64,000 bases of DNA from an uncultured Acidobacteriota bacterium (GTDB taxonomy: Bacteria > Acidobacteriota > Vicinamibacteria > Vicinamibacterales > Fen-181), in contig CAVRWB010000016.1 of assembly GCA_963724775.1 (NCBI GenBank), positions 28,815 to 92,814 of the forward strand. Reading direction: 5' to 3'. Within the stretch, counting starts at the first letter, position 1. Each line of letters starts with the position of its first letter. This document shows positions 1-64,000 of this stretch, piece after piece. Both the position numbers and the translations under genes were made by a program. The notes under the pieces were generated by a model. The model was not told where the DNA came from. It did no database searches and saw only the letters and a list, made by a program, of their open reading frames with translations.

Positions 1-76
1 AAGGGCAAGGGGCGCGTATAGAGGCGGTGGGCCGGACCCGGTAGGACAGGCGTCCCGCCTGTCGCGGACGGCGTTC

Positions 77-1489
77 TCAGCTCGCCCGTCGGTCAAGCTC
101 TTTCTGGGCTGCGCCCCTGATCTCGTCGCACGCCACCCGCTCGTCCGGGTCCGGGCGCTGGCCCGGCTCGATCAGCATGACATCGTCGAGCGCGGCCACC
201 GCCTGCAGCGTCTCCGAGGGCAGTTTCGAGCGCAGTTGCCGCACGAGGATCTCGAGCAGATCCGCCGCTCTCCTCGCCTCGTCCAGCGCATCTCGGTCGC
301 CGACGACTCGCAGCGCCAGGCCGCCGTGCCTGGCGGGCTGGCCGGCCAACAGGGGTGCCATGATGGCGGAGGCGACGAGGCGTTCCCCGATCAGGCCGAC
401 AGCTTTGGCAGCCGCCTCACGTGCCGGGTCGCGGTCCCCAAGCGTTCGAACGAGCTCCGAGCTGGCGGCAGACGCCTTCCGGGCGAGCGACTGGACCGCC
501 GCCTCGCGCACGCCGGCGTCCTGATCGGCCAGCAGCGGCGCGAGCGCCGTGACCACGCGTGGATCGTCCAGTGCGCCGAGCGCGTCGGCCGCGCCTCGGC
601 GGGTCGCAGCGTCTCGCTCGGTCAGTGCCACGATGAGCGGTGCCACGGCCTCACCGCCCTGTGCCGCCGCCTCCAGGAACTGGCCATGGAGGACGGCGTG
701 GACGGCGTGCTGCCGTGCGCCGGCCGGGTTCCACTCAAACGATCGGAGGGCCGACGCGGCCGAGGCTTTCACCTCTCGGTCGCCTTCGAGCCGCGCCGCG
801 CACAGCACGTCCACCGCGGCAGCGTTTCTCAGGGCCGCGAGCGATTGAACGGCGGCCTCGCGGACCGGCCGGTCGCGGTCGCCGACTGCGGCGCGAAGCG
901 CCTCGGCCGATGCCGCATCCCCGATGGAGCCGAACGACAGGGCGGCCGCGCGGCGCGTGGCCGGGTCCTTGTGCGACAGCGCGGCGCGGAGAGCGGGAAC
1001 CGCCTGCACGCCGCCCGCGCGGGCCAGTGCTGGCGCCGCCGCCTGCCTGACATTCGACCGGTCGTCGCCGAGAGCGGCGGTCAACGCGGTCACGCTGTCC
1101 GGTCCGCCGACGCCGCCCAGCGCCTCGATCGCCGCCTCTCTCAGGCGCGCGTCCCGGTCGCGCAGTGCCTCGAGGAGCGGGCCGTGGGCGCCGGAGCCCA
1201 CCTGGATCAACCCCGCAACCGCCGCGCGGCGAATCGCGGCCGCCCCCTCCGCATCATGCGCGTCCTCGGCGTGCCGGACGGCATCGAGAAGGAGGGGTGC
1301 GACGGCCGAATCCCCGATCGCTCCGAGCGCGCGAACCGCCGCCTCGCGTACGCTCCACTCCGGATCGTCGAGCAGGGGCCGGATCGTCGGGATGGAAGCC
1401 GTGCGCCCGGGCGTGCCGAGCTTGAGCGCCGCTCGCCGCCGCGTCTCGGCGTCGCGCGATTTCAACTGGAAGGAGGTGAAGAGGCCCAT
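77..1489 (-). CDS. HEAT-repeat (PBS-lyase-like) protein
   Basis: 470-aa uninterrupted ORF. Repeated 'DxxVRxaAxxALGxIG' HEAT/PBS-lyase-like units throughout the translation. Confidence 0.6.
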   Translation of the reverse strand: MGLFTSFQLKSRDAETRRRAALKLGTPGRTASIPTIRPLLDDPEWSVREAAVRALGAIGDSAVAPLLLDAVRHAEDAHDAEGAAAIRRAAVAGLIQVGSGAHGPLLEALRDRDARLREAAIEALGGVGGPDSVTALTAALGDDRSNVRQAAAPALARAGGVQAVPALRAALSHKDPATRRAAALSFGSIGDAASAEALRAAVGDRDRPVREAAVQSLAALRNAAAVDVLCAARLEGDREVKASAASALRSFEWNPAGARQHAVHAVLHGQFLEAAAQGGEAVAPLIVALTERDAATRRGAADALGALDDPRVVTALAPLLADQDAGVREAAVQSLARKASAASSELVRTLGDRDPAREAAAKAVGLIGERLVASAIMAPLLAGQPARHGGLALRVVGDRDALDEARRAADLLEILVRQLRSKLPSETLQAVAALDDVMLIEPGQRPDPDERVACDEIRGAAQKELDRRAS

Positions 1490-1668
1490 CGGTCAATCAT
1501 TCTATCAATGTCCTCTGCGATCTCGGCGTCTCCGCGGTAAACGTCGAGGCTTCGATCGTATCCGGACGAGCAGGCTGGAAATCGTCAAATCACAAAATCG
1601 CGAAATTGCCGAATTCCTGTACAATCCCGGCCATCGCGGGGCGGAGCCCCGCAAGGAGAAGAGGCATC

Positions 1669-3391
1669 ATGCGTTGTCCGGCCGGCTCCTGCATGGCGGG
1701 GGCCATCGTCGTCTCGCTCGGGTTCGCGTGCGTGGCGTGCGGCCCGAGGGTCGAGCCCGCCGATCTCATCCTCACCAACGGCCGCGTCGCGACCGTCGAT
1801 CCGGACAAGCCAGGCGCCGAGGCGATTGCCGTGCGCGGCGACCGGATCGAGGCGGTCGGCACCTCACGCGACATCAAGCCCTACATCGGCCAGAACACCG
1901 AGGTGATCGACCTCGCCGGCCGGTTCGCGATGCCCGGCTTCATCGAGTCGCACGCGCACTTCACCGGCGTCGGCTCCGCGAAGATGCAGCTCGAGCTGAT
2001 GAAGACGCGGACGTGGGACGAGATTGTCGGCATGGTCGCCGACGCCGCCAAGAAGGCGAAGCCGGGCGAGTGGATCGTGGGCCGCGGCTGGCACCAGGAA
2101 AAATGGGAACACAAGCCGCTGCAGACGGTCGAGGGCTTTCCCACGCACGAGTTCCTGAGCCGGGCGGCGCCGGACAACCCCGTCATCCTCACGCATGCCA
2201 GCGGCCACGCGACGATCGCCAACGCGAAGGCGATGGCGCTGGCGGGCATCACCCGCAAGACGCCGAACCCGGCCGGCGGGCAGATCGTCCGTGACGACAA
2301 GGGCAACGCGACCGGCGTCTTCAAGGAAACCGCCTCGGGACTCGTCCGGCAAGGCGTACGCGGAGGCGCGCGCGGCCCGGACGCCCGAGCAGGCGGCCGC
2401 CGACGCCGACCGCGAGGTGGAGCTGGCCGACCGCGAGTTCCTGTCGAAAGGGATCACGACGGTCCACGATGCCGGCGCCAGCCTCGAGACGATCGACCGC
2501 TACAAGCGATTCGCGGAGGGCGGCAAGCTGGGCGTCCGCCTGTACGTGATGATCGAGGAGGACAACGCGACGGATCCTGCCGTCCTGAAGAAGTACCGGA
2601 CGGTCGGCGCCCACAACAACCACCTCACGGTGCGGGCGATCAAGGCCTACATGGACGGCGCGCTCGGTTCCCGCGGCGCCTGGCTCCTGGAGCCCTACGC
2701 CGATCTCCCGTCGAGCACCGGGCTGAACGTGCGGCCGATCGACCAGATCGCGCAGACCGCCCAGCGCGCCATCGAGAACGACTACCAGCTGTGCATCCAC
2801 GCCATTGGCGACCGCGCCAACCGCGAAACGCTCAATCTCTACGAGGCCGCCTTCGCGGCGCACCCCGACAAGAAGGACGTGCGATGGCGCGTCGAGCACG
2901 CGCAGCACATCGCCGCGCCCGACATCGCCCGCTTCGGGCAGCTGGGCGTCATCGCGTCGATGCAGGGGATCCACTGCACGTCGGACGCGCCCTACGTCCT
3001 CGCGCGCCTCGGCCCACAGCGGGCCGAGGAAGGCGCGTACGTCTGGCAGAAGCTGATGAAGAGCGGGGCGGTGGTGGCCAACGGGACGGACGCGCCGGTC
3101 GAGGAAGTCGATCCGCTGCCCGGCTACTACGCGCTCGTCACGCGCAAGCAGAAGAACGGCCAGGTCTTCTACGGCGACCAGCGGATGACGCGCGCCGAGG
3201 CGCTCAAGGCGTACACGCTGAACGGCGCCTACGCGGCATTCGAGGAGGGGCTCAAGGGGCAGCTGAAGGCGGGCCGCCTGGCAGACATCACGGTGCTGTC
3301 GGCCGACATCACGCAGATTCCCGAAGCGGAGATCCAGAAGGCCCAGGTCGCCTACACGATCGTCGGCGGCAAGATCGTCTACGGAAAGTAG
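1669..3391 (+). CDS. Amidohydrolase-3 family metal-dependent hydrolase (YtcJ-like), apparent frameshift near 2340
   Basis: ATG at 1669 preceded by AAGGAG, then a signal-like N-terminus. The HAHF/HASGH motifs lie in the 1606 frame. The C-terminal half (VHDAG...HAIGDRAN...ANGTDAPVE) continues in the 2195..3391 frame, implying a frameshift around 2330-2350. Confidence 0.65.
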
Positions 3392-3435
3392 GGCGGGTCT
3401 TAGACCCGCCGAGGGGCGGACCTTCAGGTCCGCCC
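3392..3435. terminator. Two adjacent GC-rich hairpins between convergent amidohydrolase and truA (bidirectional terminator candidates)
   Basis: GGCGGGTCT-TA-AGACCCGCC at 3392-3410 and GGGGCGGACC-TTCA-GGTCCGCCC at 3413-3435. The truA stop codon sits in the second loop. There is no U-tract, which is typical of high-GC genomes. Confidence 0.4.
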
Positions 3436-4219
3436 ACCCCGCGCCAGCGGCGTGACCGCCCTCAGCGGGGCCTCGCGCGGCTCGCCTTCGTAGACGACGC
3501 GCTCCAGGAACAGGCCGGAAGCCGGTGCGGTCAGCCGTGCCGGCACCGGCGAGGTCCTGCCGGAGGAATCCCGCCACGTCCTCCGGCTCCAACCCGCCGC
3601 GGCCGATTTCCACCAGCACGCCGACGATTCGCCGCACCATCTTCCAGATGAAGTGCGACCCGACCACGCGGACGAGGATCAGGTCGCCCTCTTCGCCCAC
3701 CTGCACGTCGTCCAACAGCACCTTCGTGGAGGACTCGCCGGGATCGCTGTCGCTGAAGGAACGGAAGTCGTGCATCCCGGCAAAGCCCGCCGCGGCCTCG
3801 CGCATCCGGTCGAGGTCGAGGTCCTCCTTCACCCACCACACGAACGGCTTCGCGAACGCGGTGCGGCGGCGCGCCACCTGGTAGAGATAGCTGCGCGACG
3901 CGGCGTCGTGCCGCGCGTGGAACTTGTGACGGACGGCCGCGATGGCGAGGACGTTGATGTCGACGGGGAGGACGTCGTTGATCCGCCGCCGCAGCGTTTC
4001 GGGCGGGAGGTTCGTCGGGATCTCGAGGTGCGCAATCTGCTCGAGCGCGTGGACCCCGGCGTCGGTCCGCCCCGATCCCTGCAGGTCGAAGGCGGGAGAG
4101 CCGCTCGCCTCCTTGATGGCCCGCTGCAACTCGCCCTGCACCGTGCGGGCGTTCTTCTGCACCTGCCAGCCGCTGTAGCGGGTGCCGGCGTATTCAATCG
4201 TCAGCTTGTAGCGAGGCAT
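3424..4219 (-). CDS. truA: tRNA pseudouridine(38-40) synthase TruA (apparent frameshift near C-terminus, about 3540-3580)
   Basis: MPRYKLTIEYAGTRYSGWQVQ...RTDAGVHA is a TruA signature. The conserved C-terminal 'TAPASGLFLERVVY' is in a different frame from the body, ending at TGA 3424-3426. The six-frame ORF track shows an artificially long ORF (2321..4258) because stop codons are rare at this GC content. Confidence 0.75.
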
Positions 4220-4487
4220 GGCGCGTTGCTGGCTCGGAGCCCAGGGCTCGAGGCTCACGACCTGTCAGCGTAGCATACGAGGCAGCCGGCTGGACCGCTG
4301 GACGACACCACCAGGACACCAAGATCACAAAGAACGAAGATTGTCCCGCTCCCGAATGACGGCGCCGAAGACCGCAGGCAGCGGGCTGGCGTTTGTGCCC
4401 TTCGTCCTTCGTGGTCAATACCGTGGACAGCGTCAGGCGCCGGCCGACACGGTCACGGCGCCGGGCGCGGACACGGCTGGCAGGTTC

Positions 4488-5450
4488 CTAGATCCCCGAT
4501 CCCCCGAAGTGCTGCTCCTGCCTGACTTCCACCTGCGTGACCCGGCTGGCCGGCGGCACGCTGTGGGTGAGCCAGACGTTGCCGCCGACGACCGAGCCGG
4601 CGCCGATGGTGATCCGTCCGAGCACCGTCGCCCCGCCGTAGATCACCACGTCGTCCTCGACGATCGGGTGGCGCGGGATGCCCTTGACCGGGTTGCCGTG
4701 CTCGTCCACCGGGAAGCTGCGCGCGCCGAGCGTCACGCCCTGGTAGATGCGGACGCGCCGGCCGATCTCGCACGTCTCCCCGATCACGACGCCGGTGCCG
4801 TGGTCGATGAAACAGCTGTCCCCGATCCGCGCTCCCGGGTGAATGTCGATCCCCGTGAGCGCGTGCGCGTGCTCGGTGATGATGCGCGGCAGCAGCGGCA
4901 CCTCGAGGCGGTGCAGTTCGTGCGCCAGGCGGTAACACGTGAGGGCGAGGATGCCCGGGTAGCAGAGAATCGTCTCGGCGGGGCTGCTGGCGGCGGGGTC
5001 GCCGTCGTACGCCGCCTGCACGTCCTTCGCGAGGCGTCGGCGCACCGCGGGCAGGCACGCGACGAACTGCTCGGTGGCTCGCTGCGACCGCTCCTCGCAC
5101 TGCGGGCAGTTGTCCGGATTGCGGTCGCGGCAGACGAAGCAGAACCCGCGCTGGATCTGCTGGCCCAGGCTGCGAACCAGGCGGTCGAGCGTCGATCCAA
5201 CGTGGAAGTGCAGGCCCTCCGGCGTCAGCTCCGACGTCGTGCCGAAGTAGCCGGGGAAGAGCACCGTGCGGAATTCGAGGACCATCCGGCCAAGGATGTC
5301 CTGCGACGGCAGGTTCGGGTGGCAGCCCTCGGACGGCGGCCGCACCATGATCTCGTCGGGCGCGCACAATTCATCCACGACGGCCGCCAGTTCGATCGGT
5401 CTGCGCCCGTGCTGCGGCTGCCGCACGGCGATCTCGCGGCCCGGGGTCAT
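4488..5450 (-). CDS. cysE: Serine O-acetyltransferase
   Basis: Hexapeptide-repeat C-terminal domain ([25 protein letters not shown]...IYQGVTLG). Its start overlaps the cysK stop (ATGA overlap). Confidence 0.75.
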
Positions 5451-6394
5451 GCCTGATCCTCGAAGAGCCAGGTGCTCAAGTAACGCTCGCCCGTGTCGGG
5501 AAGGACGACCACGATCATCTTGCCCCGGTTCTCCTCGCGGCTCGCCACGGCCACCGCTCCCAGCATGGCTGCCCCGCACGAGATGCCCGATATGATCCCT
5601 TCCTCGCGAGCCAGGCGGCGCGCCATCGCGCCGGAGTCGGGGCTGTTGACGGTGATGATTTCGTCGATCAACTCGCGCCGCAGGACGTCCGGGACGAATC
5701 CCGCGCCAAGCCCCTGGATCTTGTGCGGGCCGGGCTTGCCGCCGGAGAGCACCGGCGACTCGGACGGTTCCACCGCCACGATCTTGAACGACGGCTTGCG
5801 CGGCTTGATCACCTCGCCGACGCCCGTGATCGTCCCGCCCGTTCCGACGCCGGCGACGAGGTAGTCGATCTGCCCGTCGGTGTCCCGCCAGAGTTCTTCC
5901 GCCGTCGTGCGGCGATGCACGTCCGGGTTCGCCGGGTTGGCAAACTGCTGGAGGATCAAGTAGCGGGGGTCGGTGGCGGCAAGTTCCTGCGCGCGGCGGA
6001 TGGCGCCAGGCATCCCTTCGGGACCGGGAGTCAGGATCAGCTCGGCGCCAAAGGCCTTGAGCAGCTTGCGGCGCTCGATGCTCATCGTCTCAGGCATCAT
6101 CAGGACCAGCCGGTAGCCGCGGACGGCGCACACGAACGCCAGCGCGATGCCGGTGTTGCCGCTGGTCGGCTCGAGCAGGATGGTGTCCTTGTCGATCGTC
6201 CCGCTCTTCTCGGCGGCGTCGATCATCGCGGCCCCGATTCGGTCCTTGACGCTCGAGGCGGGGTTGAAGCTTTCCAGCTTCGCGACGATCTGTCCGGGGA
6301 GGCCGGCGCCGATCCGGTTGATGGACACGAGCGGCGTGCGGCCGATCAGTTCCGTGACGTCCTTGGCGATGGCGAGCTTGCTGGTGGTGGCCAT
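5447..6394 (-). CDS. cysK: Cysteine synthase A (O-acetylserine sulfhydrylase)
   Basis: PLP-dependent fold motifs ([33 protein letters not shown]). Co-operonic with cysE. Confidence 0.85.
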
Positions 6395-6547
6395 GTGTCC
6401 TTTCCTGGCTGGCGGGGTGCCGGCCGTCGCTGAGCTAGAATGGAACGGATACCTTCCGGGACATGACGGGCGACCTGTAACGATTAGGACGCTCCGGCCG
6501 CGCATTTGGATGCAAGGCGCGTGCGCAGCCGGTCACCGGTTGGTGCA

Positions 6548-6617
6548 AAGCTGAGCCGGGCTCCGGCGTGGCGCAAAGCTCCAGCCTTGGGCGTGGCGCA
6601 AAGCTCCAGCTTTGCGA
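6548..6617. promoter_or_regulatory. Three direct repeats of GGCGCAAAGCTCCAGCYTTG in the divergent cysK / proline-dehydrogenase promoter region; the last copy forms the palindrome GCAAAGCTCCAGCTTTGC
   Basis: Read directly from the sequence. The same palindrome family recurs at 7579-7599 and 63373-63392. Confidence 0.4.
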
Positions 6618-6630
6618 GGGAGACCATCAG

Positions 6631-7565
6631 ATGTCGATCATGCGGAGCGTGCTTCTGGCGGGTGCCGAGAGCGTGTGGTTGCGCGAGCACGCCATGCGGG
6701 CCCCGTTCGTCCGCCGCTCGGTTTCGCGCTTCATGCCGGGCGAGTCGATGGCCGAGGCGCTCGACGCGTGCCGGCGGCAGCAGGCGGAGCGCGGCACTGG
6801 AACGATCCTCACGCACCTCGGCGAGAACCTCGCGTCGATTGCCGAAGCCGGCCAGGTGACCGAGCACTACCTGCAGCTGCTCGACCGCATCCAGGCGGCG
6901 GGACTCGATGCGCAGGTGTCGGTCAAGCTGACGCAGCTGGGACTCGACCTGGGCCCCGACGCCTGCGCGGCAAACCTGCAGACCCTCGTCGATCGCGCCG
7001 AGGCGCGCGGCAACATGATCTGGATCGACATGGAGAGCAGCAAGTACGTCGATCCGACGCTGGCGCTGTTCCGCCGCGTCCGCCAGCGTTCGGCGCGCGA
7101 CCGGCCTGTGCCTCCAGGCGTACCTCCACCGCAGCGCTGCCGATCTCGATTCGCTGCTTGCCGCTGGCGCCCGCTATTCGCCTGGTCAAGGGCGCCTACA
7201 GGGAGCCACCCGAGATCGCGTTCCCCAAGAAGGCGGACGTGGACGAGAACTACTTCCGGCTGGCCGCTCGAATGCTCCAGCCCGACGTGCCACGAGGCAC
7301 CATGCTCGGTGTGGGCACGCACGACGACAGGCTCATCGAGCGGCTGAGGGCCGTCATCGCGGAGCACCACGTTCCCCCCACCGCCTATGAGTTCGAGATG
7401 CTGTACGGCATCCAGCGGCCCCTTCAAGCGCGGCTGGTTCGCGAAGGCGCGCCGCTCCGGGTGCTGATCAGCTACGGCGAGTTCTGGTTCCCGTGGTACA
7501 TGCGGCGGCTGGCCGAGCGGCCCGCCAACGTGCTGTTCGTGGCAAAAAGCATGTTCGGAGGTTGA
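6631..7565 (+). CDS. Proline dehydrogenase (monofunctional PutA-like), two apparent frameshifts (about 7095 and about 7185)
   Basis: ATG at 6631 with a GAGGGAG RBS. N-terminal part is in the 6568 frame and a middle segment (LCLQAYLHRSAADLDSLLAAGAR) in a third frame. The C-terminal part (IRLVKGAYREPPE...GTHDDRLIERLRAV...ISYGEFWFPWYMRRLAERPANVLFV) is in the 6612 frame. Confidence 0.7.
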
Positions 7566-7578
7566 GCTGGTCCTGTGG

Positions 7579-7599
7579 GCGCGAAGCTCGAGCTTCGCG
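7579..7599. promoter_or_regulatory. Perfect 18-bp palindrome GCGAAGCTCGAGCTTCGC about 40 bp upstream of the azurin start (operator candidate)
   Basis: Sequence 7581-7598. Related to the GCAAAGCTCCAGCTTTGC elements at 6598-6615 and 63373-63392. Confidence 0.35.
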
Positions 7600-7635
7600 A
7601 TATGCTGATTTCAAACCGGAGATCAGGAGAAACCA

Positions 7636-8094
7636 ATGCCGATTGCCCGTCCCCTCGCGTGCGCCGCCATCATCCTCGCGATCCTGTCGCCCGTCCAGGC
7701 CCGCCAGGCCGCTCCCCGCATCGTGCAGATCGAGGTTGGGGACAACATGAAGTTCAGCGTCCCCGCGATCACCGCCCGCCCCGGTGAGATGCTCAAGGTG
7801 GTGCTGAAGGGCGTCGGCCAGATGCCGAAGGTGGCCATGGGCCACAACTTCGTGCTGCTCAAGAAGGGCGTCGACCCGAAGAAGTTCGTGGACGCGTCGA
7901 TGAACGCCCGCGACACCGAGTTCATCGCGCCGGCCGTGAAGGACCAGGTGATCGCCTCGACGCGGCTGGTGGGCCCGGGCGAAACGGTGGACGCGACGTT
8001 TGCCGCGCCCAAGCAGCCCGGCGACTACACCTACCTCTGCTCGTTCCCGGGCCACTTCGCGCTCGGGATGAAGGGGATACTCACGGTGAAATGA
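7636..8094 (+). CDS. Azurin-like blue copper protein (cupredoxin) with signal peptide
   Basis: AGGAGA RBS 8 nt upstream. The C-terminal 'YTYLCSFPGHFALGMKGILTV' matches the azurin copper-site motif (C...H...M). An N-terminal signal peptide is present. Confidence 0.8.
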   Translation: MPIARPLACAAIILAILSPVQARQAAPRIVQIEVGDNMKFSVPAITARPGEMLKVVLKGVGQMPKVAMGHNFVLLKKGVDPKKFVDASMNARDTEFIAPAVKDQVIASTRLVGPGETVDATFAAPKQPGDYTYLCSFPGHFALGMKGILTVK

Positions 8095-8100
8095 CGAGTG

Positions 8101-9478
<1,378 letters not shown>

Positions 9479-9485
<7 letters not shown>

Positions 9486-10555
9486 AGGCCTCCAGTCTGG
9501 GTTCCGGCAATGGCCAGGAGATCGGATACGACAGCCACTCCTGTCGCATCGCCGCCCGCGCCGCGCCCGGCGTAGAGCGTGTCGCCGCCGTACTCGCCGG
9601 TGACGAGGACCGCGTTTTCGCAGCCTCGGACGCGGGCGAGCGGTGAGTCGAGGGGCACGAGTTCCGGGCCAACCGACGCGCGGACCGCTTTCAGTTGTCC
9701 GTATCCGAATTCCCGTTTTCCGTTTTCCGTCTTCGGTTTCCCGTTTCGGCCGTCCTGGTCGCGTCCGGCCGGGACGACCGTTGCCCGCGACACCTGCCTG
9801 ATGGTGGCGCCGCGCGCGTGCGCGGCGTCGAAATCCTGCAGGGTGACGCCGGAGATCGACCCGCACGCAATCTCGGACGATGCGATGGCGGTGTCGAAGC
9901 CCACCGAGCAGAGGATCGAGAGCTTGGCCCGCGCGTCGAACCCTTCCACGTCCGCCGCCGGGTCGGCCTCGGCGTAGCCGAGCGCCTGCGCCTCCGCCAG
10001 GGCGTCGTCAAAGGCGATACCGGCCTCTTCCATCCGGGTGAGGATGTAGTTGCACGTGCCGTTGATGACGCCGGTGATGGCGGTGAGCCGGTCGCCCGCC
10101 AGGCCGAGACGGACGGCGTCGAGGACGGGGACGCCGCCAGCCACGGAGGCGCCGAAGCGGAACTGCCGTCGCTGTCGTGCGGCGAGGGCGTTGAATCGGC
10201 GCCCCTCGTCAGCGACGAGCTGCTTGTTCGCCGTGACGACCGACTTTCCCGCCAGCAGGGCGCGGGTGATCCACTCGCGGGCCGGCGAGACGCCGCCGAC
10301 CAACTCGACGAGGACGTCGATGTCCGGCGCGAGGAGATCGTCGAAGCGGGCGGTCCACTCGACGTCGGCGCGCAGCCAGGCCGGCCGCGGCTTCGACTCG
10401 CTGCGCGCGCAGACCCGCACGAGGCGGACGGCCTCGTCTTCGCGCCGCTCGAGGATCCGAGCCACCGCGGTGCCGACCGTCCCGAAACCCACGAGGCCCA
10501 CGCGCACGGCGGGCCGCACCGGCCAGACCGATCGCAGGGCGGATGTGCGTGGCAT
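9479..10555 (-). CDS. hom: Homoserine dehydrogenase with in-frame simple-repeat insertion
   Basis: [13 protein letters not shown]-binding motif, ...TANK..., and a C-terminal ACT-like region. The stop is 1 bp before the metY start, so they form an operon. Residues [18 protein letters not shown] are encoded by the CCGTTTTCCGTTTTCCG repeat at 9713-9750. Confidence 0.8.
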
Positions 10556-10570
10556 GCTGTCCTCCAGTAC

Positions 10571-10612
10571 AAAAGAAAACCCGCCGACAGGTGGTCATCC
10601 TGCCGGCGGGTT
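10571..10612 (-). terminator. Intrinsic-terminator-like hairpin plus U-tract immediately upstream of the hom RBS (attenuator / riboswitch expression platform candidate)
   Basis: On the mRNA (minus) strand: AACCCGCCGGCAGG-AUGACCAC-CUGUCGGCGGGUU followed by UUUCUUUUGU. Then GGAGGA and the ATG of hom. Confidence 0.55.
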
Positions 10613-10639
10613 GCGGTGCTCCGATGGGGTCTGATGCGT

Positions 10640-10723
10640 CTAATCGCGGAGCGGGCGCAAGCCACCGACACGGATGCCCTTCGGCATTCGCATCGACATC
10701 AGGCTCGCCCCGCGCATCAACAT
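10640..10723 (-). other. Candidate 27-aa Met-rich leader peptide uORF (MLMRGASLMSMRMPKGIRVGGLRPLRD) upstream of hom-metY
   Basis: Translated directly from the sequence. It has 5 Met codons, including an LMSMRM run, and no convincing SD, so this is speculative. Confidence 0.2.
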
Positions 10724-10781
10724 GACTTCACTGTCGCAGCAGTCGCGTCCGAGATCAACAGGGAAGTCGGGGTATGACACA

Positions 10782-10870
10782 AGTCGACGGAGTCGACGGA
10801 GTCAACGGAGTCAACGGAGTCGATGGAGTCGACGGAGTCAACGGAGTCCACGGAGTCAATCGAGTCAACC
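10782..10870. repeat. Tandem array A: about 10 copies of the 9-bp unit GTCRACGGA in the divergent hom / esterase promoter region
   Basis: gtcgacggagtcgacggagtcaacggagtcaacggagtcgatggagtcgacggagtcaacggagtccacggagtcaatcgagtcaacc. It is the inverted complement of array B. Confidence 0.8.
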
Positions 10871-10929
10871 CCTGCACTCCTTCACGTTGCCCTTTGCACT
10901 TCGGGTCCAGTCCGCTACCATTTGCGCCC

Positions 10930-12606
10930 ATGTCCCGATATTGCTGCTCCACGGTGCGCGGTGCGGTGGTCGTCGCGATCCTGTCGGTCCTTTCGCTCCC
11001 GTCGCCCGCGAACGCGCAAGCGAAGGCGGTTCGAGCCGGGACCGGGCTCCGGATCGAGATCTCGTTTCCCCAGGCTGCGCATGGCGAGCCGATCACCGGC
11101 CGCGTCTTCTTCATGCTGTCGAAGGCCGGCGACCGCGAGCCGCGGCTGCAGGTTGGCCGGACGGGGGTGCCGTTCTTCGGCCGCGACGTGGAGAAGCTCG
11201 CGCCGGGTCAGGCAGCCGTCATCGACGAGTCCGACCTCGGGACGCCGGTCGAGAGCCTGCGCGACATCCCGGCCGGCGACTACTTCGTCCAGGCGATGGT
11301 GAACGTCTACTCCGAGTTCCGGCGCGCCGACGGCCACGTGCTGTGGATGCACGACGACCAGTGGGAAGGGCAGCAGTGGAACCGGTCGCCGGGAAATCTC
11401 TACAGCGAGGTGCGACAGGTGCGGCTCGATCCCTCGAAGGGTGGGGTCGTGCGCCTGGTCGCCGACAAGATCATTCCGCCCGTACAGGTGCCGCCCGACA
11501 CGCCGTGGGTGAAGCGCTTCAAGTTCCAGAGCGCGTCGCTCACGAAGTTCTGGGGGAGGCCGATCTACCTCGGCGCCACCGTCCTGCTGCCGCGCGACTA
11601 CGACAAAGAGGAAACGCGCTACCCGGTCAACTACGTCCAGGGCCACTTCTCCCTGGCGCCGCCGCTCGGCTTCAACCCGGACTTCAAGCCGACCGAGCGC
11701 GCGGCCTACAACATCGCCCTCGACTGGATGAAGGACGACTTTCCCCGGATGGTCGTCGTCACCTTCCAGCACCCCACGCCGTACTTCGACGACTCGTACG
11801 CGGTCAACTCGGTGAACGTCGGGCCGTACGGCGACGCGATCATGCAGGAGCTGATCCCGGAGGTCGAGAAGCGGTTCCGCGTCATCAGGGAGCCGTATGC
11901 GCGCATCCTGTCCGGCGGTTCCACCGGCGGGTGGGAGTCGCTCGCGCTGCAGATCTTCCACCCGGACTTCTTCGGCGGCGCCTGGTCGTACTGCCCCGAC
12001 TCGGTGACGTTCACGGACGTCGAGGGCATCAACATCTACCAGGACGCGAATGCCTTCTACAAGGAGTTCGGATGGAGGCGGGTGCCGACGATCAACAGCC
12101 GCGAGGTCAACGGGCAAGTGCGCCAGACCTCCGAGCAGCGGAACCACTTCGAGCTGGTGAACGGCACGAAGGGCCGGTCTGGCGAGCAACTGGACATCTG
12201 GTCCGCCGTCTTCGGCCCTGTCGGGAAGGACGGCTACTTCGAACCGCTGTTCGACAAGAGGACGGGCGTGATGAACCCGCAGGTCGCCGAGTACTGGGGT
12301 GAGCACTACGACCTGCTCCGCTACCTCCAGAGGAACTGGGCGGCCCTCGGCCCGAAACTCGTGGACAAGCTGCACGTCTACACCGGCGACGCCGACACGT
12401 ACTTCCTCAACAACTCCACGCGCGAGCTCGAGCAGTGGATGAAGACGACGACGAATCCGCACTACGCGGGCTTCTTCCTTTACGGCGATGGCAAGCCGCA
12501 CTGCTGGGCCGGCCCGGGAACGGCCGGCGACCGCGTCAAGGAGATGGCCGGGTTCATCGCCGCCCACAAGCCAGACGGTGCCACGACCCCCTGGTGGCGG
12601 TACTAA
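10930..12606 (+). CDS. Secreted esterase (enterochelin/esterase-D 'putative esterase' family, alpha/beta hydrolase)
   Basis: Signal peptide MSRYCCSTVRGAVVVAILSVLSLPSPANAQ. GGSTGGWES is a GxSxG nucleophile elbow. The ORF has no frameshift. The upstream in-frame VDG-repeat extension would be encoded by array A and is probably not translated. Confidence 0.6.
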   Translation: MSRYCCSTVRGAVVVAILSVLSLPSPANAQAKAVRAGTGLRIEISFPQAAHGEPITGRVFFMLSKAGDREPRLQVGRTGVPFFGRDVEKLAPGQAAVIDESDLGTPVESLRDIPAGDYFVQAMVNVYSEFRRADGHVLWMHDDQWEGQQWNRSPGNLYSEVRQVRLDPSKGGVVRLVADKIIPPVQVPPDTPWVKRFKFQSASLTKFWGRPIYLGATVLLPRDYDKEETRYPVNYVQGHFSLAPPLGFNPDFKPTERAAYNIALDWMKDDFPRMVVVTFQHPTPYFDDSYAVNSVNVGPYGDAIMQELIPEVEKRFRVIREPYARILSGGSTGGWESLALQIFHPDFFGGAWSYCPDSVTFTDVEGINIYQDANAFYKEFGWRRVPTINSREVNGQVRQTSEQRNHFELVNGTKGRSGEQLDIWSAVFGPVGKDGYFEPLFDKRTGVMNPQVAEYWGEHYDLLRYLQRNWAALGPKLVDKLHVYTGDADTYFLNNSTRELEQWMKTTTNPHYAGFFLYGDGKPHCWAGPGTAGDRVKEMAGFIAAHKPDGATTPWWRY

Positions 12607-12615
12607 TACGGTTTG

Positions 12616-12798
12616 ACTCCGTTGACTCCGTCGACTCTGTTGACTCCGTTGACTCCGTTGACTCCGTTGACTCCGTCGACTCCGTCGACTCCGTTGACTC
12701 CGTCGACTCCGTTGACTCCGTCGACTCCGTTGACTCCGTCGACTCCGTTGACTCCGTCGACTCCGTTGACTCCGTCGACTCCGTCGACTCCGTTCAGC
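12616..12798. repeat. Tandem array B: about 20 copies of the 9-bp unit GACTCCGTY (reverse complement of array A) filling the gap between the esterase stop and the nei stop
   Basis: Read directly from the sequence; the unit alternates GTT and GTC at the end. Confidence 0.85.
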
Positions 12799-13621
12799 GC
12801 TGACACCTCGGGCACCAGTAGGTCCCGCGCGCGTCGGCGCCCTGCTTGAGGTAACTGATCGGGGTGCCGCAGCGTCGGCACGGCTTCCCAGCCCTTCCGT
12901 ACACCCACAACCGTGCGTCCGGATCGGCGCGCCTCGTGGTCCGCCGGTATCCTCCCCAGGTAGCCGCGCCGACGCTGCCGGCATCGATGACGTTCGCGCG
13001 AAGGAGCTCGTGGGCGACAGCGATCAGCTTCGCCACCTGCGCGTCGGTAAGGGAGGCGACGGTTCGAAACGGATCGAGGCCGGAGACGAACAGCACCTCC
13101 GACTTGAACACGTTCCCCACGCCCGCCATCACTCGCTGATTGAGGAGCACGTCGGTAAGCGGCGCGTCCGGCAGCGCCCGGAGGCGGCGTGCTGCCTCGC
13201 CGGCGTCGAACGCCTCGCCCAGCAGGTCCGGCCCGAGTGCCCGCAGCTCTTCGTGCCGCTCGAGATCGCGTGCCGTGAGGAACTCGGCCACCGGCACGTC
13301 GAAGGCGACGGCGACGTACTGGTCCGTGGCCACGACAACCCGCATGGCGGCGCGGGAGCGGCGCCACCGCTCGCCGGGACGGTAGATGTGCCAGCTGCCG
13401 CTCATGCGCATATGCGTGCGGAGATACAGCTCGCCGCTGAACTCGATCAGCAGGTGCTTGCCGACGGCGCGCGCCGCCACGACGGTGCGGCCGGCGATCG
13501 GATGGTCCTGGTCGATGCGCGCGAGGGCCGGCAGGACGGTCTCGAAGGACGTGACCACGCGCCCGGCAAGGGCCTTGTGCAGCGTGCGCGCCGTGCGGAA
13601 GAGCGTGTCGCCTTCGGGCAT
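12794..13621 (-). CDS. nei: Formamidopyrimidine-DNA glycosylase / endonuclease VIII family (Fpg/Nei)
   Basis: N-terminal MPEGDT (catalytic Pro2, Glu3). The H2TH region and a C-terminal zinc finger (CRRCGTPI...YWCPRCQ) are present. Confidence 0.8.
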   Translation of the reverse strand: MPEGDTLFRTARTLHKALAGRVVTSFETVLPALARIDQDHPIAGRTVVAARAVGKHLLIEFSGELYLRTHMRMSGSWHIYRPGERWRRSRAAMRVVVATDQYVAVAFDVPVAEFLTARDLERHEELRALGPDLLGEAFDAGEAARRLRALPDAPLTDVLLNQRVMAGVGNVFKSEVLFVSGLDPFRTVASLTDAQVAKLIAVAHELLRANVIDAGSVGAATWGGYRRTTRRADPDARLWVYGRAGKPCRRCGTPISYLKQGADARGTYWCPRCQR

Positions 13622-13630
13622 GTGGACCAA

Positions 13631-13673
13631 CGGAACGGAGAACTGAGAACGGAGAACTTGGAACTGAGAACTC
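13631..13673. repeat. Degenerate tandem repeat GGAGAACTGAGAACGGAGAACTTGGAACTGAGAAC between the lhr stop and the nei start
   Basis: Read directly from the sequence. It belongs to the AACGGAG / GAGAAC repeat family seen elsewhere in the window. Confidence 0.6.
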
Positions 13674-13730
13674 GCAATCGAGGCCGCGCTCTACCTCTGC
13701 ACTTTGCTCCGTGCACTCCGCGCTGGGTTC

Positions 13731-16700
13731 CTATTCGCGGGGCGGCGCGGCCTGGAAGCCGCCGGGGCGGCGGAGGAAGCCGGCCTCGAGCAGGAAGGGC
13801 GCCATCGGGTGATCCGCCGCTGACCGGCCGTCGATCTCCGCAACGAGCATTCCGTCGCGGTCGCTGCCGCCCGTCGCCAGCCGATACAGTGTCTGCGCAA
13901 CCTCGCGCCCGGTGACGCTCCGCGCCGGCTCGTCCTCGGGCAGGAACGTCAGGAACTGCCGGTCCGCGCGCCCGACGTACGCCGCCAGCATGCCGTTGAC
14001 GATGATGACGCCGGCGCCGACCGAGCGGGTGGGGCCGCGGCCGGACGTGATGGACGAGGCGTGGGGCAGAGCTTCCGCCTCCGCGCGAAGCGCTTCGGCG
14101 CGACCTCGCCGTAGCCTTGGCGAAGGCGGGCCAGCTTTGCCTTCAGGTCTCGGCGACCTGGAAGTCGGCGCGACACCCTGTTCGGCCGACATGGAGGTCG
14201 GCGCGCTGCTTCGCGCCGCCTCGCCCGGCCATCTGAGAATCGCCCCATACGGATTGGCCGGATCCGTCGCCGCCAGGTAGACGGTCTGCGGCGTCTCCGG
14301 TTCGTCGCGTACCGAGCGCAAGAGATCCACGGCCGAGGGGAGCGCGAACTGCGTCGCTCCCAGGCCGCCCACGAAGTAGCCGCGGCGGATCCGCCCCGCC
14401 TCCTCCATCGCCTTCAGCACGTCATACACCGTGCTGAAGCCGCCGGGCAGGTTCTCCACCGCGATTGTCTCCCGCGTGACGATGCCGTGGCGCGTGAGGA
14501 GCTGCGAGGCGACGGCCGCCGCCCACTCGGTGGGGGAGGGATGCGTCCCGACGCGCGCTTCCACGAGGCTCCATCGTCCCTCCGCGGTCGCGGGCGTCAG
14601 GCGGCGCGACCGGAACGGCTGCGTTCGGTCGTGGCGCCGCGAGCGTTTCACTGGCGGCTGCGTGAAGGCGCGCAGCGGGTGGAACGTGTCGTTGGTGACC
14701 AGCCCTCGCCACACCAGGTCCCACAGCGTGTCCACCGTCTCGCGCGGGTAGCCGCCCCCGGCCGCCTGGTGGACGGCGGCGAAGAACGACGCACCCTCGC
14801 GGCGCAGGTGCTGCACGATTCGGGTGGCGCGATCGTCGAGTTCTCCCGCGGCTGCCCGCGGCGGCAGCAGCTTCGCCAGGTGATCGGCCAGGTAGACGGC
14901 GATGCGCCCGTCCCGGTCGCCAAGCGGCTCCACGCCAACCCACGCGATCTCGCCAGCGCTGGTGAGCACGTCCAGGTCGCCCGGCCGGTAGCCGTCGAGG
15001 CGCGACGGCAGGATCTCGCGCTCGAGAAGCGACGCCGGCAGCGGCGCGCCCTGGAGCTGCTCGATGGCATCGAGCAGCGCGTCGAGACCGGATCGTCGGA
15101 CGCCGAGGCCATGCCAGGTCGTCGCGAGGCGGCCCAGCGCAGCCGCGCTCACCGGTTCCACTTCGTGCCGCAGCTTCGCCAGCGAGCGCTGGCGGATCTG
15201 CGCGCAGCACGTCCGCCTCGCACCACTCCCGCCCCACCCGCCCGGGCGTGAACGCGCCCTGCAGCACGCGTCCGCGCGCCGCGAGTTGCGCGAGGGCGCC
15301 AGCGACGGCTCTCGGGGGCAGTCCCAGGCGGGCGGCGACGGCCTCGGTGGGGAACGGCCCGTGCGTCCGCGCGTAGCGCAAGACGAGATCGCCGAGCGGG
15401 ATCGGCAAGCGGTTCGAGGAGCGCATCCGGGAGGCCGAGCGGCAGCGGGGCGCCCAGCGCATCGCGGTACCTGGCGGCATCTTCCACGGCGATGAACCGA
15501 GGCGAACCCGCCACCGGCACCTCGATCGCGCGCCTGTCGGCGACGAGCTCGCGAATCGAGCGTGCGACAATCCCGCTCTCGGAACGCGCGCGAATCTCTT
15601 CCGAATCCAGGTCGCCCAGGCGCAGCAGCATGTCGTGGAGTGCGTCGCGGCTGCGAGCCCGGTAGCGGGGCTCGATCCGCTGCAGCTGCTGTTCCACCTC
15701 GTCGATCACCGCGGGATCCAGCAGCTCCCGCAGTTCCATGTCGCCGAGGAGGTCCTTCAGCTGCGACTGGTCCACCAGCAACGCCTGCGCCCGCCGCTCC
15801 GCGAGCGGCGCGTCGCCGTCGTAGATGAAGTTGGCGGTGTAGGCGAAGAGCAGCGACGAGGCGAACGGCGACGGGGCCTCGGTGTTGATCGTCACCGTTC
15901 GAATCGACCGGCTGCCGACGCGGCCGAGCAGGTCGACGAGCGCCGCCACGTCGAATTGATCCCGAAGGCACTCGCGGTAGGTCTCGAGCAGGGCCGGGAA
16001 CGAGCCGAACCGCGACGCGACGGCCAGCAGGTCGGATGCGCGCTTGCGCTGCTGCCAGAGCGGCGTGCGTGCGCCCGGGCGGCGCCGGGGCAGCAGCAGG
16101 GCGCGGGCGGCCACCTCCCGGAACCGCGCGGCGAACAGCGCGGTGCCACCGAGCTGCCGGAGGAGGAGACGCTCGACCTCCTCGGCAGGCGGCACCAGCA
16201 GCGCGGCGTCCGGCGGCTCGTCGGTGTCCGGGAACCTCACGACAAAGCCATCGTCGGACCACATCGTCTCGACCTCGATGTCGCGCTGCTCCCGGATGCG
16301 GGCCTCCGCGACCATCGCCCACGGTGCCAGGACCTGGCTGCCGTAAGGCGCGAGGACACACACTCGCCAGTCGCCGAGCTCGTCGCGATAGCGCTCGATG
16401 ACGAGCGTCCGATCATCGGGGACCGCCTGGGTGGCCCGCTCCTGGTCGGACAGGTACTGCAGCAGGTTCTCCGCCGCGGTGCGGTCGAGGTCGTGATCCT
16501 TGATCAGCCTGGCGAGCGCTGCGCCGCGCGGCATCCCGCGCAGCTCGCGCACCAGGCGCCCGATCGCCATGCCGAGTTCCAACGGCCGGCCCGGCCGGTC
16601 GCCGTGCCAGAAGGGCATCTTCCCGGGTTCGCCGGGTGCCGGGGACACCGCCACCCGGTCGTGCGTGATCTCCTCGATGCGCCACGTGGACGCGCCGAGC

Positions 16701-18458
16701 ACGAACGTCTCGCCGACCCGCGACTCGAAGACCATCTCCTCGTCCAGCTCGCCCACGCGCGCCGCGCCCTTGGGCGCACCGGCGAGGAACACGCCGTAGA
16801 GACCGCGGTCGGGAATGGTGCCCGCGTTGGCGATGGCCACGCGCCCGGCGCCCTGCCGCGCGGTCAGCGTCCCGCCGATCCGGTCCCAGGTGAGGCGAGG
16901 CCGCAGTTCCGCGAACTCGTCCGACGGGTAACGCCCGGACAGCATGTCGAGGACGCCCTCGAAGATGCCGCGCGAGAGGCTGGCATAGGGCGCGGCGCAG
17001 CGCACGGTGGCGAGGAGGTCGTCCACGCGCCACGGATCGGTCGCGACCGTGGCCACCACCTGCTGCGCGAGCACGTCGAGCGGGTTGCGCGGGTAGCGCG
17101 TCGCCTCGACGAGCCCCTCGTGCATGGCACGGGTGACGGCGGCGCAGGCGACCAGGTCGCCGCGGAATTTCGGGAAGACGACGCCCTCGCTGACCGCGTT
17201 CACCTGGTGGCTGGCGCGGCCGATTCGCTGCATGCCGCTCGCGACCGACGGGGGCGCTTCGATCTGGATGACGAGATCGATGGCGCCCATGTCGATCCCG
17301 AGTTCCAGCGACGAGGTGGCGACGAGCGCCGGGATTCGTCCCGCCTTCAGCGCGTCCTCGATCTCGACGCGTTGCTCGCGCGCCAGCGAGCCGTGGTGCG
17401 CCCGCGCGATCGTCTCGCCCGCCAGCTCGTTCAGGGATGCCGGCCAGGCGCTCCGCGAGGCGCCGGCTGTTCGCGAAGAGCAGCGTGCTCCGGTGAGCGC
17501 GAATCAGGTCGAGCAGGCGCGGGTGGATGCTCGACCAGATCGACGGCGCGGCGGCACCCTGCGCGGCCGGTCCGCTTGGGATCTCGATCGGCTTGGCCAG
17601 CTTCGCCAGGTCCTCGACCGGCACCTCCACCTTCAGCGCCAGCCGCTTGGGCTGCCGTGCGTCGATGACGGCGACGGGCCGGTACTCGATGGCTGGCGCG
17701 TCGGCGGAGAACTCGTCGTGCAGCTCGCCACGGAGGTCGGGCGCGCCCTGGGGTTTCCGCTTGGAGGTGTGGCGCGGACCTTCCGGCTCCTTCTTGACCG
17801 CTCCGCCGAGGAACCGCGCGACTTCGTCGAGCGGCCGCTGCGTGGCAGACAGGCCGATGCGCTGAAGCGTTCGCGGGCAGACGGCCTGCAGCCGCTCGAG
17901 CGACAGCGCGAGATGCGCGCCGCGCTTGGTGGGCACCAGCGCGTGGATCTCGTCCACGATGACCGTCTCGACCGAGCGAAGCACCTCGCGGGCCCGGGAC
18001 GAGAGCAGGAGGTAGAGCGACTCGGGAGTCGTGATGAGGATGTCGGCCGGCTCGCGCAAAAACCGCGCGCGTTCGGCGGACGGCGTGTCGCCCGTGCGGA
18101 CCGAGACGGCGGGTGGCGTGAACGACTCGCCCCGCGTTTGCGCGAGATTGGCGATGCCTGCGATGGGGGATCGCAGGTTCCGCTCGACGTCCACCGCGAG
18201 CGCCTTCAGCGGCGACACGTAGAGGACCCGGCACCGCGCGGAGCGCTCGGGCAGCGGTGAGAACATCACCCGGTTGACCGCCCACAGGAAGGCCGCGAGC
18301 GTCTTCCCGCTGCCGGTCGGCGACAGGATGAGCGTGGACTCCCCCCGCGCAATCGCCGGCCAGCCGAGCGCCTGCGGGGTCGTGGGCTCGCCGAACGAGG
18401 CGGCAAACCACTGCGCCACGGCGGGGTGGAACAGGCTCAGCGGGGACGGACGGGGCAT
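13731..18458 (-). CDS. lhr: Lhr-type large ATP-dependent helicase (DEAD/DEAH + Lhr C-terminal domains), at least 3-4 apparent frameshifts
   Basis: N-terminal LILSPTGSGKTLAAFL (motif I) and VIVDEIHAL (motif II). The middle contains MGAIDLVIQIEAPPSVASGMQRIGRASH (motifs V/VI). The winged-helix and Lhr C-terminal domains are spread over the 16413, 15149, 14422 and 13731 frames; one shift is near 17445 (LAERLAG|LNELAGE). Confidence 0.8.
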
Positions 18459-18474
18459 GGGGAATTCTATGATG

Positions 18475-18570
18475 GGATTGACGATTGACGATTGACGAGT
18501 GGCGATTGACGAGTGTGACGGCGACCGTCCCGAATTCGTCAATCATCAGTCGGCAATCGTCATTTGCCGA
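18475..18570. repeat. (GATTGACGA)n-type heptamer/nonamer tandem repeat plus a related TCGTCAATC...GGCAATCGTCATTTGCC segment between the lhr start and the upstream gene
   Basis: gattgacgattgacgattgacgagtggcgattgacgagtgtgacgg. Confidence 0.6.
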
Positions 18571-18971
18571 TCTGCTGATCCCCCGCACTCCGTACACGTC
18601 CCGTCCTCGAACATCCGTTCCGGCGCCGTGGGCCGGCCGCACTGCACGCAGGGCGTGTAGGTGGCGCGGCGCGAATCGCGGGCAGCGCGGATGAGGGCGT
18701 TGAGGCTGGCGAGGGCGTGAATCTCCGGCATGCGGCGCCATTGGACGCTGCCGAACAGGATCGGCCGGACGGACAGGTCGTTGGGTCCGTCCCACTCGAC
18801 GGCGTATTCCGACACCGAGGCCATCGAGCGCGTGAGCCGAACGACGACTTCGCCCGGGTCGCCGCCGACGAGGACCACGGACCCGTCGCGTACTGGCTCC
18901 TCGACAACCGGCTGCGGCAGCTCGTGCCTCACCGAGGTCAGGAGCGCTTCCCACTCGAGCCTGTCGGCCAT
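18546..18971 (-). CDS. Hypothetical protein with C-terminal CxxC...CxxC zinc-ribbon, immediately upstream of lhr
   Basis: ORF with the C-terminus TPCVQCGRPTAPERMFEDGTCTECGG. No recognisable family. Confidence 0.35.
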   Translation of the reverse strand: MADRLEWEALLTSVRHELPQPVVEEPVRDGSVVLVGGDPGEVVVRLTRSMASVSEYAVEWDGPNDLSVRPILFGSVQWRRMPEIHALASLNALIRAARDSRRATYTPCVQCGRPTAPERMFEDGTCTECGGSADRQMTIAD

Positions 18972-18984
18972 GTCGGAATTCTAG

Positions 18985-19067
<83 letters not shown>

Positions 19068-19095
19068 GGGCAAGCTGGCGACCTTTCTTGACCGT

Positions 19096-19800
19096 TTGGC
19101 TCCAAGTAGGCGATTATTCCGGGCCATGCCGATTGAGGTCTCCCGCTTCACCGCCGTCTTGATGGACCAGGTGCAGCTTGCCGCGCTCGCCTTCATGGCG
19201 GTCGTCTACGTCGTCAAGGTCCGGTGGATCCTCGGTTTCCGTGCCAGCGTCGAGCGGACGCCCGCGCGCGGCAGCCACGCGAAGGGGATCGGCTATGCCT
19301 ACGCCACCCTGGCCATGCCGTGGGATGTCCCCAGCACCCGGGTGCACTGGTTCCGCTGGGTGGAGTTCGTCGTCTTCCACGTGGCGGTGGCCGCGGCCAT
19401 CGTCCTCACCTTCGTCATGCCCTACTGGCCGGGCGCGGTCGGCGGGCCGGTGACCGTCGCCGCCCTGCAAACGCTCTTCGCTCTCGGTGCCGCGGTCGCC
19501 GTATCGCGCCTGGTCCGCCGGTTCACACGACCGGAGATGAGGCTGATCACCACGCCCGACGATCTCTTTTCGCTCGTCATGCTCGCCGCGTGGCTCGCCG
19601 CCGGCGTTCTCGCCGCCCCGCAGCGCAGCGAGGCCGCGCTCGTCGCATTCTTCGGGCTGACGGCGTTCTTCCTCGTCTACGTGCCCTTCTCGAAGATCTC
19701 GCACTACATCTACTACCCGTTCATCCGTTATTACATCGGCAAGCACTTCGGCCATCGAGGCTCGTACCCGCCATCCCGCGCGGCGCGCCAGGCCTCATGA
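19096..19800 (+). CDS. NarI-like di-heme membrane subunit (HdrE/DsrM family)
   Basis: About 5 predicted TM helices and a size of about 230 aa. His pairs sit in TM2 (HWFRWVEFVVFH) and in the last helix (SHYIYYPFIRYYIGKHFGH). It lies directly upstream of a CCG-domain Fe-S protein. Confidence 0.5.
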   Translation: MAPSRRLFRAMPIEVSRFTAVLMDQVQLAALAFMAVVYVVKVRWILGFRASVERTPARGSHAKGIGYAYATLAMPWDVPSTRVHWFRWVEFVVFHVAVAAAIVLTFVMPYWPGAVGGPVTVAALQTLFALGAAVAVSRLVRRFTRPEMRLITTPDDLFSLVMLAAWLAAGVLAAPQRSEAALVAFFGLTAFFLVYVPFSKISHYIYYPFIRYYIGKHFGHRGSYPPSRAARQAS

Positions 19801-19846
19801 GAGCGGCCATTCTCATTCGCGCCCTCGCTTCCAGGACAGGACGACC

Positions 19847-21235
19847 GTGAGCGACAACGATTCGAAAACCGGCGAAGCCAAGGTGCGCGAGTTCGTCGAC
19901 GGGTTCCACCGCAAGCTGACGCGCCAGGCGGTGCTGTCGTTCGCCAGCTGCGTGCACTGCGGCCTCTGCACCGACTCGTGCCACTACTACCTCGCGACCG
20001 GCGATCCCGAGATGGCGCCGGCCTACAAGGCCGACCAGGTGCGGAAGCTGTTCAAGGCGGAAGTGGACTGGCTGGGCCGGATCGCGCCCTGGTGGGTGGG
20101 CGGACGCAAGGTGTCCGACGAGGCGCAGCTCCACGCCCTCAAGGACGTCGTCTTCGGCTCCTGCACGATGTGCCGCCGCTGCACCTTCTCCTGCCCGTTC
20201 GGAGTGGACAAGGGCCTGATCATGCGCACGGCGCGCGGGTTGTTGACGGCGCAGGGCATCGCGCCGGCGGGCGTGCTGGCCGTGAACAAGGACCAGTGGG
20301 AAACCGGCAACCAGATGGCGGTCTCCCAGGAGGACTACCTCGAGACGCTCGACTGGCTGCAGGACGAACTGCGCGGCGAGACGGGCGACCCCGAGGCCGC
20401 GATCCCGATCGACAAGCCGGGCGCACGCATCGTGTACGTGGTGAACCCGCGCGAAATCAAGTACGCCCCGCTGTCGCTCCTCGCCGCCGCCAAGATCTTC
20501 CACGCGGTCGGCGAAGACTGGACGATGCCATCGGTCGGCTGGGACAACACGAGCTTCGGCCTCTTCTCGGGCGACGACGCCCTTGGCGCCCACATCGGCA
20601 AGCTGGCGTACGACCAGGCGATCAAGCTCGGCGTGCAGAAGATGGTCGTGTCCGAGTGCGGGCACGGCCTGCGCGCGACCAAGTGGGAAGCGCCGAACTG
20701 GGCGGGGATGGATCTCCCGTTCCCGATCGAAAGCTTCATCGAGACGATGGTGCAGTACGTCAACGAGGGCCGGCTGGTCCTCGACCGGTCGCGCAACCCC
20801 AAGCCGGTGACCTATCACGACCCGTGCAACGTCGCGCGGTCGGGCGGCATGACGGAGGAGCCGCGCTTCCTGCTCGAGAAGGCGTGCGCGGACTTCCGGG
20901 AGATGACGCCCAATCGGCAGGAGAACTTCTGCTGCACGGGCGGCGGCGGTGCGATGTCGATGTCCGAGTACACCCCGCGGCGGCTGCAGACGGCGAAGAT
21001 CAAGGCCGACCAGATCACGGCCACCGGCGCGCAGGCCGTCGCCACCGCCTGCCACAACTGCATCGACGGCCTGACGGACCTGATCAAGCACTACAAGCTC
21101 AACGTGCCGGTGCGGAACGTGTGCGAGTTCGTGGCAGATGCGATGGTGGTGGACGAGAAGGGCCGGACGAGAATCGGCTTAGGGCTTGGGGCTCAAGGCT
21201 CAGGGAAACCCGATCCGACATGGCCCTCACTCTGA
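19847..21235 (+). CDS. Fe-S oxidoreductase with two 4Fe-4S ferredoxin motifs and two CCG domains (HdrD/DsrK/GlpC/GlcF family)
   Basis: CVHCGLCTDSC and CTMCRRCTFSCP motifs. CCG-domain cysteines are present (ECGHG...DPCNV; FCCTGGGG...ACHNC). Confidence 0.7.
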   Translation: MSDNDSKTGEAKVREFVDGFHRKLTRQAVLSFASCVHCGLCTDSCHYYLATGDPEMAPAYKADQVRKLFKAEVDWLGRIAPWWVGGRKVSDEAQLHALKDVVFGSCTMCRRCTFSCPFGVDKGLIMRTARGLLTAQGIAPAGVLAVNKDQWETGNQMAVSQEDYLETLDWLQDELRGETGDPEAAIPIDKPGARIVYVVNPREIKYAPLSLLAAAKIFHAVGEDWTMPSVGWDNTSFGLFSGDDALGAHIGKLAYDQAIKLGVQKMVVSECGHGLRATKWEAPNWAGMDLPFPIESFIETMVQYVNEGRLVLDRSRNPKPVTYHDPCNVARSGGMTEEPRFLLEKACADFREMTPNRQENFCCTGGGGAMSMSEYTPRRLQTAKIKADQITATGAQAVATACHNCIDGLTDLIKHYKLNVPVRNVCEFVADAMVVDEKGRTRIGLGLGAQGSGKPDPTWPSL

Positions 21236-21252
21236 GCCGTAAGCCCTGAGCC

Positions 21253-22047
21253 TTAAGCCTTCATTTCGAACCTCATACAGCACTGCCCGAAGTAGATCTC
21301 GTCGCCCGGCTGGAGCCTGACGCCGCGCGGGCTGCCGCTCGGCAGCTCGATCGTGCGGCCGTCGCGGAAAATGCGCGTGCCGTGCGAGCTGTGGTCGTCG
21401 AAGAGGCGGTACTCGCCCGAGGCCGAACGCAGGATGTGAGCCTGGGCGCGCGATACCGTCTCGTTCGCCCCTTCACCCCCCTCGGAGAAGACCACCTGGT
21501 TGCGCCGCGCCACCCGGCGCTCCTTGTCGAGCACCTCGGCGATTCGCCCGATGTTCGTCCGCGCTGCGGTCAGGGCGTAGGCCTTGCGCGTGGTCGCGCC
21601 TTTCACGACGACGAGTTGAGCGACAGCGCCAGGCTGCGGGTTGGCGACCGAGGCCGCCACCGTCGCCTGGTCGCCTGCAACCTGGAACACACGACCGGTC
21701 TCCCAGTCGGCTCCCTGCTTTCGGATGTACCGCAGCCGCACTTCGAGACCAGGGACCTTCGCGCAGCCCGCCTCGCGCAGCCGCTCCTCGATTGCCGTTC
21801 GCAGGCCGGCCTCACCGCCCAGGACCGCGTCGATGGCCGCGCGGCGCCTGGTGTTGCCGACGACGATGGCGACGTCGACGCGGGTGTAGGGAAAAACCGG
21901 CTTCGAGCGCGGGCCTGGCTGGGCCAGCTCCTCGACCTCGTCGAGAATCGCCCGCCGCATCTCGACCGGCTCCAGCGGCACGTCGCCGCGCGCGGCCAGC
22001 TTTTCAATCCGCTTCTCGAGCTTGGCAACCTTGTCGAAGATGCCCAT
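21253..22047 (-). CDS. FHA-domain protein (FhaA-like: N-terminal DUF3662-like region, C-terminal FHA)
   Basis: The C-terminal region (NIGR...SRAQAHI...GTRIFRDG) is FHA-like. The N-terminus MGIFDKVAKLEKRIE is FhaA-like. Confidence 0.6.
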   Translation of the reverse strand: MGIFDKVAKLEKRIEKLAARGDVPLEPVEMRRAILDEVEELAQPGPRSKPVFPYTRVDVAIVVGNTRRRAAIDAVLGGEAGLRTAIEERLREAGCAKVPGLEVRLRYIRKQGADWETGRVFQVAGDQATVAASVANPQPGAVAQLVVVKGATTRKAYALTAARTNIGRIAEVLDKERRVARRNQVVFSEGGEGANETVSRAQAHILRSASGEYRLFDDHSSHGTRIFRDGRTIELPSGSPRGVRLQPGDEIYFGQCCMRFEMKA

Positions 22048-22084
22048 AGCGATCTCACGAGGATATACCGCAGCAGGCGCAGAG

Positions 22085-22272
22085 ACAGGCGGGACGCCTG
22101 TCCTACGGCCTGCCGCACCGCTGAACAGGCGGCGAGACGCCTGTCCTACGGCCTACCGCACCGACAGGCGAGACGCCTGTCCTACGGCCTACGCCGACAG
22201 GCGACCCTGCCACCGACAGGCGAGACGCCTGTCCTACGGCCTGCCGCACCGACAGGCGGGACGCCTGTCCTA
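22085..22272. repeat. Five to six tandem copies of an about 37-bp unit GACAGGCGRGACGCCTGTCCTACGGCCTRCCGCACC, each with a 7-bp-stem hairpin; no unique spacers
   Basis: Read directly from the sequence. The last copy overlaps the stop codon of the SEDS-PBP gene. Confidence 0.75.
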
Positions 22273-25200
22273 CTGGACCAGACCCAGCTCGCGCGCGGTC
22301 GTGACGATGCGACCGGCGATCGGGGCCGCGACGCTCGCGCCGTAGCCGCCGTGCTCCACGATGACGGCAAACGCGATGCGCTGCCGGGCCGACCCGTACG
22401 GCGCGAAGCCCACGAACCACGAATGCGACGGCGCATCCTGCACTTCGGCGGTACCCGTCTTGCCGGCAATCGGCGGCTCGATCCCTTTCAGGCTGCGGCC
22501 CGTGCCCTCGAGCACCACCTCGCGCATCGCGCGCGCCAGCGTCTGCGCGTCGGCTGCCGACAGGATCGGCCGCGGCGGGTCCACCCGCTGGTTCGTCTCG
22601 TCGGCGACCCAGCGTCCCTGCGGCATCGCCCCCCCGCCGGCGATCGTGGCGGCGACTCGCGCCATCTTCAACGGCGATGCGAGGACCTGGCCCTGGCCGT
22701 ACGCGGCGAAGGGCAGCAGGTCGCGAACCGCGCGCGGGTTGGCCGGCGGCGCGAGCGGAATTTCGTAGAGATCGGCTGTCTCCTGCAGGGCCGGCGCGCC
22801 AATGTGCAGGCCCAGTTGGGCGAAGTAGGCGTTGCAGGAGACAACGAGGCCGCGTTCCAGGTCGATCGTGCCATGCGGCGTCCTGTCGGCCGGATCGTCG
22901 CGAATCGGCCGGCCCCACCCCGGGATCTTCTGCCCGACGCGCCCGTCCGGCAGCCGTTCGCACGTGAACGGCTGGTGCAGGAGCGCCGGGTTCTTGCGGA
23001 GCGCGGCGCTGGCCGTGACCAGCTTGAAGCTGGAGCCGGGTGGATACATGCCGTAGCGCGCGCGATCGAGCAGCGCCGCCTCGCGTTCTTCCGGCGAGGC
23101 GTTGCGCGAGGTCGGCTGCGAGCCTTCCGCGGCGGGCCACGGGTAGCTGACCGCCGCCAGGAGGTCGCCGTCGCCTGACAGCACGACCGCCGCCCCCTCC
23201 TTGCGCCCGGCCTGGTCGACTCCGCTTTTCACGATCTCGCCCAGCTTCAACTGCATCCGGACGTCGATCGAGAGGCGGACGTCGCGCGGCCGCGCGAGCA
23301 GCCGCTTCACCGACTCATCGTCCGGGTTGTACCGCTTGCGGAGGAGGGGGATCAGCTCGGTGAGATCCCGTCGAAGGACCCGGGTCTTCGCGCCGGTCCG
23401 CGCGTCCGGCACCTCGACCACCCTCGCGTGGTCGTCGTAACCGCGCAGCCGCGCGTCGCTGTCCCGCTCGACGAACGACGTGTTGCTTGCCGCCCAGTTG
23501 GCCTGCGTGCGGAAATCGCCGAGCAGATGGTACGTCAGGCCGCCGAAGGGGTAGCATCGCGCTCCGCCAGTCCCGCACGCTGGCGCAGGCGTGACGCCCA
23601 GCTTCGTCAGGTCCTCCGCGTGACCGGCGAGATCTGCCGGCCGGCTCGTGGCGAGGGGAATGCCGTTCCGGTCGAAGATCGTCCCTCGCTCGATCAGCCG
23701 TGCCACGGCGAGCAGCCGCGGGTTGTACTCGAAACGGCGCTCGCCGTCGGCCTGCACCGTCAGCGCCGGGGCGATGAGGGTCCGGTTGGGGTTGACCACC
23801 TGCACCATGGCCGCCCGGCCCAGCGCGGCGAGGAGCAGGACGGCCACGGCGCCGGCGAGCGCCAGCGCCGGGCGCTCGAACTCCGGCTTCGGGGCAGCAT
23901 CCTGCGCGCGCGCGCCGATCGCGAGGATCATCCCGATCGCGAACAGGTTGGCGATCATCGAGGAGCGGCCGTAGCTGAGAAACGGCGTCGCCACGCCGGT
24001 GAGCGGCATGAGGCCGAGCAGGCCGGCGGCGATCAGCGCGAGCTGCAGGACCAGTCCGAGGGTCAGGCCAAGCGCCAGGAAGAACGTGTAGTCGCCGGGC
24101 GCCCTCAGCGCGATGCGCAGGCAGCGCCAGGCGACGAGCCCGAACAGGACGACAACGGCCGCGATCCCCGCGAACCCCAGTTCCTCGCCGACCACCGCGA
24201 GGATCAGATCGGTGTGACCGGCCGGGATCAGCCGCGGATCGCCCAGGCCGAGCCCGGTGCCGGAGACCGCGCCAGCGGCGAGCGCCCAGAGCGCGTGCGC
24301 GACCTGATCGCCGCCGCGGACGACATTGTCCCAGGGCGACATCCACATCTGCACGCGCTGGACCACGGTATGCGGGAAGCCAAGCAGGTAGCCGGCCAGG
24401 AATCCGGAGACGAGCAGCCCCAGCCCGACGCCGACCATCGTCAGACGGCGCCTCGCAACGCCGTACATCGCGAGGAACACGCAGGCGAGCACCAGCGCGG
24501 GCCCGAGGTCCTTCTGCAGGAAGAAGAACACCAGGATGAGCGCCATCCCGACGAGGACCGGCAGCACGAAGTCCAGGCGCGGGACGTCGAACCCGAAGCG
24601 CGCGGCGCCGCCCAGGCGAGGCTCCTTGAGCGAGCGGAGCAGCTCCCAGCGGTTGGCGAAGTAGCCCGCGAGAAACAAGACGACCAGGACGCGTATGGCT
24701 TCGACCGGCTGCGCGCCGAGCAGGTTGACCTTGGCGTCGCTCGTGCCCGGCCCGCTGCCGAAGATGATCAACAGCACGGAGAGGCCGATGGCGCCGAGCA
24801 GCGGCACGTAGCTCAGGCGCCGCAGCTGCGAGCGTTGAAGATCGACCAGCCGCACGAGCATGAGCCCGATGAGGCCGACGACCACGCCTTGCGAGAAGCG
24901 CGGAAACAGCGCGGCGTCACGAAGGGGATCGCGCAGGCTGATCATCATCGCGAAACCGACGCCGCACAGCAGGTGGACAGCGGGCAGGAGCAGCGGATCC
25001 GACGAGAGCCGGCGCGCGCGAGCCGAGATCCAGGCGACGTAGAACGCCGCCACGAACAGCGCGCTCGCGAGGATGAGATCCGTGCGGAATGTTCGCCAGG
25101 CGCGCACGACGAGCGACGGCCGCAGCGCGCCGAGCTGCGACGGCGTCAGCAGCGGGACGGTGACAGTCGTGGAATCCGGCTTCAGCCGGATCTGACCGGC

Positions 25201-25647
25201 GGCATCGAGCTGCGCCCGCCGTCCGCCCAGCCGCTGCCGGAATGTGACCAGCCGTCGGTTCGCCTTCACGTCGGCGTCCGACACCGTGATGGCGCCCAGT
25301 GCGCCGACACTCGGGACGCGCCGCCGCAGATCGCCGCTGCCGTCGGGCGTCGTGAGCCAGGCGGTGATGCGGTCGGCCACGAAGCGGCGCTCGGCGGGGT
25401 CCGCGACGACGCCGTCGAGGACCGGCAGGAGCTGTTCCGCGCGATCGATCGTGTTGATGTCCAGGAGCGGCGTGCCGGCGGTGCTCGCGTTCGCGTCAGC
25501 CGCCTTCGCGCTGAACACCAGCCACACTCCCGCCAGCGACACGAGCGACGCGACGAGGAGCGCCGCGAGTTCGAGCGACGGGGAGCCGCTGCGCCGCCGG
25601 GTGGCGCGGACCGCACGTTCGGCCGCGGTGGTGTGGGTGATACGCAT
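22270..25647 (-). CDS. Natural fusion: SEDS family (RodA/FtsW) peptidoglycan polymerase and class B penicillin-binding protein (transpeptidase)
   Basis: Single uninterrupted 1125-aa ORF. The N-terminal half has about 10 TM helices with SEDS motifs (GHTDLILAVVGEELGFAG; PFLSYGRSS). Then comes a TM anchor and a PBP dimerisation plus transpeptidase domain (SSFK, SCN, KTGTAE). Confidence 0.75.
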   Translation of the reverse strand: MRITHTTAAERAVRATRRRSGSPSLELAALLVASLVSLAGVWLVFSAKAADANASTAGTPLLDINTIDRAEQLLPVLDGVVADPAERRFVADRITAWLTTPDGSGDLRRRVPSVGALGAITVSDADVKANRRLVTFRQRLGGRRAQLDAAGQIRLKPDSTTVTVPLLTPSQLGALRPSLVVRAWRTFRTDLILASALFVAAFYVAWISARARRLSSDPLLLPAVHLLCGVGFAMMISLRDPLRDAALFPRFSQGVVVGLIGLMLVRLVDLQRSQLRRLSYVPLLGAIGLSVLLIIFGSGPGTSDAKVNLLGAQPVEAIRVLVVLFLAGYFANRWELLRSLKEPRLGGAARFGFDVPRLDFVLPVLVGMALILVFFFLQKDLGPALVLACVFLAMYGVARRRLTMVGVGLGLLVSGFLAGYLLGFPHTVVQRVQMWMSPWDNVVRGGDQVAHALWALAAGAVSGTGLGLGDPRLIPAGHTDLILAVVGEELGFAGIAAVVVLFGLVAWRCLRIALRAPGDYTFFLALGLTLGLVLQLALIAAGLLGLMPLTGVATPFLSYGRSSMIANLFAIGMILAIGARAQDAAPKPEFERPALALAGAVAVLLLAALGRAAMVQVVNPNRTLIAPALTVQADGERRFEYNPRLLAVARLIERGTIFDRNGIPLATSRPADLAGHAEDLTKLGVTPAPACGTGGARCYPFGGLTYHLLGDFRTQANWAASNTSFVERDSDARLRGYDDHARVVEVPDARTGAKTRVLRRDLTELIPLLRKRYNPDDESVKRLLARPRDVRLSIDVRMQLKLGEIVKSGVDQAGRKEGAAVVLSGDGDLLAAVSYPWPAAEGSQPTSRNASPEEREAALLDRARYGMYPPGSSFKLVTASAALRKNPALLHQPFTCERLPDGRVGQKIPGWGRPIRDDPADRTPHGTIDLERGLVVSCNAYFAQLGLHIGAPALQETADLYEIPLAPPANPRAVRDLLPFAAYGQGQVLASPLKMARVAATIAGGGAMPQGRWVADETNQRVDPPRPILSAADAQTLARAMREVVLEGTGRSLKGIEPPIAGKTGTAEVQDAPSHSWFVGFAPYGSARQRIAFAVIVEHGGYGASVAAPIAGRIVTTARELGLVQ

Positions 25648-25735
25648 CGAATGTCCTGGGTCAATCCGGTAGGCAGGAGTGCAGTGGGTGCAAGCGGTGC
25701 AGAGAAGCGCCGGGCTACGACGTGCCTACTGTCTG

Positions 25736-27877
25736 CTACCCTGCTACCTCGTGGCACCACTGCCTGACAGCCCAGACTGCCACACTGCAGGCGAGACGCC
25801 CTGCCACGTGACTAGGCGAGACTTCTTCTCCATCTCCTGCGGCTGCGTTCCGCGCCAGTTGCTTGTCCACCTCGTCGAGGCGAGACTGGATCGCGCGCAC
25901 GCTCGCGCTCGCCTCGCCAAAGCCAATCGCTTTCTGATAGAGGTCGAGCGCCTGGCGGTAGTCGTCCGCCGCCTTCTGGAGGCACTCGCGTTCCTGATCG
26001 AGGCCGCGCACGGCCGTCGCCTCGCGGCGCCACCGGTCGGCGCGGTTGCGGTAGCCATCGGCGAGTTGGACCAGCTCGCGGTTCCCGGCCCGATACCCCC
26101 GTTGCTCGGCTTCTTTCAGCACCGCGATGGCCTTGTCGAGATCGTCGAGGCCGTAGATGTAGGTCCGGGCCAGGCCCAGGTACGGGTCGGGCCACCGGCT
26201 GTCCACCCGGCCGGCTTCCTCGAACTTGGCGACGGCGTCCCGGAACGCCTCCGTGGTCGAGAGCTTCTTTCGCTTGCGCGCCTCGCCGTCGATCCGCCGC
26301 AAATGACCCTCACAGTAGCGCAGGCGCGCGGCGGCCCCTCGGTCGCCGGGATCGAGGTTGAGGACATCCGTCAGCCAGGTGGCGGCATCGCGCCACTGCG
26401 CTTCGCGCACCGTCGGCGCGTCCTGCCGGTAGTCGGCGATGACCCGCTCCGACTGTGACATCAGCCGGTCCTTCATCGCGCCTTTCACGCCGACGAGCCC
26501 GATGCCGAGGAGGCTGCGGTGCGCCAGCCCCTGGTATTCGTCCCAGAGGCCCTGCATCGCCGAATTCTCGACGGTTGCGAGCCCGACGCGAATGCGGCGC
26601 GCCGCCGTCCACACGCTGACCTCGTTGACGATCAGGCCGATCACCGTCAGGAGGAGCAGGGCGGAGGCCCACCTTGCCGAGGCGCGGGCGCGAATCGGCG
26701 CGCGCGAACGCGGGCTGCTCGGTACAGCCGGAATCGGCGGAATCGGCACCGCGGCGCCTGCCGCCGCCAGCACCGTGCGGCGAGTCGCCTCGCTGTCGGC
26801 CTCCGCGGTCGGAGGGCCTGCATCCGTTCGCCTCGTGGCCTCGGCTTCGATCAGGACATCCGCCGCGGCCTCCGTCCGACGCGTCGCGTCGCCTGCGTCG
26901 ATCGCCGCGACGGCGACGCCGCCGCTCGCGCTGACGTCGCGGCCGCCCTGCACGGCGATCGCAACGGGGACGCCCGTTCGCCGGGTTTCGCCCTCGGGTT
27001 GCAGCGCCATCCATTCGGCGTCCGCCACCGTCGGCTCGCCGCGCCTCAGCGCCTGCAGGTCGTGCCGAATGAGGCCGGCATCCGCGTAACGGCGCGTGGG
27101 GCTGCCGGCCAGCATCTTGAGAATGATGCGTGCGAGTGCGGGTGGACAGCTCTCGGGCAGCGGAGCCGGCGGCTGCCGCGATCGGATGAGCGACTCGAGC
27201 GCCTGGCTCGTGTCGGCCTCGTACGGCACGGCGCCGGCGACCATCTCGTAGAGCAGGATGCCCACGGACCAGAAGTCGACGTGCGGATCGACCTCGCCCG
27301 TGTCGAGGCGCTCCGGCGAGAGGTAGCTGAGGCTCCCGAAGTCGTTGCGCGTGAGCTTCCGGCTGAGCGCGAGCCCCTTGGCGATCCCGAAGTCCAGCAC
27401 CTTCACATCGCCCGCGCGATTCAGGCGGACGTTCTTCGGCTTGATGTCGCCGTGGATGATCCCGCGGATGCGCCGGTCGTCGAGCGTCGCCTCGAACTGG
27501 TGGGCCTTCTCGAGGAAATCGCAGATCTCCACCGCCACCCGGGCAGCGTCCTCGGCGGCCATCGGCGCCTGCGCGATCCGCTCCGCCAGGTCCTCGCCGT
27601 CGACGTACTCCATGTCGATGTAGAAGTAGCCGGCGATCGTGCCGTAACCATGGACGCGCGGCACGTGCCCGTCCACCTCGCAAAACTGTTCCTGCAGGAG
27701 GGCGCCCCGCCGCTCGGCTTCGCAGATGTCCTTCGAATCGCGGTCCGGGCGGATCTCCACCAGCTTGAGCGCCACCTCGGCACCGCGCTCGGTGTCCGTC
27801 GCCAGGTAGACGTCGGCCATCCCGCCCCGCCCGAGGCGCCGAATCAGCCGGTACTTGCCGAAGTCACGATCGAGCAT
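25736..27877 (-). CDS. Ser/Thr protein kinase (PknB-like) with TM helix and an about 290-aa extracellular alpha-helical domain
   Basis: GRGGMADVY...ALK, HGDIKPKN, DFG and SPE kinase motifs. A linker carries 4 copies of (E/D)ATRRT, followed by a TM helix ALLLLTVIGLIV. Confidence 0.85.
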   Translation of the reverse strand: MLDRDFGKYRLIRRLGRGGMADVYLATDTERGAEVALKLVEIRPDRDSKDICEAERRGALLQEQFCEVDGHVPRVHGYGTIAGYFYIDMEYVDGEDLAERIAQAPMAAEDAARVAVEICDFLEKAHQFEATLDDRRIRGIIHGDIKPKNVRLNRAGDVKVLDFGIAKGLALSRKLTRNDFGSLSYLSPERLDTGEVDPHVDFWSVGILLYEMVAGAVPYEADTSQALESLIRSRQPPAPLPESCPPALARIILKMLAGSPTRRYADAGLIRHDLQALRRGEPTVADAEWMALQPEGETRRTGVPVAIAVQGGRDVSASGGVAVAAIDAGDATRRTEAAADVLIEAEATRRTDAGPPTAEADSEATRRTVLAAAGAAVPIPPIPAVPSSPRSRAPIRARASARWASALLLLTVIGLIVNEVSVWTAARRIRVGLATVENSAMQGLWDEYQGLAHRSLLGIGLVGVKGAMKDRLMSQSERVIADYRQDAPTVREAQWRDAATWLTDVLNLDPGDRGAAARLRYCEGHLRRIDGEARKRKKLSTTEAFRDAVAKFEEAGRVDSRWPDPYLGLARTYIYGLDDLDKAIAVLKEAEQRGYRAGNRELVQLADGYRNRADRWRREATAVRGLDQERECLQKAADDYRQALDLYQKAIGFGEASASVRAIQSRLDEVDKQLARNAAAGDGEEVSPSHVAGRLACSVAVWAVRQWCHEVAG

Positions 27878-27921
27878 GGGAAGAAGGGCTCAGGGCCTCA
27901 AGGCTTACGGCTTCCACACCT

Positions 27922-29619
27922 CTACTTCCGGCGCGGCGCAGGTGTCGCGCCGTGCGGCGGCGCCGGGAGGCCGATCACGTTGTCGCGCAGCAAGTCGGCC
28001 CTCTTGTCGGCGGCCAGGCCCCAGACCTGGTCCTCGGCGTTTCCCGCGATCACGTTGCCGAAGAACACGGCCGACGCGCCCTCCTGAAGAACGACGGCGG
28101 GCGGCAGACGAGGTCCGGTCGAGTCGGGCACCCGCACGCCGCCGGCGGGCGCCTTGCCGTTGCCGGTGATCACGTTGTGCAAGAGCCTGGGGAACGCCCT
28201 GGCGTCCACCAGCACGGCCACCTCTCGGTTGTCGTGCAGATAACTGCCGCGGAGGACCGCACGGGACCCTTCGCCGAAGACCACGGCGAACCGGTCGGCG
28301 CCGGCGATCTCGAGATCCTCGAGAACGGCTTCCCCGCTGCCCTCCGTACCGTCGCCCGCCATCACGGCTGCCGGGCTGTCAATCTTGAATCCCGCCAGCC
28401 GGCTGCCGTTCGTCACCCGCACGCCCGGGCCGGCCACTGGCGCCCCGGCGGCAAAGCGAAGGACGGCTTCCCGCGACCGCCGGGAGACGACGCTGACACC
28501 CGGCGGCACGACAATCGGCAAGTCGTACGCGCCGGGCTCCACCTCCACGATGTCGCCCGGCAACGCCCGCTCGAGGGCTTCGGGTATCGTCGCGAACTCG
28601 GCGTCGGGCTGCGGGCCGACGTGCCACGTCCTGGTCCAGCCGGCCGGGCGCGACACTCGGAGCAGCCAGTCCGGTGCCGCATCGGTCGTCAGCACGATCG
28701 CGGCCGCCGCGGACAGCCCGGCGAGCAGGCCGTAGGCGAGCATCGCCGGGCGCGAGACGAGCGCCTCTCGCACTTTGCGCGCCGCACCGGCCATCCGGGA
28801 CCGTCCACCTGCGCCACCGTCGGGAATGCCGGTGCGCAGCCGGCGTTTTGCGGCCTCCGCGAATCCCGGTCCTTCGACGACGACGACGGTGACGTTGTCC
28901 TTCCCGCCCGCCTGGTTCGCCGCCTCGATCAGCCGCTCCGCGGCGCGACCGGGATCGCCCGCGTGCTCCAGCAGGATGCGCGCAAGCCGCGCGGACGGGA
29001 CCATGTCACTCAGGCCGTCCGTGCACAGCAGCAGCGCGCTGTCCCCCTCGAACGGCTGGTCGATGAGCTCGATGAACCCCTCGTCTCCCGGCTCGTGCGG
29101 CTCGGATCCCACGTCGCGGTAGATCTCGTTGCGACGCGGGTGGTGCATCGCCTCGGTCTCGTCAATCTCTCCCTGGTCCTCGCGCTCGCCGACCGGCGAA
29201 TGGTCGTGCGTGACCTTCGCGAAGCCGCTTGCGGTGGACGCGTAGAGGCGCGTGTCGCCGACGTGCCCGACCGTCAGGCGTCCGTCGCGGACGAGCGCGA
29301 CCGTCAGCACGCAGGCCATTCCGTGCCACGCCGGCTCGCTCGCCCCGGCGCGCACGATCTCGTTGTTGGCCAGCGCGATCGCCTCGCGCACGCGGTCCCC
29401 GGGCTGGCCCGTCTCGCGCTCCAGCCGCGCCCGGATCATCGTCAAGGCCGTCTCGGCGGCCTTCTCGCCGGCCGCGTGGCCGCCGACGCCGTCGATGACC
29501 ATGAAGAAGCCCCGGGCGGCATCGCAGTGAAAACGGTCCTCGTTGTTCTCGCGTTGCAGGCCGGCATGGCTGGCGCCGGCCGCGGCGAGGGCGGGGCGGG
29601 TGAGGGCGGCGCTAGGCAT
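27922..29619 (-). CDS. PP2C-family Ser/Thr phosphatase fused to TM helix and extracellular parallel-beta-helix-like repeat domain
   Basis: N-terminal PP2C motifs (ENNEDRF, VIDGVGGHAAGE, DGLSD, GGKDNVTVVVV). A TM helix LAYGLLAGLSAAAAIVL follows. The C-terminal repeats (NVITGNG, GNVIAGNAED) resemble NosD / pectate-lyase beta-helix. Confidence 0.75.
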   Translation of the reverse strand: MPSAALTRPALAAAGASHAGLQRENNEDRFHCDAARGFFMVIDGVGGHAAGEKAAETALTMIRARLERETGQPGDRVREAIALANNEIVRAGASEPAWHGMACVLTVALVRDGRLTVGHVGDTRLYASTASGFAKVTHDHSPVGEREDQGEIDETEAMHHPRRNEIYRDVGSEPHEPGDEGFIELIDQPFEGDSALLLCTDGLSDMVPSARLARILLEHAGDPGRAAERLIEAANQAGGKDNVTVVVVEGPGFAEAAKRRLRTGIPDGGAGGRSRMAGAARKVREALVSRPAMLAYGLLAGLSAAAAIVLTTDAAPDWLLRVSRPAGWTRTWHVGPQPDAEFATIPEALERALPGDIVEVEPGAYDLPIVVPPGVSVVSRRSREAVLRFAAGAPVAGPGVRVTNGSRLAGFKIDSPAAVMAGDGTEGSGEAVLEDLEIAGADRFAVVFGEGSRAVLRGSYLHDNREVAVLVDARAFPRLLHNVITGNGKAPAGGVRVPDSTGPRLPPAVVLQEGASAVFFGNVIAGNAEDQVWGLAADKRADLLRDNVIGLPAPPHGATPAPRRK

Positions 29620-29712
29620 CGCGGGACAGGCTGAGGAAGACGAGGCCGCCGGCGGCCGCGAACAGCAAGGCCAGGTAGAGGAAGCGCAGCGAGTGCAGCC
29701 AGCTCATCGCGC
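29612..29712 (-). CDS. Candidate 31-aa hydrophobic peptide (MSWLHSLRFLYLALLFAAAGGLVFLSLSRDA) between the FHA and PP2C genes; its stop overlaps the PP2C start
   Basis: Found only by translating the sequence. One predicted TM helix; no other support. Confidence 0.2.
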
Positions 29713-30606
29713 GCCCCCCGCTTCGAAGTCGAGCACGATGACGTTGGCCAGGCCGATTCGCGCCCGCGCCGGCAGCGGCACTTCCACCCCCTTGTCGCGC
29801 TTGCGCCCTTCGACCACCTCGATGCTCGACGGCACGGCCTCGCCGTCCACCGTCGTGCCGAGGCTGCTGAGATCCTTGAGGAAGAACTGGCCCGTCGCCT
29901 CGTCGCGCCGCAGCCGCAGGTGCTCGCGCGACACGTCCGCGGAGGTGTCGAGCTTCACGTCCACCCAGTAGCCCACGCCGCCGCGCCCGACCACCAGCTG
30001 GTTCTTGGTGATGGCGATCTTCTGCGGCCCCCGACGATCTTCATACGCAAGGGTGCCGAAGATGGTTCCGCCCGAGGCTGGCGCGGGTGTCACGGGCCCG
30101 GTCGAGATCACCTGCTCGCGCGTGCTCGTCGACTCGCCCAGGCGCATCGTCGTGATGCGGCGCGTACGCGTGCCGTCGAACTCGGGCTGCTTCGGGAACG
30201 TCAGCTCCGAGGCGATCGCAATGTCGCCCGGCTGCATCTCGCCGTCGGCATCCGGCTCGAACCGGATGTCCCAGGGTTCCGGCGGGGGCTCGATCGGCAG
30301 CGGCCGGTCCTCGCCCCCGACGCCAGCCCTGAGCGAGGCCGCGACGCGGTCGAGTCGAAGGGGCCACTTGTTCGGCTTTGCCTTGCCGTTCCACTTCCGG
30401 ACCTCCTCGTCGAGCGCGCGCCGCGCCTGCTCGACGAGGAGCGGGAAGATGCCCTCCAGCCGCTGGTGATCGGCCGGGTGCAGGTAGACGAAGAAACGCG
30501 TCGGCGCGACGGTCGAGAACAGGAGCGGCTCGACGTTGCCGCGCATGGCGCGGACGATCTCGAGAATGATGTCGCGGCCGGTGGCCAGCTTGTCGGTGTC
30601 GTCCAT
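29704..30606 (-). CDS. FHA-domain protein (FhaA-like)
   Basis: C-terminal FHA domain (VVGRGG...SREHLRLRRD...GQFFLKDLSSLGTTVDGE). The N-terminal region resembles DUF3662. Confidence 0.7.
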   Translation of the reverse strand: MDDTDKLATGRDIILEIVRAMRGNVEPLLFSTVAPTRFFVYLHPADHQRLEGIFPLLVEQARRALDEEVRKWNGKAKPNKWPLRLDRVAASLRAGVGGEDRPLPIEPPPEPWDIRFEPDADGEMQPGDIAIASELTFPKQPEFDGTRTRRITTMRLGESTSTREQVISTGPVTPAPASGGTIFGTLAYEDRRGPQKIAITKNQLVVGRGGVGYWVDVKLDTSADVSREHLRLRRDEATGQFFLKDLSSLGTTVDGEAVPSSIEVVEGRKRDKGVEVPLPARARIGLANVIVLDFEAGGAR

Positions 30607-30810
30607 CGGGAGACTACGTTACCACCCTGCCACTTTCACGTGTAGCGCGAACGTTCCGTTCGGCCCCAAGCCGCGGGGCCGAGGGTCCACCGGTCTCCGC
30701 CCTTCGCGTGATGCAGAGCACCGCCAGCATCGCCAGGGGCAGGACCACGCATGCCAGCGTGACGAACGTCGCAACGAAGATCAGGAAGATCACGCTCTGC
30801 TCCCGTCCGC

Positions 30811-32951
30811 TCACCGGTTCGAGTCATCGGCGGCCTCGTCGGCCGCCGGATGGACGATGTCCTCGGCGGCGGGCGGTTGGCCGCCGCTCGCCGCGAACCC
30901 CTCGACGAATCGTTCCAGCTCGCGCAGGTTGGAGGCGTCCCGGCCTCCGTCGGCCAGGTCGAGCCCGGCCTTTTCGGCGAGCAGCATCGAGAGCAGCTTG
31001 CCGAAGAGGCTCAGGCCCGCCAGCGGCGCCGCGCCGCCGTCGCCGCCCATCATGAGCATCCGCTCCGGCACCAGCGGCTGCTGGCTGCGCGCCATCTGCT
31101 CGCGACACCAGGTTCAGCGCGAAGAGGCGCGGGTCGCCGTAGGCCCGGATCTTCTTGAGGAACACACCCGCCTCGGCGAGACCCGTCTGCGCGATGCGCG
31201 ACGCCTCGCCGCGGCCGAGCAGCTCGCGCGCGCGGCCCTCGCCGTCCGCCCGCGTCACGTCGCGCTCCGCGAGCCGGCGCGCCTCGGCAAGCTGCGCCTC
31301 GCCGCGGTTGGCCGCGATGGACACATCCACTGCCGTCTGCGTCAGCTCCGTCTGCTTGTCCGCCGCGGCGCGCGCCTCGTTCAGCTCGCGCTGCTTGGTC
31401 GCCGCCTCCTGCTGGCGTGCGTACGTTTCGACCTGCTCGTTGGCCAGCCGCCGCTGCCGCAGCTGGTCGAACAGGCTCTGGATCGGGTCCTGGCCCTTGT
31501 GCGCGGCGTCCAGCTGCGACTCCGGCCGGCCGATCAGCACCGCGACGCAGGTGATGTCGTAGTCGCGGAAGCGGCGTCCGAGTTCCTCGGTGCCGCGGCG
31601 CTGGATCTCCTCGCGGTGCGTCAGCAGGTCGAGCATCTGCGTCGATCTGGGCGACGTCGCGGAAGTACGCCGAGATGATCGGGTCGAGCGTCTGGCTGAT
31701 CAGCCGTCGCACGTCGCCGAACCGCTGCACCACGCGCGGCGCCATCTCGTAGTCGATGTGCAGCACCAGCGAGAGCGGCAGCAGCGGCTCGTAGCCGTCG
31801 GCGGTGATCAGCGCGATGCTCGTGAGGTCCTTGTCGTACTGGTGCTCTTCGGTCATCCCGGTGATCCACCGCAGGACGAAGTTCACCGTCGGCACCAGCT
31901 CCACCTTCAGCGCGTAGGGGTTGAGCGGGTACTTTCCGGGAGGCAGCGGCTTCCGCCAGACGCCGCGGCGGCCGGGCTCCACCTGCTCGCCGTAGCGGAA
32001 CTGCTCGCCCGTCAGGTCCTCGCCCAGGTTGCCGTAGTACGAGACCACCACGCCGACGTAGCCGATCGGGATGACGGTCTTCGGCTCGAAACTCCACCGT
32101 CGCGAACCAGCGGTTGACGAAGTACGTGCCGTCGGTGAGCACCTGGAGCTGCTTGCCGCGCCGGCCGCCGAGCGCGAGCACGGCCTCGGGGTCCTGGAAG
32201 CAGTCGTGGTCCGGCGCGCCGGCCGGCGGCGTGCACCTCGGGCGCGATGACTTCGCCCGACTCGATCGGCGGGCCGTCGTGGATCGTCACGACGCCGATG
32301 TTGTCGCGCGGCGCTGGCCCCCGCGGGGTCGTCGGTCGGCTCGGCCTCGTCGTGGCGAAGCGGCGCGCCCGAGCCGACGACGACCGGATCGAAGCCGCCG
32401 ATGTCGTGCAGCTGCGCCTGCCAGCCGGCGTAAAGCTGGTGGTTTCGCTCGCGGACCGGACCCTGGTACACGCGGTCCTCGGCGACCACGACGAAGAGCG
32501 CCAGGTTGATCGCGTAGACGCCCTCGCGCAGGATGGCGCGCTGGCGGCCGCGCTGGCCGCCGCCCGCGAGGAACGCGGCGGGCGTCCTGGAAGTTGTTGC
32601 ACGCGATGACGCGGCCGAGCGTCTGCACCGGGGCAAGCGGCTCGCCGTCGCGCGAGTAGACGTAGCCGATCTTGCCTTCCGGGATCGACGACCAGCGGCT
32701 CGCGGTGGATCCGGTACTGCCACGGGAAGTAGAAGGCGTGCACGCCGCCGCGCAGGAGGTCGGCCTGGAAGCCGGCCTCGCCGCCGGCCGCCACGATGCG
32801 ACCCTCCTTCAGCGAACCCTTTGCCCGCCCAGAGCTTCTCCACGATGCCGACCTTGTTGTGGGGGATGTAGCGGAAGCCGAGCAGCCAGGACGCGAACAC
32901 CAGGCCGAACAGGGCTTCGGCCAGCCAGATCGCCGCAGTCACGAGCGTCAC
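30811..32951 (-). CDS. Flotillin / SPFH-domain protein (YqiK-like), several apparent frameshifts
   Basis: GTG at 32951 with an AAAGGAGA RBS. Flotillin motifs (RYIPHNKVGIVEKLW, FQADLLRGGVHAFYFPWQYRIHR, LQVLTDGTYFVNRWFATVE, coiled-coil EA-rich C-terminus) lie across at least 4 frames. Confidence 0.65.
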
Positions 32952-33134
32952 AAGGGTCTCCTTTGAAGCACCCGCCGGGCGGGTGTTTCCCCTTGAGGGG
33001 CAAGCGGAGCGCCATGTGAGCCGTAACGCTATCCCTTTATGTATCAATTACTTCTGGGACGGCGCGGCGGTTAACAGGTGAGGATGATTATCAGGTAATG
33101 AGAAAAAACCTCAGGCCCGGGTAGACTGGAGGGC

Positions 33135-34527
33135 ATGCACGCGCACATCCTGGTCTTCGAGCCGCCCGGTCAGTCCCTTGCCGACCTGCGCGGCGTCATC
33201 GAGCGGGTTCTTGCGGACTCGGCGGACGTGGAGACGGTCTCCGACGCCTCCGCCTTGCTTCAGCGGGTTCGCCGCGACGCGTCGCTGGACCTGGTCGTGG
33301 TTCCCTATTCGGGGAATGAGGAGGCCGGAGGCCGGCGCGAGCGTGCGGAGCCTGAGGGCCTGCGATGCCGAGTTGCCGATCGTGGCGGTGGCGACGCACG
33401 GCGACGTGAAGCTGGCCGCGGAGGCGGTCAGCGCCGGTGCCACGGACTTCCTCGTGCGCGGCGATCGCCTCGAAGAACGGGTGCGAACCCTGCTCGGAAA
33501 GCTGCGGCGCATCGTCCTGCTGTTGCGGCAGAACCGGTCGCTCGCCGAGCAGAACCGGCAGCTGCGGGGAACTGATGCGGAGCGGTCTCGCCTCGTCGGT
33601 GAGTCGCTGCCGATCCGGGAGGTGCGGGAGCGCATTGCGCGCGTCGCGGTGATTCCGCGCCCCGTGTTGATCCTCGGCGAGCGCGGCACGGGCAAGGAGC
33701 TGGTGGCGCGGGCGATTCACGCCGCGTCGGGGCGAACCGACGGGCCGTTCGTTGCCGTCAACTGTGCGGCGTTTCCCGAAGCCCTGCTCGAGAGCGAGCT
33801 GTTCGGCCACGAGAAGGGCGCCTTCACGGGCGCCGACCGCCTCGTGCCGGGCAAGTTCGAGCAGGCGTCGGGCGGGACGCTCTTCCTCGACGAGATCTCG
33901 CACATGCCGACCGCCTTCCAGCAGAAGATCCTGCGGGTGGTCGAGTACGGCACGTTCGCCCGGGTTGGCGGCACGCGGGACGTGCGGGCCGACGTACGCG
34001 TGGTCGCCGCCAGCAATGCCGACCTCGAGCAGGGCATTCGAGACGGATGGTTCCTCGCCGACCTGTACGATCGCCTCGCGTTCGACGTGGTGCGGGTGCC
34101 GCCGCTGCGCGAGCGGCGGGGCGACGTTCCGATCCTGGCGACGCACTTTCTTCGCGAGTTCCTCCGCGAGGTGCCCGCGCTCGGTGAGAAGCCGTTTGCC
34201 GCGGACGCGATGGCCGCGCTGGAGCGTTACGCGTTCCCGGGCAACGTGCGCGAGCTGAAGACCATCATCGAGCGCGCGGCCTACCGCGACACCACGCAGG
34301 AGATCAACGTCGAGGACCTCGCGCTGCCCCGCGACGCGACCAACGGCGCGGAAGGCACCTTCGAAGAGCGCGTGGCCGCCTACGAACGCCGGCTCGTCGA
34401 GCATGCGCTGGCGGCCGCGGGAGGCAACCAGGCGGAGGCCGCGCGCAGCCTCGGCCTGGCGTATCACCGGTTCCGGTACTACCTGCAGAAAGGCAGGACA
34501 GCGCGGACCTCGGAACGGCGAACGTAG
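33135..34527 (+). CDS. Sigma-54-dependent transcriptional activator (NtrC family) with apparently degenerate receiver domain; apparent frameshift near 33330
   Basis: AAA+ sigma-54 interaction domain (GERGTGKELVARAIH, GAFTGA, ESELFGHEKGAFTGA) and a C-terminal Fis-type HTH. The N-terminal receiver lacks the usual DD pocket and the phospho-acceptor Asp (ILVFEPPG...LDLVVVPYS). Confidence 0.75.
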
Positions 34528-34565
34528 AACGGAGAACCGAGAACTGAGAACGTAGAACGGAGAAG
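34510..34565. repeat. GAACGKAGAAC-type tandem repeats overlapping the last codons and stop of the sigma-54 activator gene
   Basis: ctcggaacggcgaacgtagaacggagaaccgagaactgagaacgtagaacggagaagcg. Confidence 0.6.
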
Positions 34566-34602
34566 CGTCCCCACCTCGCCTCAGCCGCTGGCACTCGGCA
34601 TC

Positions 34603-35145
34603 CTACCTGTTCTGAACGAGATCCGTGATGTGCGCGGGACGGTCGGCAGCTTCGCGCGCCGCCTGCCGCCCCATTTCGATCGCCTCGCGCGTCTCCCAGC
34701 GATCATCCCGGCCGCGCCGCCAGCCGATCCGCTTGAAGAGCTCTCGCATGCCCCCCTCGTCCTTCACGTCGGGCGCGTCCGCGATCTCGCTGACGTGTTG
34801 CAGCTCGTGCCCCAACGCGCCCACCAGGTCGGTGGGGCTGCGGAAAGGATCGACGGTCACGAGCACGTACCGAGCTCCGGGCGCCGAGGAAATCATATTG
34901 GTCTTCCCGATCATCTCGCCTTCAAGCACGCCGAGATGCAGGAACACCACGAGGTCGCTGCGCTCGATGCGCGAGGCGAGCCGCCGGACCGTGGAGGACT
35001 GCGCAACCGCATCCTGGAACAGCTGCAGGCTGCGGGGCTCGAGGCAGCGGATGTGGGTGAACGGAAGCGGCTTGGCGTCAGCAGGTATCGCAAGCGCGGC
35101 AAGGACGAGCGCGGCCAGCGTCAGTGTGCAGAGACGTGCCCTCAT
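34603..35145 (-). CDS. Small secreted protein with HExxH motif (putative zinc metallopeptidase)
   Basis: Signal peptide MRARLCTLTLAALVLAALAIPADA. Contains LGHELQHVSE. Confidence 0.35.
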   Translation of the reverse strand: MRARLCTLTLAALVLAALAIPADAKPLPFTHIRCLEPRSLQLFQDAVAQSSTVRRLASRIERSDLVVFLHLGVLEGEMIGKTNMISSAPGARYVLVTVDPFRSPTDLVGALGHELQHVSEIADAPDVKDEGGMRELFKRIGWRRGRDDRWETREAIEMGRQAAREAADRPAHITDLVQNR

Positions 35146-35319
35146 GGTCTCCTCCGCGGGTGAACGACGTCGGGATGTCAGGTGGCCCTGCACGTGGAGA
35201 CGATCCGGAGGCTGGCGGCGACGAGGAAATGTGACGAGAAGCGGAAACCGGGGACGAGCCGCAAAGGAGAGGGACAGGCGACAGGAAGGCCCGTAGAGGA
35301 GGAGTTCAGCCCTGCGCGA

Positions 35320-35661
35320 TCACAACCCCAGGCGTGCGTGAAGCTGATCGCGATAACTGCGGCTCAGCGTGAGGCGGACGCCATCGGACAGGATGACGAG
35401 CCACTCGCCGCCGTCGAGCGGCTGGAGCTCGCGGATCCGCTCGATGTTGACGATGCGGGAGCGATGGATGCGGAAGAAGACGGCGGGATCGAGGCAGCGC
35501 TGCATGGCGGCCATCGTTCGGCGGACGGTATGACGATCGCGCCCGACGTGCAGCGTCACGTAGTTGCCGCAGGCCTCCACCCAGTCAATCTCGTCCGCGC
35601 GCACGAAGATGACTCGGCCATGCATCTTGACCGCGACACGGTCGAATCCCGTCGCCGCCAT
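35320..35661 (-). CDS. Stand-alone LytTR DNA-binding domain protein
   Basis: IFVRADEIDWVEACGNYVTLHV...FFRIHRSRIVNIERIRELQP matches the LytTR consensus. Confidence 0.6.
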   Translation of the reverse strand: MAATGFDRVAVKMHGRVIFVRADEIDWVEACGNYVTLHVGRDRHTVRRTMAAMQRCLDPAVFFRIHRSRIVNIERIRELQPLDGGEWLVILSDGVRLTLSRSYRDQLHARLGL

Positions 35662-35780
35662 GGTTGGTTGGACGGGAGCGGCGGCCGAACGGTTCGCAGC
35701 TGGTCCAGCAAAGCCGGAGCATTGCGCCACGCCGAGTCCAAACCGCCAGCTTCGCGCGCTGGACGCGCTATGCTCGACTC

Positions 35781-37322
35781 ATGCGCCTTGCTGAACTGGT
35801 CAGCATGTCGAACGGGGTGGCGGGCGTCAGCGGCCGCCTGGACAAACTCGATCGGCTCGCAACGCTTCTCGCGCGGCTCGAACCGGAGGAGATTCCTGTC
35901 GCCGTCGCATTCCTCTCCGGCGCGACTCGCCAGGGACGCATCGGCCTCGGCGCCAGCGTGATCAGGCAGGCGGCTGCGGCCGAGCCCGCTGACGCGCCGA
36001 CCCTCACGCTGCTCGACGTGGACCGCGCGTTCGATGCGATGTCGACCGTCTCGGGGCGCGGCGCCGCCGGGGAGCGCGTGCGGCTGCTGCACGAGATGTT
36101 CGCGCGCGCGACGGTCGAGGAGCGGGAGTTCCTCGTGCGGCTCCTCTTCGGTGAGCTTCGCCAGGGCGCGCTCGAGGGAATGCTCGCCGACGCGGTGGCA
36201 AGGGCCGCGCGCGTGCCGGCGGCCTCGGTCCGCCGGGCCGCGATGCTCGCCGGCGATCTCGGCCGGGTGGCGGCAACGGCGCTGGCCGAGGGCGAAGGGG
36301 GCCTCGCCCGCTTCGCGGTCACGATCCTGTGCCCCGTGCAGCCCATGCTCGCGGACACCGCCGAGGACGTCGGTGCGGCGCTCGATCGCCTCGGCGAGGC
36401 GGCGCTCGAGTACAAGCTCGACGGCGCACGCATCCAGGTCCACAAGGCCGGCGACGAGGTGAAGGTCTTTTCGCGGAACCTGCGCGACGTGACCATCGCC
36501 GTGCCCGAAGTCGTCGCGGCTGTCCGCGCGCTGCCGGCGAGCGACGCGATCCTGGACGGAGAGGTGATCGGGTTCCGGCCGGACGGGGCGCCGCTGCCAT
36601 TCCAGGTCACGATGCGGCGCTTCGGCCGAAAGCTGGACGTCGAACGCCTGCGCTCGGAGATCCCGGTGCAGCCCTTCTTCTTCGACCTTCTGAGGCGCGA
36701 CGGCCAGACCATGATCGATGCGCCGCAAGCGGAGCGATTCGAGCAGCTGCGAGGCATGGTGAGGCCGGAACACGTCGTGCCCCACCTGCGTACCGCTGAC
36801 AGGGGCGAAGCGACGGCTTTCGTGGACCTGGCGCTGACGCGCGGGCACGAGGGCGTGATGGCCAAGGCGCTGGACGCGCCCTACGCGGCCGGCAGCCGGG
36901 GGCAGGCCTGGCTGAAGATCAAGCGGGCGCGGACGCTCGATCTTGCCGTGTTGGCCGCGGAGTGGGGGCATGGACGCCGCCGCGGCTGGCTCAGCAACCT
37001 GCACCTTGGCGCCCGAGACGCGGAGAGCGGCCAGTTCGTGATGCTCGGCAAGACCTTCAAGGGCCTGACCGACGAGTTGCTCGCCTGGCAAACGGAGGCC
37101 CTCCTTCGCCTCGAGACCTCGCGCGACGCGTACACTGTCTTCGTCCGGCCGGAACTGGTGGTCGAAGTGGCGTTCAACGACGTGCAGGAGAGCCCGCAGT
37201 ACCCGGGCGGCCTCGCGCTCCGGTTCGCCCGCGTCAAGCGCTACCGCCCGGACAAGAAGGCGTCGCAGGCAGACACCTTCGCAACCGTCCAGGAAATCTA
37301 CCGAGAGACGACGGGAAAGTAA
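35781..37322 (+). CDS. ATP-dependent DNA ligase (LigB/LigD-ligase-domain type)
   Basis: Adenylation motif I EYKLDGARIQ (Lys). Motifs III, IV and V follow, then an OB-fold and the C-terminal ligase motif VI. There is no frameshift. Confidence 0.8.
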   Translation: MRLAELVSMSNGVAGVSGRLDKLDRLATLLARLEPEEIPVAVAFLSGATRQGRIGLGASVIRQAAAAEPADAPTLTLLDVDRAFDAMSTVSGRGAAGERVRLLHEMFARATVEEREFLVRLLFGELRQGALEGMLADAVARAARVPAASVRRAAMLAGDLGRVAATALAEGEGGLARFAVTILCPVQPMLADTAEDVGAALDRLGEAALEYKLDGARIQVHKAGDEVKVFSRNLRDVTIAVPEVVAAVRALPASDAILDGEVIGFRPDGAPLPFQVTMRRFGRKLDVERLRSEIPVQPFFFDLLRRDGQTMIDAPQAERFEQLRGMVRPEHVVPHLRTADRGEATAFVDLALTRGHEGVMAKALDAPYAAGSRGQAWLKIKRARTLDLAVLAAEWGHGRRRGWLSNLHLGARDAESGQFVMLGKTFKGLTDELLAWQTEALLRLETSRDAYTVFVRPELVVEVAFNDVQESPQYPGGLALRFARVKRYRPDKKASQADTFATVQEIYRETTGK

Positions 37323-37671
37323 GAAACAATCTAAGAAGAGAGACACAGAGACACGGAGGCGACCCCGGGGGAACCCTTCGGGCGGTCGGCGGAGCCGACC
37401 GCCGCCGGCGGGTGGGGGGACGCGCCGCGCGAACACGCCTCCATGCGCCCCGGGCGTGCTCGCTCGGCGCGTCCCGCCTCCCGCCGCCGCGCGCCGATGG
37501 CGCGCGCGAAGGGCGGAGCGGTCGCTCGGCTCTGTGTCTTTTCCGGTCTTCTCTGTGCCTCTGTGCCTCTCTTCTTGATTCGTCAGGTGGTGGGCGGTAC
37601 CTGTGGGCGGAGCAAATCGCCAAATCGCCAAATCGTGAAATCGCCAAATCGCAAAATGGCCAAAATCTCCC
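37323..37671. repeat. Repeat-rich intergenic region: GAGACACAGAGACAC, its inverted complement TCTGTGCCTCTGTGCCTC, and (AAATCGCC)n x6 immediately before the glycyl-radical enzyme start
   Basis: Read directly from the sequence 37330-37370 and 37540-37670. Confidence 0.6.
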
Positions 37672-40073
37672 ATGTCCTTGGTTGTTGAGCCTTCCATCGT
37701 CCGGCCGCACACTCCCGCGACGGCTCGCGTGCGCGCCGGGGCGCAGCGCATCGTCGCGGTGACGCCCGAGCTGTTCGCAGACCGGGCGCTCGCAGCCACC
37801 CGGAGCTGGCGGGAAACCGAGGGGCAACCGCTGCCGATTCGCCGCGCGCGCATGCTCGCGCGGATCCTGGCGGACCATCCCCTCTCCATTCAGGACGGAG
37901 AGGTGATCGTCGGGATGAAGACGCGAAAGCCCCGCGGATCGCCGGTCTTCCCGGAGATCAACTGCGCGTGGGTGGAGCGCGATCTCGACCGGCTGCCCAC
38001 CCGCAGCGACACGCCGTTCTTCGTCGCGGACGAGACCAAGCGCCTCTTGCGCGAGGACGTGTTCCCGTACTGGCGTGGCCGGCAGATCGTGGACCGATTG
38101 ATGGAGGCGGTGCCGCCCGAACAGTGGCGGGCAGACGAGCGCGGCGTCCTGTATCACTACTTCCGCTCGCGGACGATTGGGCACATCAACGCCGGCTACG
38201 ACAAGGTCCTGACGCGGGGGATGGACGGCATCCGCGCGGACGTTCAGCGCGCCCTCGATGCGCTCGACCCGTCCGATCAGGCGACACCCGAGCGCCGCGC
38301 CTTCCTCGAATCTGTCGAAATCGTGTGTGGCGCCGTCGTCGCCTTCGCGCGCCGGCACGCGGAGGCCGCGAGGCGCGCCGCCGCGGCCGAGCCGGATCCG
38401 GCCCGTCGCGCCGAGCTGCTCCGCGTGGCAGACGTATGCGAGCGCGTGCCGGCCTCTCCGGCCCTCTCCTTTCAGGAAGCGCTGCAATCGTTCTGGTTCA
38501 CGCATCTCGTCCTCAACCTCGAGACCGACGGTCACGCGTTCGGACCCGGCCGCTTCGACCAGTACCATCTATCCCTGTTTCCGGCGCAGCATAGACGCGG
38601 GCGACCTGACGCTCGACGAGGCCCAGGAACTCCTCGACCTCCTCTGGCTGAAGTTCGACGAGATCACCCTGGCGAAGGACTCGGGCGAGTCGCAGACGAG
38701 CAGCTCGTACCCGGACTTTCAGAACCTGAACGTCGGCGGGCTCACGCGGGACGGTCGCGACGCGACCAACGAGCTGTCGTTCATGTGCCTGACGGCGCTG
38801 GAGCACGTGCGGCTGCCGCAGCCCGGGTTGTCCGCGCAGATCAGCTCCAAGACGCCGCCAGCCTTCCTGCTGCGCTGCTGTCAGCTGCTTCGCCAGGGCA
38901 TGGGCATGCCGGCGATGTTCAATGCGGACGTGCTGGTGCTGGGGATGGTGAACCGCGGCAAGACGCTGGGAGACGCCCGAGCGAGCAGCCTCAACGGGTG
39001 CGTCGCCGCGTTCTGCGACGGCAAGGATCGCATGGCGTCCAGCGGGTACTTCAACCTGGCGAAATGCCTCGAGCTGGCCCTCAACGACGGCGTGGACCGT
39101 TTGACCGGCGAACAGCTCGGGCCGCGAACCGGCGATCCGCGCGCCTTCTCGTCCTTCGAAGAGGTGGTGACCGCGTTCCGCGCGCAGGTCGCCCACTTCG
39201 CCCACGAGAAGGTCCAGTACGACGACATCGTGCGCGGCGTCTACGCGCGCTGGTGCCCGGTGCCGTTCACCTCCGCGCTCATCGACGACTGCGTCGAGCG
39301 CGGCCTCGACTGGCACGCCGGCGGCTCGCACTACAAGATCGCCACGGTGTCTGGCGTTGCGGTTGGCACCGTCGCGGACGCCCTCTCGGGCATCCGCACG
39401 CACGTCTTCGAAGAGGGGCGGGTCAGCATGGCCGCACTCGTCGACGCGCTCGACCGCAACTGGCAGGGATGCGAGGTCATCCGCCAGGTGCTGGTGAACC
39501 GCACGCCCCATTACGGCAACGACCAGGACGAGGCGGACGACCTGGCCGTCCTCACCCAACGCATCTTCTGCGAGGAGATCGAGCGTCACACCGACCTGCA
39601 GGGCGCCCGATACTGGGTGGACCTGCTTCCCACCACCTCGCACATCGCGCTCGGCGAGGTGACAGGCGCGACGCCAGACGGCCGCTTCGCCGGCACGCCG
39701 TTATCCGAAGGGGTGTCACCCGTGCAGGGCCACGACCGGTCGCGGTCCGACCGCCGCCGCGCACTCGGTCGCCAAGCTCGATCACGCGCGAACCAACGGC
39801 ACGCTCCTGAACCTGAAGATCGACCCGCGCTGCCTGTCGGCGGAGTCGGAGTTGCAGAAGCTCGCCGCACTCATTCGGGGCTACTTCCACCAGGGCGGTC
39901 ATCACGTGCAGTTCAACGTCGTGGATCGCGAGATCCTGCTGGACGCGATGACGCACCCCGAGCAGCACCGCGACCTCATCGTCCGCGTGGCGGGCTACTC
40001 CGACTACTTCGTCCTGTTGAGTTCCGACATCCAGCGCGAGATCCTCTCGCGAACGGAACACGGGCTGCCGTGA
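37672..40073 (+). CDS. Glycyl-radical enzyme of the pyruvate-formate-lyase superfamily, at least 2 apparent frameshifts (about 38560 and about 39750)
   Basis: PFL-like N-terminal and core domains. The C-terminal glycine-radical motif is RVAGYSDYFVLLSSDIQREI. The candidate Cys-loop is LNGCVAAFCDG. No activase gene is adjacent. Confidence 0.7.
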
Positions 40074-40124
40074 GCGGGCGCTTCCATCCGGCACACCTGT
40101 CGCAGGTACGGGCTCCAAGGCCAG

Positions 40125-40817
40125 TTGGGGGAGCCTGCCATGCCGTTGTTTGCCCGATCTGTAGCACGCACTGCCGCAATGTGCCTTGCCGCGGCCGTCA
40201 GCGCAGCCGAGGTCGCCAGCGCGGACACCATTCAGATCGCGAGCGGCGCGCTGCGATTTGGGGTGACCTTCGGCACGCTCGAGATTGCCGGTGACCACGG
40301 ATTCACCATGTTCTCCGCCGTCGACGTCGCGGGCGGCATCTATGCGCCGTGGGAAGTCTGTTCGTCACCCGTCTGCGGGCCGGGCGCGGCCATCCCGTTG
40401 TTCGCCGCCTGGTCGGGAAACGACCTGCCGGGAGTCGCGACGCTGGATGGAAACGTCTACCCACGGCTGGGCAGCTTGAGCGAGGTGCAGGGGGCGGCAG
40501 TCCAGTTCTTCGGGCAGGCGACGGCGCCGCCGCTGGGCGCCAGTTCCTCGGCGGTCGTCACCGCGCCCTTCACCTTCACCGGCTTCTTCATGCAACCGAC
40601 CGGAATCGGCTTCGAGTCGGCGAGGCACGACCTGGTCGGTTCCGGAACGACGACGCTGTGGCTCGAGAAGAACTTCGAGGGGACGACGTGGCGCGCGGTT
40701 GCCAGCCGCTATGAGTTCGAGCCGTTGGCTACGCCGGAGCCCGCGACGGTCGTCCTGCTCGGCTCGGGCCTGGCGCTGGCGTTCGCGCGCCGGCGGCTCA
40801 AAAGCTCGCGGCGTTGA
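40125..40817 (+). CDS. PEP-CTERM sorting-signal protein
   Basis: C-terminal PEPATVVLLGSGLALAFARRRLK matches PEP-CTERM (PEP, TM, basic tail). An N-terminal signal peptide is present. Confidence 0.7.
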   Translation: MGEPAMPLFARSVARTAAMCLAAAVSAAEVASADTIQIASGALRFGVTFGTLEIAGDHGFTMFSAVDVAGGIYAPWEVCSSPVCGPGAAIPLFAAWSGNDLPGVATLDGNVYPRLGSLSEVQGAAVQFFGQATAPPLGASSSAVVTAPFTFTGFFMQPTGIGFESARHDLVGSGTTTLWLEKNFEGTTWRAVASRYEFEPLATPEPATVVLLGSGLALAFARRRLKSSRR

Positions 40818-41547
40818 AAGCCGTCCAGCATCCTAGCGCGAAGACGATCATCCACCGCAGGTACGGGATGGTCTGGAGGCGTGCGATCGACGCGCCCAGT
40901 TCGCGCAGGAAGGCGACGGGCAGGATGAGAAACGCGCCAATCCACGGCCCCTGTGCCCACCACGGCAGGCGCAGCCAGAAGCCGTGGCCGGTGATCAGCG
41001 CGGCAAATGGCGCGCCGGCGGCCATCGGCATGGCGAAGGCGGCCGACGCGTAGCCGCAGACGAGAACGGTTGCGCCGCGCACCCACCACGATCGCGATCC
41101 GCCCGGGCCGGCCAATCGAAGAGCTGCCGCAGCCACGAGCGCCAGCATCGTGCCCGACAACACCGCCGGTGCCGGGTGGCGGACGACGGTGAGGCCGTAC
41201 GCCAGTCCTTCCGTGGTCCAGGAAGAGGCAACGACGAATCCCAGGAAAACCACCGCCCCGGCCAGCGGGTCCATCAGCCAGCCCCGGCCGCCCACCCGGC
41301 CGCCCTTCGACACGACGTACGCGGTCAGCAGGAAGTAGAGAAGCGCGCCGGTGGCGAGGATGACGCGCAGCGGAGAGCCCGCCAGCCAGGATTCGACCGC
41401 GGCGTCGATGACGAGGAGATCGAAGGCAAGGCGAACGGCGAGGCGTCCGGCCGCAGCGGCCCGCGCGCGGGCGCGTGAAGAAGGTGGCCCCGCGGGCATC
41501 GCCAGCAGGGCCTCGTCAGGAGCGTCGGTGGACACGTCCACCATCAT
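40798..41547 (-). CDS. Hypothetical polytopic membrane protein
   Basis: At least 6 hydrophobic helices and no recognisable motif. It is convergent with the PEP-CTERM gene. Confidence 0.35.
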   Translation of the reverse strand: MMVDVSTDAPDEALLAMPAGPPSSRARARAAAAGRLAVRLAFDLLVIDAAVESWLAGSPLRVILATGALLYFLLTAYVVSKGGRVGGRGWLMDPLAGAVVFLGFVVASSWTTEGLAYGLTVVRHPAPAVLSGTMLALVAAAALRLAGPGGSRSWWVRGATVLVCGYASAAFAMPMAAGAPFAALITGHGFWLRLPWWAQGPWIGAFLILPVAFLRELGASIARLQTIPYLRWMIVFALGCWTAFNAASF

Positions 41548-41690
41548 AGAACTAGAGAGAACGTAGAACGTAGAACGTTGAACGTAGAACTGAGAGACGA
41601 GAACCGGTCCGATCAGCTCTCGGTTTACGTTTTCAGTGGTTCTACGTTCTCACTTCTACGTTCTCACTTCTCAATTCGGTCTACTTTCCC
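41545..41690. repeat. (GAACGTAGAAC)n tandem repeats followed by inverted copies GTTCTACGTTCTCACTTCTACGTTCTCAC
   Basis: gaacgtagaacgtagaacgttgaacgtagaactgagagacgagaacc...ttttcagtggttctacgttctcacttctacgttctcacttctc. Confidence 0.65.
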
Positions 41691-42556
41691 TGCACCCAGG
41701 TCGCGAGCACCATCCCCGACGCCAGCACGTCGCCCTTCACGTGAACCGAACTGCCGTTGGCGATCGTGCTGCAGTCCGCCTTCTGGAAGTCGGTCGACGA
41801 GTTGGTCTGCACCGTCCATCCCTCGACGACGAACTGGATGGTGGGGCAGCCGCTCCCAAGCTTCTGCCATCCCGACACCGTGCCGCTGGCGTTCACCGGG
41901 ACGTTGGTGTTGGTGTTCTGCACCATCACCTCGGTCGCGACCATCGTCGTGCCGGTCAGCGCGCCCCGCACGTGCACGCGGTCGCCGATCTTCAGCGCGG
42001 TGAAGGCAATCGTCGTGTCGCCGTGGCGGATGGTGGCGCCCGCGACGTTCACCTGGGTCGAGCCGACGAGGAGCGTGCCCGCCGCCGGGATGGCGGTGAT
42101 GCGGTCTTCCAGCTCGGTCACCGTGGAGCCGTTGCGCTGCTCGGTGTCGAGCGTGGCCGTCCCGCTCTTCAGCGTGACGTGAATCGTGATCTTGTCGGTT
42201 GCCTGGATCCCGTTGAGCGTCACCGTGGCGGTGCCGCCGCCTCCGCTGAAGATGAGCGTGATGGTTCCGGCAGGGACGCCCGTGAAGGTGAACTTACCCT
42301 GGCTGTCGGCCGCGACGGTGATGTTGGTGCCCGAGATCGTCACCGTGATCCCGTTGCCCGTATCCAGTTTCTGATAGCCCGCCGAGCTGCCGGTCGTCGA
42401 GCCGCTGACGCTTCCGGTGATCGTCGCGCCGGCCTGGCCGGCCGAGGCGGACGAGGATGATGAGGGCGAAGCCGGATTGGACGACTTCCCGCAGGCGACC
42501 AGCGCGAGCGACAGTGCCATGGCGCTCGTGATCCCGACGAACATTCTCCGATTCAT
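41681..42556 (-). CDS. DUF5666-like lipoprotein
   Basis: MNRRMFVGITSAMALSLALVACG is a lipobox signal. Ser/Thr/Gly-rich beta-rich repeats (ATEVMVQ..., TVSGW...) resemble DUF5666. Confidence 0.5.
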   Translation of the reverse strand: MNRRMFVGITSAMALSLALVACGKSSNPASPSSSSSASAGQAGATITGSVSGSTTGSSAGYQKLDTGNGITVTISGTNITVAADSQGKFTFTGVPAGTITLIFSGGGGTATVTLNGIQATDKITIHVTLKSGTATLDTEQRNGSTVTELEDRITAIPAAGTLLVGSTQVNVAGATIRHGDTTIAFTALKIGDRVHVRGALTGTTMVATEVMVQNTNTNVPVNASGTVSGWQKLGSGCPTIQFVVEGWTVQTNSSTDFQKADCSTIANGSSVHVKGDVLASGMVLATWVQGK

Positions 42557-42809
42557 GTCCCCATGCTCCTTTGTAGTACTGGCCGCGCCTGGGGGGCGAT
42601 CCCGGTGCCGGCCGGTTGAGCTGGTCGCAAGTTTCATGCCTGTGCCGTATCCAGGCAATCTCGGGGAAAAACGCCGTGAAAACGCGGATGGCTCCCGGCC
42701 GCGCCTGTCACAATCGATATCAGCTGTGCAAAAAGGTATGCCCGACGCAAAGGGCCCGTCGGCATGCGCCAGCGGGCCCCTTTTCCGTTCTCCGTCTTCC
42801 GTTCTCCGT

Positions 42810-45258
42810 TTACAGCGTCAGCTTCGCCAGGTTGCCGCCCAGGCGCGGGCCGCCCATGCCGCCCATGGCCGGCATCTGCCCCGGCTGTGGCGCTGTCACG
42901 CCCACCATCGAGTAGATCTCCTCCTTCGTCCAGCCGCCCTTGACGAGGGAGAGGTACATCTGCTGCTTCGCCGCATCCACTGTCTTCTGGCGCGGGGTCT
43001 GCGCGACGTCACCCATGGGCGACCGAACGACCCGCTCCGTCGTCGTCAGCACGATATTGCCTGAACCGCCGAGGGCCTTCTTGAGATCGATGAGCCGCGT
43101 CGCCATCGCCTGCGGCGCGCTTGCTTCGAACTCCACGGACAGCACGACGTTCTTCTCGACGAGCTTCTTGCCGAGCGCCTCGCTGGGCACGGTCGCCATG
43201 CTGGACACGATGAAGCCCTTCTTCGCGTTCTCGAGCAGGTCATCGAGCAGCTTCGCGGAGGGGTTGTGGAACTGCAAGACGAGGCCTGCCGATTCGAACG
43301 CCTTCAACGCCGCCTTCCCGCGGTCGGTCAGGCCGGTGGCCGTGAACCAGGTGCCGTCCGGGCTGAAGACTTCGGTGCGGCCGATGTTCATCAACTTGGC
43401 CGCCACGTCGATCAGCCCGATGTTGCCGTTGAATGCGCTCAGGTCCACGCTGAGGCCGAAGCGCGGCCCCTGCGGACCGCCCATCTGGATCGCGCCGGAC
43501 GGCCCGATCATGATCGCGCCCGACGAACCGCCGGCGGTGGCGAGGTTCAGCGGGGTCATGCGCATGCCGTTGTAGAGGTGCAGGCGGTCGGTCACCACGA
43601 GGTTCACCTGGGTCTCGTTCGCGACATTCACGATTCCCTGGAGCACGAACTGGCCGTTCTTGCGCAGCATCTCGGCGTCGATCTTGGCCGGGTCGTCGCC
43701 GGCGTCATGGTAATCCGGGTGCCCGATGCCACCCGCGGTCATGAGGGCCAGCGACTCGATGCCCTGCTCGATGAAGGCGGAGTAGTCGCTGCCGCCAGGG
43801 CCCGCGGTAGACGTCTCGATGTTCTTGACGACTTCCGGGTCCTGGTTCTTCATGATGACGTCCCAGATCGCCGGGAAGTTGAGGCCGCCGGGGGCGCCGA
43901 TCCGATCGCCGAGGCCCACCATGTCGTTGTTGAAGTTGGTGACGATGTTGTCCAACTTCACGCCGTCCGTCGGGTGCTTCGACCAGGTACTCGGACCCGA
44001 TGAGGCCCATCTCCTCGGCCGCCCAGAGCGCGAAGTAGATCGTCCGCTTCGGCTTGATGGTGCCGGCGTTGGTCGCGACCAGGCGCGCCATCTCCATGAC
44101 CGTCGCGGCGCCCGACGCGTTGTCGTCCGCGCCGTTCATGACGACGCCGTTGCTCACCCCGACGTGATCGAGGTGACCGCCGACGACGATGACCTGCGCC
44201 TTGAGCTTCGGGTCGGTGCCTTCCACCTTGCCGACCACGTTGTGCGAGACGTTGTTCTTCAGCTTGTCGCTGAAGAAGGTCGTCGTCTTGTAGCCGCTCA
44301 CCCGGCCTTTGACCCCGGTCGCCACCGAGTGCGCCTTGCCGTCGCGGATGTCGCGGCGCCACTGGTCCATGCGCGCGGTGAAGCCGCGAGGCGACTCCTG
44401 CGCGTCGCGGAACATCGCGTGCCGGAAGACGCGCTCGCTGACGTCCGTCATGACGAGGAACGGCCGCGTGTAGGGTTCCGCTGGCGCCTGGGCGCCGGCC
44501 ATCATGGCCATGATCTGCGCCTGTGACAGTGCCTGTGGGGCCGCCATCGGGTTGGGCGGCGCGAGCTTCTCTGGTGCGAACAGGAGGATGGCCGCGGCTC
44601 CCTTGTCGTAGGCGGTCTTGATCTTCGCGGCGTCCTTCGACTCGTCGGCCCACGCTTCGTTGTTCTTCGGCGCATCAACGGTCGCTCCGAACATTCCGCG
44701 GGCGGCCGGCGCGTCCTTCGGCGATCCCTTGAAGACGAGCACGATCTTGCCCTTCACGTCCACGCCGGCGTATTCATCGAGCCCCTTGGCGGGTGCCGAG
44801 ATGCCGTAGCCGGCGAAGACGATGTCGGCATCAGCGGCGGCGCCGGCCGTCGACGCGGGGCTCAAGGTGAAGTCGCTGTCGTTGATGTAGAACGCGCGGC
44901 CGTCGACGGACAGCGCGGGGATGCCGGTCGTCCACGGCTGGCCGCTCCCTCGGCCGACCACCGGCACGTCCTGCAGGAAGCCCCCGCTGTCGCCCGCCGG
45001 CTTCAGGCCCCACTCCTTGAACTTCGCGGCGGCCCATTCCGCGGTCTTCTCGTACCCGGGAGTCAGTGAGCGGCGGCCTTCCTTGTCGTCGGAGGCCATG
45101 TAGTCGATGTAGCCCTTGATGACGGTGCCGTCCACGCGGATCGGCGTCGCGCCGCCGACGGCCGGCTTGCCTTTCGACTGCGCGCCGGCGCCGGCCGACC
45201 ACGCGAGAGCCAGGGCGGCGCTGACGGCGAGGGTGCGCCAGCAGGTTCGAGCCTTCAT
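42810..45258 (-). CDS. Peptidase M28 family (PA domain) with large C-terminal extension; apparent frameshift near 43960
   Basis: Signal peptide. M28 zinc-ligand motifs (GGHLDHVG, GADDNASGAATVME, AAEEMGLIGS, then DMVG...GSDYSAF in the second frame). Confidence 0.65.
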
Positions 45259-45366
45259 GAACGAGTCCTTTCGAAGTCTATGGTCAGGGGGAATGGCGAC
45301 GTGCAGCCCGAGATGCTACTACCGGCACGCCCGCTACGCCAAGCGGAAGGGACGACATGACAGTTC

Positions 45367-46158
45367 TCAGATCTTGTAGACCAGGCCCGTAATCAGCGCC
45401 ACGTCGTTTTTCTGAGTGGGCGGGGGAGGCCGGTTCTTGTACGTGTCGAGCACCTCCAGCTTCAGCTGCGCGCGCGAGGTGATGGAAGCTGCGAGCGTCG
45501 CGCGGAACGAGTAGAGCGAGTCGCTGAAGTTGTTCGCCTTCCACAATGCCGACACCGATTGTCCGAAGGTCGCGCTCGTCGAGATCCTGTGCAGCAGCTT
45601 CTGGTCCACCGTGAGCGAGCCCCCCGCGGTGGCCGGCCGGCCGTGATCCCGCTCCCACACGCCGCCCAGGCCGGCGGCCAGGCCGAGCGAGGAGTTCGTC
45701 TTGTCGATCACCTTGTAGCCCATGCCCGTCGCGGGGGCCACCAGGTAGTCGATGTCCTTGAACCGGTCGCTCAAGTAACGCGCCTGCCCGAAGACGAAGA
45801 AGCGGGTGTTGAATCGGTACTCGTCGTAGAACCCGAAGCGCAGCTGGTCGCCGGTGACGTTCCGCTCGCTCTTGCCGCGCAGGTACAACGCGTCGGTCTT
45901 GAAGATGTTCCGCGCCTTCGGGTCGCAGATCAGGTCGAACGAGACGTTGAAGTTGGAGGTGTTCTTGTTCCCGGCGGTCAACGACATCCCGGCGCTCACT
46001 GACCCGGACCAGGCCTTCACCGGGGGCGCGGGCGAGGGCAGCGTCGCGGGCATCTGGTCGCTTGGAGTATCCACGACGCCCTGCGCGCCGGCCCCCGCAG
46101 CTCCCGCCGCCAGCGCCACGACCACCAGCACGATCCTGTACACCGATTCGGGAACCAT
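45367..46158 (-). CDS. DUF481 family outer-membrane beta-barrel protein
   Basis: Signal peptide plus an alternating-hydrophobic beta-strand pattern. Ends ...VALITGLVYKI. Confidence 0.5.
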   Translation of the reverse strand: MVPESVYRIVLVVVALAAGAAGAGAQGVVDTPSDQMPATLPSPAPPVKAWSGSVSAGMSLTAGNKNTSNFNVSFDLICDPKARNIFKTDALYLRGKSERNVTGDQLRFGFYDEYRFNTRFFVFGQARYLSDRFKDIDYLVAPATGMGYKVIDKTNSSLGLAAGLGGVWERDHGRPATAGGSLTVDQKLLHRISTSATFGQSVSALWKANNFSDSLYSFRATLAASITSRAQLKLEVLDTYKNRPPPPTQKNDVALITGLVYKI

Positions 46159-46293
46159 TTTCCTGGAAGGCCTCGGACGATGAAAAAAGTGCAAGTGCGG
46201 AGCCGAGCGGGCAATCGGGGGGAGGGCCGCGCGCGAGGATTCTAACGCCGGGAAGCGCCGGGCGCCACCAGGCCAGGGGACCGAGTGAACTCG

Positions 46294-46761
46294 TTACTTC
46301 TTGCGGACGATCTCCGAGCCGCTGACCGGCATCCCGCACACCTTCCCCTTGTAGTCGACCCGGATGGTGCCGTCGCTCAGGGGCGTGGCGCTGCTGTCCG
46401 CGAAGGAGAAGGCGCACCCGGTGCCGGAGGCGCCGGCCGCGATGCCTTGTGCATTCCAGCTGAGGCCCGAGGCGGCCAGCGTGCCGCTGCCGATCGCGTC
46501 CAACGTGACCCCGGCGCACGTGGCGGCGACCTTCAGGTTGACGACGCGCTCGCTCACCTTGTCCACGGTGTACTCGAACCGGCTGCACGCGGCAATCGGC
46601 GAGGCGCCGGCGGTGGCCGACGTCCAGGCACCCACAAAGGTATCGGCGGTGACGGGGACCGACGAAGGCGAGGCCGGCGAAGTCGCTCGCGAATCGCCCG
46701 TGCAGGCCCCAAGGGCCAAGGCGGCCGACAGGGCGAGGGCGATGCTCAACGCTCTTTTCAT
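46294..46761 (-). CDS. Hypothetical lipoprotein
   Basis: MKRALSIALALSAALALGAC is a lipobox signal. Four Cys are present. Confidence 0.4.
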   Translation of the reverse strand: MKRALSIALALSAALALGACTGDSRATSPASPSSVPVTADTFVGAWTSATAGASPIAACSRFEYTVDKVSERVVNLKVAATCAGVTLDAIGSGTLAASGLSWNAQGIAAGASGTGCAFSFADSSATPLSDGTIRVDYKGKVCGMPVSGSEIVRKK

Positions 46762-46884
46762 CGAATGCTCCCGTGTCCGGTCCGCGATCCGGGCACGAGC
46801 GATGATAGTGCCGGGGCGGTCGGGGCGCAACCGTCAAAAAGAGCAGTCTTGGACCTTTTCCATCGTCGACGCGGGCTCCTTGGC

Positions 46885-49365
46885 CTACATCGGCTCGCCT
46901 CGCAGCGCGATCACCGGGTCGACCCTCGCCGCGCGACGCGCCGGCAGGTAGCTCGCGAGCAGCGCGATCGATCCGAGGCCGAACGCCGCGACAGCGTAGG
47001 TGAGCGGGTCGAGTGCGCCGACGCCGAAGAGCAGCGTGGACATCAGCCGGGTGAGGCCGGCCGCCGCGGCGAGTCCGAGCACGACCCCGGCGACCGTCAG
47101 CACGAGCCCGTGTCGCACGAAGAGGCGGCTCACGTCGGACACCTGCGCGCCGAGCGCCACACGGATGCCAATTTCTCTCGTGCGCTGCGCGGCGATGTAG
47201 GCGATCACGCCGTAGATGCCGACGATGCCGAGCAGCAGCGCGACGCCGGCCGCCATCGCGAGCATCACCAGCGTGAACGACGTCTGCGCCATCGATTCCG
47301 CGCGGAGCTCCTCGAGCGACCGGACTTCCGCCAGCGGGAGGCTGGGATTCACCGACCAGACCGCCTGCTGGATCTCCTTCAGGAACGTCGGCGATCCCAT
47401 TCGCGCGCTGCGGATCGCGTAGGCCACCGTCCGCCGCGTCGTGAGGCCCTTCTCCCAGAAGTCCTCCATCAGCAGCGGCCAGTAGATCACTTTCGGCGCG
47501 GGGCGGCCGACGCCATCGTCGCGCTCGTCGGCGACGACGCCGACGATCTCGCGCCAGGCGCTGTCCGGCCCCTGGCGGATGCGCTTGCCGACCGCCGCGG
47601 CCGGCGAGGCGAAATACTCCCGGGCGAAGTTCTCGCTGACGACGGCGACCTTCGCCAGGTTGAAGCTGTCGGCCCATGTGATTGTGCGGCCCGCCAGCAG
47701 CCGGTTGCCCATCGTCTCCGTGTAGCCGGGGCCGACGAACTTGAAGCGGCGGATGGGCGGGATGCGGCCGGGCGGGCCCGGGCGCTCCTCCACGAAGATC
47801 GGGTCGTTGCTGTCGTGACCGTCCATCGTGATGGCCGAGGACAGGCCGACCGACGCCACGCCGGGGACGTGCGCGATGCGCTGCGCGATCTGCTCGTGCA
47901 TCCGCGCGCTCGCGTCGTTCTCCTTGACGAGCGCCTCGGGGATGGTGACGCGCAGGGTCAGCACCTCCTCCGGCCTCGTGAACCCGGGCTGCACCTGCCG
48001 CATCGCCTGGAAGGTGCGGATCATCAGCCCCGAGCCGATCAGCAGGACGACCGCCAGGGCGACCTCGGCGATCACGAGCGCGCTGCGCGCGCGGTGGCGT
48101 TCGCGGCCGTCGCTCGAGCCGCGGCCGCCTTCCTTGAGCGCGGACGCCAGCCGCGGGCGCGCGAAGCGCAGCACGGGAATGAGGCCGAAGAGGACACCCG
48201 CGAGGAGCGAGATGCCCAGCGTGAAGGCCAGCACGACGGGGTCGATGCCGATCTCCTCCAGGCGCGGCAGGTCCTTCGGCCCGATTGCCGCGAGCAGGCG
48301 GATGCCGGCCGCGGCGAGCCCGAGGCCGGCGAGACCGCCGAGGAGGCCGAGGGCGAGGCTCTCGGACAGCAGTTCGGAGGCCAGCCGCCCCCAGCTCGCG
48401 CCGAGCGCCGAGCGGATGGCCAGCTCCTGCTGTCGCCCCTCGGCGCGCACGAGAAAGAGGTTGGCGACGTTGGCGCAGGCGATGAGCAGCACGATGCCGA
48501 CGGTGCCCACGAGGACCCAGAGCATCGGGCGGACGTCGCCGACGAGGTCGTCGGCGAACGGCCGGACGAGTGGTCCCATGCGGATCTCCTCGAACATCTT
48601 CCGCGTGAACCCGGGCGGCAGCGGGAAGCGCTCCATCGACCAGCGGGAGCATCCGCGCGATGTCGCGCGTTGGCCTGCGCGATCGTGACGCCGGGCTTGA
48701 GGCGGGCGACGGCCTGGTAGCTGAAGTTGCCGACGAACATCTCCGCGCGGTTGAAGCGGAACGGCAGGAGCAGCGCCGGCTTCTGGTTGAGGAAGCGGAA
48801 CTCGGCCGGCAGCACGCCGATGATCTCGTTCGGCTTGCCCTCGACCGATCAGCGTCTGGCCGACGACGTCGCGGGCTGCCGCCGAACTGCTGCTGCCAGT
48901 AGCCGTGCGTCAGCATCACCCGCTCGGGGCTGCCGCGGCGAGTCGTCCTCGGCCGTGAACCGGCGGCCGAGGATCGGCTGCACGCGCAGGGCGGGCAGCG
49001 TGGAGTCGGTCACCATCAGCGCCTCGACCTTCTCGGGCTCGCCGCGGCCGGTGACCGAGACCGAGCCGTTGTCCCACAGGCCGAGCTGCTCGAAGACGCG
49101 GTTCTCCTCGCGGTAGGTGAGGTAGGTCGCCGGCCACTGGTTCAGCAGCGGGATGTTCAGGCCCGGGCGCCGTGTGCCACAAGCCCACCAGCCGCTCGGG
49201 CTGATCGAACGGCAGCGGCTTGAGCAGCACCGCGTAGACGACGCTGAAGATCGCGGTGTTGGCGCCGATGCCGACCGCGAGCGTGATGATGGCGACGGTG
49301 GTGAACAGCGGCGCGCGCAGCAGAGCGTGCGTGACGCGTCGGAACCTGGAGAGGAAAGGCGGCAT
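46885..49365 (-). CDS. ADOP-family duplicated FtsX/MacB-type ABC transporter permease; apparent frameshifts
   Basis: Two FtsX permease modules, each preceded by a MacB-like periplasmic domain. Ends ...[16 protein letters not shown]. No ATPase gene is adjacent. Confidence 0.75.
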
Positions 49366-49452
49366 GAACGACTCCCGAGAGCGGGCAGCTAGACGGGCGG
49401 CGCGGGCCGCCCGCGGTTCATGTCGTTAGACGGATGCGGAACGGGAGGGGTT

Positions 49453-50837
49453 CTACCAGACGAGGCCGAGCGGCTCGCCCGTTGGAACCGGTTCGCGCGT
49501 CTCGGGCGGATGCAGGCCATTCGCACGCCGGAAGCCGGCCTGCAGGCCGCGGCGGATTTCCTCCGACATGCGGTTGAGTTTCACGTCGCTGCGGAAGCCC
49601 ATCGCCTGCGCCGCGCTGATCACGAGCCCGTAGGCGATGCGGTTGGGGAGGCCGAGCTGATGGGCCACGTCGAGGATGACCGCGCTCTCGGCGTCCATGA
49701 GGGCGCCGTCGGCGAGCGCGATGTCGGTGAGGCGCGAGAGCACGAAGTTCTTGGCGGTGGTGTCCCCCTCCGCGTTCAGCACCGCGATCGCCTCGGGCAG
49801 CCGCGCGGCGACGGCCGCCGGGTCGGTGATGATCTCCGCTTCCGGTTCGTCCGTGAAGAACCGGTGGAGGATCTGGATCAGGATCTTCACCTCGTCGTCG
49901 TTGATCTCCGAGTCGGCGCCCAGCAGAAGCGCGCCGCCGAGCGCGACGACCTGCATCATCGCCCGCTCGATCGGGCGGTACGGGTAGCGCCGGGTCAGGT
50001 GGATCAACTGGTCCACCGCATCCTCCAGTTCGGGATCCGAGAGCGTGGTGCCGCTGACGGTCAGTCCGTTCCGCTGCGCCTTGGCCGAGCGCGAAAACAG
50101 CTCCAGCGCCTTGAGCCGAATCGGCAGCAGCGGGTGCGAGGCAAACGCCTCCGCCATCAGCTCGGGATGCCCCTTGATCTCGTCCACCTGGCTCACGAGG
50201 GCTTCGACGTCGAGGTTCAGGTTCTTCTCGCTCAGGCCAAACGTCGCCTTCATCAGCGAGGTGGCCGACGCGCGAAAGTCTCCTGCGGCGAGGAGGCCGG
50301 CGCGGTCCGAGCTGATTTCCGCCTTCTTCCTCCAGCGGAGGAACAGGCTCTCGCCAAACGCCGGCAGCACGGTGATGTCCGGATTGTCCTTGCTGGTGGA
50401 GAGCAGGCCGTCGAGGCGGTTGTTGCCGAAGAGGATGTGCCCCAGCTCGTGTCCGAGGATGAACTGCAGTTCGGCATCCTCCAGGCGCTCGAGCGCCGTC
50501 GACGTCACGCCGATGAGGGAATACGCGCGCGACTCGCGCAGGTCGATGGTGGCGAAGGCGTTGACCTCTGGGGCCGGCAGGCAGAACACCTCGGCCTGCG
50601 CCTCTACGCCGAAACGCGCGCAGACGTCGCCGAACAGCCGGTAGATGCGGGGAGAGATCCGCTCGCTCAGGCGAATGCCGTGCTTGATCAGTTTCTCGCG
50701 GATGCCGAGATCCGCCTGGCGGCGGTTCTCCTCGAAGGTGTCGAGGTAGTCGTTGACCCTGTAGGTCCGCACGAGCTCCTCGACATCGAGCGCGTCGCCG
50801 CGATACCGCACATCCTCCCAGCGCACAGCAGCCACGG
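49453..50837 (-). CDS. M48-family (HtpX-like) zinc metallopeptidase with C-terminal TerB-like domain
   Basis: GTG at 50837 with a strong AAGGAGG SD. Contains the motif HELGHILFGN, and a C-terminal ADGALMDAESAVILDVAHQLGL that is TerB-like. Confidence 0.55.
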
Positions 50838-51008
50838 TACCTCCTTGCGACGCGATTCTACACCTCAGCCCGGCCGTTGGCGGCGGCGCTCCGGAATTCT
50901 GGTATCCTCCGGTCGAGGGCATCCCTTCCAGGCAATCGATGGTCAGTCGCCGCGGCCGTCCTGGCCGCGCCAGGCAGGCACGGGACGCGCCCTGCTGCAT
51001 GAGGGCTT

Positions 51009-52905
51009 CATGCCAACCTACGACGACATCTACGCCGGGTGGCAGCGCGATCCGGAGGGGTTCTGGGCGGCGGCCGCGCAAGCGATCCACTGGGACCGGC
51101 CGTGGGAAGCCGTGCTCGATGCGACGCAGGCCCCGTTCTACCGGTGGTTCCCGGGCGGGTTGGTCAACACCTGCTACAACGCCCTCGACCGGCACGTCCT
51201 CGGCGGCCGCGCCGGCCAGGTCGCGCTGATCTACGACAGCCCCGTCACCGGGACGATCCGGCGGTACACCTACGGCGAACTGCTCGACCGGGTGGCGCAC
51301 TTCGCGGGCGTCCTCGCCTCGCTCGGCGTCGAACGTGGTGACCGCGTCCTGATCTACATGCCGATGATTCCCGAGACGGTCATCGCGATGCTGGCGTGCG
51401 CGCGCATCGGCGCGGTCCACTCGGTGGTCTTCGGCGGTTTCGCCGCCAACGAGCTGGCGACGAGGATCTCGGACGCGCGCCCGCGGCTGGTCGTCTCGGC
51501 GTCGTGCGGCGTGGAGGTGGGCCGAACGATTCCTTACAAGCCGCTGCTCGATCGCGCGATCGAGATGGCCGCGCACAAGCCGGAGCGCTGCGTGATCGTG
51601 CAGCGCCCTCAGGAGCGTGCGCCGATGGTGGAAGGGCGCGACGTCGACTTCGAGGCGCTGATCGCGGAGGCGCGGCCGGCCGACTGCGTGCCGGTGGAAG
51701 CCACCGACCCGCTCTACATCCTGTACACCTCCGGCACGACCGGCATCCCCAAGGGCGTGGTCCGCGACAACGGAGGCCACATGGTGGCGCTCGCGTGGAG
51801 CATGCGCGAGATCTACGGCATGGAGCCGGGTGAGGTCTTCTGGGCGGCGTCCGACCTCGGATGGGTCGTCGGCCACTCCTACATCGTGTACGGGCCGCTG
51901 CTGCACGGGTGCACGACGGTGCTCTACGAGGGCAAGCCGGTCGGAACGCCCGACGCGGGCGCGTTCTGGCGCGTGGTCTCGGAGCACGGAGTGAAGGCGC
52001 TCTTTACCGCGCCGACCGCATTCCGCGCCATCAAGCGCGAAGACCCAACCGGCGAGCACGTCCGGCGGTACGACCTGCGTGGTTTCCGCATGTTGTTCCT
52101 TGCCGGCGAGCGCTGCGACCCGGAGACGCTGCACTGGGCCACCAGCCGCCTTGGCGTGCCGGCCATCGATCACTGGTGGCAGACGGAAACGGGATGGCCG
52201 GTCGCCGCGAACTTCGCCGGCCTTGGCTTGTTCGCGGTGCGCCCCGGTTCGTGCGGCAAGCCGGCGCCCGGCTATGACGTGCGGGTGCTCGGCCACGACG
52301 GCCAGGAGGTGGACGCGGGGAAGATCGGGAACGTCGTCATCAGGCTGCCGCTGCCTCCGGGCTGCCTCCCCTCGCTGTGGCAGAACAACAGCGGCTACGC
52401 GCGCTCGTACCTCAGCGCGTATCCCGGCCACTACCTCACGGCCGACGCCGGCTACAAGGACGAGGACGGCTACCTGTGGATCATGAGCAGGACCGACGAC
52501 ATCATCAACGTCGCCGGGCACCGCCTCTCGACCGGTGCGATGGAGGAGGTCCTGTCGGGGCACCCGGACGTGGCGGAGTGCGCCGTCGTGGGCGTGGCCG
52601 ATGCGCTGAAGGGCGAGGTGCCCCTCGGGCTGGTTGTGCTGATGTCGGGTGTCACGCGCCGGCGCGAGGACATCGTCAGCGAACTGGTGGCGATGGTGCG
52701 CGAGCGGATCGGCCCGGTGGCGTCGTTCAAGGTGGCGGCGGTCGTCGGCCGATTGCCGAAGACGCGCTCCGGCAAGATCCTGCGCGGCACCATCAAGAAG
52801 ATCGCAGACGGGGTGGCCTACACGGTCCCGCCGACGATCGACGACGCGGGGATCCTGGACGAGATCCGGACGGACCTGCAGGGCCTCGGGTACGCGCGCG
52901 AGTGA
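51009..52905 (+). CDS. Propionate--CoA ligase / acetyl-CoA synthetase family (PrpE-like)
   Basis: 632 aa with no frameshift. N-terminal FWAAAAQAIHWDRPW...FYRWFPGGLVNTCYNALDRH. Contains YTSGTTGIPKG (AMP motif) and a C-terminal PKTRSGKILR. Confidence 0.75.
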
Positions 52906-52983
52906 AAGAGCGCGACGGGCAGGGACCGACGCATGCGTCGCCCCACCTGTCGAGAGAGCAGCCAGCGGCGGTATCCTGAACGT

Positions 52984-53487
52984 ATGCCTGCTCTTGACGT
53001 CATCATCCGCCGCGCCCGCGAGCGAGACCTGCCGTCGCTCGGCCGCCTGGGCGCACAACTCATCCGCGTCCAGCACGCCTTCGACCGCGAGCGCTTCATG
53101 GCGCCCGGTGCTGACCCGGAAACGGGCTACGCCTGGTTCCTCGGCACCCAGCTGGCCGATGAGGACGCGGCGATCTTCGTGGCCGAGCGCGGCGACCAGG
53201 TGGCCGGGTACGTGTACGCCGCGATCGAGCCGCGCTCGTGGAAGGAACTCCGCGAGGAAGCGGGTTTCGTGCACGATGTCGTCGTGGACGACCGGTTTCG
53301 CCGGGCCGGCATCGCGACCGCCCTCGTCGAGGCGGTGGCCGCGTGGTTCGGCTCGCGCCGCGTGCCGCGGATCGTGCTGTGGACAGCGGACCGAAACGAG
53401 CCGGCACATCGCCTGTTCGCGCGCCTCGGCTTCCGCAGGACGATGATCGAGATGACGCGCGAACTGTCACGAGTCGAATCCGGCTGA
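52984..53487 (+). CDS. GNAT family N-acetyltransferase
   Basis: Acetyl-CoA binding motif VVVDDRFRRAGIATALVEA. Confidence 0.6.
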   Translation: MPALDVIIRRARERDLPSLGRLGAQLIRVQHAFDRERFMAPGADPETGYAWFLGTQLADEDAAIFVAERGDQVAGYVYAAIEPRSWKELREEAGFVHDVVVDDRFRRAGIATALVEAVAAWFGSRRVPRIVLWTADRNEPAHRLFARLGFRRTMIEMTRELSRVESG

Positions 53488-53820
53488 CGCCGGATGCTCG
53501 TGCGCATGACCGCAATACACCGTGTGCTGGCGCGGCACACCTGCTGCTGCGCACGGTTTCCGCTGGTAGGGCCCGCCGCGATTACGAAGTTGACGGGGGG
53601 CCTCCACTCCTGTGATCACCGGCAGCGCCCTCGTCCGGCCGGTCCTTCCAACTGCCGCACGAATCCGTGATCTGGGCCGGGTACCAGTCCTGCATTGGTA
53701 CGAGGCGTCGGAACCATGTGACGGGCTCGGGCACGCAATGCCCCGCGTCTCGAATTCGCACACGGCTCCAGGTTCGTGCACCCGTTTCCGCGTCGCAACC
53801 TCCCACGAAGGGGCGCTACC

Positions 53821-54663
53821 ATGCGTACATCCAAGTTCGTCGTATTCGCGTTGTTCACGCTGCTCGTCTCCGTGTCCGCGCGGCCCGCCGCGGCGCAAGT
53901 CAAGCAGGCGACGCCACAGCTCGCGATCCAGGCGGCGTACGCCGACCTGACGGCCAACCAGCTGCTCATCACCGGCCAGCAGTTTGGCGAACGGCCGGCC
54001 GTCGTTCTCGATGGAATCCCGCTCGCCGTGACGTTCAGCGACCCGCAGCAGATCGTGGCGACGCTGCCGAGCGGCGCAGCGGACCACCCGGGCACGTACC
54101 GGCTGATCGTCTCGCGCGGCCGCGGCGACACGCAGTACGACGTCTTCGCCGTGACAGTGGGCGTCGCCGGGCCGACGGGCGACAAGGGCGATCGGGGCGA
54201 TCCCGGCCCCGCGGGGCCCGAGGGGTTGAGGGGAGAGGCCGGGCCGGCGGGCGCGCCGGGGCCGCGAGGGCCGGAGGGCCCCGTAGGGCCGATGGGACCG
54301 GCAGGGCCCGCAGGCCCCAAGGGCGAACCGGGCGGAGCCGCGGACGCCGGCGTGACGGTATTCCTCACAACGGGCGCATGCGGCGAGACGGTGGGCGTCC
54401 TGTCCACGGAGGACCACTGCGACATCCGGGTGTCGCAGTTCGCGTTCGGTCAGGACACTGAGGGCAGCGTGGTCGTCACGGCGTCGTTCCCGGCCGCGAG
54501 TTGCGCGGAGGGAAGCACCGTGGTCAATGTGCAGTACATTCCCGGGTTCAACGAGTTCTACGGCCCCACGGGCAAGCTGACCAGCGTCAGCTACGAGACG
54601 CGCTGGCAGTGCTCGACGCCGAGCCCGTACCAACCGGCCGGCCGGCTGATGAAACTGCAGTAG
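53821..54663 (+). CDS. Secreted bacterial collagen-like (GXY-repeat) protein
   Basis: Signal peptide [26 protein letters not shown]. Has 18 consecutive G-X-Y triplets ([56 protein letters not shown]), flanked by a globular N-terminal domain and a Cys-containing C-terminal domain. Confidence 0.7.
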
Positions 54664-54723
54664 GGCCTGGGGGGAACTGGGGTCACATGCTCTGACCCAG
54701 GGTGGTGAGGCCGAGTACCAATG

Positions 54724-56751
54724 CTAGCGTGACACGCGCGCGAGGTTGGCGCGGGCTTGCGCGAGGTCCGGGCGGAGGCGGATGGCCGCGCGGTAGTGCG
54801 CCGCGGCATCGGCGAGTCGGCCGGTCGCCTCGAGCGCGAGGCCCAGGTTGTTGTGCGCCGCCGCGTCGCCGGGGTTGAGGGCGAGCGCGCGCTCGTACTG
54901 CGCCGCCGCTTCGGCCGGTCGCCCCAGCTCCTGCAGGATGTTTCCCAGGTAGTAGCACACGTCCGCGTCATCGGGCTTCATCCGCAGCGCTTCGCGGTAG
55001 CAGGCGACCGCCTCCTCCATCCGTCCGCTCTTCTGCAAGACCAGCCCGAGGTTGCTGACCGCCTGCGGGTAGGCGGGCTGCAGCCGCAGCGCCTCGCGAT
55101 ACGCGCCCTCGGCCTCCCCAAGTCGTCCCAACGAATGCAACACGTTCGCCGTCTCGTACCGCGGCACCGCCGCAGCCGGCGCCAGCCGCGCCGCCTGCTG
55201 GCATGCCGCCAACGCCTCGTCGAGCCGGCCCATCTCCCGCAACACGGTGCACAGGTTCACGTGCGCCTCCGCCACGTCCGGTGAGAGCCGGATCGTCTCG
55301 CGGTACTCGCTGGCTGCCTCGTCGCGGCGCCCGATCCGCTGGAGCGTGAGGGCCAGGCCGTAGTGGGCTTCGGGCAGCGCCGGTTGCAGGGTGAGCGCCT
55401 GCCGGAAATGCCCCGCCGCCCGCTCGTAATCGGGCACGGGGCCATCTCGCTCCATGACGCCGAGGTTGACGTGTGCCAGCCAGCACGCGGGATTCTCGCG
55501 CAGCGTCGCTTCATACAGCGTCGCCGCGTCCACGTAGTTGCCGGCCTGGCGCCACGTCAGCACGGCGAGCGGGACGCAGACGGCGAGGGCCACACCTCGC
55601 CGGATGCGTGCGCCGGAGCCCCACCTCCACTGCACGGCGGCAGCGAGCGCGGCCGTGACGATGGCGATGACCGGGATGCTGGCGAGGTACTGGAAGTGGT
55701 CGGCGACCAGCGAGAAGCGGAACGGGTAGACGTTCACGAATCCGAGCGCCGGGAAGAGCGCGGCGCAGAAGGCGAGCAGGGCGGACAGCGGCGCGCGCGA
55801 CCGCCGCCGCATCGCCCAGAGGCCGGCCGCGCACGCGAGGAGCGCGGCCGGGTAGAGAAACTGCGGCCACGAGGACAGGCTCACCTCCCAGCGCGGGTAG
55901 ATGAAGACCAGGGGCGATGGCCACAGCAGCTTGGCCAGGTAGAACCAGGCCGTGCGGCCGGCAATCATGCAGCGCTCGACGAACGTGAAGTTGAATTCGC
56001 TCGCGTAGCCTCCGATGATCTGCGTCCGCTCCATCCAGGCCGTCATCGTGCCGGCCGCCGCGCCGAACCCGGCCAGCGGAGCGAGCGGCAGCAGATCGCG
56101 GCGGAGGTCGATCGCCCCGCGGCGCCACCACACCACGACGAGGAGCACCACCGGCAGCATCGCCGTGACCGTCTTGCTGAGGAGCGCGAGGACGAACAGC
56201 GCGACGAGGGCCGCATAAGGCGCTGTCCGGCGCGACTCGTCGAAGCGCAGCCAGGCGAGCACGGCGCCGAGGCAGAAGACACCGGAGAGCGTGTTCTTCA
56301 ACTCGGTGATCCATGCCACTGATTCGACGTGCACGGGATGGAGCGCGAAGACGGCGGCCGCCAGCCACGCGCCGGGGATGGCGAGGCGACGCAGGACGAG
56401 GCCGACGAAGAAGGCCGACACCGCGTGGAGGAGGATCGAAACGAGGTGGTAGCCGAGCGTCGAGTCGCGCCACAGCCAATGCTGCAGCCAGAAGGCGGAG
56501 TGGACGACCGGGTAGTACTGCTGGGTCGCGCCAGGCTCGAGCCAGATGCGGCGGAGGCCGTCGAGTGATCGCAGGGCGGGCGCGGTGAGGTGCTGCTGAT
56601 CGTCCCACAGCAGTCCGCCGTGCCAGGCGGGATAGTAGGCGGCGAGCGTGACGGCCACGAGCGCGAGAAGAACTGCGATGCCCCGGCGACGGCCCGCGGC
56701 CGCGGCGCGCCCGGCGTCCGAGGCCGCAGCCCTGCGGTTCCGCCTGCTCAT
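54724..56751 (-). CDS. Polytopic membrane protein with C-terminal TPR repeats (TMTC / PMT-like GT-C glycosyltransferase architecture)
   Basis: About 10 TM helices with DUF1736-like segments. Followed by at least 7 TPR units. Confidence 0.55.
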   Translation of the reverse strand: MSRRNRRAAASDAGRAAAAGRRRGIAVLLALVAVTLAAYYPAWHGGLLWDDQQHLTAPALRSLDGLRRIWLEPGATQQYYPVVHSAFWLQHWLWRDSTLGYHLVSILLHAVSAFFVGLVLRRLAIPGAWLAAAVFALHPVHVESVAWITELKNTLSGVFCLGAVLAWLRFDESRRTAPYAALVALFVLALLSKTVTAMLPVVLLVVVWWRRGAIDLRRDLLPLAPLAGFGAAAGTMTAWMERTQIIGGYASEFNFTFVERCMIAGRTAWFYLAKLLWPSPLVFIYPRWEVSLSSWPQFLYPAALLACAAGLWAMRRRSRAPLSALLAFCAALFPALGFVNVYPFRFSLVADHFQYLASIPVIAIVTAALAAAVQWRWGSGARIRRGVALAVCVPLAVLTWRQAGNYVDAATLYEATLRENPACWLAHVNLGVMERDGPVPDYERAAGHFRQALTLQPALPEAHYGLALTLQRIGRRDEAASEYRETIRLSPDVAEAHVNLCTVLREMGRLDEALAACQQAARLAPAAAVPRYETANVLHSLGRLGEAEGAYREALRLQPAYPQAVSNLGLVLQKSGRMEEAVACYREALRMKPDDADVCYYLGNILQELGRPAEAAAQYERALALNPGDAAAHNNLGLALEATGRLADAAAHYRAAIRLRPDLAQARANLARVSR

Positions 56752-56782
56752 CGCCGGGTTATAACATACCCGGGGCCGCGGC

Positions 56783-59069
56783 TCAGTTCACGTTTTCCAT
56801 GACTCGCTTGACGGTGCTGCGCAGCGCGTCGACGTCGATCGGTTTCGGCACGTGTGCCTGGAATCCGGCGGCGAGCGCCGACAGGCGATCCTGCTCGCGC
56901 GCGTAGGCCGTGACCGCGATGGCAGGCACCGCCCGCACGACGCCGGACGCGTGCCGCCGCACGTCCTGCATCAGGCTGTATCCGTCGGTGCCCGGCATGC
57001 CGATGTCGGCCAGCAGCACGTCGACCTTCTTCTCGCCGAGGATCACCATCGCCTCTGCCGCGGACGCCGCCGTCTCGACCTCGGCCCCGCTCGCGATCAG
57101 TACCTGCGCGATCATCTCGCGCGCGTCCGCGTCGTCGTCCACCACCAGTGCGCGCATCCCCGCGAGCTCGCGGCCGGCGACGCTCGTCCGGCGGCGTCTC
57201 TCGACGGGAGCCGCGGCGTTCGCCACGTCGGCCGTGCGCAGCGGCAGCGTGACGACGAAGACCGACCCGTGTCCCTGGCCCCCGCTCTCGGCGCGCACCG
57301 TGCCGCCGTGCGCCTCGACCAGCTGCCGGACGATCGCCAGGCCGAGGCCCATGCCCCCGTGCGTCCGGGTCGTCGAGCTGTCGTGCTGGCGGAAGCGCTC
57401 GAAGACGTGCGGCAGGAAGGCCGGATCGATTCCCATGCCGGTGTCAGACACGCGGATGACGGCATCCGGACCCAGCCGTGCGAGGCTCACCGCCACGCGC
57501 CCCCCCGACGGCGTGAACTTGATGGCGTTCGAGAGGAGGTTCCAGGCGACCTGCTGCAAGCGGTCGGGATCGCCGAGCACCGGCGGGTTCGCGTCCAGGC
57601 GGGCCTCGAGCTCGATGCCCTTTGCGTCGGCGGCGGGCCGCACGGCGTCCACGGCGGCCTTGATGGGAGGGGCGAGCCCCGTTTCCCTCATCTCGATCGA
57701 CATCTTGCCCGAGACGATGCGTGACACGTCGAGCAGATCCTCGAATCAAGTCCGCCTGCGTCCGCGCGCTGCGGGCGATCACGTCGAGGGCGCGAGCCCG
57801 CTGCTGTTCGTTGAGGCGGCCGCTGCGGAGCATCGTTGCCCAGCCGAGGATGGCGTTGAGCGGTGTCCGCAGTTCGTGTGAGAGCGTCGCCAGGAAATCG
57901 TCCTTGGCACGGTTGGCGGCCGCCGCCTCGGCGTGGGCGCGCCGCTCCGCATCCACGAGGTCGCGCAGCCGCGCTTCGCTGCCGCGCAGGGCCTCTTCCG
58001 ATCGGCGCAGCTGCTCCGCGGCCGATTCCGCCTCGGCCAGCGCGCGAACCTCGTCGTAGGTCGCCCACGTGAGGCCGATCGTCACCAACACGCCGAGGCC
58101 CAGGAGCCACGGCAGCAGCGCCGTCTCCGTGGCGTGTTCGAACTGCGGGAGGCTGTTGACAGCGATCAGCCAGGGCTCGCCGGCGACGACGATCGACCGG
58201 GTCTCCGCCAGGTGTGGTGTCGCACCGGCCCATGCATCGATCGGGTGCGACTCGTACAAGAGTCGTCCCGCCTCCGCCGCCTTGCCGTCGTACACGGAGA
58301 GCGACACTTCAGGGGAACCGATGTCGTTGAAGACGGCCGACAGGAAATCCCCGGCACGGAACGGGCTGTAGACGAAGCCGGCCACGCCGGGCAGGCCGCC
58401 GGCGCCCGCCGCGTTCTCGAACACCGGGACGTAGATGAGGAATCCCGCCTGTTTCTGCGGGTCGATCTCCTGGACGAGCGTCACCCGCCCGCTGGCGGCC
58501 GCGGTGCGCGTCGTCGCGGCCGCGAGCATGGCGGCGCGCCTCACGGGTTCGGCAAACATGTCGTAGCCGATCGCGGCCAGGTTCCGCCGGTCCTCGGGCT
58601 GGAGGTAGAGGATCGGGTAGTAGTCCTCGCGCGGGTCCTCGGGCCACACCCGGAAGGTCGGGTGAACGTGCGCGCGGACGTCGCGCAGGAACGCGTCGAG
58701 CCGCTCCGCCGGGACGTGGACCGCGAAGCCGAGCCCTTGCATCCCCGGATAGCGGCCGCGGAGGTCCAGCCGGCTGGCGAACTGGCGGAACTGCTCGGCG
58801 CTGACCTCGTTGCCGTTCGCCTCGAACAGCCCCGCGCCGGCTCGCATGAGTGCCACGTAGGTGTCCACGCGGCCGTTGATTCCGGCGACGGTGCCGTCGA
58901 CGACGTTCTGGAAGCGGACCTGGTCCTTTGCCCGGCCGGTGCGCGCGGCGTAGAAGCCGGCGGTGCCGGTGGCGGCGAGGCCGAAGAAAAGTACCCAGAT
59001 TGGGACGGTCCAACGCCAGGAGGCGAGCCAGCGGAGGGAGGAGCGTGCGGACATGAGCGCGACGTCCAT
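56783..59069 (-). CDS. Hybrid sensor histidine kinase with periplasmic CHASE-like domain and C-terminal receiver; apparent frameshift near 57720
   Basis: H-box DDFLATLSHELRTPLNAI. HATPase region (NLLSNAIKFT...DTGMGI...GGMGLGL). Receiver domain (LVVDDDAD...DVLLADIGMPG...KP). Confidence 0.75.
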
Positions 59070-59205
59070 CGTAGCACTGCCGTGACGGACTCGAAACCTC
59101 GACCGTTTGACCTTCGGACCGATCGTGTCTAGCATGCTGCTTCCCGGTTGCTCCTCGCGAGGCGAACGCGACGGGCGCGGGCCGCGGGCATCGAAAGGAC
59201 TTCTG

Positions 59206-60738
59206 GTGCGCCTTCACGAGACGTTCGTCAGGACCGCCAAGCGCGATGAGAAGAAGCTCGCGGTCGCGGATCGCGCGACCAACCAGCGGGTCGACTACAA
59301 GTCCGTTCTCATTCGCGCGCTCATCCTGGCCGAGAAGCTGAAGGCCGCCGACCAGGGGTTCATCGGCGTGATGGTCCCGACCAGCGCGGGGTGCATCTAC
59401 GCGACGCTGGCAGCGCTGGCGAGCGGCCGTACGCCGGTGATGATCAACTACTCCACCGGCGCTCTCGAGAATTGCCGCGAGGCGCAGCGGAGGCTCGCGT
59501 TCCGCACGATCATCACCTCGCGCGCACTGCTCGAGCGGATCAAGTGCCCGATCGTGGACGGCATGATCTGCCTCGAGGATCTGGCGAAGCAGGTGTCCAA
59601 ACTCGACAAGCTCCGGGGCGCCTTCCGCGCCACGCTCTCGGCCGACCGGATCATCGCGCGGCTCCCCACCGGGGGCGAGGACGACAACGCCGTCGTCCTC
59701 TTCACGAGCGGCAGCGAGAAGGACCCGAAGGCCGTGCCGCTGACGCACGCGAACATCGCGTCGAACATCGAGGGGATCAGCCAGGCGGTCGACTTCACCG
59801 CCGAAGACGTGATGCTGGCGAACCTGCCGTTGTTCCACGTGTTCGGCCTCACGGTGAACATGTGGCTGCCGCTGCTTCGCGGCATGACCATCGTCACCTA
59901 CCCCAACCCGCTGGAGTTCAAGTCCGTGTGCAGCGCCGTGCGCGACGAGCGGGTGACGGTGATGGTGGGGACGCCGGCGTTCCTGACGGGGTACCTGCAG
60001 AAGTCCGAGCCGGGCGACTTCGCCAGCGTGCGCCTGCTCATCACCGGCGCGGACAAATGCCCCGAGGCGCTGCGCCGCGGCTTCTGGGACAAACACCGGG
60101 TCATCCTGTACGAGGGCTACGGCACCACCGAGACGAGCCCGGTCATCTCCGTCAATACGCCGCAGCACAACCGGCCCGGCTCTGTCGGCCAGGCGCTGCC
60201 GAACGTGCAGGTGCGCATCGAGCACTACGAAACGGGCGAGGAGTGCGGCGTCAACGAGATCGGCAAGGTACTCGTGAAGGGGCCGAGCGTGCTGAGCGGC
60301 TACTTCGACGACTTCGAGGCGACCTCCATGCACCTCCGCCACGGTTGGTACGACACGGGCGACATGGGGTACATGGACGCCGACCGGTACCTTTGGCACG
60401 TGGGCCGGCTGCGGCGCTTCCTGAAGATCGCCGGCGAGATGGTGTCGCTGGTGAGGGTGGAGGATGTGCTCGAGCGGCTGCTGCCCGACGATTGCGCCTG
60501 CTGCGTCGTGGAGGTGCCCGATGCGCTGCGCGGCGCACGAATCGTGGCGGCGGTCACCTGCGAGGTGGACGAGAAGCGCATCCTGTCGCAGATGTCCGAG
60601 TCGCTGCCGAAGATTGCGCTGCCCAAGCAGTTCGTCGTCCTGCCCGAGTTGCCGAAGATGAGCAGCGGCAAGCTGGACTTCCGGAAGATCACCGAGATCG
60701 TGCGCGACGCCGTGCAGCACCGCGCGCCGTCGGCCTAG
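59206..60738 (+). CDS. AMP-dependent synthetase/ligase (acyl-CoA / acyl-ACP synthetase family)
   Basis: TSGSEKDPKAV (AMP motif). YGTTETSP, GWYDTGDMGY and MSSGKLDFRKI motifs are also present. Confidence 0.7.
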   Translation: MRLHETFVRTAKRDEKKLAVADRATNQRVDYKSVLIRALILAEKLKAADQGFIGVMVPTSAGCIYATLAALASGRTPVMINYSTGALENCREAQRRLAFRTIITSRALLERIKCPIVDGMICLEDLAKQVSKLDKLRGAFRATLSADRIIARLPTGGEDDNAVVLFTSGSEKDPKAVPLTHANIASNIEGISQAVDFTAEDVMLANLPLFHVFGLTVNMWLPLLRGMTIVTYPNPLEFKSVCSAVRDERVTVMVGTPAFLTGYLQKSEPGDFASVRLLITGADKCPEALRRGFWDKHRVILYEGYGTTETSPVISVNTPQHNRPGSVGQALPNVQVRIEHYETGEECGVNEIGKVLVKGPSVLSGYFDDFEATSMHLRHGWYDTGDMGYMDADRYLWHVGRLRRFLKIAGEMVSLVRVEDVLERLLPDDCACCVVEVPDALRGARIVAAVTCEVDEKRILSQMSESLPKIALPKQFVVLPELPKMSSGKLDFRKITEIVRDAVQHRAPSA

Positions 60739-63266
60739 CGTTCTCGGCGCCACGGCCGTAAGCCATAGCCGTCGCCCGAGGCTTCAGGTGAGGGTCGGCC
60801 TATTCCTCGCGAAGCGCCGTGAGCGGGTCCACCCGCGATGCCTGCCAGGCGGGCAGGCTGGCCGCCCCGGCCACGACGATGGCGACCAGGGCCGTGGCCC
60901 ACGCGTAGCTCGTCGCGTCGAGCGCGCGGATGGCGGGCAGCCACGCAGCCAAGACGTTCGTCATGGCAGCCGAGAGGATCACTCCTACCCCGATCCCGAT
61001 CACCGCCAGCCAGCCGGCTCGCGCGACGACCAGCCGGAACAGGCTCCGCGGGTCGGCCCCGAGAGCCAGCCGCAGGCCGAACTCCGAGAGACGCTGCGAG
61101 GCGATGTACGCCATCACGCCGTAGACGCCAGCGAGGGCGAGCAGCAGCGCGAGCCCCGCGAAGAGGCCGACGAGCGAGGCGAGGAATCGTTGCGTGGCGA
61201 TCGTCGCTGAGACCATCCGCTCGAGCGTCGTGAAACGCAAGGCGGTGGCCGGGTCGAGCCGGCGCATGTGCTCGCGGACCGCCGGGACGATGGTTTCGGG
61301 TTCGACGGCCGTTCGAACCACCACGTGCACCTCGTTGGCGTAGTACGGGTGCTGCTGCAGCGGCATGTAGATCTCGGGCGATGGCGGGGACGCCGGCGAG
61401 TTCTGGCGGACGTCGCCCACCACGCCGACAATCGTCATCCAGGTGTCCGGAGCGTCGAGTCCGCATCGGATGCGTCGGCCGATCGGGTTCTCTCCCGCGA
61501 AATCGCGGTTCACCAGCGCGCGGCTGACGATGGCGACATAGGGGGCGTCGTAGGTGTCTGCGTCCGTGAAGTCGCGGCCGCCGAGCAGCGCGACGCCGAG
61601 CGCCGCGAAGTAGCCCGGGCTGGCCAGCCGGAATCCCGCGTCCGGCATGGCGCGGCCGGCACCGGTCTCCGGGCGGCCTTCTATGGTGAATCCACCATTC
61701 GATCCGTAGGGGCCGGAGGGGAGGCCCATCGCCACGCCGACCGCACGAACGCCGGGCACCGGCGTCAACTCCGGCGACAGCCGCGCGAGCGCCCGGGCAA
61801 CCGCCACGTAATCGGCCTTGGTGCGCGCCGGCACGTGGGCGGTGGCGACGAGGACCGACTCTGGCCGATAGCCGAGATCCGTTTCCGTCAGCGCGATGAA
61901 GCCCCTCAGCAGGACGGCCGCTCCGGCCGCCAGGACGAACGACAGGGCGATCTCTGCGACGACGAGCGCGCCGCGGAGACGGTTGGACTGGCCGACGACG
62001 CCGCGAGCCGAGGACTGTTTGAGGGCGTCGTTGAGGTTGACGCGCGACGCGTGCCACGCGGGCACAAGGCCGAACAGGAGGCTGGCCGCCAGCGAGCAGG
62101 CGAGCGCGAAGAGGAGCACCCGCCAGTCGACGGCCACCTCCGCGAGCCGCGGGACGTCGGCCGGCGCGAGCCGGGTGAGCGCGGGCGTGCCGGCGTAGGC
62201 GAGCGCGAGGCCGAGGCCGCCGCCGGCGAGCGAAAGCAGGAGGCTTTCTGCGACGAGTTGGCGGCCGATGCGAGAACGGCTGGCGCCGAGCGCCGCGCGC
62301 AGGCCGATCTCCCGGCCGCGCGTCGCCGCGCGGGCGAGCAGGAGGTTCGCGACGTTGGCGCAGGCGATGAGCAGGACGAGGGAAACGGCAGCCAGCAGCA
62401 CGACGAGCGTGAGGCGCGCGCGAGAGACGATGCGATCGCGGAGGGGCATGACCGTGAAGGTGCGGGCCCGGTTGCTCTCGGAAAAGGCCGCCGCCAGCCT
62501 CGACCCGAGGGCCGTGGCGACGGCCTGCGCCCGTTCGAGGGAGACCCCGTCGCGCAGCCGTGCGACCGCCTGGAAGTTGAAGGCCGTCCGGTTCATGGCG
62601 ATCCGGGGCAGCGGCGAGGGCATCGCGAGCCAGACGTCCGTGGCGCGCGGCGGGTCGAAGCCCCGTGGCATCACGCCGACGATCTGGTACTGCTGATCCT
62701 CGACGCTCACCGCCTGACCGATCGCCAGGCGCGCGCCGCCGAACACGCGCTGCCGCGAAGCCGTCGCCGACAATCGCCGCCCGCTCGCCGTCTTGGGCGC
62801 CGAGCAGGCGGCCGGCGGTCGGCGGCACGCCGAAGACCTCGAAGAACGACGGGGCGACGAAGTAGACGGAGGCGAACTCGCCGGCGCCGCGGACCTGCAC
62901 GCCGATGGCGCCGCCCCAAAACGGAGACAACGACGCGAACGTCTCGCGCTGCGCGGAGACGTCGAGGAAGTCGCCGCCAGTCAGGCGCGGCGTTTCGCGG
63001 CCCGTTTCCGTCGAGCGGGTGCCGAGCGACACGATCCGGTCCGGCTGAGGGTAGGCGAGCGGCTGGAGCAGCACGCCGTTGACGACGCTGAAGACCGCGG
63101 TGGTGGCGCCGATGCCGAGCGCGAGCGTGAGGACGGCAACGGCGGAGAAGGTGCGATGGCGGCGGAAGACGCGAAGCGCGTACCTGGCGTCGCGGACGAG
63201 ATCCTGCACGGGCCGCACGCGGCTCACGTGTCGGCTCACGCCGCTGACCTGCTCGACGCCGCCCAT
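60735..63266 (-). CDS. ADOP-family duplicated FtsX/MacB-type ABC transporter permease (second copy); apparent frameshifts
   Basis: Duplicated FtsX plus MacB-periplasmic domain architecture, as in 46885-49365. Ends ASRVDPLTALREE. Confidence 0.7.
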   Translation of the reverse strand: MGGVEQVSGVSRHVSRVRPVQDLVRDARYALRVFRRHRTFSAVAVLTLALGIGATTAVFSVVNGVLLQPLAYPQPDRIVSLGTRSTETGRETPRLTGGDFLDVSAQRETFASLSPFWGGAIGVQVRGAGEFASVYFVAPSFFEVFGVPPTAGRLLGAQDGERAAIVGDGFAAARVRRRAPGDRSGGERRGSAVPDRRRDATGLRPAARHGRLARDALAAAPDRHEPDGLQLPGGRTAARRGLPRTGAGRRHGPRVEAGGGLFREQPGPHLHGHAPPRSHRLSRAPHARRAAGCRFPRPAHRLRQRREPPARPRGDARPGDRPARGARRQPFSHRPPTRRRKPPAFARRRRPRPRARLRRHARAHPARAGRRPAARGGGRRLAGAPLRARLLAGGQPPVRPCARVARVARQPQRRPQTVLGSRRRRPVQPSPRRARRRRDRPVVRPGGRSGRPAEGLHRADGNGSRLSARVGPRRHRPRAGAHQGRLRGGCPGARAAVAGVDAGARRSCGRRGDGPPLRPLRIEWWIHHRRPPGDRCRPRHAGRGIPAGQPGLLRGARRRAARRPRLHGRRHLRRPLCRHRQPRAGEPRFRGREPDRPTHPMRTRRSGHLDDDCRRGGRRPPELAGVPAIARDLHAAAAAPVLRQRGARGGSNGRRTRNHRPGGPRAHAPARPGHRLAFHDARADGLSDDRHATIPRLARRPLRGARAAARPRWRLRRDGVHRLAASLGVRPAAGSRGRPAEPVPAGRRASRLAGGDRDRGRSDPLGCHDERLGCVAARHPRARRDELRVGHGPGRHRRGRGGQPARLAGIAGGPAHGASRGIGRPSPEASGDGYGLRPWRRER

Positions 63267-63299
63267 CGCGATCCACTCCTCGAGTCTGGGGGCAAACTA

Positions 63300-63395
63300 C
63301 AGGTTTGCCGGTTCACTCCAGCAAGTGGATCGGCAAGGCTCTCGGCGTTGCCGGTTCACTCCAGCAAGTGTGGGGCAAAGCTCCAGCTTTGCCGA
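63300..63395. repeat. Two direct copies of TTGCCGGTTCACTCCAGCAAGTG followed by the palindrome GGCAAAGCTCCAGCTTTGCC
   Basis: Read directly from the sequence. It is the same palindrome core as at 6598-6615 and 7581-7598. Confidence 0.6.
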
Positions 63396-63421
63396 TCTCC
63401 GCCTGCAAGCCTGAGCCACCG

Positions 63422-63968
63422 CTACTTCACGGCCTTGATCACGCCGCAACCGACGCGCCCGCCGGCATTCCCGGTCGGCTGCGTCTGGAAGTCGTCCACC
63501 TTCTCGTGGACGACGACGGCATGCCCGATGACGTCCGACGCGGGCGGCCCGCCGATCGTCCAGAGGTCCGTGCTGAAGGTGAAGCGTGGCCTCCCCGGAC
63601 GCATTCGCTTCGAGATTGCCGATGTCGCCGTGATGGAAGGCCGCTTCGCCCCAGCGGCCGTGCGCCTCGTTCGAGGGATTCCAGTGACCACCGGCAGACT
63701 TCGCCTCGGGGTCGCTGCAGTCTCCCTTCTCGTGAAGATGGATGGCGTGCAGCCCGGGCGTCAGCCCGGTGGCCTTGACGGTCATGGTGACTTTGCCTGC
63801 CGCCGCCGAGAAGGTCGCCTCGCCGCTGACCGTGCTGCCGCTTCGGGCCTCGATGGTCGCGGCGGCGCGGGTGGCGGTCGTTGGGGTGGCTGCCTGCCGG
63901 GCGGCGAGGCTGGCGCCGACAGCGGCGACGAGCGCCGCGATTGGGAGCATGCGAGTCGTGAGTGTCAT
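63422..63968 (-). CDS. sodC: Cu/Zn superoxide dismutase (SodC) with signal peptide; apparent frameshift near 63600
   Basis: HAIHLHEKGDCS...GGHWNP...HHGDIGN is in one frame. The C-terminal VVVHEKVDDFQTQPTGNAGGRVGCGVI is in another. Confidence 0.75.
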
Positions 63969-64000
63969 GAACTGAGCTTGCCCCGGCCCGGGCCCGGCGT

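What the first reader, a model, noticed from the sequence alone, without database searches (positions are those of the whole stretch)
21253..30606. Actinobacteria-like FHA/PP2C/STPK/SEDS/PBP morphogenesis cluster in a non-actinobacterial context, with rearranged order
Five consecutive minus-strand genes encode FHA (29704-30606), PP2C (27922-29619), Ser/Thr kinase (25736-27877), a SEDS-class B PBP (22270-25647) and a second FHA protein (21253-22047). This mirrors the fhaA-fhaB-pstP-rodA-pbpA-pknA-pknB cell-shape and division cluster of Actinobacteria. The rest of the window looks acidobacterial (ADOP permeases, PEP-CTERM). Here the phosphatase and kinase carry large extracellular domains and rodA and pbpA are fused.
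Basis: partly seen in the sequence, partly recalled or inferred. Interest (0 to 1): 0.65.

Follow-up and report, generated by a model that had tools for sequence, protein, structure and literature searches.

The report
Phospho-regulated fused cell-wall synthase operon
This is a real five-gene operon, conserved across the soil phylum Acidobacteriota, that pairs a fused cell-wall polymerase/cross-linker with its own membrane kinase, phosphatase and two phosphothreonine-reader proteins; it is a Gram-negative relative of the well-known actinobacterial cell-growth locus, not an oddity of this genome.

Summary

- **Conservation.** The block is a conserved operon, not an island. At least 591 GTDB species genomes carry a relative of the fusion. 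All 80 best loci are labelled Acidobacteriota, apart from one Verrucomicrobiia-labelled MAG contig. The same five-gene order occurs in 61 of 80, and 12 more are cut by contig ends. GC matches the flanks (0.707 versus 0.692).
- **Outside the phylum.** A Spirosoma (Bacteroidota) plasmid carries the same order with one-to-one counterparts.
- **Link to Actinobacteria.** The SEDS domain groups with actinobacterial cluster RodA, apart from canonical RodA, FtsW and SpoVE (NJ bootstrap 194-200 of 200). This supports shared descent. The transpeptidase tree is unresolved.
Both FHA proteins are FhaA-type, with an FhaA_N domain and no membrane helix, so there is no FhaB. There is one kinase, non-RD, with a periplasmic TPR domain and no PASTA. 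The phosphatase ectodomain is a right-handed beta-helix. The fusion has a family-private N-terminal module (helix, periplasmic domain, helix).
- **Candidate phospho-sites.** Conserved threonine motifs occur in the kinase linker (D-A-T-R-R-T, 1-4 copies), at the synthase N-terminus (M-A-V-T-R-S-T) and in the FHA1 linker (T-K/R-R-I).

Function is inferred, not shown. I rate it a new variant of a known kind.

The parts
29704..30606 (-). FHA1. A soluble FhaA-type phosphothreonine reader of 300 aa. It has a partial FhaA_N-like domain (res 8-71, nt 30394-30585), a linker with an invariant Thr148 in G-x-x-T-[KR]-R-I (nt 30148-30174), and an FHA domain (res 182-291, nt 29734-30063).
   Evidence: Pfam FHA matches 39 of 39 orthologs and FhaA_N matches 39 of 39, best 1.3e-6. 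hhalign of the N-domain against actinobacterial FhaA gives Prob 79.6, E 1.5e-5, and the FHA domain gives E 6.6e-13. No hydrophobic helix. Thr148 is invariant.
27922..29619 (-). Membrane PP2C (PPM) Ser/Thr phosphatase. The cytoplasmic catalytic domain is res 12-250, a single membrane helix is res 292-310 (nt 28690-28746), and a periplasmic right-handed beta-helix domain is res ~330-565 (nt 27925-28632).
   Evidence: Pfam PP2C 7e-16; NCBIfam Stp1_PP2C 1.9e-55, below its cutoff. PDB relatives are tPphA and PstP. Beta_helix matches 30 of 30 orthologs, best 6e-16, and NosD matches 25 of 30. Metal-site motifs NED, DGxGG and GGKDN are invariant.
25736..27877 (-). Hanks-type Ser/Thr kinase. The catalytic domain is res 7-290 (K38, HGD142-144 so non-RD, DFG, SPE). 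The juxtamembrane linker carries four [DE]-x-T-R-R-T repeats (res 297-370, nt 26768-26989). The membrane helix is res 401-422, and a periplasmic TPR/helical domain is res ~423-675.
   Evidence: Pkinase 1e-36. Closest solved structures are StkP, PknE, PknB and PknA. TPR_19 matches 23 of 32 orthologs and there is no PASTA. T[RK][RK][TS] occurs 114 times in 53 of 62 linkers, against 1.45 expected from shuffles. Catalytic residues are invariant.
22270..25647 (-). Fused peptidoglycan synthase of 1125 aa.
- Cytoplasmic tail with a conserved M-A-V-T-R-S-T-type motif (res 1-26, nt 25570-25647).
- Family-private module of helix, ~140-aa periplasmic helical domain and helix (res 1-215, nt 25003-25647).
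- SEDS glycosyltransferase with 10 helices (res 216-585, nt 23893-25002).
- Class B PBP helix, pedestal-like module and transpeptidase (res 586-1125, nt 22273-23892).
21253..22047 (-). FHA2. A soluble FhaA-type reader of 264 aa and the synthase's closest partner. It has a complete FhaA N-domain (res 1-126, nt 21670-22047) and a divergent FHA domain with an insertion (res ~140-264).
22083..22270 (.). Array of about five REP-like palindromes (36-bp period, core GGACAGGCG-NNN-CGCCTGTC) inserted between the synthase stop codon and FHA2. This insertion is specific to this genome; in other genomes the two genes abut.
   Evidence: (10 matches versus 0.09 expected; one more copy at 44-63)
30614..30793 (-). 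Candidate small membrane-protein ORF of 59 aa with a GTG start, ending 8 nt before the FHA1 start codon. It is found only in the nearest relatives and is not part of the phylum-wide core.
   Evidence: positional homologs in L001, L002 and L003 only

Best explanation
The block is one operon encoding a self-contained, phosphorylation-gated peptidoglycan synthase.

**Shown from sequence or fold**
- The 1125-aa protein joins a SEDS glycan polymerase to a class B transpeptidase, so polymerisation and cross-linking sit in one chain. All catalytic motifs are intact.
- The operon also encodes a membrane Hanks kinase with a periplasmic TPR domain.
- It encodes a membrane PP2C phosphatase with a periplasmic beta-helix domain, a fold typical of glycan-binding proteins.
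- It encodes two soluble FhaA-type proteins, each with an FhaA_N domain and an FHA domain.

**Inferred**
- The kinase autophosphorylates the repeated D-A-T-R-R-T sites in its juxtamembrane linker.
- It also phosphorylates Thr4 of the synthase's cytoplasmic tail (M-A-V-T-R-S-T) and Thr148 of FHA1 (T-K/R-R-I).
- The FHA domains dock on these phosphothreonines. FHA2, which is translationally coupled to the synthase, acts as its direct adaptor or regulator. FHA1 bridges to the kinase or folds back on its own phospho-linker, as GarA does.
- The phosphatase resets the system.
- The two periplasmic domains couple this switch to the state of the envelope.

**Descent**
The module shares ancestry with the actinobacterial fhaA-pstP-rodA-pbpA-pknB locus and with an identically ordered cluster in Bacteroidota. 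I could not determine whether it is the main elongation synthase of Acidobacteriota or an accessory one.
For: - **Operon.** Same strand, with median gaps of -4 to 0 nt from PP2C to STK to the fusion to FHA2 across loci. The five-gene order holds in 61 of 80 loci from four or more acidobacterial classes, and only these five genes are conserved there. An independent public gene call on a 7.04-Mb contig gives the same five genes.
- **FHA readers.**
- **Phospho-site candidates.** The TRRT-type motif is 114 observed versus 1.45 expected in otherwise unconserved linkers. At the synthase N-terminus, residue 4 is T in 53 of 61 sequences and S in 8, and residue 11 is R in 61 of 61. FHA1 Thr148 is invariant with I or V at +3, and Spirosoma FHAa has V-T-R-R-V in the same linker. 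One Bryobacteraceae clade changes all three motifs together.
- **Common descent.** SEDS NJ tree. FhaA_N domains. Spirosoma plasmid cluster in the same order with reciprocal profile hits.
- **Precedent.** In mycobacteria pstP is cotranscribed with rodA and pbpA, and FhaA and FhaB are phosphothreonine readers that regulate growth and division (PMC6554272).
Against: - There is no experimental datum for any acidobacterial member. Phosphorylation, FHA docking and the sensing roles are all inference.
- Both FHA domains replace the usual Asn of the S-x-N-G-T loop (L in FHA1, H or Y in FHA2). In this order FHA2 reads S-R-A-Q-A-H instead of S-R-x-H-A-H. The peptide-binding mode may therefore differ.
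- The co-variation of motifs is a single clade event.
- The Spirosoma kinases and synthase N-terminus lack the TRRT and TRST motifs.
- The transpeptidase tree does not tie the fusion to PbpA (22 of 200).
- The SEDS tree is NJ on 20 sequences, with no actinobacterial FtsW and no acidobacterial canonical RodA or FtsW.
- Periplasmic location of the C-terminal domains rests on a hydropathy scan and a single helix.
Confidence: 0.6

Rival explanations
1. The fusion is simply the housekeeping Rod-system synthase (the RodA-PBP2 orthologue) of Acidobacteriota. It works with MreBCD encoded elsewhere, and the kinase, phosphatase and FHA genes are a lineage-specific regulatory add-on.
For: The transpeptidase scores best against the pbp2_mrdA model among NCBIfam PBP models (148.7 bits). 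A 2025 survey links SEDS-bPBP chimeras to elongation, because producers keep FtsW and FtsI (PMC12516126).
Against: The SEDS domain separates from canonical RodA (E. coli, Stenotrophomonas, Monoglobus rodA) with 194 of 200 bootstraps and scores higher on the FtsW model than on the RodA model, both far below cutoff. No mre gene is linked in any of 80 loci. Some Bryobacteraceae carry a second copy of the fusion-FHA2 pair, which is unusual for an essential single-copy machine. I could not check whether separate rodA and mrdA genes exist in these genomes.
Confidence: 0.2
2. It is an accessory synthase used only under particular conditions such as envelope stress or repair, dormancy, or cell differentiation. 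This would be analogous to SpoVE-SpoVD or the alternative bPBPs of Salmonella, with the kinase and phosphatase acting as the condition sensor.
For: The operon is self-contained with its own sensors. Its genomic location is variable. Paralogous fusion-FHA2 pairs exist. The Spirosoma version is plasmid-borne and therefore dispensable. In Monoglobus an FHA-linked SEDS-PBP pair coexists with a canonical rodA.
Against: It is conserved in at least 591 species genomes across the phylum with high sequence conservation, which suggests a core function. No condition-specific regulator is conserved next to it, and no sigma-54 site was found upstream.
Confidence: 0.15
3. It is a recent horizontally acquired island from Actinobacteria.
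For: Domain content resembles the actinobacterial locus. A related cluster sits on a plasmid in Spirosoma, so the module can move.
Against: GC is 0.707 versus 0.692 for the rest of the window, and GC3 matches the neighbours. Orthologs occur in the same order in all major acidobacterial classes, with divergence tracking taxonomy. Identity to actinobacterial proteins is only 30-37%. No mobility genes flank it.
Confidence: 0.02
4. The FHA, PP2C and STK genes form a signalling triad for something else, as Fha1/PppA/PpkA do for type VI secretion, and lie next to a cell-wall gene by chance.
For: FHA-PP2C-STK triads are known in Gram-negative bacteria in other contexts (general knowledge).
Against: The synthase is the invariant partner in 61 of 80 loci, while every other neighbour varies. 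FHA2 overlaps or abuts the synthase gene. No secretion genes are present. The same linkage is seen in Bacteroidota, Actinomycetota and Clostridia.
Confidence: 0.02

Closest known systems
Actinobacterial fhaA-fhaB-pstP-rodA-pbpA-pknA-pknB locus (M. tuberculosis Rv0020c-Rv0014c). Comparators read here: Tsukamurella L084, Actinomyces oris L092, Nonomuraea L086.
   Same: - An FhaA-type protein (FhaA_N plus FHA).
- A membrane PP2C with an ectodomain.
- A membrane Hanks kinase.
- A SEDS polymerase and a class B transpeptidase in one co-oriented block.
- The SEDS domains form one clade, 199 of 200.
   Different: - The order here is FHA1-PP2C-STK-SEDS::bPBP-FHA2.
- There are two FhaA-type proteins and no membrane-anchored FhaB.
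- There is one kinase, non-RD, with a TPR rather than a PASTA ectodomain.
- The phosphatase ectodomain is a beta-helix.
- SEDS and bPBP are fused, and an extra N-terminal module precedes them.
- The host is a diderm acidobacterium.
- The relation between the transpeptidase and PbpA is unresolved.
Spirosoma oryzicola RHs26 plasmid unnamed7 cluster LQ777_RS29505-29530 (Bacteroidota). This is probably the same type as the 1341-aa Pedobacter ginsengisoli chimera flanked by a kinase and a phosphatase, described in PMC12516126.
   Same: - Identical order: FHA, PP2C, STK, fused SEDS::TPase, FHA.
- The FHA1 and FHA2 family profiles hit the first and last FHA proteins respectively (6e-14 and 7e-12).
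- The fusion is 29.9% identical over 947 columns.
- It has the same extra helix, periplasmic insert and helix before the SEDS domain.
- The SEDS clade is supported 200 of 200 and the TPase clade 175 of 200.
   Different: - It has two tandem kinases.
- No TPR or beta-helix Pfam hits were found in the ectodomains.
- The N-terminal insert contains a CarboxypepD_reg-like domain.
- No TRRT repeats are present.
- It is plasmid-borne.
SEDS-bPBP chimeras ('bifunctional class B PBPs') catalogued in 2025 (PMC12516126); Coriobacteriia fused proteins with solved transpeptidase domains (PDB 4MNR, 4OVD)
   Different: The paper reports 117 InterPro proteins, mostly Actinomycetes, and does not describe an acidobacterial family. 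Here at least 591 species genomes have it, with a private N-terminal module and a fixed five-gene operon.
Canonical SEDS-bPBP pairs: RodA-PBP2 (Rod complex) and FtsW-FtsI (divisome)
   Same: Same two folds and catalytic motifs. The bPBP helix follows SEDS helix 10 directly, which is compatible with the known helix-helix interface.
   Different: The canonical pairs are separate polypeptides linked to mreBCD or the dcw cluster, and they are regulated by MreC/RodZ or FtsN/FtsQLB rather than by an operon-encoded kinase, phosphatase and FHA set. The SEDS domain here falls outside both canonical clades, and NCBIfam scores are far below the cutoffs (188 versus 337 for FtsW; 136 versus 337 for RodA).
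PASTA-kinase/PP2C pairs of Firmicutes (StkP-PhpP, PrkC-PrpC, Stk1-Stp1)
   Same: The kinase and phosphatase catalytic domains are the closest solved or curated relatives (StkP 127 bits; Stp1 model 188 bits), and they regulate wall synthesis.
   Different: Here there are no PASTA repeats, the phosphatase is membrane-anchored with an ectodomain, and the synthase and FHA readers are encoded in the same operon.

Membership tests
Actinobacterial-type FHA/PstP/RodA/PbpA/Pkn cell-wall signalling locus | FhaA-type protein: N-terminal FhaA_N (DUF3662) domain plus C-terminal FHA domain | tested here: met
Actinobacterial-type FHA/PstP/RodA/PbpA/Pkn cell-wall signalling locus | FhaB/FipA-type small FHA protein with an N-terminal membrane helix | tested here: not met
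   Neither FHA1 nor FHA2 has a hydrophobic helix, whereas Tsukamurella and A. oris FhaB do (res 10-28 and 7-25). The FHA1 and FHA2 profiles do not hit FhaB (E 5.5).
Actinobacterial-type FHA/PstP/RodA/PbpA/Pkn cell-wall signalling locus | Membrane-anchored PP2C phosphatase (PstP type) in the same block | tested here: met
   PP2C domain, one helix and a 255-aa C-terminal domain. PstP is among the closest solved structures, 3e-26. The ectodomain fold (beta-helix) is specific to this family.
Actinobacterial-type FHA/PstP/RodA/PbpA/Pkn cell-wall signalling locus | SEDS gene orthologous to cluster RodA (Rv0017c type) | tested here: met
   NJ tree of 20 sequences and 352 columns. Acidobacteriota plus Spirosoma plus actinobacterial cluster RodA: 199 of 200. 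Separation from canonical RodA, FtsW and SpoVE: 194 of 200. Sampling is limited and no ML tree was made.
Actinobacterial-type FHA/PstP/RodA/PbpA/Pkn cell-wall signalling locus | Class B PBP orthologous to PbpA (PBPA_dimer N-module) | tested here: inconclusive
Actinobacterial-type FHA/PstP/RodA/PbpA/Pkn cell-wall signalling locus | PASTA-domain kinase (PknB) and a second kinase (PknA) | tested here: not met
   A single kinase. There is no PASTA hit in 32 orthologs, and TPR is found instead. The PknB_PASTA_kin model scores 198 bits against a 450 cutoff, on the kinase domain only.
Actinobacterial-type FHA/PstP/RodA/PbpA/Pkn cell-wall signalling locus | Gene order fhaA-fhaB-pstP-rodA-pbpA-pknA-pknB | tested here: not met
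   Here the kinase precedes the synthase and one FhaA-type gene lies at each end. This order is fixed in Acidobacteriota and in Spirosoma.
SEDS peptidoglycan glycosyltransferases | Ten-helix FtsW/RodA/SpoVE fold with conserved extracellular-loop catalytic Asp (H-T-D motif) | tested here: met
Class B penicillin-binding proteins | Membrane helix, non-catalytic N-module and transpeptidase with SxxK, SxN and KTG | tested here: met
Hanks-type (eukaryote-like) Ser/Thr kinases | Catalytic Lys, catalytic loop Asp, DFG and APE-type motifs | tested here: met
   K38, D144 (H-G-D, so non-RD), D162-F-G and S-P-E189 are invariant or nearly so in 32 orthologs. Pkinase 1e-36.
PPM/PP2C phosphatases | Metal-coordinating Asp residues in the conserved motifs | tested here: met
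   N26-E27-D28, D43-G44-x-G46-G47, D201-G202 and D241-N242 are invariant in 30 orthologs. PP2C 7e-16.

The most novel reading that the evidence does not exclude
The operon represents a third, ancient class of SEDS-bPBP machine, distinct from both the Rod complex and the divisome. It would be defined by an FHA/kinase/phosphatase-linked SEDS clade that spans diderm Acidobacteriota and Bacteroidota as well as monoderm Actinomycetota and some Clostridia.

On this reading actinobacterial 'RodA' is a member of this clade rather than an orthologue of canonical RodA. In the Gram-negative form the synthase is fused and carries its own N-terminal phosphothreonine tag, which is read by a dedicated FhaA-type adaptor (FHA2). 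The kinase's TRRT repeats would serve as a multivalent FHA docking platform, and the beta-helix ectodomain of the phosphatase would read glycan strands.
Probability: 0.35. Interest if true: 0.7.

Novelty: new variant of a known kind. Interest (0 to 1): 0.55.

Why it matters
Acidobacteriota are among the most abundant soil bacteria, and almost nothing is known about how they build their wall. This operon gives a compact, testable system with one synthase, one kinase, one phosphatase, two readers and named candidate phospho-sites.

It also shows that the Ser/Thr-phosphorylation control of wall synthesis studied in mycobacteria is not confined to Gram-positive bacteria. A recognisable relative exists in two diderm phyla, with the PASTA sensor replaced by TPR and beta-helix ectodomains.

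The natural SEDS-bPBP fusion could be a convenient single-chain object for structural and biochemical work on how polymerisation and cross-linking are coupled. If the SEDS clade holds up, it would also change how actinobacterial 'RodA' is classified.

Tried and rejected
- **HGT island.** Rejected on composition and vertical conservation.
- **FhaB identity for the second FHA protein.** Rejected.
- **Sigma-54 promoter upstream of FHA1.** The divergent sigma-54 activator gene is a neighbour only in the nearest relatives. No TGGCAC-N5-TTGC site lies in 30607-31049, and the pattern is not enriched in the window.
- **Sigma-70 promoter and terminator scan.** Uninformative at 70% GC.
- **hhalign of the FHA1 N-domain against the FHA2 N-domain.** Not significant. 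The link emerged only through actinobacterial FhaA.
- **phmmer of the fusion's N-terminal 215 residues against 1.84 billion representatives.** No relatives outside the family.
- **AFDB Foldseek library.** Unavailable.
- **Literature.** Searches for this cluster in Acidobacteria found nothing. The supplement of PMC12516126 is not held.
- **Exact-sequence look-up of window FHA2.** Not on record.

Full report
**Observation**

They have the high GC3 (0.86-0.91) of real genes in this 70% GC window.

Pfam and NCBIfam confirm the domains:
- FHA plus a weak FhaA_N hit in the first protein.
- PP2C.
- A Hanks-type kinase.
- A single 1125-aa protein with FTSW_RODA_SPOVE (4.9e-50) followed by Transpeptidase (1.6e-29).
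- A second FHA protein.

The neighbours are unrelated housekeeping genes: an Lhr helicase, Fpg, an Fe-S/CCG protein, a sigma-54 activator, an ATP-dependent ligase, a PEP-CTERM protein and peptidases.

**Anatomy**

*Phosphatase.* It has a catalytic domain (res 12-250), one hydrophobic helix (res 292-310) and a 255-aa C-terminal domain. In 30 of 30 orthologs that domain matches the right-handed beta-helix family (best 6e-16; NosD in 25 of 30).

*Kinase.*
- The catalytic domain has K38, DFG and SPE intact, but an H-G-D catalytic loop, so it is a non-RD kinase.
- A poorly conserved linker follows, then one helix (res 401-422).
- The conserved helical C-terminal domain matches TPR families in 23 of 32 orthologs. 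There is no PASTA.

*Fusion.*
- It starts with a short Arg-rich tail, a helix (res 27-45), a ~140-residue mostly helical segment and a second helix (res 191-209).
- The ten SEDS helices come next, then a 13th helix (res 588-618) that is the class B PBP anchor, a ~200-residue N-module and the transpeptidase.
- The helix count places the 140-residue segment and the PBP part outside the membrane and the N-terminal tail inside. This topology is inferred.
- Catalytic motifs are conserved: H478-T-D480 in the SEDS part, and SSFK, SCN and KTG in the transpeptidase.
- The N-terminal 215 residues have only 215 relatives among 1.84 billion representatives. All match at their own N-terminus, and the full-length ones are 1016-1189 aa. 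The module is therefore private to this family.

**The two FHA proteins**

Neither has a membrane helix.
- *FHA1 orthologs* all match Pfam FHA and, weakly but consistently, FhaA_N positions ~29-88 (39 of 39, best 1.3e-6).
- *FHA2 orthologs* match FHA (39 of 39) but FhaA_N only occasionally (8 of 39).

I then obtained real actinobacterial FhaA sequences from Tsukamurella, Actinomyces oris and Nonomuraea. Profile-profile comparison with these showed:
- The FHA2 N-domain aligns end to end with the FhaA N-domain (res 1-126 against 1-120, Prob 96.5, E 1e-9).
- FHA1 aligns over a part (res 8-68 against 27-84, E 1.5e-5).

**Conservation**

- More than 120 full-length fused homologs were listed in the protein database. 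The named ones are Vicinamibacterales or Acidobacteriota.
- In one-genome-per-species GTDB contigs, at least 591 stretches encode a relative.
- All but one of the best 80 are labelled with acidobacterial groups: Vicinamibacterales, Bryobacterales/Bryobacteraceae, Acidobacteriaceae/Terriglobales, Thermoanaerobaculia and Holophagales. The exception is a Verrucomicrobiia-labelled MAG contig, L076.
- tblastn with the five window proteins finds the complete order FHA1-PP2C-STK-fusion-FHA2 in 61 of 80 loci, and 12 more are cut only by contig ends.
- Clustering all ORFs of these loci shows that only these five families are shared, and the flanks differ.
- Gaps between PP2C, STK, the fusion and FHA2 have medians of -4 to 0 nt.
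- Independent public gene calls on a 7.04-Mb contig show the same five genes.
- A few Bryobacteraceae have a stand-alone fusion-FHA2 pair, sometimes as a second copy. This marks FHA2 as the synthase's tightest partner.
- Cluster GC is 0.707, against 0.692 for the rest of the window. An island origin is excluded.

**Candidate phospho-sites (inference)**

- *Kinase linker.* Although otherwise unconserved, it carries one to four copies of [DE]-x-T-R-R-T, or T-V-R-T in one clade. T[RK][RK][TS] occurs 114 times in 53 of 62 linkers, against 1.45 expected from shuffles. The window has four copies.
- *Synthase N-terminus.* It starts with M-A-V-T-R-S-T-A-A-E-R. Residue 4 is T in 53 of 61 sequences and S in 8, and R11 is present in 61 of 61.
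- *FHA1 linker.* It has an invariant Thr148 in G-[AS]-x-T-[KR]-R-[IV]. The Spirosoma counterpart has V-T-R-R-V at the corresponding place.
- *Co-variation.* One Bryobacteraceae clade changes all three motifs together, to T-V-R-T, M-K-V-S-R-E-E and T-E-R-I.

Acidic residues before the Thr and a hydrophobic residue at +3 fit what is generally known of mycobacterial STPK sites and FHA selectivity. That comparison is from my own knowledge and was not tested here.

My model is as follows:
- The kinase phosphorylates itself, the synthase tail and FHA1.
- FHA2 docks on the synthase tail.
- FHA1 docks on the kinase or on its own linker.
- The PP2C reverses this.
- The TPR and beta-helix ectodomains tie the switch to envelope status.

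Caveats:
- Both FHA domains lack the usual Asn of the S-x-N-G-T loop.
- FHA2 in this order has Q at the canonical His position.

**Relation to known systems**

The actinobacterial seven-gene locus is described as conserved in Actinobacteria and a subset of Firmicutes (PMC6554272). I found no paper describing it in Acidobacteria. A 2025 survey catalogued 117 SEDS-transpeptidase chimeras, mostly from Actinomycetes. It noted kinase and phosphatase neighbours for Senegalimassilia faecalis and Pedobacter ginsengisoli, with function unknown (PMC12516126).

A tblastn of the fusion against annotated plasmid records gave comparators.
- *Spirosoma oryzicola (Bacteroidota).* A 137-kb plasmid carries FHA, PP2C, STK, STK, a 1323-aa fused protein and FHA, in the same order.
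  - The fusion is 29.9% identical over 947 columns.
  - The FHA1 and FHA2 profiles hit its first and last FHA proteins respectively (6e-14 and 7e-12).
  - It has the same topology, including the extra N-terminal helix, insert and helix.
- *Canonical clusters.* These were read from Tsukamurella, A. oris and Nonomuraea.
- *Monoglobus (Clostridia).* It has an FHA-SEDS-PBP trio beside a separate canonical rodA.

A neighbour-joining tree of 20 SEDS domains (352 columns, 200 bootstraps) gives:
- Acidobacteriota plus Spirosoma: 200 of 200.
- That clade plus actinobacterial cluster RodA: 199 of 200.
- All cluster-linked SEDS against canonical RodA, FtsW and SpoVE: 194 of 200.

The transpeptidase tree supports Acidobacteriota plus Spirosoma (175 of 200) but not a link to PbpA (22 of 200). 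Shared descent with the actinobacterial locus is therefore supported for the SEDS gene and the FhaA-type genes, and it remains open for the transpeptidase.

**Verdict**

The thing itself is a phylum-wide, self-contained operon for a fused SEDS-class B PBP synthase with its own kinase, phosphatase and two FhaA-type readers.

It is a new variant of a known kind. The parts and the logic are known from Actinobacteria, and the fusion type was catalogued in 2025. The following features have not been described:
- the acidobacterial and Bacteroidota form;
- its fixed gene order;
- its sensor domains;
- its private N-terminal module;
- its conserved threonine motifs.

What it does in the cell, whether main elongation synthase or accessory machine, could not be decided with these tools.

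Noticed in passing
window 22083-22270 (and 44-63): About five tandem copies of a 36-bp REP-like palindromic element (core GGACAGGCG-NNN-CGCCTGTC) fill the 222-bp gap between the synthase stop codon and FHA2. One more copy lies at the window start. There are 10 matches against 0.09 expected. In other genomes the two genes abut or overlap, so this is a lineage-specific insertion that could affect FHA2 expression or mRNA stability.
   Followed up: partly
window 30614-30793 (-): A small ORF of 59 aa with a GTG start and a strongly hydrophobic N-terminal helix ends 8 nt before the FHA1 start codon. Positional homologs exist only in the nearest relatives (L001, L002, L003). It may be a lineage-specific small membrane protein of the operon.
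   Followed up: partly
window 42810-43961 and 43705-45258 (-): Two overlapping ORFs each carry one half of a Peptidase_M28 domain. This is likely a frameshifted gene, either a pseudogene or a sequencing error.
   Followed up: no
L081 (ENA ERZ25039545 contig_39327, 224,779 bp): A public contig is about 99% identical to this region, but its gene calls are fragmented (FHA 113 aa, Pkinase 252 aa, PP2C missing). It looks like an indel-rich assembly of the same or a sister organism. Automated annotation of this operon there is misleading.
   Followed up: no
L016, L023, L024, L026, L041 (and L064): Some Bryobacteraceae and other genomes carry a stand-alone fusion-FHA2 pair without FHA1, PP2C or STK upstream. 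One MAG (SMAG_U15154) has two loci, L023 and L064. These may be paralogous copies served in trans by the kinase and phosphatase of the full operon.
   Followed up: partly
L083 (Spirosoma oryzicola plasmid NZ_CP089545.1, 69767-80323): The Bacteroidota counterpart of the whole operon sits on a 137-kb plasmid, next to a two-component system. This is a possible route for horizontal spread of the module between diderm phyla. Its N-terminal insert contains a CarboxypepD_reg-like domain instead of the acidobacterial helical domain, yet both share a D-P-x-[DE]-R-x-x-V-A motif.
   Followed up: partly
window 25736-27877, kinase residues 142-144: The catalytic loop reads H-G-D rather than H-R-D in this kinase and in at least 90% of 32 orthologs. 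It is therefore a non-RD kinase, a class that usually does not depend on activation-loop phosphorylation, unlike PknB.
   Followed up: partly
window 33178-34527 (+) and 31050-33047 (-): A sigma-54 enhancer-binding protein is divergently placed upstream of the operon in the window and its nearest relatives (L001-L005, L082). A weak SPFH/Band-7 ORF lies between them in the window and in L003. No sigma-54 promoter consensus was found upstream of FHA1.
   Followed up: partly
public annotation of FHA2 homologs (P0121-P0240): Most FHA2 homologs are annotated 'hypothetical protein' with no precomputed Pfam domain. FHA1 homologs carry only FHA. The FhaA_N domains of both families are missed by standard thresholds, which probably explains why the link to the actinobacterial locus has gone unnoticed.
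   Followed up: yes

Follow-up and report, generated by a model that had tools for sequence, protein, structure and literature searches.

A single-chain SEDS polymerase–class B PBP fusion of Acidobacteriota, encoded in a conserved FHA/PP2C/kinase cassette

Does one open reading frame of an uncultured Acidobacteriota bacterium encode a complete peptidoglycan polymerase joined to a transpeptidase, or have two neighboring genes been run together by a sequencing error? [quoted passage not shown] The gene (22270..25647; minus strand, as are all features below unless stated otherwise) starts with ATG, ends with TAG and encodes 1125 aa. Its GC content at the three codon positions (0.73/0.51/0.89) is of the coding type in a genome of 70% GC; these codon statistics were needed as support because the length of an ORF alone is no proof, a spurious 779-aa ORF lying antisense to the gene (23428..25767, plus strand). 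Pfam identified FTSW_RODA_SPOVE at residues 223–579 (E 4.9e-50) and Transpeptidase at residues 847–1115 (E 1.6e-29), both above their cut-offs, and an AF2 model of the whole protein reached a pLDDT of 84.8 and a pTM of 0.77.

The gene encodes one 13-TM membrane protein in which SEDS and bPBP are both complete. From N- to C-terminus, the modules are a cytoplasmic tail, TM helix A, an outside helix-hairpin-helix (HhH) domain, TM helix B, the SEDS core, a linker and the bPBP. The proposed fusion was thereby upheld, with the expected catalytic motifs all intact (GHTD 477–480, PFLSYG 555–560, SSFK 872–875, SCN 937–939 and KTG 1063–1065). The count of about 10 TM helices was right for the SEDS core, while the whole protein has 13 rather than about 11. 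A further claim, that most long genes in the window are frameshifted, was not evident: ∼25 ORFs of at least 300 aa have clean coding statistics.

The SEDS half (residues 219–581; 23905..24993) corresponds to the canonical 10-TM FtsW/RodA/SpoVE core. It scored 170.9 bits against PF01098 (cut-off 26.4), with positions 6–352 of the 356 in the profile aligned, and matched FtsW (8bh1) and RodA (6pl5) in the PDB by sequence. Hydropathy and the AF2 model placed its helices from 220–238 through 561–581, with a large outside loop (423–481) between TM7 and TM8. E316, D380, W439, T479, D480, P555, F556, S558 and G560 were invariant in all 57 aligned orthologues, and Y559 of the PFxSYG motif was kept in 56 of them. 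In a BLASTP alignment with E. coli RodA (370 residues, a length that checked out, as did the numbering), D480 (codon 24208..24210) paired with the catalytic D262, and D380 with D159; an Asp was found at the D480 position in 85/85 loci. The D262A substitution abolishes polymerase activity of E. coli RodA (PMC6207328). The SEDS half would polymerize lipid II.

The frame is continuous across the junction, as had been claimed, and runs without a stop from TM10 (563–581) through a short cytoplasmic linker (residues 582–596; 23860..23904) into the bPBP membrane anchor (residues 597–615; 23803..23859). The linker is 15 aa in all; its length is conserved, few gaps occur across the junction in the 57 orthologues, and F590 is nearly invariant. 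Hydropathy and the AF2 model (helix 588–618) agree on a single N-terminal bPBP anchor that starts in the cytoplasm. The suggestion of a compatible topology was borne out. With the end of SEDS and the start of the bPBP both on the cytoplasmic side, the covalent linkage would call for no new mechanism.

Beyond the anchor lies a putative non-catalytic, pedestal-like module (residues 616–846; 23110..23802). The region falls within Foldseek alignments of ∼500–570 columns with PBP3, SpoVD and the PbpA of M. tuberculosis, their pedestals included; the Pfam PBP_dimer profile (PF03717) scored 19.2 bits on this region, below its threshold of 24.4. The transpeptidase domain (residues 847–1125; 22273..23109) carries S872-x-x-K875, S937-x-N939 and K1063-T-G, scored 103.5 bits against PF00905 (cut-off 22.1), and matched PBP5, PbpA and PBP2 in the PDB by sequence. 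The pTM of the model suggests that the two halves may pack in a RodA-PBP2-like manner.

The N-terminal part is an add-on to this architecture. A cytoplasmic tail (residues 1–24; 25576..25647), defined from the alignment of 57 orthologues as M-x-[IV]-T-x-[ST]-T-A-A-E-R, is followed by extra TM helix A (residues 27–45; 25513..25569; AF2 helix 23–56), an extracytoplasmic domain (residues 58–183; 25099..25476) and extra TM helix B (residues 191–209; 25021..25077; AF2 helix 184–211), which brings the chain back to the cytoplasm before SEDS TM1. In loci where the tblastn match reached the N-terminus, T4 and S/T6 of the tail were mostly conserved and position 7 was more variable. The two helices, both supported by hydropathy, are additional N-terminal TMs outside the canonical SEDS core, since Pfam and PDB alignments to SEDS begin at residue 223. 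Thus, an unusual insertion of about 150 aa, originally placed between TM1 and TM2, is real as an extra segment of ∼145 aa, but lies N-terminal to the SEDS core. The outside domain has a ComEA-like tandem HhH fold. Pfam gave no match to the N-terminal domain even at E = 10, and no clear GhG hairpin motif was visible in the outside domain; it shares only the fold with ComEA-like (HhH)2 domains, with no support for membership of their sequence family or for DNA binding. Its ligand may, as a best guess, be glycan, a polyanion or a partner protein. In the literature searched, no SEDS protein was described as carrying an HhH domain.

Relatives of the protein are fused rather than split. Among the 120 best listed database homologues, 119 carry both PF01098 and PF00905; the sole exception (P0007, PF01098 only) comes from a public assembly of the same gene, 99% identical and frameshifted after residue 866. 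The best 80 genomic loci gave near full-length tblastn matches to the fusion and span six or more orders or classes of Acidobacteriota, including Vicinamibacterales, Bryobacterales, Terriglobia, Thermoanaerobaculia and Holophagales. Within the phylum as a whole, the fusion is a fixed feature of ancestral origin. To look for unfused relatives that carry the N-terminal domain, 1.84 billion representatives were searched with a profile, giving 562 matches, and the fusion family comprises hundreds of 50%-identity clusters. No genuine unfused relative with this domain was present among the eight odd-length matches read from the 562. Candidates for split forms were rejected as frameshifted fused genes with out-of-frame tails (P0123, P0127, P0129 and P0136), as copies of the fused gene that were cut short or out of frame (P0153 and P0135), as a longer PP2C fusion (P0168) and as a kinase-tail fusion product (P0251).

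These data bear on the reading in which a stop codon between adjacent SEDS and bPBP genes was lost to a sequencing indel, leaving the fusion an artefact of assembly or gene calling. Frameshifts do occur in assemblies of these organisms, as P0007 and the four frameshifted matches above attest. However, the same continuous frame recurs in assemblies made independently by many projects from many taxa, codon statistics are uniform along the gene, and the short linker, conserved and nearly gap-free in the 57 orthologues, could not accommodate a stop codon, a ribosome-binding site and a start codon. With neither a stop nor a frameshift at the junction and with orthologues fused, an artefact is effectively refuted. 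The copy in the window is intact, though frameshift errors are real in assemblies of these organisms, and its exact protein is already deposited in NCBI/ENA.

The most informative context of the gene, absent from the original prediction, is an FHA/PP2C/kinase cassette. The fusion sits in a conserved, co-directional set of five genes. The first encodes a soluble FHA-domain protein (29704..30606; Pfam FHA 2.3e-08) at a position conserved in relatives, without TM, with a weak FhaA_N match below cut-off (5.4e-04) and no match in the PDB by sequence. It is followed by a membrane-anchored PP2C Ser/Thr phosphatase (27922..29619; TM 292–310, outside domain of ∼255 aa), identified from Pfam PP2C, its TM and synteny, which scored 187.9 bits against NCBIfam Stp1_PP2C (cut-off 230). 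Next is a membrane Ser/Thr protein kinase (25736..27877; Pfam Pkinase 9.7e-37; TM ∼404–422, outside domain of ∼290 aa), in which no PASTA repeats were detected, the outside part giving only a weak TPR match; NF033483 scored 198 bits, short of its cut-off of 450, with the match confined to the kinase domain. The fusion and a second soluble FHA-domain protein (21253..22047; Pfam FHA 4.6e-05) complete the cassette, which was also found at loci L001 and L002. The kinase, with PP2C, lay directly upstream of the fusion on the same strand in 59/65 loci, and an FHA gene lay directly downstream in 70/73.

The conserved Thr-rich tail is likely a phospho-Thr switch, a candidate role suggested by its conservation and context. 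The kinase would probably phosphorylate the tail, the FHA proteins would read the mark and PP2C would erase it; by analogy with actinobacterial RodA/PbpA, the cassette may make the fusion a phospho-regulated synthase. In one representative, P0168, PP2C is joined directly ahead of the conserved tail as a triple fusion, which argues for functional coupling of the fusion to the cassette. Counting against this reading, the cassette-less member P0044 retains the tail.

The SxxK lysine is lost in 7/57 orthologues and in 4/85 loci (three distinct proteins, L084 and L085 encoding the same one), and most of these members also lack the KTG lysine. They retain the entire bPBP body and every SEDS catalytic residue checked. 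No FHA, PP2C or kinase homologue was detected in the 6–8 kb flanks of the four degenerate-site loci, and no cassette-bearing locus among the 85 has a degenerate transpeptidase site. This distribution, with degenerate sites outside the cassette and intact sites within it, also argues for functional coupling. Upstream of the copies without a cassette lies a 240-aa gene, which proved unrelated to either FHA protein. As a separate observation, loss of the cassette is accompanied in one sub-lineage by loss of the catalytic lysine of the transpeptidase.

Taken as a whole, the locus is probably best explained as encoding an ancestral single-chain SEDS-bPBP synthase that is linked to the cassette and phospho-regulated. 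The SEDS half would make glycan strands from lipid II and the tethered bPBP would crosslink the peptides; the bPBP would license the polymerase allosterically through its pedestal, as in any SEDS-bPBP synthase, and the covalent tie would just fix a 1:1 stoichiometry. Alternatively, the tethered bPBP half could serve chiefly to activate SEDS allosterically or to act as its scaffold, with crosslinking left to other enzymes and the protein bifunctional only nominally. That bPBPs activate their SEDS partner via the pedestal (PMC6207328) agrees with this, as do the members that lost the SxxK lysine yet kept the bPBP body and the SEDS residues. However, neither the protein of the window nor any member linked to the cassette has lost one of the three transpeptidase motifs, whose strong conservation indicates selection for catalysis, and we regard a purely activating role as quite improbable.

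It is also unlikely, although less so, that the protein is the fused form of a housekeeping elongation (RodA-PBP2) or division (FtsW-FtsI) synthase rather than a specially regulated third one. Phylum-wide conservation and intact catalytic sites would fit such a role, the analogous cassette of Mycobacteriales encodes the RodA/PbpA pair (PMC11898655), and the top NCBIfam matches of the fused protein were ftsW, pbp2_mrdA and rodA. These scores all fell far below the equivalog cut-offs, however (ftsW TIGR02614, 188.2 vs 337.5 bits; rodA TIGR02210, 135.6 vs 336.7; pbp2 TIGR03423, 148.7 vs 455). A search for homologues of the fused SEDS-bPBP protein turned up no other, either elsewhere in the 64 kb of the window or in the sequence flanking the 85 loci. 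Published fusions coexist with canonical pairs (PMC12516126), and a sub-lineage that tolerates a dead transpeptidase is hard to square with a sole essential synthase. A more elaborate version of the regulated-synthase reading is possible, if doubtful: a self-contained, Acidobacteriota-specific, phospho-switched synthase, in which the kinase would write, the two FHA proteins read and PP2C erase a mark on the tail, the HhH domain would position the enzyme on glycan or a partner, and the cassette-less lineage with a dead transpeptidase would keep the bPBP body purely as a built-in activator of SEDS.

Any implied novelty of the architecture itself is not supported, as it is already annotated in NCBI and JGI and described in PMC12516126. 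The family is known in kind, natural SEDS-bPBP fusions having been catalogued in 2025; the observation is confirmed and its interpretation supported. The catalogue (Microlife) counted 117 InterPro fusion proteins, as compared with the hundreds of 50%-identity clusters of the acidobacterial family alone, and its natural ‘bifunctional class B’ GTase-TPase fusions include those of Rhodococcus jostii (947 aa), Senegalimassilia faecalis (931 aa) and Pedobacter ginsengisoli (1341 aa, with a Ser/Thr kinase and a phosphatase as neighbors) (PMC12516126). The acidobacterial protein shares the GTase-pedestal-TPase order with the R. jostii fusion and kinase and phosphatase neighbors with that of P. ginsengisoli, whereas the main text of the article describes neither an acidobacterial family nor the HhH add-on, the Thr-rich tail or a pair of flanking FHA genes (PMC12516126). 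The literature searched gave nothing beyond PMC12516126 on an acidobacterial SEDS-PBP fusion or on SEDS with FHA and PP2C. The crystallized Eggerthella and Atopobium transpeptidase domains 4MNR and 4R23 (‘peptidoglycan glycosyltransferase’) were rejected as fusions, the same name being applied to ordinary FtsI.

Compared with canonical RodA-PBP2 and FtsW-FtsI pairs (6PL5, 8BH1 and 8TJ3), the fusion has the same catalytic modules, residues and membrane topology, and its order fits the way those partners meet in the membrane; it differs in the covalent 15-aa linker, the two extra N-terminal TMs and the outside HhH domain, and in adjoining kinase and FHA genes rather than mreBCD or dcw genes. Engineered RodA-(GGGS)x3-PBP2 and SpoVE-SpoVD fusions have the same order, with the SEDS C-terminus joined to the bPBP N-terminus, and show activity both in vivo and in vitro (PMC6207328); thus a covalent link is mechanistically tolerated. 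Those artificial constructs undergo partial cleavage in the linker, whereas the natural linker, of similar length, is conserved in sequence. As in class A PBPs (PBP1a/1b), a single chain would both polymerize glycan and crosslink peptides, but the polymerase folds are unrelated (GT51 vs SEDS) and the likeness is functional only.

The closest parallel to the cassette, by analogy, is the actinobacterial cell-wall operon fhaA-fhaB-pstP-rodA-pbpA-pknA-pknB (PMC11898655, PMC6554272). Both group the genes for two FHA proteins, one membrane PP2C, SEDS, bPBP and a membrane Ser/Thr kinase, and the weak FhaA_N match of the upstream FHA protein is a further point of likeness, all five component types (FHA, PP2C, SEDS, bPBP and kinase) being conserved in the acidobacterial cassette. 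Unlike the operon, the cassette has one kinase rather than two, without PASTA, a different gene order and a fused SEDS-bPBP, and both of its FHA proteins are soluble.

Ser/Thr phosphorylation control of wall synthesis is so far known mainly from Actinobacteria and Firmicutes. The kinase, phosphatase and FHA neighbors may therefore offer a second system for it, in a phylum of Gram-negative type. The fusion leaves present understanding of SEDS-bPBP synthases unchanged. A phylum-wide single-chain enzyme would be a handy structural and biochemical object, with stoichiometry fixed and no need for co-purification, and a ready-made cryo-EM target of ∼120 kDa.

Lastly, the spacer between the fusion and the downstream FHA gene (22084..22269, no strand assigned) is filled by a cluster of REP-like palindromes, GACAGGCG-NNN-CGCCTGTC, with five matches in the window vs 0.01 expected.

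The fused gene reads from ATG to TAG as one uninterrupted ORF of 1125 aa (22270..25647, minus strand), as had been claimed. ORF length alone was not taken as evidence, since long ORFs are cheap at the GC content of the window (∼70%) and a 779-aa ORF runs antisense over the gene itself. The gene was instead considered real on the basis of its coding-type codon-position GC (GC1/2/3 = 0.73/0.51/0.89), two strong Pfam matches (FTSW_RODA_SPOVE at residues 223-579, E 4.9e-50; Transpeptidase at residues 847-1115, E 1.6e-29) and hundreds of homologues recovered by database search. The antisense ORF (23428-25767, plus strand), which is rich in Arg, Asp and Glu, has no coding-type codon bias and was rejected as a gene, being an artefact of high GC. 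The SEDS motifs quoted for the protein, GHTD (477-480) and PFLSYG (555-560), and the class B PBP (bPBP) motifs SSFK (872-875), SCN (937-939) and KTG (1063-1065) were all located. D480 and D380 align with the catalytic D262 and with D159 of E. coli RodA, respectively; the D262A substitution abolishes polymerase activity in the E. coli protein (PMC6207328).

The original prediction of a natural single-polypeptide fusion of SEDS polymerase and bPBP was borne out, with neither a stop codon or frameshift at the junction nor consistently split orthologues, as judged from the fused relatives, full-length loci and a conserved linker. The 120 best relatives in the database were 49-99% identical and mostly ∼1070-1210 aa long; 119 of them had both Pfam domains. 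The sole exception, P0007, shares 99% identity with the window protein but is a frameshifted copy whose reading frame is lost beyond residue 866. When one genome per species was scanned, 577 relatives were found; at the best 80 loci, tblastn matches covered the full length or stopped short only where a contig ended, and these 80 came from the Vicinamibacterales, Bryobacterales/Solibacteraceae, Terriglobia, Acidobacteriaceae, Thermoanaerobaculia and Holophagales. In an alignment of 57 orthologues, the linker region was conserved, with few gaps. Frameshifts were frequent in public copies of this family (out-of-frame tails also occur in P0123, P0127, P0129 and P0136), suggesting that the underlying assemblies contain indel errors; the window copy is intact and agrees with all orthologues. 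Its exact protein is already present in NCBI and ENA, where relatives are annotated as ‘FtsW/RodA/SpoVE family cell cycle protein’.

Hydropathy and an AlphaFold2 model computed from the 57 orthologues (pLDDT 84.8, pTM 0.77) both placed 13 TM helices. From the N-terminus, a cytoplasmic tail (residues 1-24) leads into extra helix A (27-45); an outside domain (∼58-183) and extra helix B (191-209) come next, ahead of TM1-TM10 of the canonical SEDS core (219-581). A cytoplasmic linker of 15 aa (582-596) then connects this core to the bPBP, which consists of an anchor helix (597-615), a pedestal-like module (616-846) and the transpeptidase (847-1125). An insertion of ∼150 aa between TM1 and TM2 of the SEDS part had been proposed. 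The extra segment exists (145 aa), but it is an N-terminal add-on that precedes the canonical core, since SEDS alignments from Pfam and PDB alike start only at residue 223. The occurrence of its outside helix-hairpin-helix (HhH) domain on a SEDS protein is among the most interesting by-products of this analysis. In Foldseek searches against the PDB, the whole model matched the class B PBPs PBP3, SpoVD and M. tuberculosis PbpA over ∼500-570 columns, their pedestals included; the Pfam PBP_dimer match was sub-threshold.

By analogy with known SEDS-bPBP synthases, the SEDS half would polymerise lipid II, and the bPBP half would crosslink peptides and activate the polymerase via its pedestal (PMC6207328). 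The topology is compatible with fusion, as predicted: the chain leaves the SEDS part and enters the bPBP part on the cytoplasmic side, such that a short linker would be enough. Engineered fusions of the same order, RodA-PBP2 and SpoVE-SpoVD, are functional (PMC6207328). Given this topology and these constructs, the covalent link would fix the stoichiometry while needing nothing new.

The fused gene lies within a same-strand cassette (all minus strand) ordered as a soluble FHA protein with a weak FhaA_N match (29704-30606), a PP2C phosphatase (27922-29619), a Ser/Thr kinase (25736-27877), the fusion, and a second soluble FHA protein (21253-22047). The phosphatase and the kinase are each predicted to have a single TM helix plus an outside domain, of ∼255 aa and ∼290 aa, respectively. 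The same cassette was found in relatives of 64% and 51% identity. Among loci with enough flanking sequence, 59 of 65 had PP2C and kinase genes immediately upstream in the same orientation, and 70 of 73 had an FHA gene immediately downstream. The outside domain of the phosphatase gave a weak right-handed beta-helix match, and that of the kinase a weak TPR match in place of PASTA repeats; the sensor domains thus differ from those of the Gram-positive PknB/PstP paradigm. A divergent sigma-54-dependent transcriptional activator (AAA+ and HTH_8) is encoded upstream of the cassette (33178-34527, plus strand) and likewise in the relative of 64% identity (L001, 3509-4876); it could be a regulator of the cassette operon. 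The fused gene is present twice in some Bryobacteraceae genomes (L011 and L026 from the same MAG, DATJYO01; L007 and L012 are also concerned). Some copies retain only the downstream FHA gene, without a PP2C or kinase gene within 6 kb upstream, a pattern that suggests paralogues with incomplete cassettes.

This gene context suggests that the synthase would be regulated by Thr phosphorylation. In the alignment of 57 orthologues the extreme N-terminus, on the cytoplasmic side, carries a conserved M-x-[IV]-T-x-[ST]-T-A-A-E-R motif. One protein from the representative search, P0168 (1389 aa), has a PP2C domain that continues, within a single ORF, into the conserved tail followed by TM-HhH-TM, SEDS and bPBP; either as a triple fusion or as a read-through product, it puts a phosphatase domain directly beside the tail proposed as its substrate. 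A further line of evidence came from a sub-lineage with a degenerate transpeptidase (P0033, P0041, P0044, P0062, P0064, P0067 and P0069; 57-62% identical to the window protein), in which T, G, D or S stands in place of the SxxK Lys and, in most members, Q, M or V in place of the KTG Lys. These proteins retain the complete bPBP body together with every SEDS catalytic residue checked, and the Thr-rich N-terminal tail is absent from three of them. The four loci without the SxxK Lys (L068, L083, L084 and L085; the KTG Lys is also gone in three) are the only ones that lack all of the FHA, PP2C and kinase neighbours. No cassette-linked copy has a degenerate transpeptidase site, and the SEDS Asp is kept in 85 of 85 loci. 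This joint loss of signalling cassette and transpeptidase catalysis in one sub-lineage is also among the most interesting by-products. The N-terminal motif, P0168 and the cassette-less loci together argue for a functional tie between synthase and cassette. Neither the 64-kb window nor the flanking sequence of the 85 loci contained another homologue of the fused protein. The protein, a SEDS family member and a class B PBP by motifs and fold, scored below the NCBIfam cut-offs of the RodA, FtsW and PBP2 equivalogs. We favour an accessory, regulated synthase over a housekeeping synthase in fused form.

Natural proteins joining a SEDS GTase to a bPBP transpeptidase were catalogued in 2025 (117 InterPro proteins; PMC12516126). 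Among them, the Rhodococcus jostii fusion has the same domain order as the window protein, and the Pedobacter ginsengisoli fusion has a Ser/Thr kinase and a phosphatase as genomic neighbours; Acidobacteriota are not discussed in this connection in the main text of that paper. In our literature searches we found no published account of the acidobacterial fusion family, its HhH add-on or the paired FHA genes. The fused protein family is therefore a new, large and well-conserved one of a kind already known, and the novelty of the fusion itself is modest. The Mycobacteriales operon fhaA-fhaB-pstP-rodA-pbpA-pknA-pknB (PMC11898655; PMC6554272) offers a parallel in gene content, whereas the acidobacterial cassette has one kinase, no PASTA repeats, another gene order, and SEDS and bPBP fused.

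The spacer between the fused-gene stop and the downstream FHA gene is 222 nt long; in relatives it is mostly short (∼0-200 nt). In the window it is filled (22084-22269) by four exact and further degenerate copies of a REP-like palindrome, GACAGGCG-NNN-CGCCTGTC, with one more copy at 45-63 (5 matches observed versus 0.01 expected). These spacer palindromes may work as a terminator or attenuator, or may influence mRNA stability.

Follow-up and report, generated by a model that had tools for sequence, protein, structure and literature searches.

A predicted HypD-related glycyl radical enzyme of Vicinamibacterales with His and Ala at two positions essential in HypD

The window, i.e. the whole stretch of 64,000 nucleotides analysed here, from an uncultured Vicinamibacterales bacterium (Acidobacteriota), contains a gene for a glycyl radical enzyme (GRE) that we read, with fair confidence from sequence comparison, as a functional HypD-like enzyme. 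Its substrate would be an isomer or derivative of hydroxyproline, and His288 is the proposed acid/base residue. The enzyme belongs to an uncharacterised clade whose catalytic Cys loop has lost the glutamate of HypD and kindred eliminases.

Once two single-nucleotide insertions were removed, the gene encoded a protein of 799 residues, in line with the earlier note, which had recognised an enzyme of about 800 residues from the PFL superfamily with an RVAGYSDYF motif. The corrected protein gave PFL-like (E=2e-206) and Gly_radical (E=1.3e-35) matches in Pfam; the PF02901 profile scored 688 bits with model positions 12-647 of 647 covered, and the Gly_radical domain comprised residues 678-780. The NCBIfam model TIGR01774 scored 709.7 bits, above its cut-off of 678.2. 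The RVAGYSDYF motif is at 39984-40010, with the Gly774 codon at 39993-39995, and the segment RVAGYSDYFVLLSSDIQREILSR (residues 771-793) matched, in a regex search, the full glycyl fingerprint RVxG[FWY]x6-8[FL]x4Qx2[IV]x2R near the C terminus, as defined in PMC13450708. The Cys loop aligned without gaps to SGCVETGCFG of HypD, so that Cys443 corresponds to HypD Cys434 and Ala445 to HypD Glu436. Cys443 also aligned with the thiyl Cys of glycerol dehydratase (GD, Cys433) and 1,2-propanediol dehydratase (PD, Cys438) and was invariant across 126 family members, and residue mapping put His288 at the position of HypD Asp278. The AF2 model of P0001, an intact homologue 96% identical to the corrected protein, had a pTM of 0.79 and, in Foldseek, TM values of 0.82-0.84 to 1R8W, 5I2G and 6VXC (GD/PD/HypD), the GD/PD structures being the top matches. 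Because pLDDT was below 50 at residues 336-349, 416-458 and 652-712, i.e. in the active-site core loops, the model served only to assign the fold, that of the ten-stranded GRE barrel. The features of the locus are listed in Table 1.

Table 1. Features of the GRE locus (window positions; L002 is a 91%-identical locus)
Feature	Position	Strand	Details
Imperfect palindrome, 244 nt	37333-37576	+	Directly after the DNA-ligase stop codon (37322)
Promoter-like element	37575-37603	+	-35 TTGATT (37575-37580), 17-nt spacer, -10 TACCTG (37598-37603)
Tandem 8-mer array, 6.5 copies of CAAATCGC (=AAATCGCC)	37613-37664	+	Between the -10 box and the ATG
GRE gene	37672-40073	+	799-aa PFL-like glycyl radical enzyme after frame correction
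GRE coding segment 1	37672-38566	+	Residues 1 to ~298; Arg167, His171, His288 (frame 1 translation, tblastn, residue mapping)
Frameshift 1, extra A	38567	+	Within ..DQY/LYP..; absent in L002
GRE coding segment 2	38568-39741	+	Ser343, Asp348, Phe349, Cys loop, Tyr459, Thr654
Cys loop LNGCVAAFCDG	38990-39019	+	Cys443 at 38999-39001, Ala445 at 39005-39007
Frameshift 2, extra G	39742	+	Within ..HDRS/GPTA..; absent in L002
GRE coding segment 3, glycyl radical domain	39743-40073	+	Stop codon 40071-40073

The earlier note had singled out the Cys loop as atypical, with neither the Glu of GCVE nor a Cys-Cys pair. This is not a product of decay, since the GCVA loop was conserved in 120/120 of the best homologues, mostly from Vicinamibacterales/Acidobacteriota. 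Six distant relatives from other phyla (65-67% identity) carried the same paired substitutions with Ala or Ser at position 436, and the combination of His at HypD position 278 with Ala/Ser at 436 was found in 126/126 sequences. The remaining HypD substrate-binding residues were invariant in all 126, with Asp or Glu at position 339; the pairs (new enzyme/HypD) are Arg167/R156, His171/H160, Ser343/S334, Asp or Glu348/D339, Phe349/F340, Tyr459/Y450 and Thr654/T645. In an NJ tree, the clade was monophyletic with HypD (CVE/D) and the group of P0121 (CVE/Y) as its nearest groups, and the nearest 50%-cluster representative, at 46% identity, kept the Glu. From these comparisons we conclude that the Glu-less loop is genuine and marks a clade sister to HypD and a small GCVE/Tyr group.

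As reported for HypD (PMC7077986), the D278N and E436Q variants are inactive, both residues are strictly conserved, and D278 is the proposed acid/base. The CXE motif of GRE 1,2-eliminases and isomerases, in which the Glu two residues past the catalytic Cys is hydrogen-bonded to the substrate, reads C-V-A in the new enzyme. According to a 2026 review from the Drennan and Andorfer groups, this glutamate is retained by all characterised GRE eliminases and isomerases. The loop of the new clade is found in no characterised GRE (review PMC13450708), and the characterised GREs that lack the Glu, PFL and the X-succinate synthases, perform other chemistry. Literature searches on GREs in Acidobacteria/Vicinamibacter, or with 3-hydroxyproline/ornithine cyclodeaminase, returned nothing specific to the clade. 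GRE reaction classes are assigned largely from Cys-loop motifs, and the change of Asp278/Glu436 to His/Ala in a retained hydroxyproline pocket, throughout a large and phylogenetically coherent clade, offers a clean natural experiment on proton transfer in GRE eliminases.

Alignment to the GRE families placed HypD nearest, with Glu436 and Asp278 replaced by Ala and His; the canonical PFL/GD active-site residues, which the earlier note would have counted against its reading, are absent from the frame-corrected sequence. The trans-4-hydroxy-L-proline dehydratase HypD from C. difficile (PDB 6VXC/6VXE) was the best match (E=3.5e-199 to 6vxc, residues 26-796), and the bona fide HypD of locus L004 is ~42% identical to the new GRE. 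The two enzymes share their length, the Gly loop, the second loop Cys (GCVxxxC) and the pocket residues paired above, and members of the new clade occur in proline/hydroxyproline gene contexts, sometimes beside HypD itself. They differ in the two residues essential in HypD, in the positions of Thr437/Gly438 (Ala/Cys/Gly, then Phe/Tyr in the new clade), in the separate monophyletic grouping, and in the score against the HypD equivalog NF043068 (NCBIfam), 766.8 bits for a cut-off of 1100.

The B12-independent GD/PD enzymes (PDB 1R8W, 5I2A, 9RCO) were nearly as similar as HypD, at 643-647 bits, and share the strand ...GH(A/S)(F/I)xPGRFDQYLYP..., including the His at the HypD Asp278 position. In glycerol/diol dehydratase, we take the diol to be flanked by Glu435 (of CXE) and Asp447, with His164 and His281 also in the site (PDB 1R9D). 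Equivalents of both His residues are present in the new enzyme, but the Glu and Asp447 positions are both Ala, and the Ser of HypD is found where the GD/PD pocket has Phe; no microcompartment or diol-metabolism genes lie nearby in the window. The N-methyl-hydroxyproline dehydratases HpyG/HpzG and the hydroxy-D-proline isomerase HplG (PDB 8ID1, 8IOF, 7VUA) have the same fold and act on other hydroxyproline isomers, which shows diversification of the superfamily by isomer. At 356-501 bits they are more distant and, unlike the new clade, all retain the CXE glutamate, which hydrogen-bonds to the hydroxyl of the substrate. PFL/TdcE share the Pfam domains and the glycyl radical domain with the new enzyme, whose loop has one Cys and then Val in place of the Cys-Cys pair, whose TIGR01255 score is 192 bits for a cut-off of 994, and which has no fermentation context. 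The X-succinate synthases TutD and MasD scored 284-293 bits, compared with 667 for HypD, and inspection of the gene neighbourhood revealed no small-subunit-like genes adjoining the GRE.

The earlier note had called the gene an orphan with no activase on either side. For the lineage of the window this was borne out: tblastn with two activase queries detected none in the 64 kb (best E=0.14), and none was found at the syntenic loci L001 and L002. The description does not extend to the family, as an activase lies immediately downstream of the GRE in 10/23 related loci, and one is encoded on the contigs of many further homologues; P0024, for instance, has the activase P0271 as its neighbour. Among the best 120 matches listed, contigs of matching length for an activase and a GRE came only from lineages in which the two are adjacent, and none corresponded to the 7.04-Mb chromosome carrying homologue P0032. 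Activation in trans by a non-adjacent activase is established for TdcE, which is activated by PFL-AE. The two NCBI activases that we examined were both in other assemblies, each adjacent to a GRE.

No proline/hydroxyproline genes were found in the window either, so that the functional assignment is borrowed from relatives at 65-77% identity. Among these, a hydroxyproline context recurs in independent lineages. In L004, the gene order is OCD, activase, true HypD and then the new GRE. The neighbours in L021 are a HypD paralogue, an AcnX-type cis-3-Hyp dehydratase and a BCAA-type ABC transporter, and those in L020 are a cis-3-hydroxy-L-proline dehydratase above its equivalog cut-off, a PutP-like symporter, a Pro_racemase family gene, a DAO oxidoreductase and a Pyr_redox_2-family oxidoreductase. 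The GRE is followed by an activase and a Pro_racemase family gene in L023, a Pro_racemase family gene and OCD stand beside the GRE and activase in L008, a P5C dehydrogenase (above its cut-off) adjoins the GRE in L018/L019, and an amino-acid permease is nearby in L010. OCD-family genes, from three OCD subfamilies, are near the GRE in 11 loci. In Vicinamibacterales, the OCD/PLP-enzyme genes either run opposite to the GRE or belong to separate transcription units, and much of this linkage could be synteny by descent. A B12-binding radical-SAM gene next to the GRE in L003 was not conserved at other loci and had no significant tblastn match in the window. An ectoine/hydroxyectoine hypothesis, which arose from the EutC-like score of the neighbouring cyclodeaminase, was dropped in favour of hydroxyproline in view of the Pro_racemase, cis-3-Hyp dehydratase, AcnX and P5C dehydrogenase neighbours. 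The suggestion of a novel substrate class in the earlier note was probably too strong, as these neighbourhoods and the kept carboxylate- and ring-binding residues of HypD point to a hydroxyproline-type imino acid.

In the mechanism that we propose, a radical-SAM activase, presumably encoded in trans in the lineage of the window and adjacent in many relatives, would install the glycyl radical, which would then move to Cys443. The substrate, a proline-like imino acid that stacks on Phe349 and is gripped by the Ser/Tyr/Thr triad, would lose a hydrogen atom to the thiyl radical, while His288 would shuffle protons in place of HypD Asp278/Glu436. The reaction would be an elimination in which a hydroxyproline isomer or derivative, either instead of or in addition to trans-4-hydroxy-L-proline, loses a ring substituent (most likely water) and becomes a pyrroline carboxylate, which OCD/mu-crystallin-type reductases or P5C dehydrogenase may process where linked. 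We suggest more tentatively, at somewhat less than an even chance, that the clade (GCV[A/S] plus His288) embodies a new catalytic solution among GREs, with His replacing the Asp/Glu pair. It would either count as a seventh C-O eliminase or represent a new type of reaction, with a substrate unassigned to any GRE, either a hydroxyproline isomer (e.g. cis-4-hydroxy-D- or -L-proline) or a related imino acid. If true, this would imply an unrecognised anaerobic hydroxyproline catabolism in bulk soils, the clade being widespread in soil Acidobacteriota, and would mean that these GREs are frequently activated in trans by activases encoded elsewhere. Members of the clade are common in Vicinamibacterales and other soil/sediment lineages rather than gut anaerobes and may therefore mark the anaerobic turnover of hydroxyproline-rich plant/animal proteins in soils. 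As a sister of HypD, the clade is a well-defined target for substrate discovery.

Two other functional readings have to be weighed. The enzyme could be an ordinary trans-4-hydroxy-L-proline dehydratase with re-wired acid/base chemistry (His288 for Asp278, no Cys-loop Glu), as HypD is both its best equivalog model and its best PDB match, all contacts to the carboxylate and ring of Hyp are kept, and JGI automatically named several homologues accordingly. The neighbours in L008, L020 and L023 handle 3-Hyp isomers or epimerisation, which would leave 4-Hyp to the GRE, and the P5C dehydrogenase of L018/L019 would also fit. We consider this reading unlikely, however, since 767 bits is far under the HypD cut-off, both residues whose conservative mutation kills HypD activity are replaced, and L004 and L021 hold a canonical HypD together with the new enzyme, which argues for different substrates. 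Less probable still is that the loss of CXE marks a switch from 1,2-elimination to isomerisation, C-C/C-N cleavage or a non-hydroxylated imino acid, the pocket being merely ancestral. The retention of CXE in every characterised eliminase and isomerase, the other reactions of the Glu-less PFL and X-succinate synthases, and the invariance of the paired D278H/E436A change across phyla would agree with such a switch. Nevertheless, the score to HypD, an eliminase, is 667 bits against 165-293 bits to PFL/X-succinate synthases, the substrate-binding residues of HypD are strictly kept, and the neighbouring imine reductases/dehydrogenases fit an elimination product.

The frameshifts, already noticed in the earlier note, raise the question of gene decay, which would leave an aerobic soil bacterium with a relic. 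Two of them interrupt the assembled frame within 2.4 kb, neither insertion is in a homopolymer, so that a very recent real inactivation is possible, and no activase was found in the window or next to the GRE in either syntenic relative. Yet relative to L002 the gene has exactly two 1-nt insertions. With the first removed, the DQYLYP motif common to PD/GD and the family reappears, and with the second removed so does the GPTA...KLDH motif of GREs. Both L001 and L002 have intact orthologues, and dN/dS was 0.12 relative to L002 and 0.09 relative to L001, i.e. within the activase-less lineage. Breaks of the same kind, at similar density, affect at least six further genes in the window; they were seen in Band_7, a hypothetical gene, a sigma54 activator and MacB, and are also likely in a hybrid histidine kinase that extends over two ORFs and in an Lhr helicase whose ORF holds the C-terminal part only. 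From the other broken genes, the intact orthologues and dN/dS of ~0.1, we attribute both frameshifts to generic indel errors of the assembly and not to gene decay. All catalytic motifs are intact, and an activase encoded elsewhere can serve GREs in trans, as happens with TdcE. A pseudogene is thus very improbable; rather, the locus probably encodes a functional, oxygen-sensitive GRE that is broken in appearance only.

The repeat-rich leader reported in the earlier note is real in that the repeats exceed chance, but it is not specific to the GRE. The outer arms of the palindrome consist of AGAGACAC / CTCTGTGC 8-mers, with 2.5 copies of AGAGACAC (37339-37358) and, as the inverted partner, 2.5 copies of CTCTGTGC (37551-37570); the 32-nt arms (37333-37364 / 37545-37576) are 84% complementary, and the GC-rich core has an inner 37-nt hairpin (37403-37439 / 37453-37489). 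The predicted MFE was -201.6 kcal/mol (z=-7.5), with 0/100 shuffles as stable. The arms, but not the core sequence, are conserved in L001 and L002, and no second copy of an arm as a dispersed repeat was found in the window. The palindrome probably serves the ligase gene as a T-less terminator or as an insulator. The promoter-like block is conserved in the alignment of the window with L002 and L001, and a similar TTGATC...TAGCGT block precedes the GRE in L011, L015-L017, L022, L024 and L026. A generic sigma-70 and terminator scan of 37200-37750 made no calls, so we assign the putative promoter by conservation. In L001 and L002 the -10 box reads TACTGT, which makes a further indel error the probable source of the additional C at 37601.

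Compared with the 8-mer array of the window (TRF score 76, 84% matches), that of L002 has 24 nt more; L001 has no array, and its ATG is 6 nt past the -10 box. The upstream 350 bp would thus comprise a terminator-like palindrome of the ligase, a promoter and a variable 8-mer microsatellite leader. No Rfam family was detected anywhere in the window at gathering thresholds, so the structured region matches no known riboswitch or leader. The window has 18 arrays of this type, compared with ~0.9 in shuffles, and its other intergenic regions are full of similar ones. The upstream repeats are accordingly a genome-wide intergenic style and not a dedicated regulator; like the frameshifts, the short tandem arrays are properties of assembly and genome rather than gene-specific signals. 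We also noted that the CAAATCGC unit recurs at 1579-1610.

The region at 37323-40073 comprised a spacer following the ligase gene and one long gene (37672-40073, +), whose three-frame translation gave a single PFL-like protein with a +1 frame shift at two points, near 38567 and 39742. In the alignment with L002, a contig of assembly GCA_024640805.1 that is 91% identical to the window, the only coding-region indels were two 1-nt insertions in the window, A at 38567 and G at 39742. Their removal yielded a 799-aa protein that matched the intact orthologue P0001, also 799 aa long, from end to end at 96% identity. The repaired glycyl radical enzyme (GRE) matched the Pfam families PFL-like (E = 2e-206) and Gly_radical (E = 1e-35), scored above the cut-off of the NCBIfam subfamily model TIGR01774 (709.7 vs 678.2 bits), and carried the complete glycyl fingerprint at residues 771-793 (motif as in PMC13450708). 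No NCBIfam equivalog model, including those for HypD, CutC, PFL and the sulfonate enzymes, reached its cut-off. The protein belongs to the PFL-like GRE superfamily, with the defining features all found, its cognate activase aside; Pfam, TIGR01774 and the fingerprint agree with the earlier note, which had proposed a PFL-superfamily enzyme with a glycyl motif.

The segment LNGCVAAFCDG aligned without gaps to SGCVETGCFG of trans-4-hydroxy-L-proline dehydratase (HypD) and to IIGCVEPQKPG and IIGCVEPQVPG of the B12-independent glycerol and 1,2-propanediol dehydratases (GD and PD), all taken from solved structures, which identifies Cys443 as the thiyl cysteine and Ala445 as the replacement of the CXE glutamate. 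GCVA occurred in 120/120 of the top database homologues (90%-identity clusters; 70-96% identity), and the few that had a taxon label belonged mostly to Vicinamibacterales/Acidobacteriota. GCVA or GCVS was also the reading in six more distant relatives (65-67% identity), whose MAGs bore the labels Desulfobacteraceae, Aminicenantes, Anaerolineales, Eubacteriales and Acidobacteriota. We mapped the HypD residues known from the crystal structure and mutagenesis (PMC7077986) onto this family (n = 126). The equivalents of R156, H160, S334, F340, Y450 and T645 were invariant, and the D339 position held Asp or Glu. The position of D278, the proposed acid/base of HypD, was His in 126/126, and that of E436, which places the leaving hydroxyl, was Ala or Ser in 126/126; the HypD mutants D278N and E436Q are inactive (PMC7077986). 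The region of residues 446/447 differed from HypD as well, with Ala/Cys/Gly followed by Phe/Tyr. Neighbour-joining gathered the Glu-less sequences into one clade, to which P0121 was the closest group and canonical HypD the next. P0121, which came closest among the representatives of a 1.8-billion-protein library (50%-identity clusters), was only 46% identical, kept the CXE Glu and had Tyr at position 278.

According to a June 2026 review (PMC13450708), every one of the six C-O eliminases retains CXE, as do CutC, the C-S lyases and the three isomerases, and the CC pair is restricted to PFL and TdcE. The earlier description of an atypical Cys loop, neither GCVE nor CC, is therefore correct, and the loop is clade-defining, since the homologues share it while the studied eliminases and isomerases retain CXE. 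The Glu was also absent from other uncharacterised GRE clusters, and its loss is thus unusual, not unique in sequence space. Because the residues that define HypD, GD/PD, PFL and the CXE eliminase/isomerase classes were tested and found missing, the enzyme lies outside these classes as now defined, and its clade is uncharacterised and widespread, with an altered catalytic dyad. Uncharacterised GRE clades are abundant; this one is a well-delimited target for GRE enzymology and soil anaerobic hydroxyproline metabolism.

The window genes (signalling, cell-envelope, peptidase and DNA-repair) are uninformative on GRE function. In relatives (Table), genes of the ornithine cyclodeaminase/mu-crystallin-type (OCD) family, from three subfamilies, recurred near the GRE when all lineages were taken together. 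An OCD-family "cyclodeaminase" was found in 9/9 loci labelled Acidobacteriota or Vicinamibacterales, accompanied there by a VioD/GntC-like PLP enzyme and, in four of them (L011, L016, L022, L024), by a DedA protein; this set may reflect synteny by descent. Canonical HypD and a Glu-less paralogue shared a neighbourhood in two distant genomes (L004, 7348-12427; L021, 1904-4255 and 10001-12355), in L004 in tandem behind one activase, and these pairs form a natural set for comparative biochemistry. A multi-pass membrane protein of 241-249 aa, with no Pfam or NCBIfam match, adjoined the GRE, downstream or divergently upstream, in nine loci (the window at 40798-41547 (-), L011, L015, L016, L022, L024, L026, L001 and L002), and may be a substrate transporter. 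Solely for the hydroxyproline theme, we record a collagen triple-helix repeat match (Pfam E = 2e-9) in the ORF at 53722-54663 (+).

Table. Features of the window and of related loci carrying the Glu-less GRE
Locus	Position	Feature	Remark
Window	35664-37322	ATP-dependent DNA ligase gene	NF002868, 715 bits
Window	37333-37576	Imperfect palindrome, 244 nt	starts 11 nt past ligase stop codon
Window	37575-37603	Conserved block TTGATT-17 nt-TAC(C)TGT	
Window	37613-37664	8-mer array, 6.5 copies	
Window	30862-31856	Band_7 gene, frame-broken	tblastn, L001 proteins
Window	32298-32821	Hypothetical gene, frame-broken	tblastn, L001 proteins
Window	33135-34884	Sigma54 activator, frame-broken	tblastn, L001 proteins
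Window	47649-49365	MacB/FtsX permease, frame-broken	tblastn, L001 proteins
Window	57444-59213 + 56783-57745	Hybrid histidine kinase, split over overlapping ORFs	Pfam
Window	15149-18500	Lhr helicase, ORF is C-terminal part only	Pfam
Window	1578-1606, 8101-8179, 9685-9747, 10782-10869, 12613-12794, 13633-13672	Tandem arrays, 7-9 nt	
Window	18476-18512, 18987-19072, 21176-21261, 34513-34564, 41558-41677, 42783-42810	Tandem arrays, 7-9 nt	
L004		OCD/mu-crystallin gene, activase, canonical HypD, then Glu-less GRE	tandem; HypD has GCVETG, Asp278
L021		HypD paralogue with own activase; AcnX protein	cis-3-hydroxy-L-proline dehydratase type (AcnX)
L021		BCAA-type ABC transporter; Glu-less GRE with own activase	
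L020		Enolase-type cis-3-hydroxy-L-proline dehydratase	521 bits, cut-off 500
L020	upstream	PutP-like symporter	
L020	downstream	Pro_racemase-family gene, DAO-type FAD oxidoreductase, Pyr_redox_2-family oxidoreductase	
L023		GRE, activase, then Pro_racemase-family protein	Cys/Cys pair
L008		Pro_racemase-family protein	closest to trans-3-hydroxy-L-proline dehydratase, but short of the cut-off; divergent from GRE-activase pair
L008		OCD-family gene	divergent from GRE-activase pair
L018/L019		P5C dehydrogenase	727 bits, cut-off 660
L010		Amino-acid permease	

A hydroxyproline-type substrate is the best-supported reading of these sequences, favoured by the retained HypD pocket and by the gene neighbourhoods of the relatives. 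The sequence retains the residues of the radical relay together with a carboxylate and ring cradle of the HypD type, and a HypD-like action on a related imino acid is the most likely function. The activase would put the radical on Gly774, the Cys443 thiyl radical would take a ring hydrogen, and His288 would be the proton shuttle in place of HypD Asp278. The Glu to Ala change would free space, such that another ring face or position may bear the leaving group. The product would be a pyrroline carboxylate that an OCD-type enzyme would reduce or pyrroline-5-carboxylate (P5C) dehydrogenase would oxidise. A serious rival is that the enzyme is isofunctional with HypD; however, L004 and L021 hold a canonical HypD beside the Glu-less GRE, which argues against simple redundancy. 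It is also conceivable that the enzyme has switched to non-eliminase chemistry.

As a frame-break test, the proteins predicted from L001, a syntenic contig, were compared with the window by tblastn, and several matched it in two to four different frames. The break density in the GRE (two per 2.4 kb) was in line with that of the other broken genes, and dN/dS of the repaired gene was 0.12 vs L002 and 0.09 vs L001, in a lineage without an adjacent activase. Since other window genes are broken alike and dN/dS is low, the GRE frameshifts are, judged by sequence comparison, not gene decay; they are present, as the earlier note had stated, but not specific to this gene. Among the related genomes, many are MAGs from long reads, with labels of the type MFD..., which fits an indel-prone assembly. 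A very recent true inactivation, with real insertions, is formally possible, and any pseudogene call in a window from such an assembly needs read support.

The description of the GRE as an orphan held for the window: tblastn over the 64 kb with two activase queries, from L004 and L005, found no activase (best E = 0.14). The close relatives L001 and L002, which share with the window the gene order ligase, GRE, PEP-CTERM protein, membrane protein, likewise lacked one. The family as a whole, however, is not orphan, as a radical-SAM/ferredoxin activase of 303-343 aa lay directly 3' of the GRE in 10 of 23 non-redundant related loci (e.g. L005-L007), and many more homologues had a close activase homologue on the same contig. 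Activation in trans has an established precedent in TdcE, which is activated by PFL-AE.

The 350 bp upstream of the GRE consisted of a palindrome, a promoter-like block and an 8-mer array, and matched no Rfam family. The palindrome arms, built of AGAGACAC and CTCTGTGC units flanking a GC-rich hairpin, were conserved in L001 and L002, and the core drifted. The palindrome folded with an MFE of -201.6 kcal/mol (z = -7.5) and contained no T-run; we take it to be a putative terminator or insulator. A block similar to the promoter-like one preceded orthologues in seven other loci. The -10 box read TACCTG in the window vs TACTGT in L001 and L002, and the extra C at 37601 is probably another 1-nt insertion error. 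The 8-mer array was 24 nt longer in L002 and absent from L001, where the ATG lies 6 nt past the -10 box, suggesting a leaderless transcript or a very short leader in L001. Given this variation and absence, the array is a variable-number repeat of recent origin rather than a conserved regulator. The repeat-rich leader thus exists, with its arrays and palindrome, but is not GRE-specific, the array being absent in L001 and 18 arrays being spread over the window. The oddities of the window, namely frameshifts, repeats and the missing activase, are mostly ordinary.

The 18 arrays (period 7-9, at least 3.5 copies) compare with ~0.9 in Markov-shuffled sequence. Most were intergenic, and several paired up inverted directly after stop codons, giving terminator-like hairpins without T-runs. 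We know of no description of this intergenic style of dense 7-9-nt arrays. The GRE leader unit AAATCGNN was found again at 1579-1610, and GAACGGA-like heptamers at no fewer than four window sites. Related Vicinamibacterales loci had other units upstream of the GRE (CCTGAGCC in L014, GGAGAGTGA in L008, CACAAAG... in L015/L026). About 10 copies of AGTCAACGG (10782-10869) and about 20 of its reverse complement (12613-12794) flanked a ~1.7-kb esterase-like ORF (10726-12606), a very large inverted pair round a whole gene. Elsewhere, one 1151-codon ORF (22270-25725, -) joined an FtsW/RodA/SpoVE domain (residues 249-605) to a PBP transpeptidase domain (873-1141); this ORF represents a SEDS-bPBP gene fusion or else an indel-caused read-through, and homologous long ORFs were seen in L011, L012, L016, L022 and L024.
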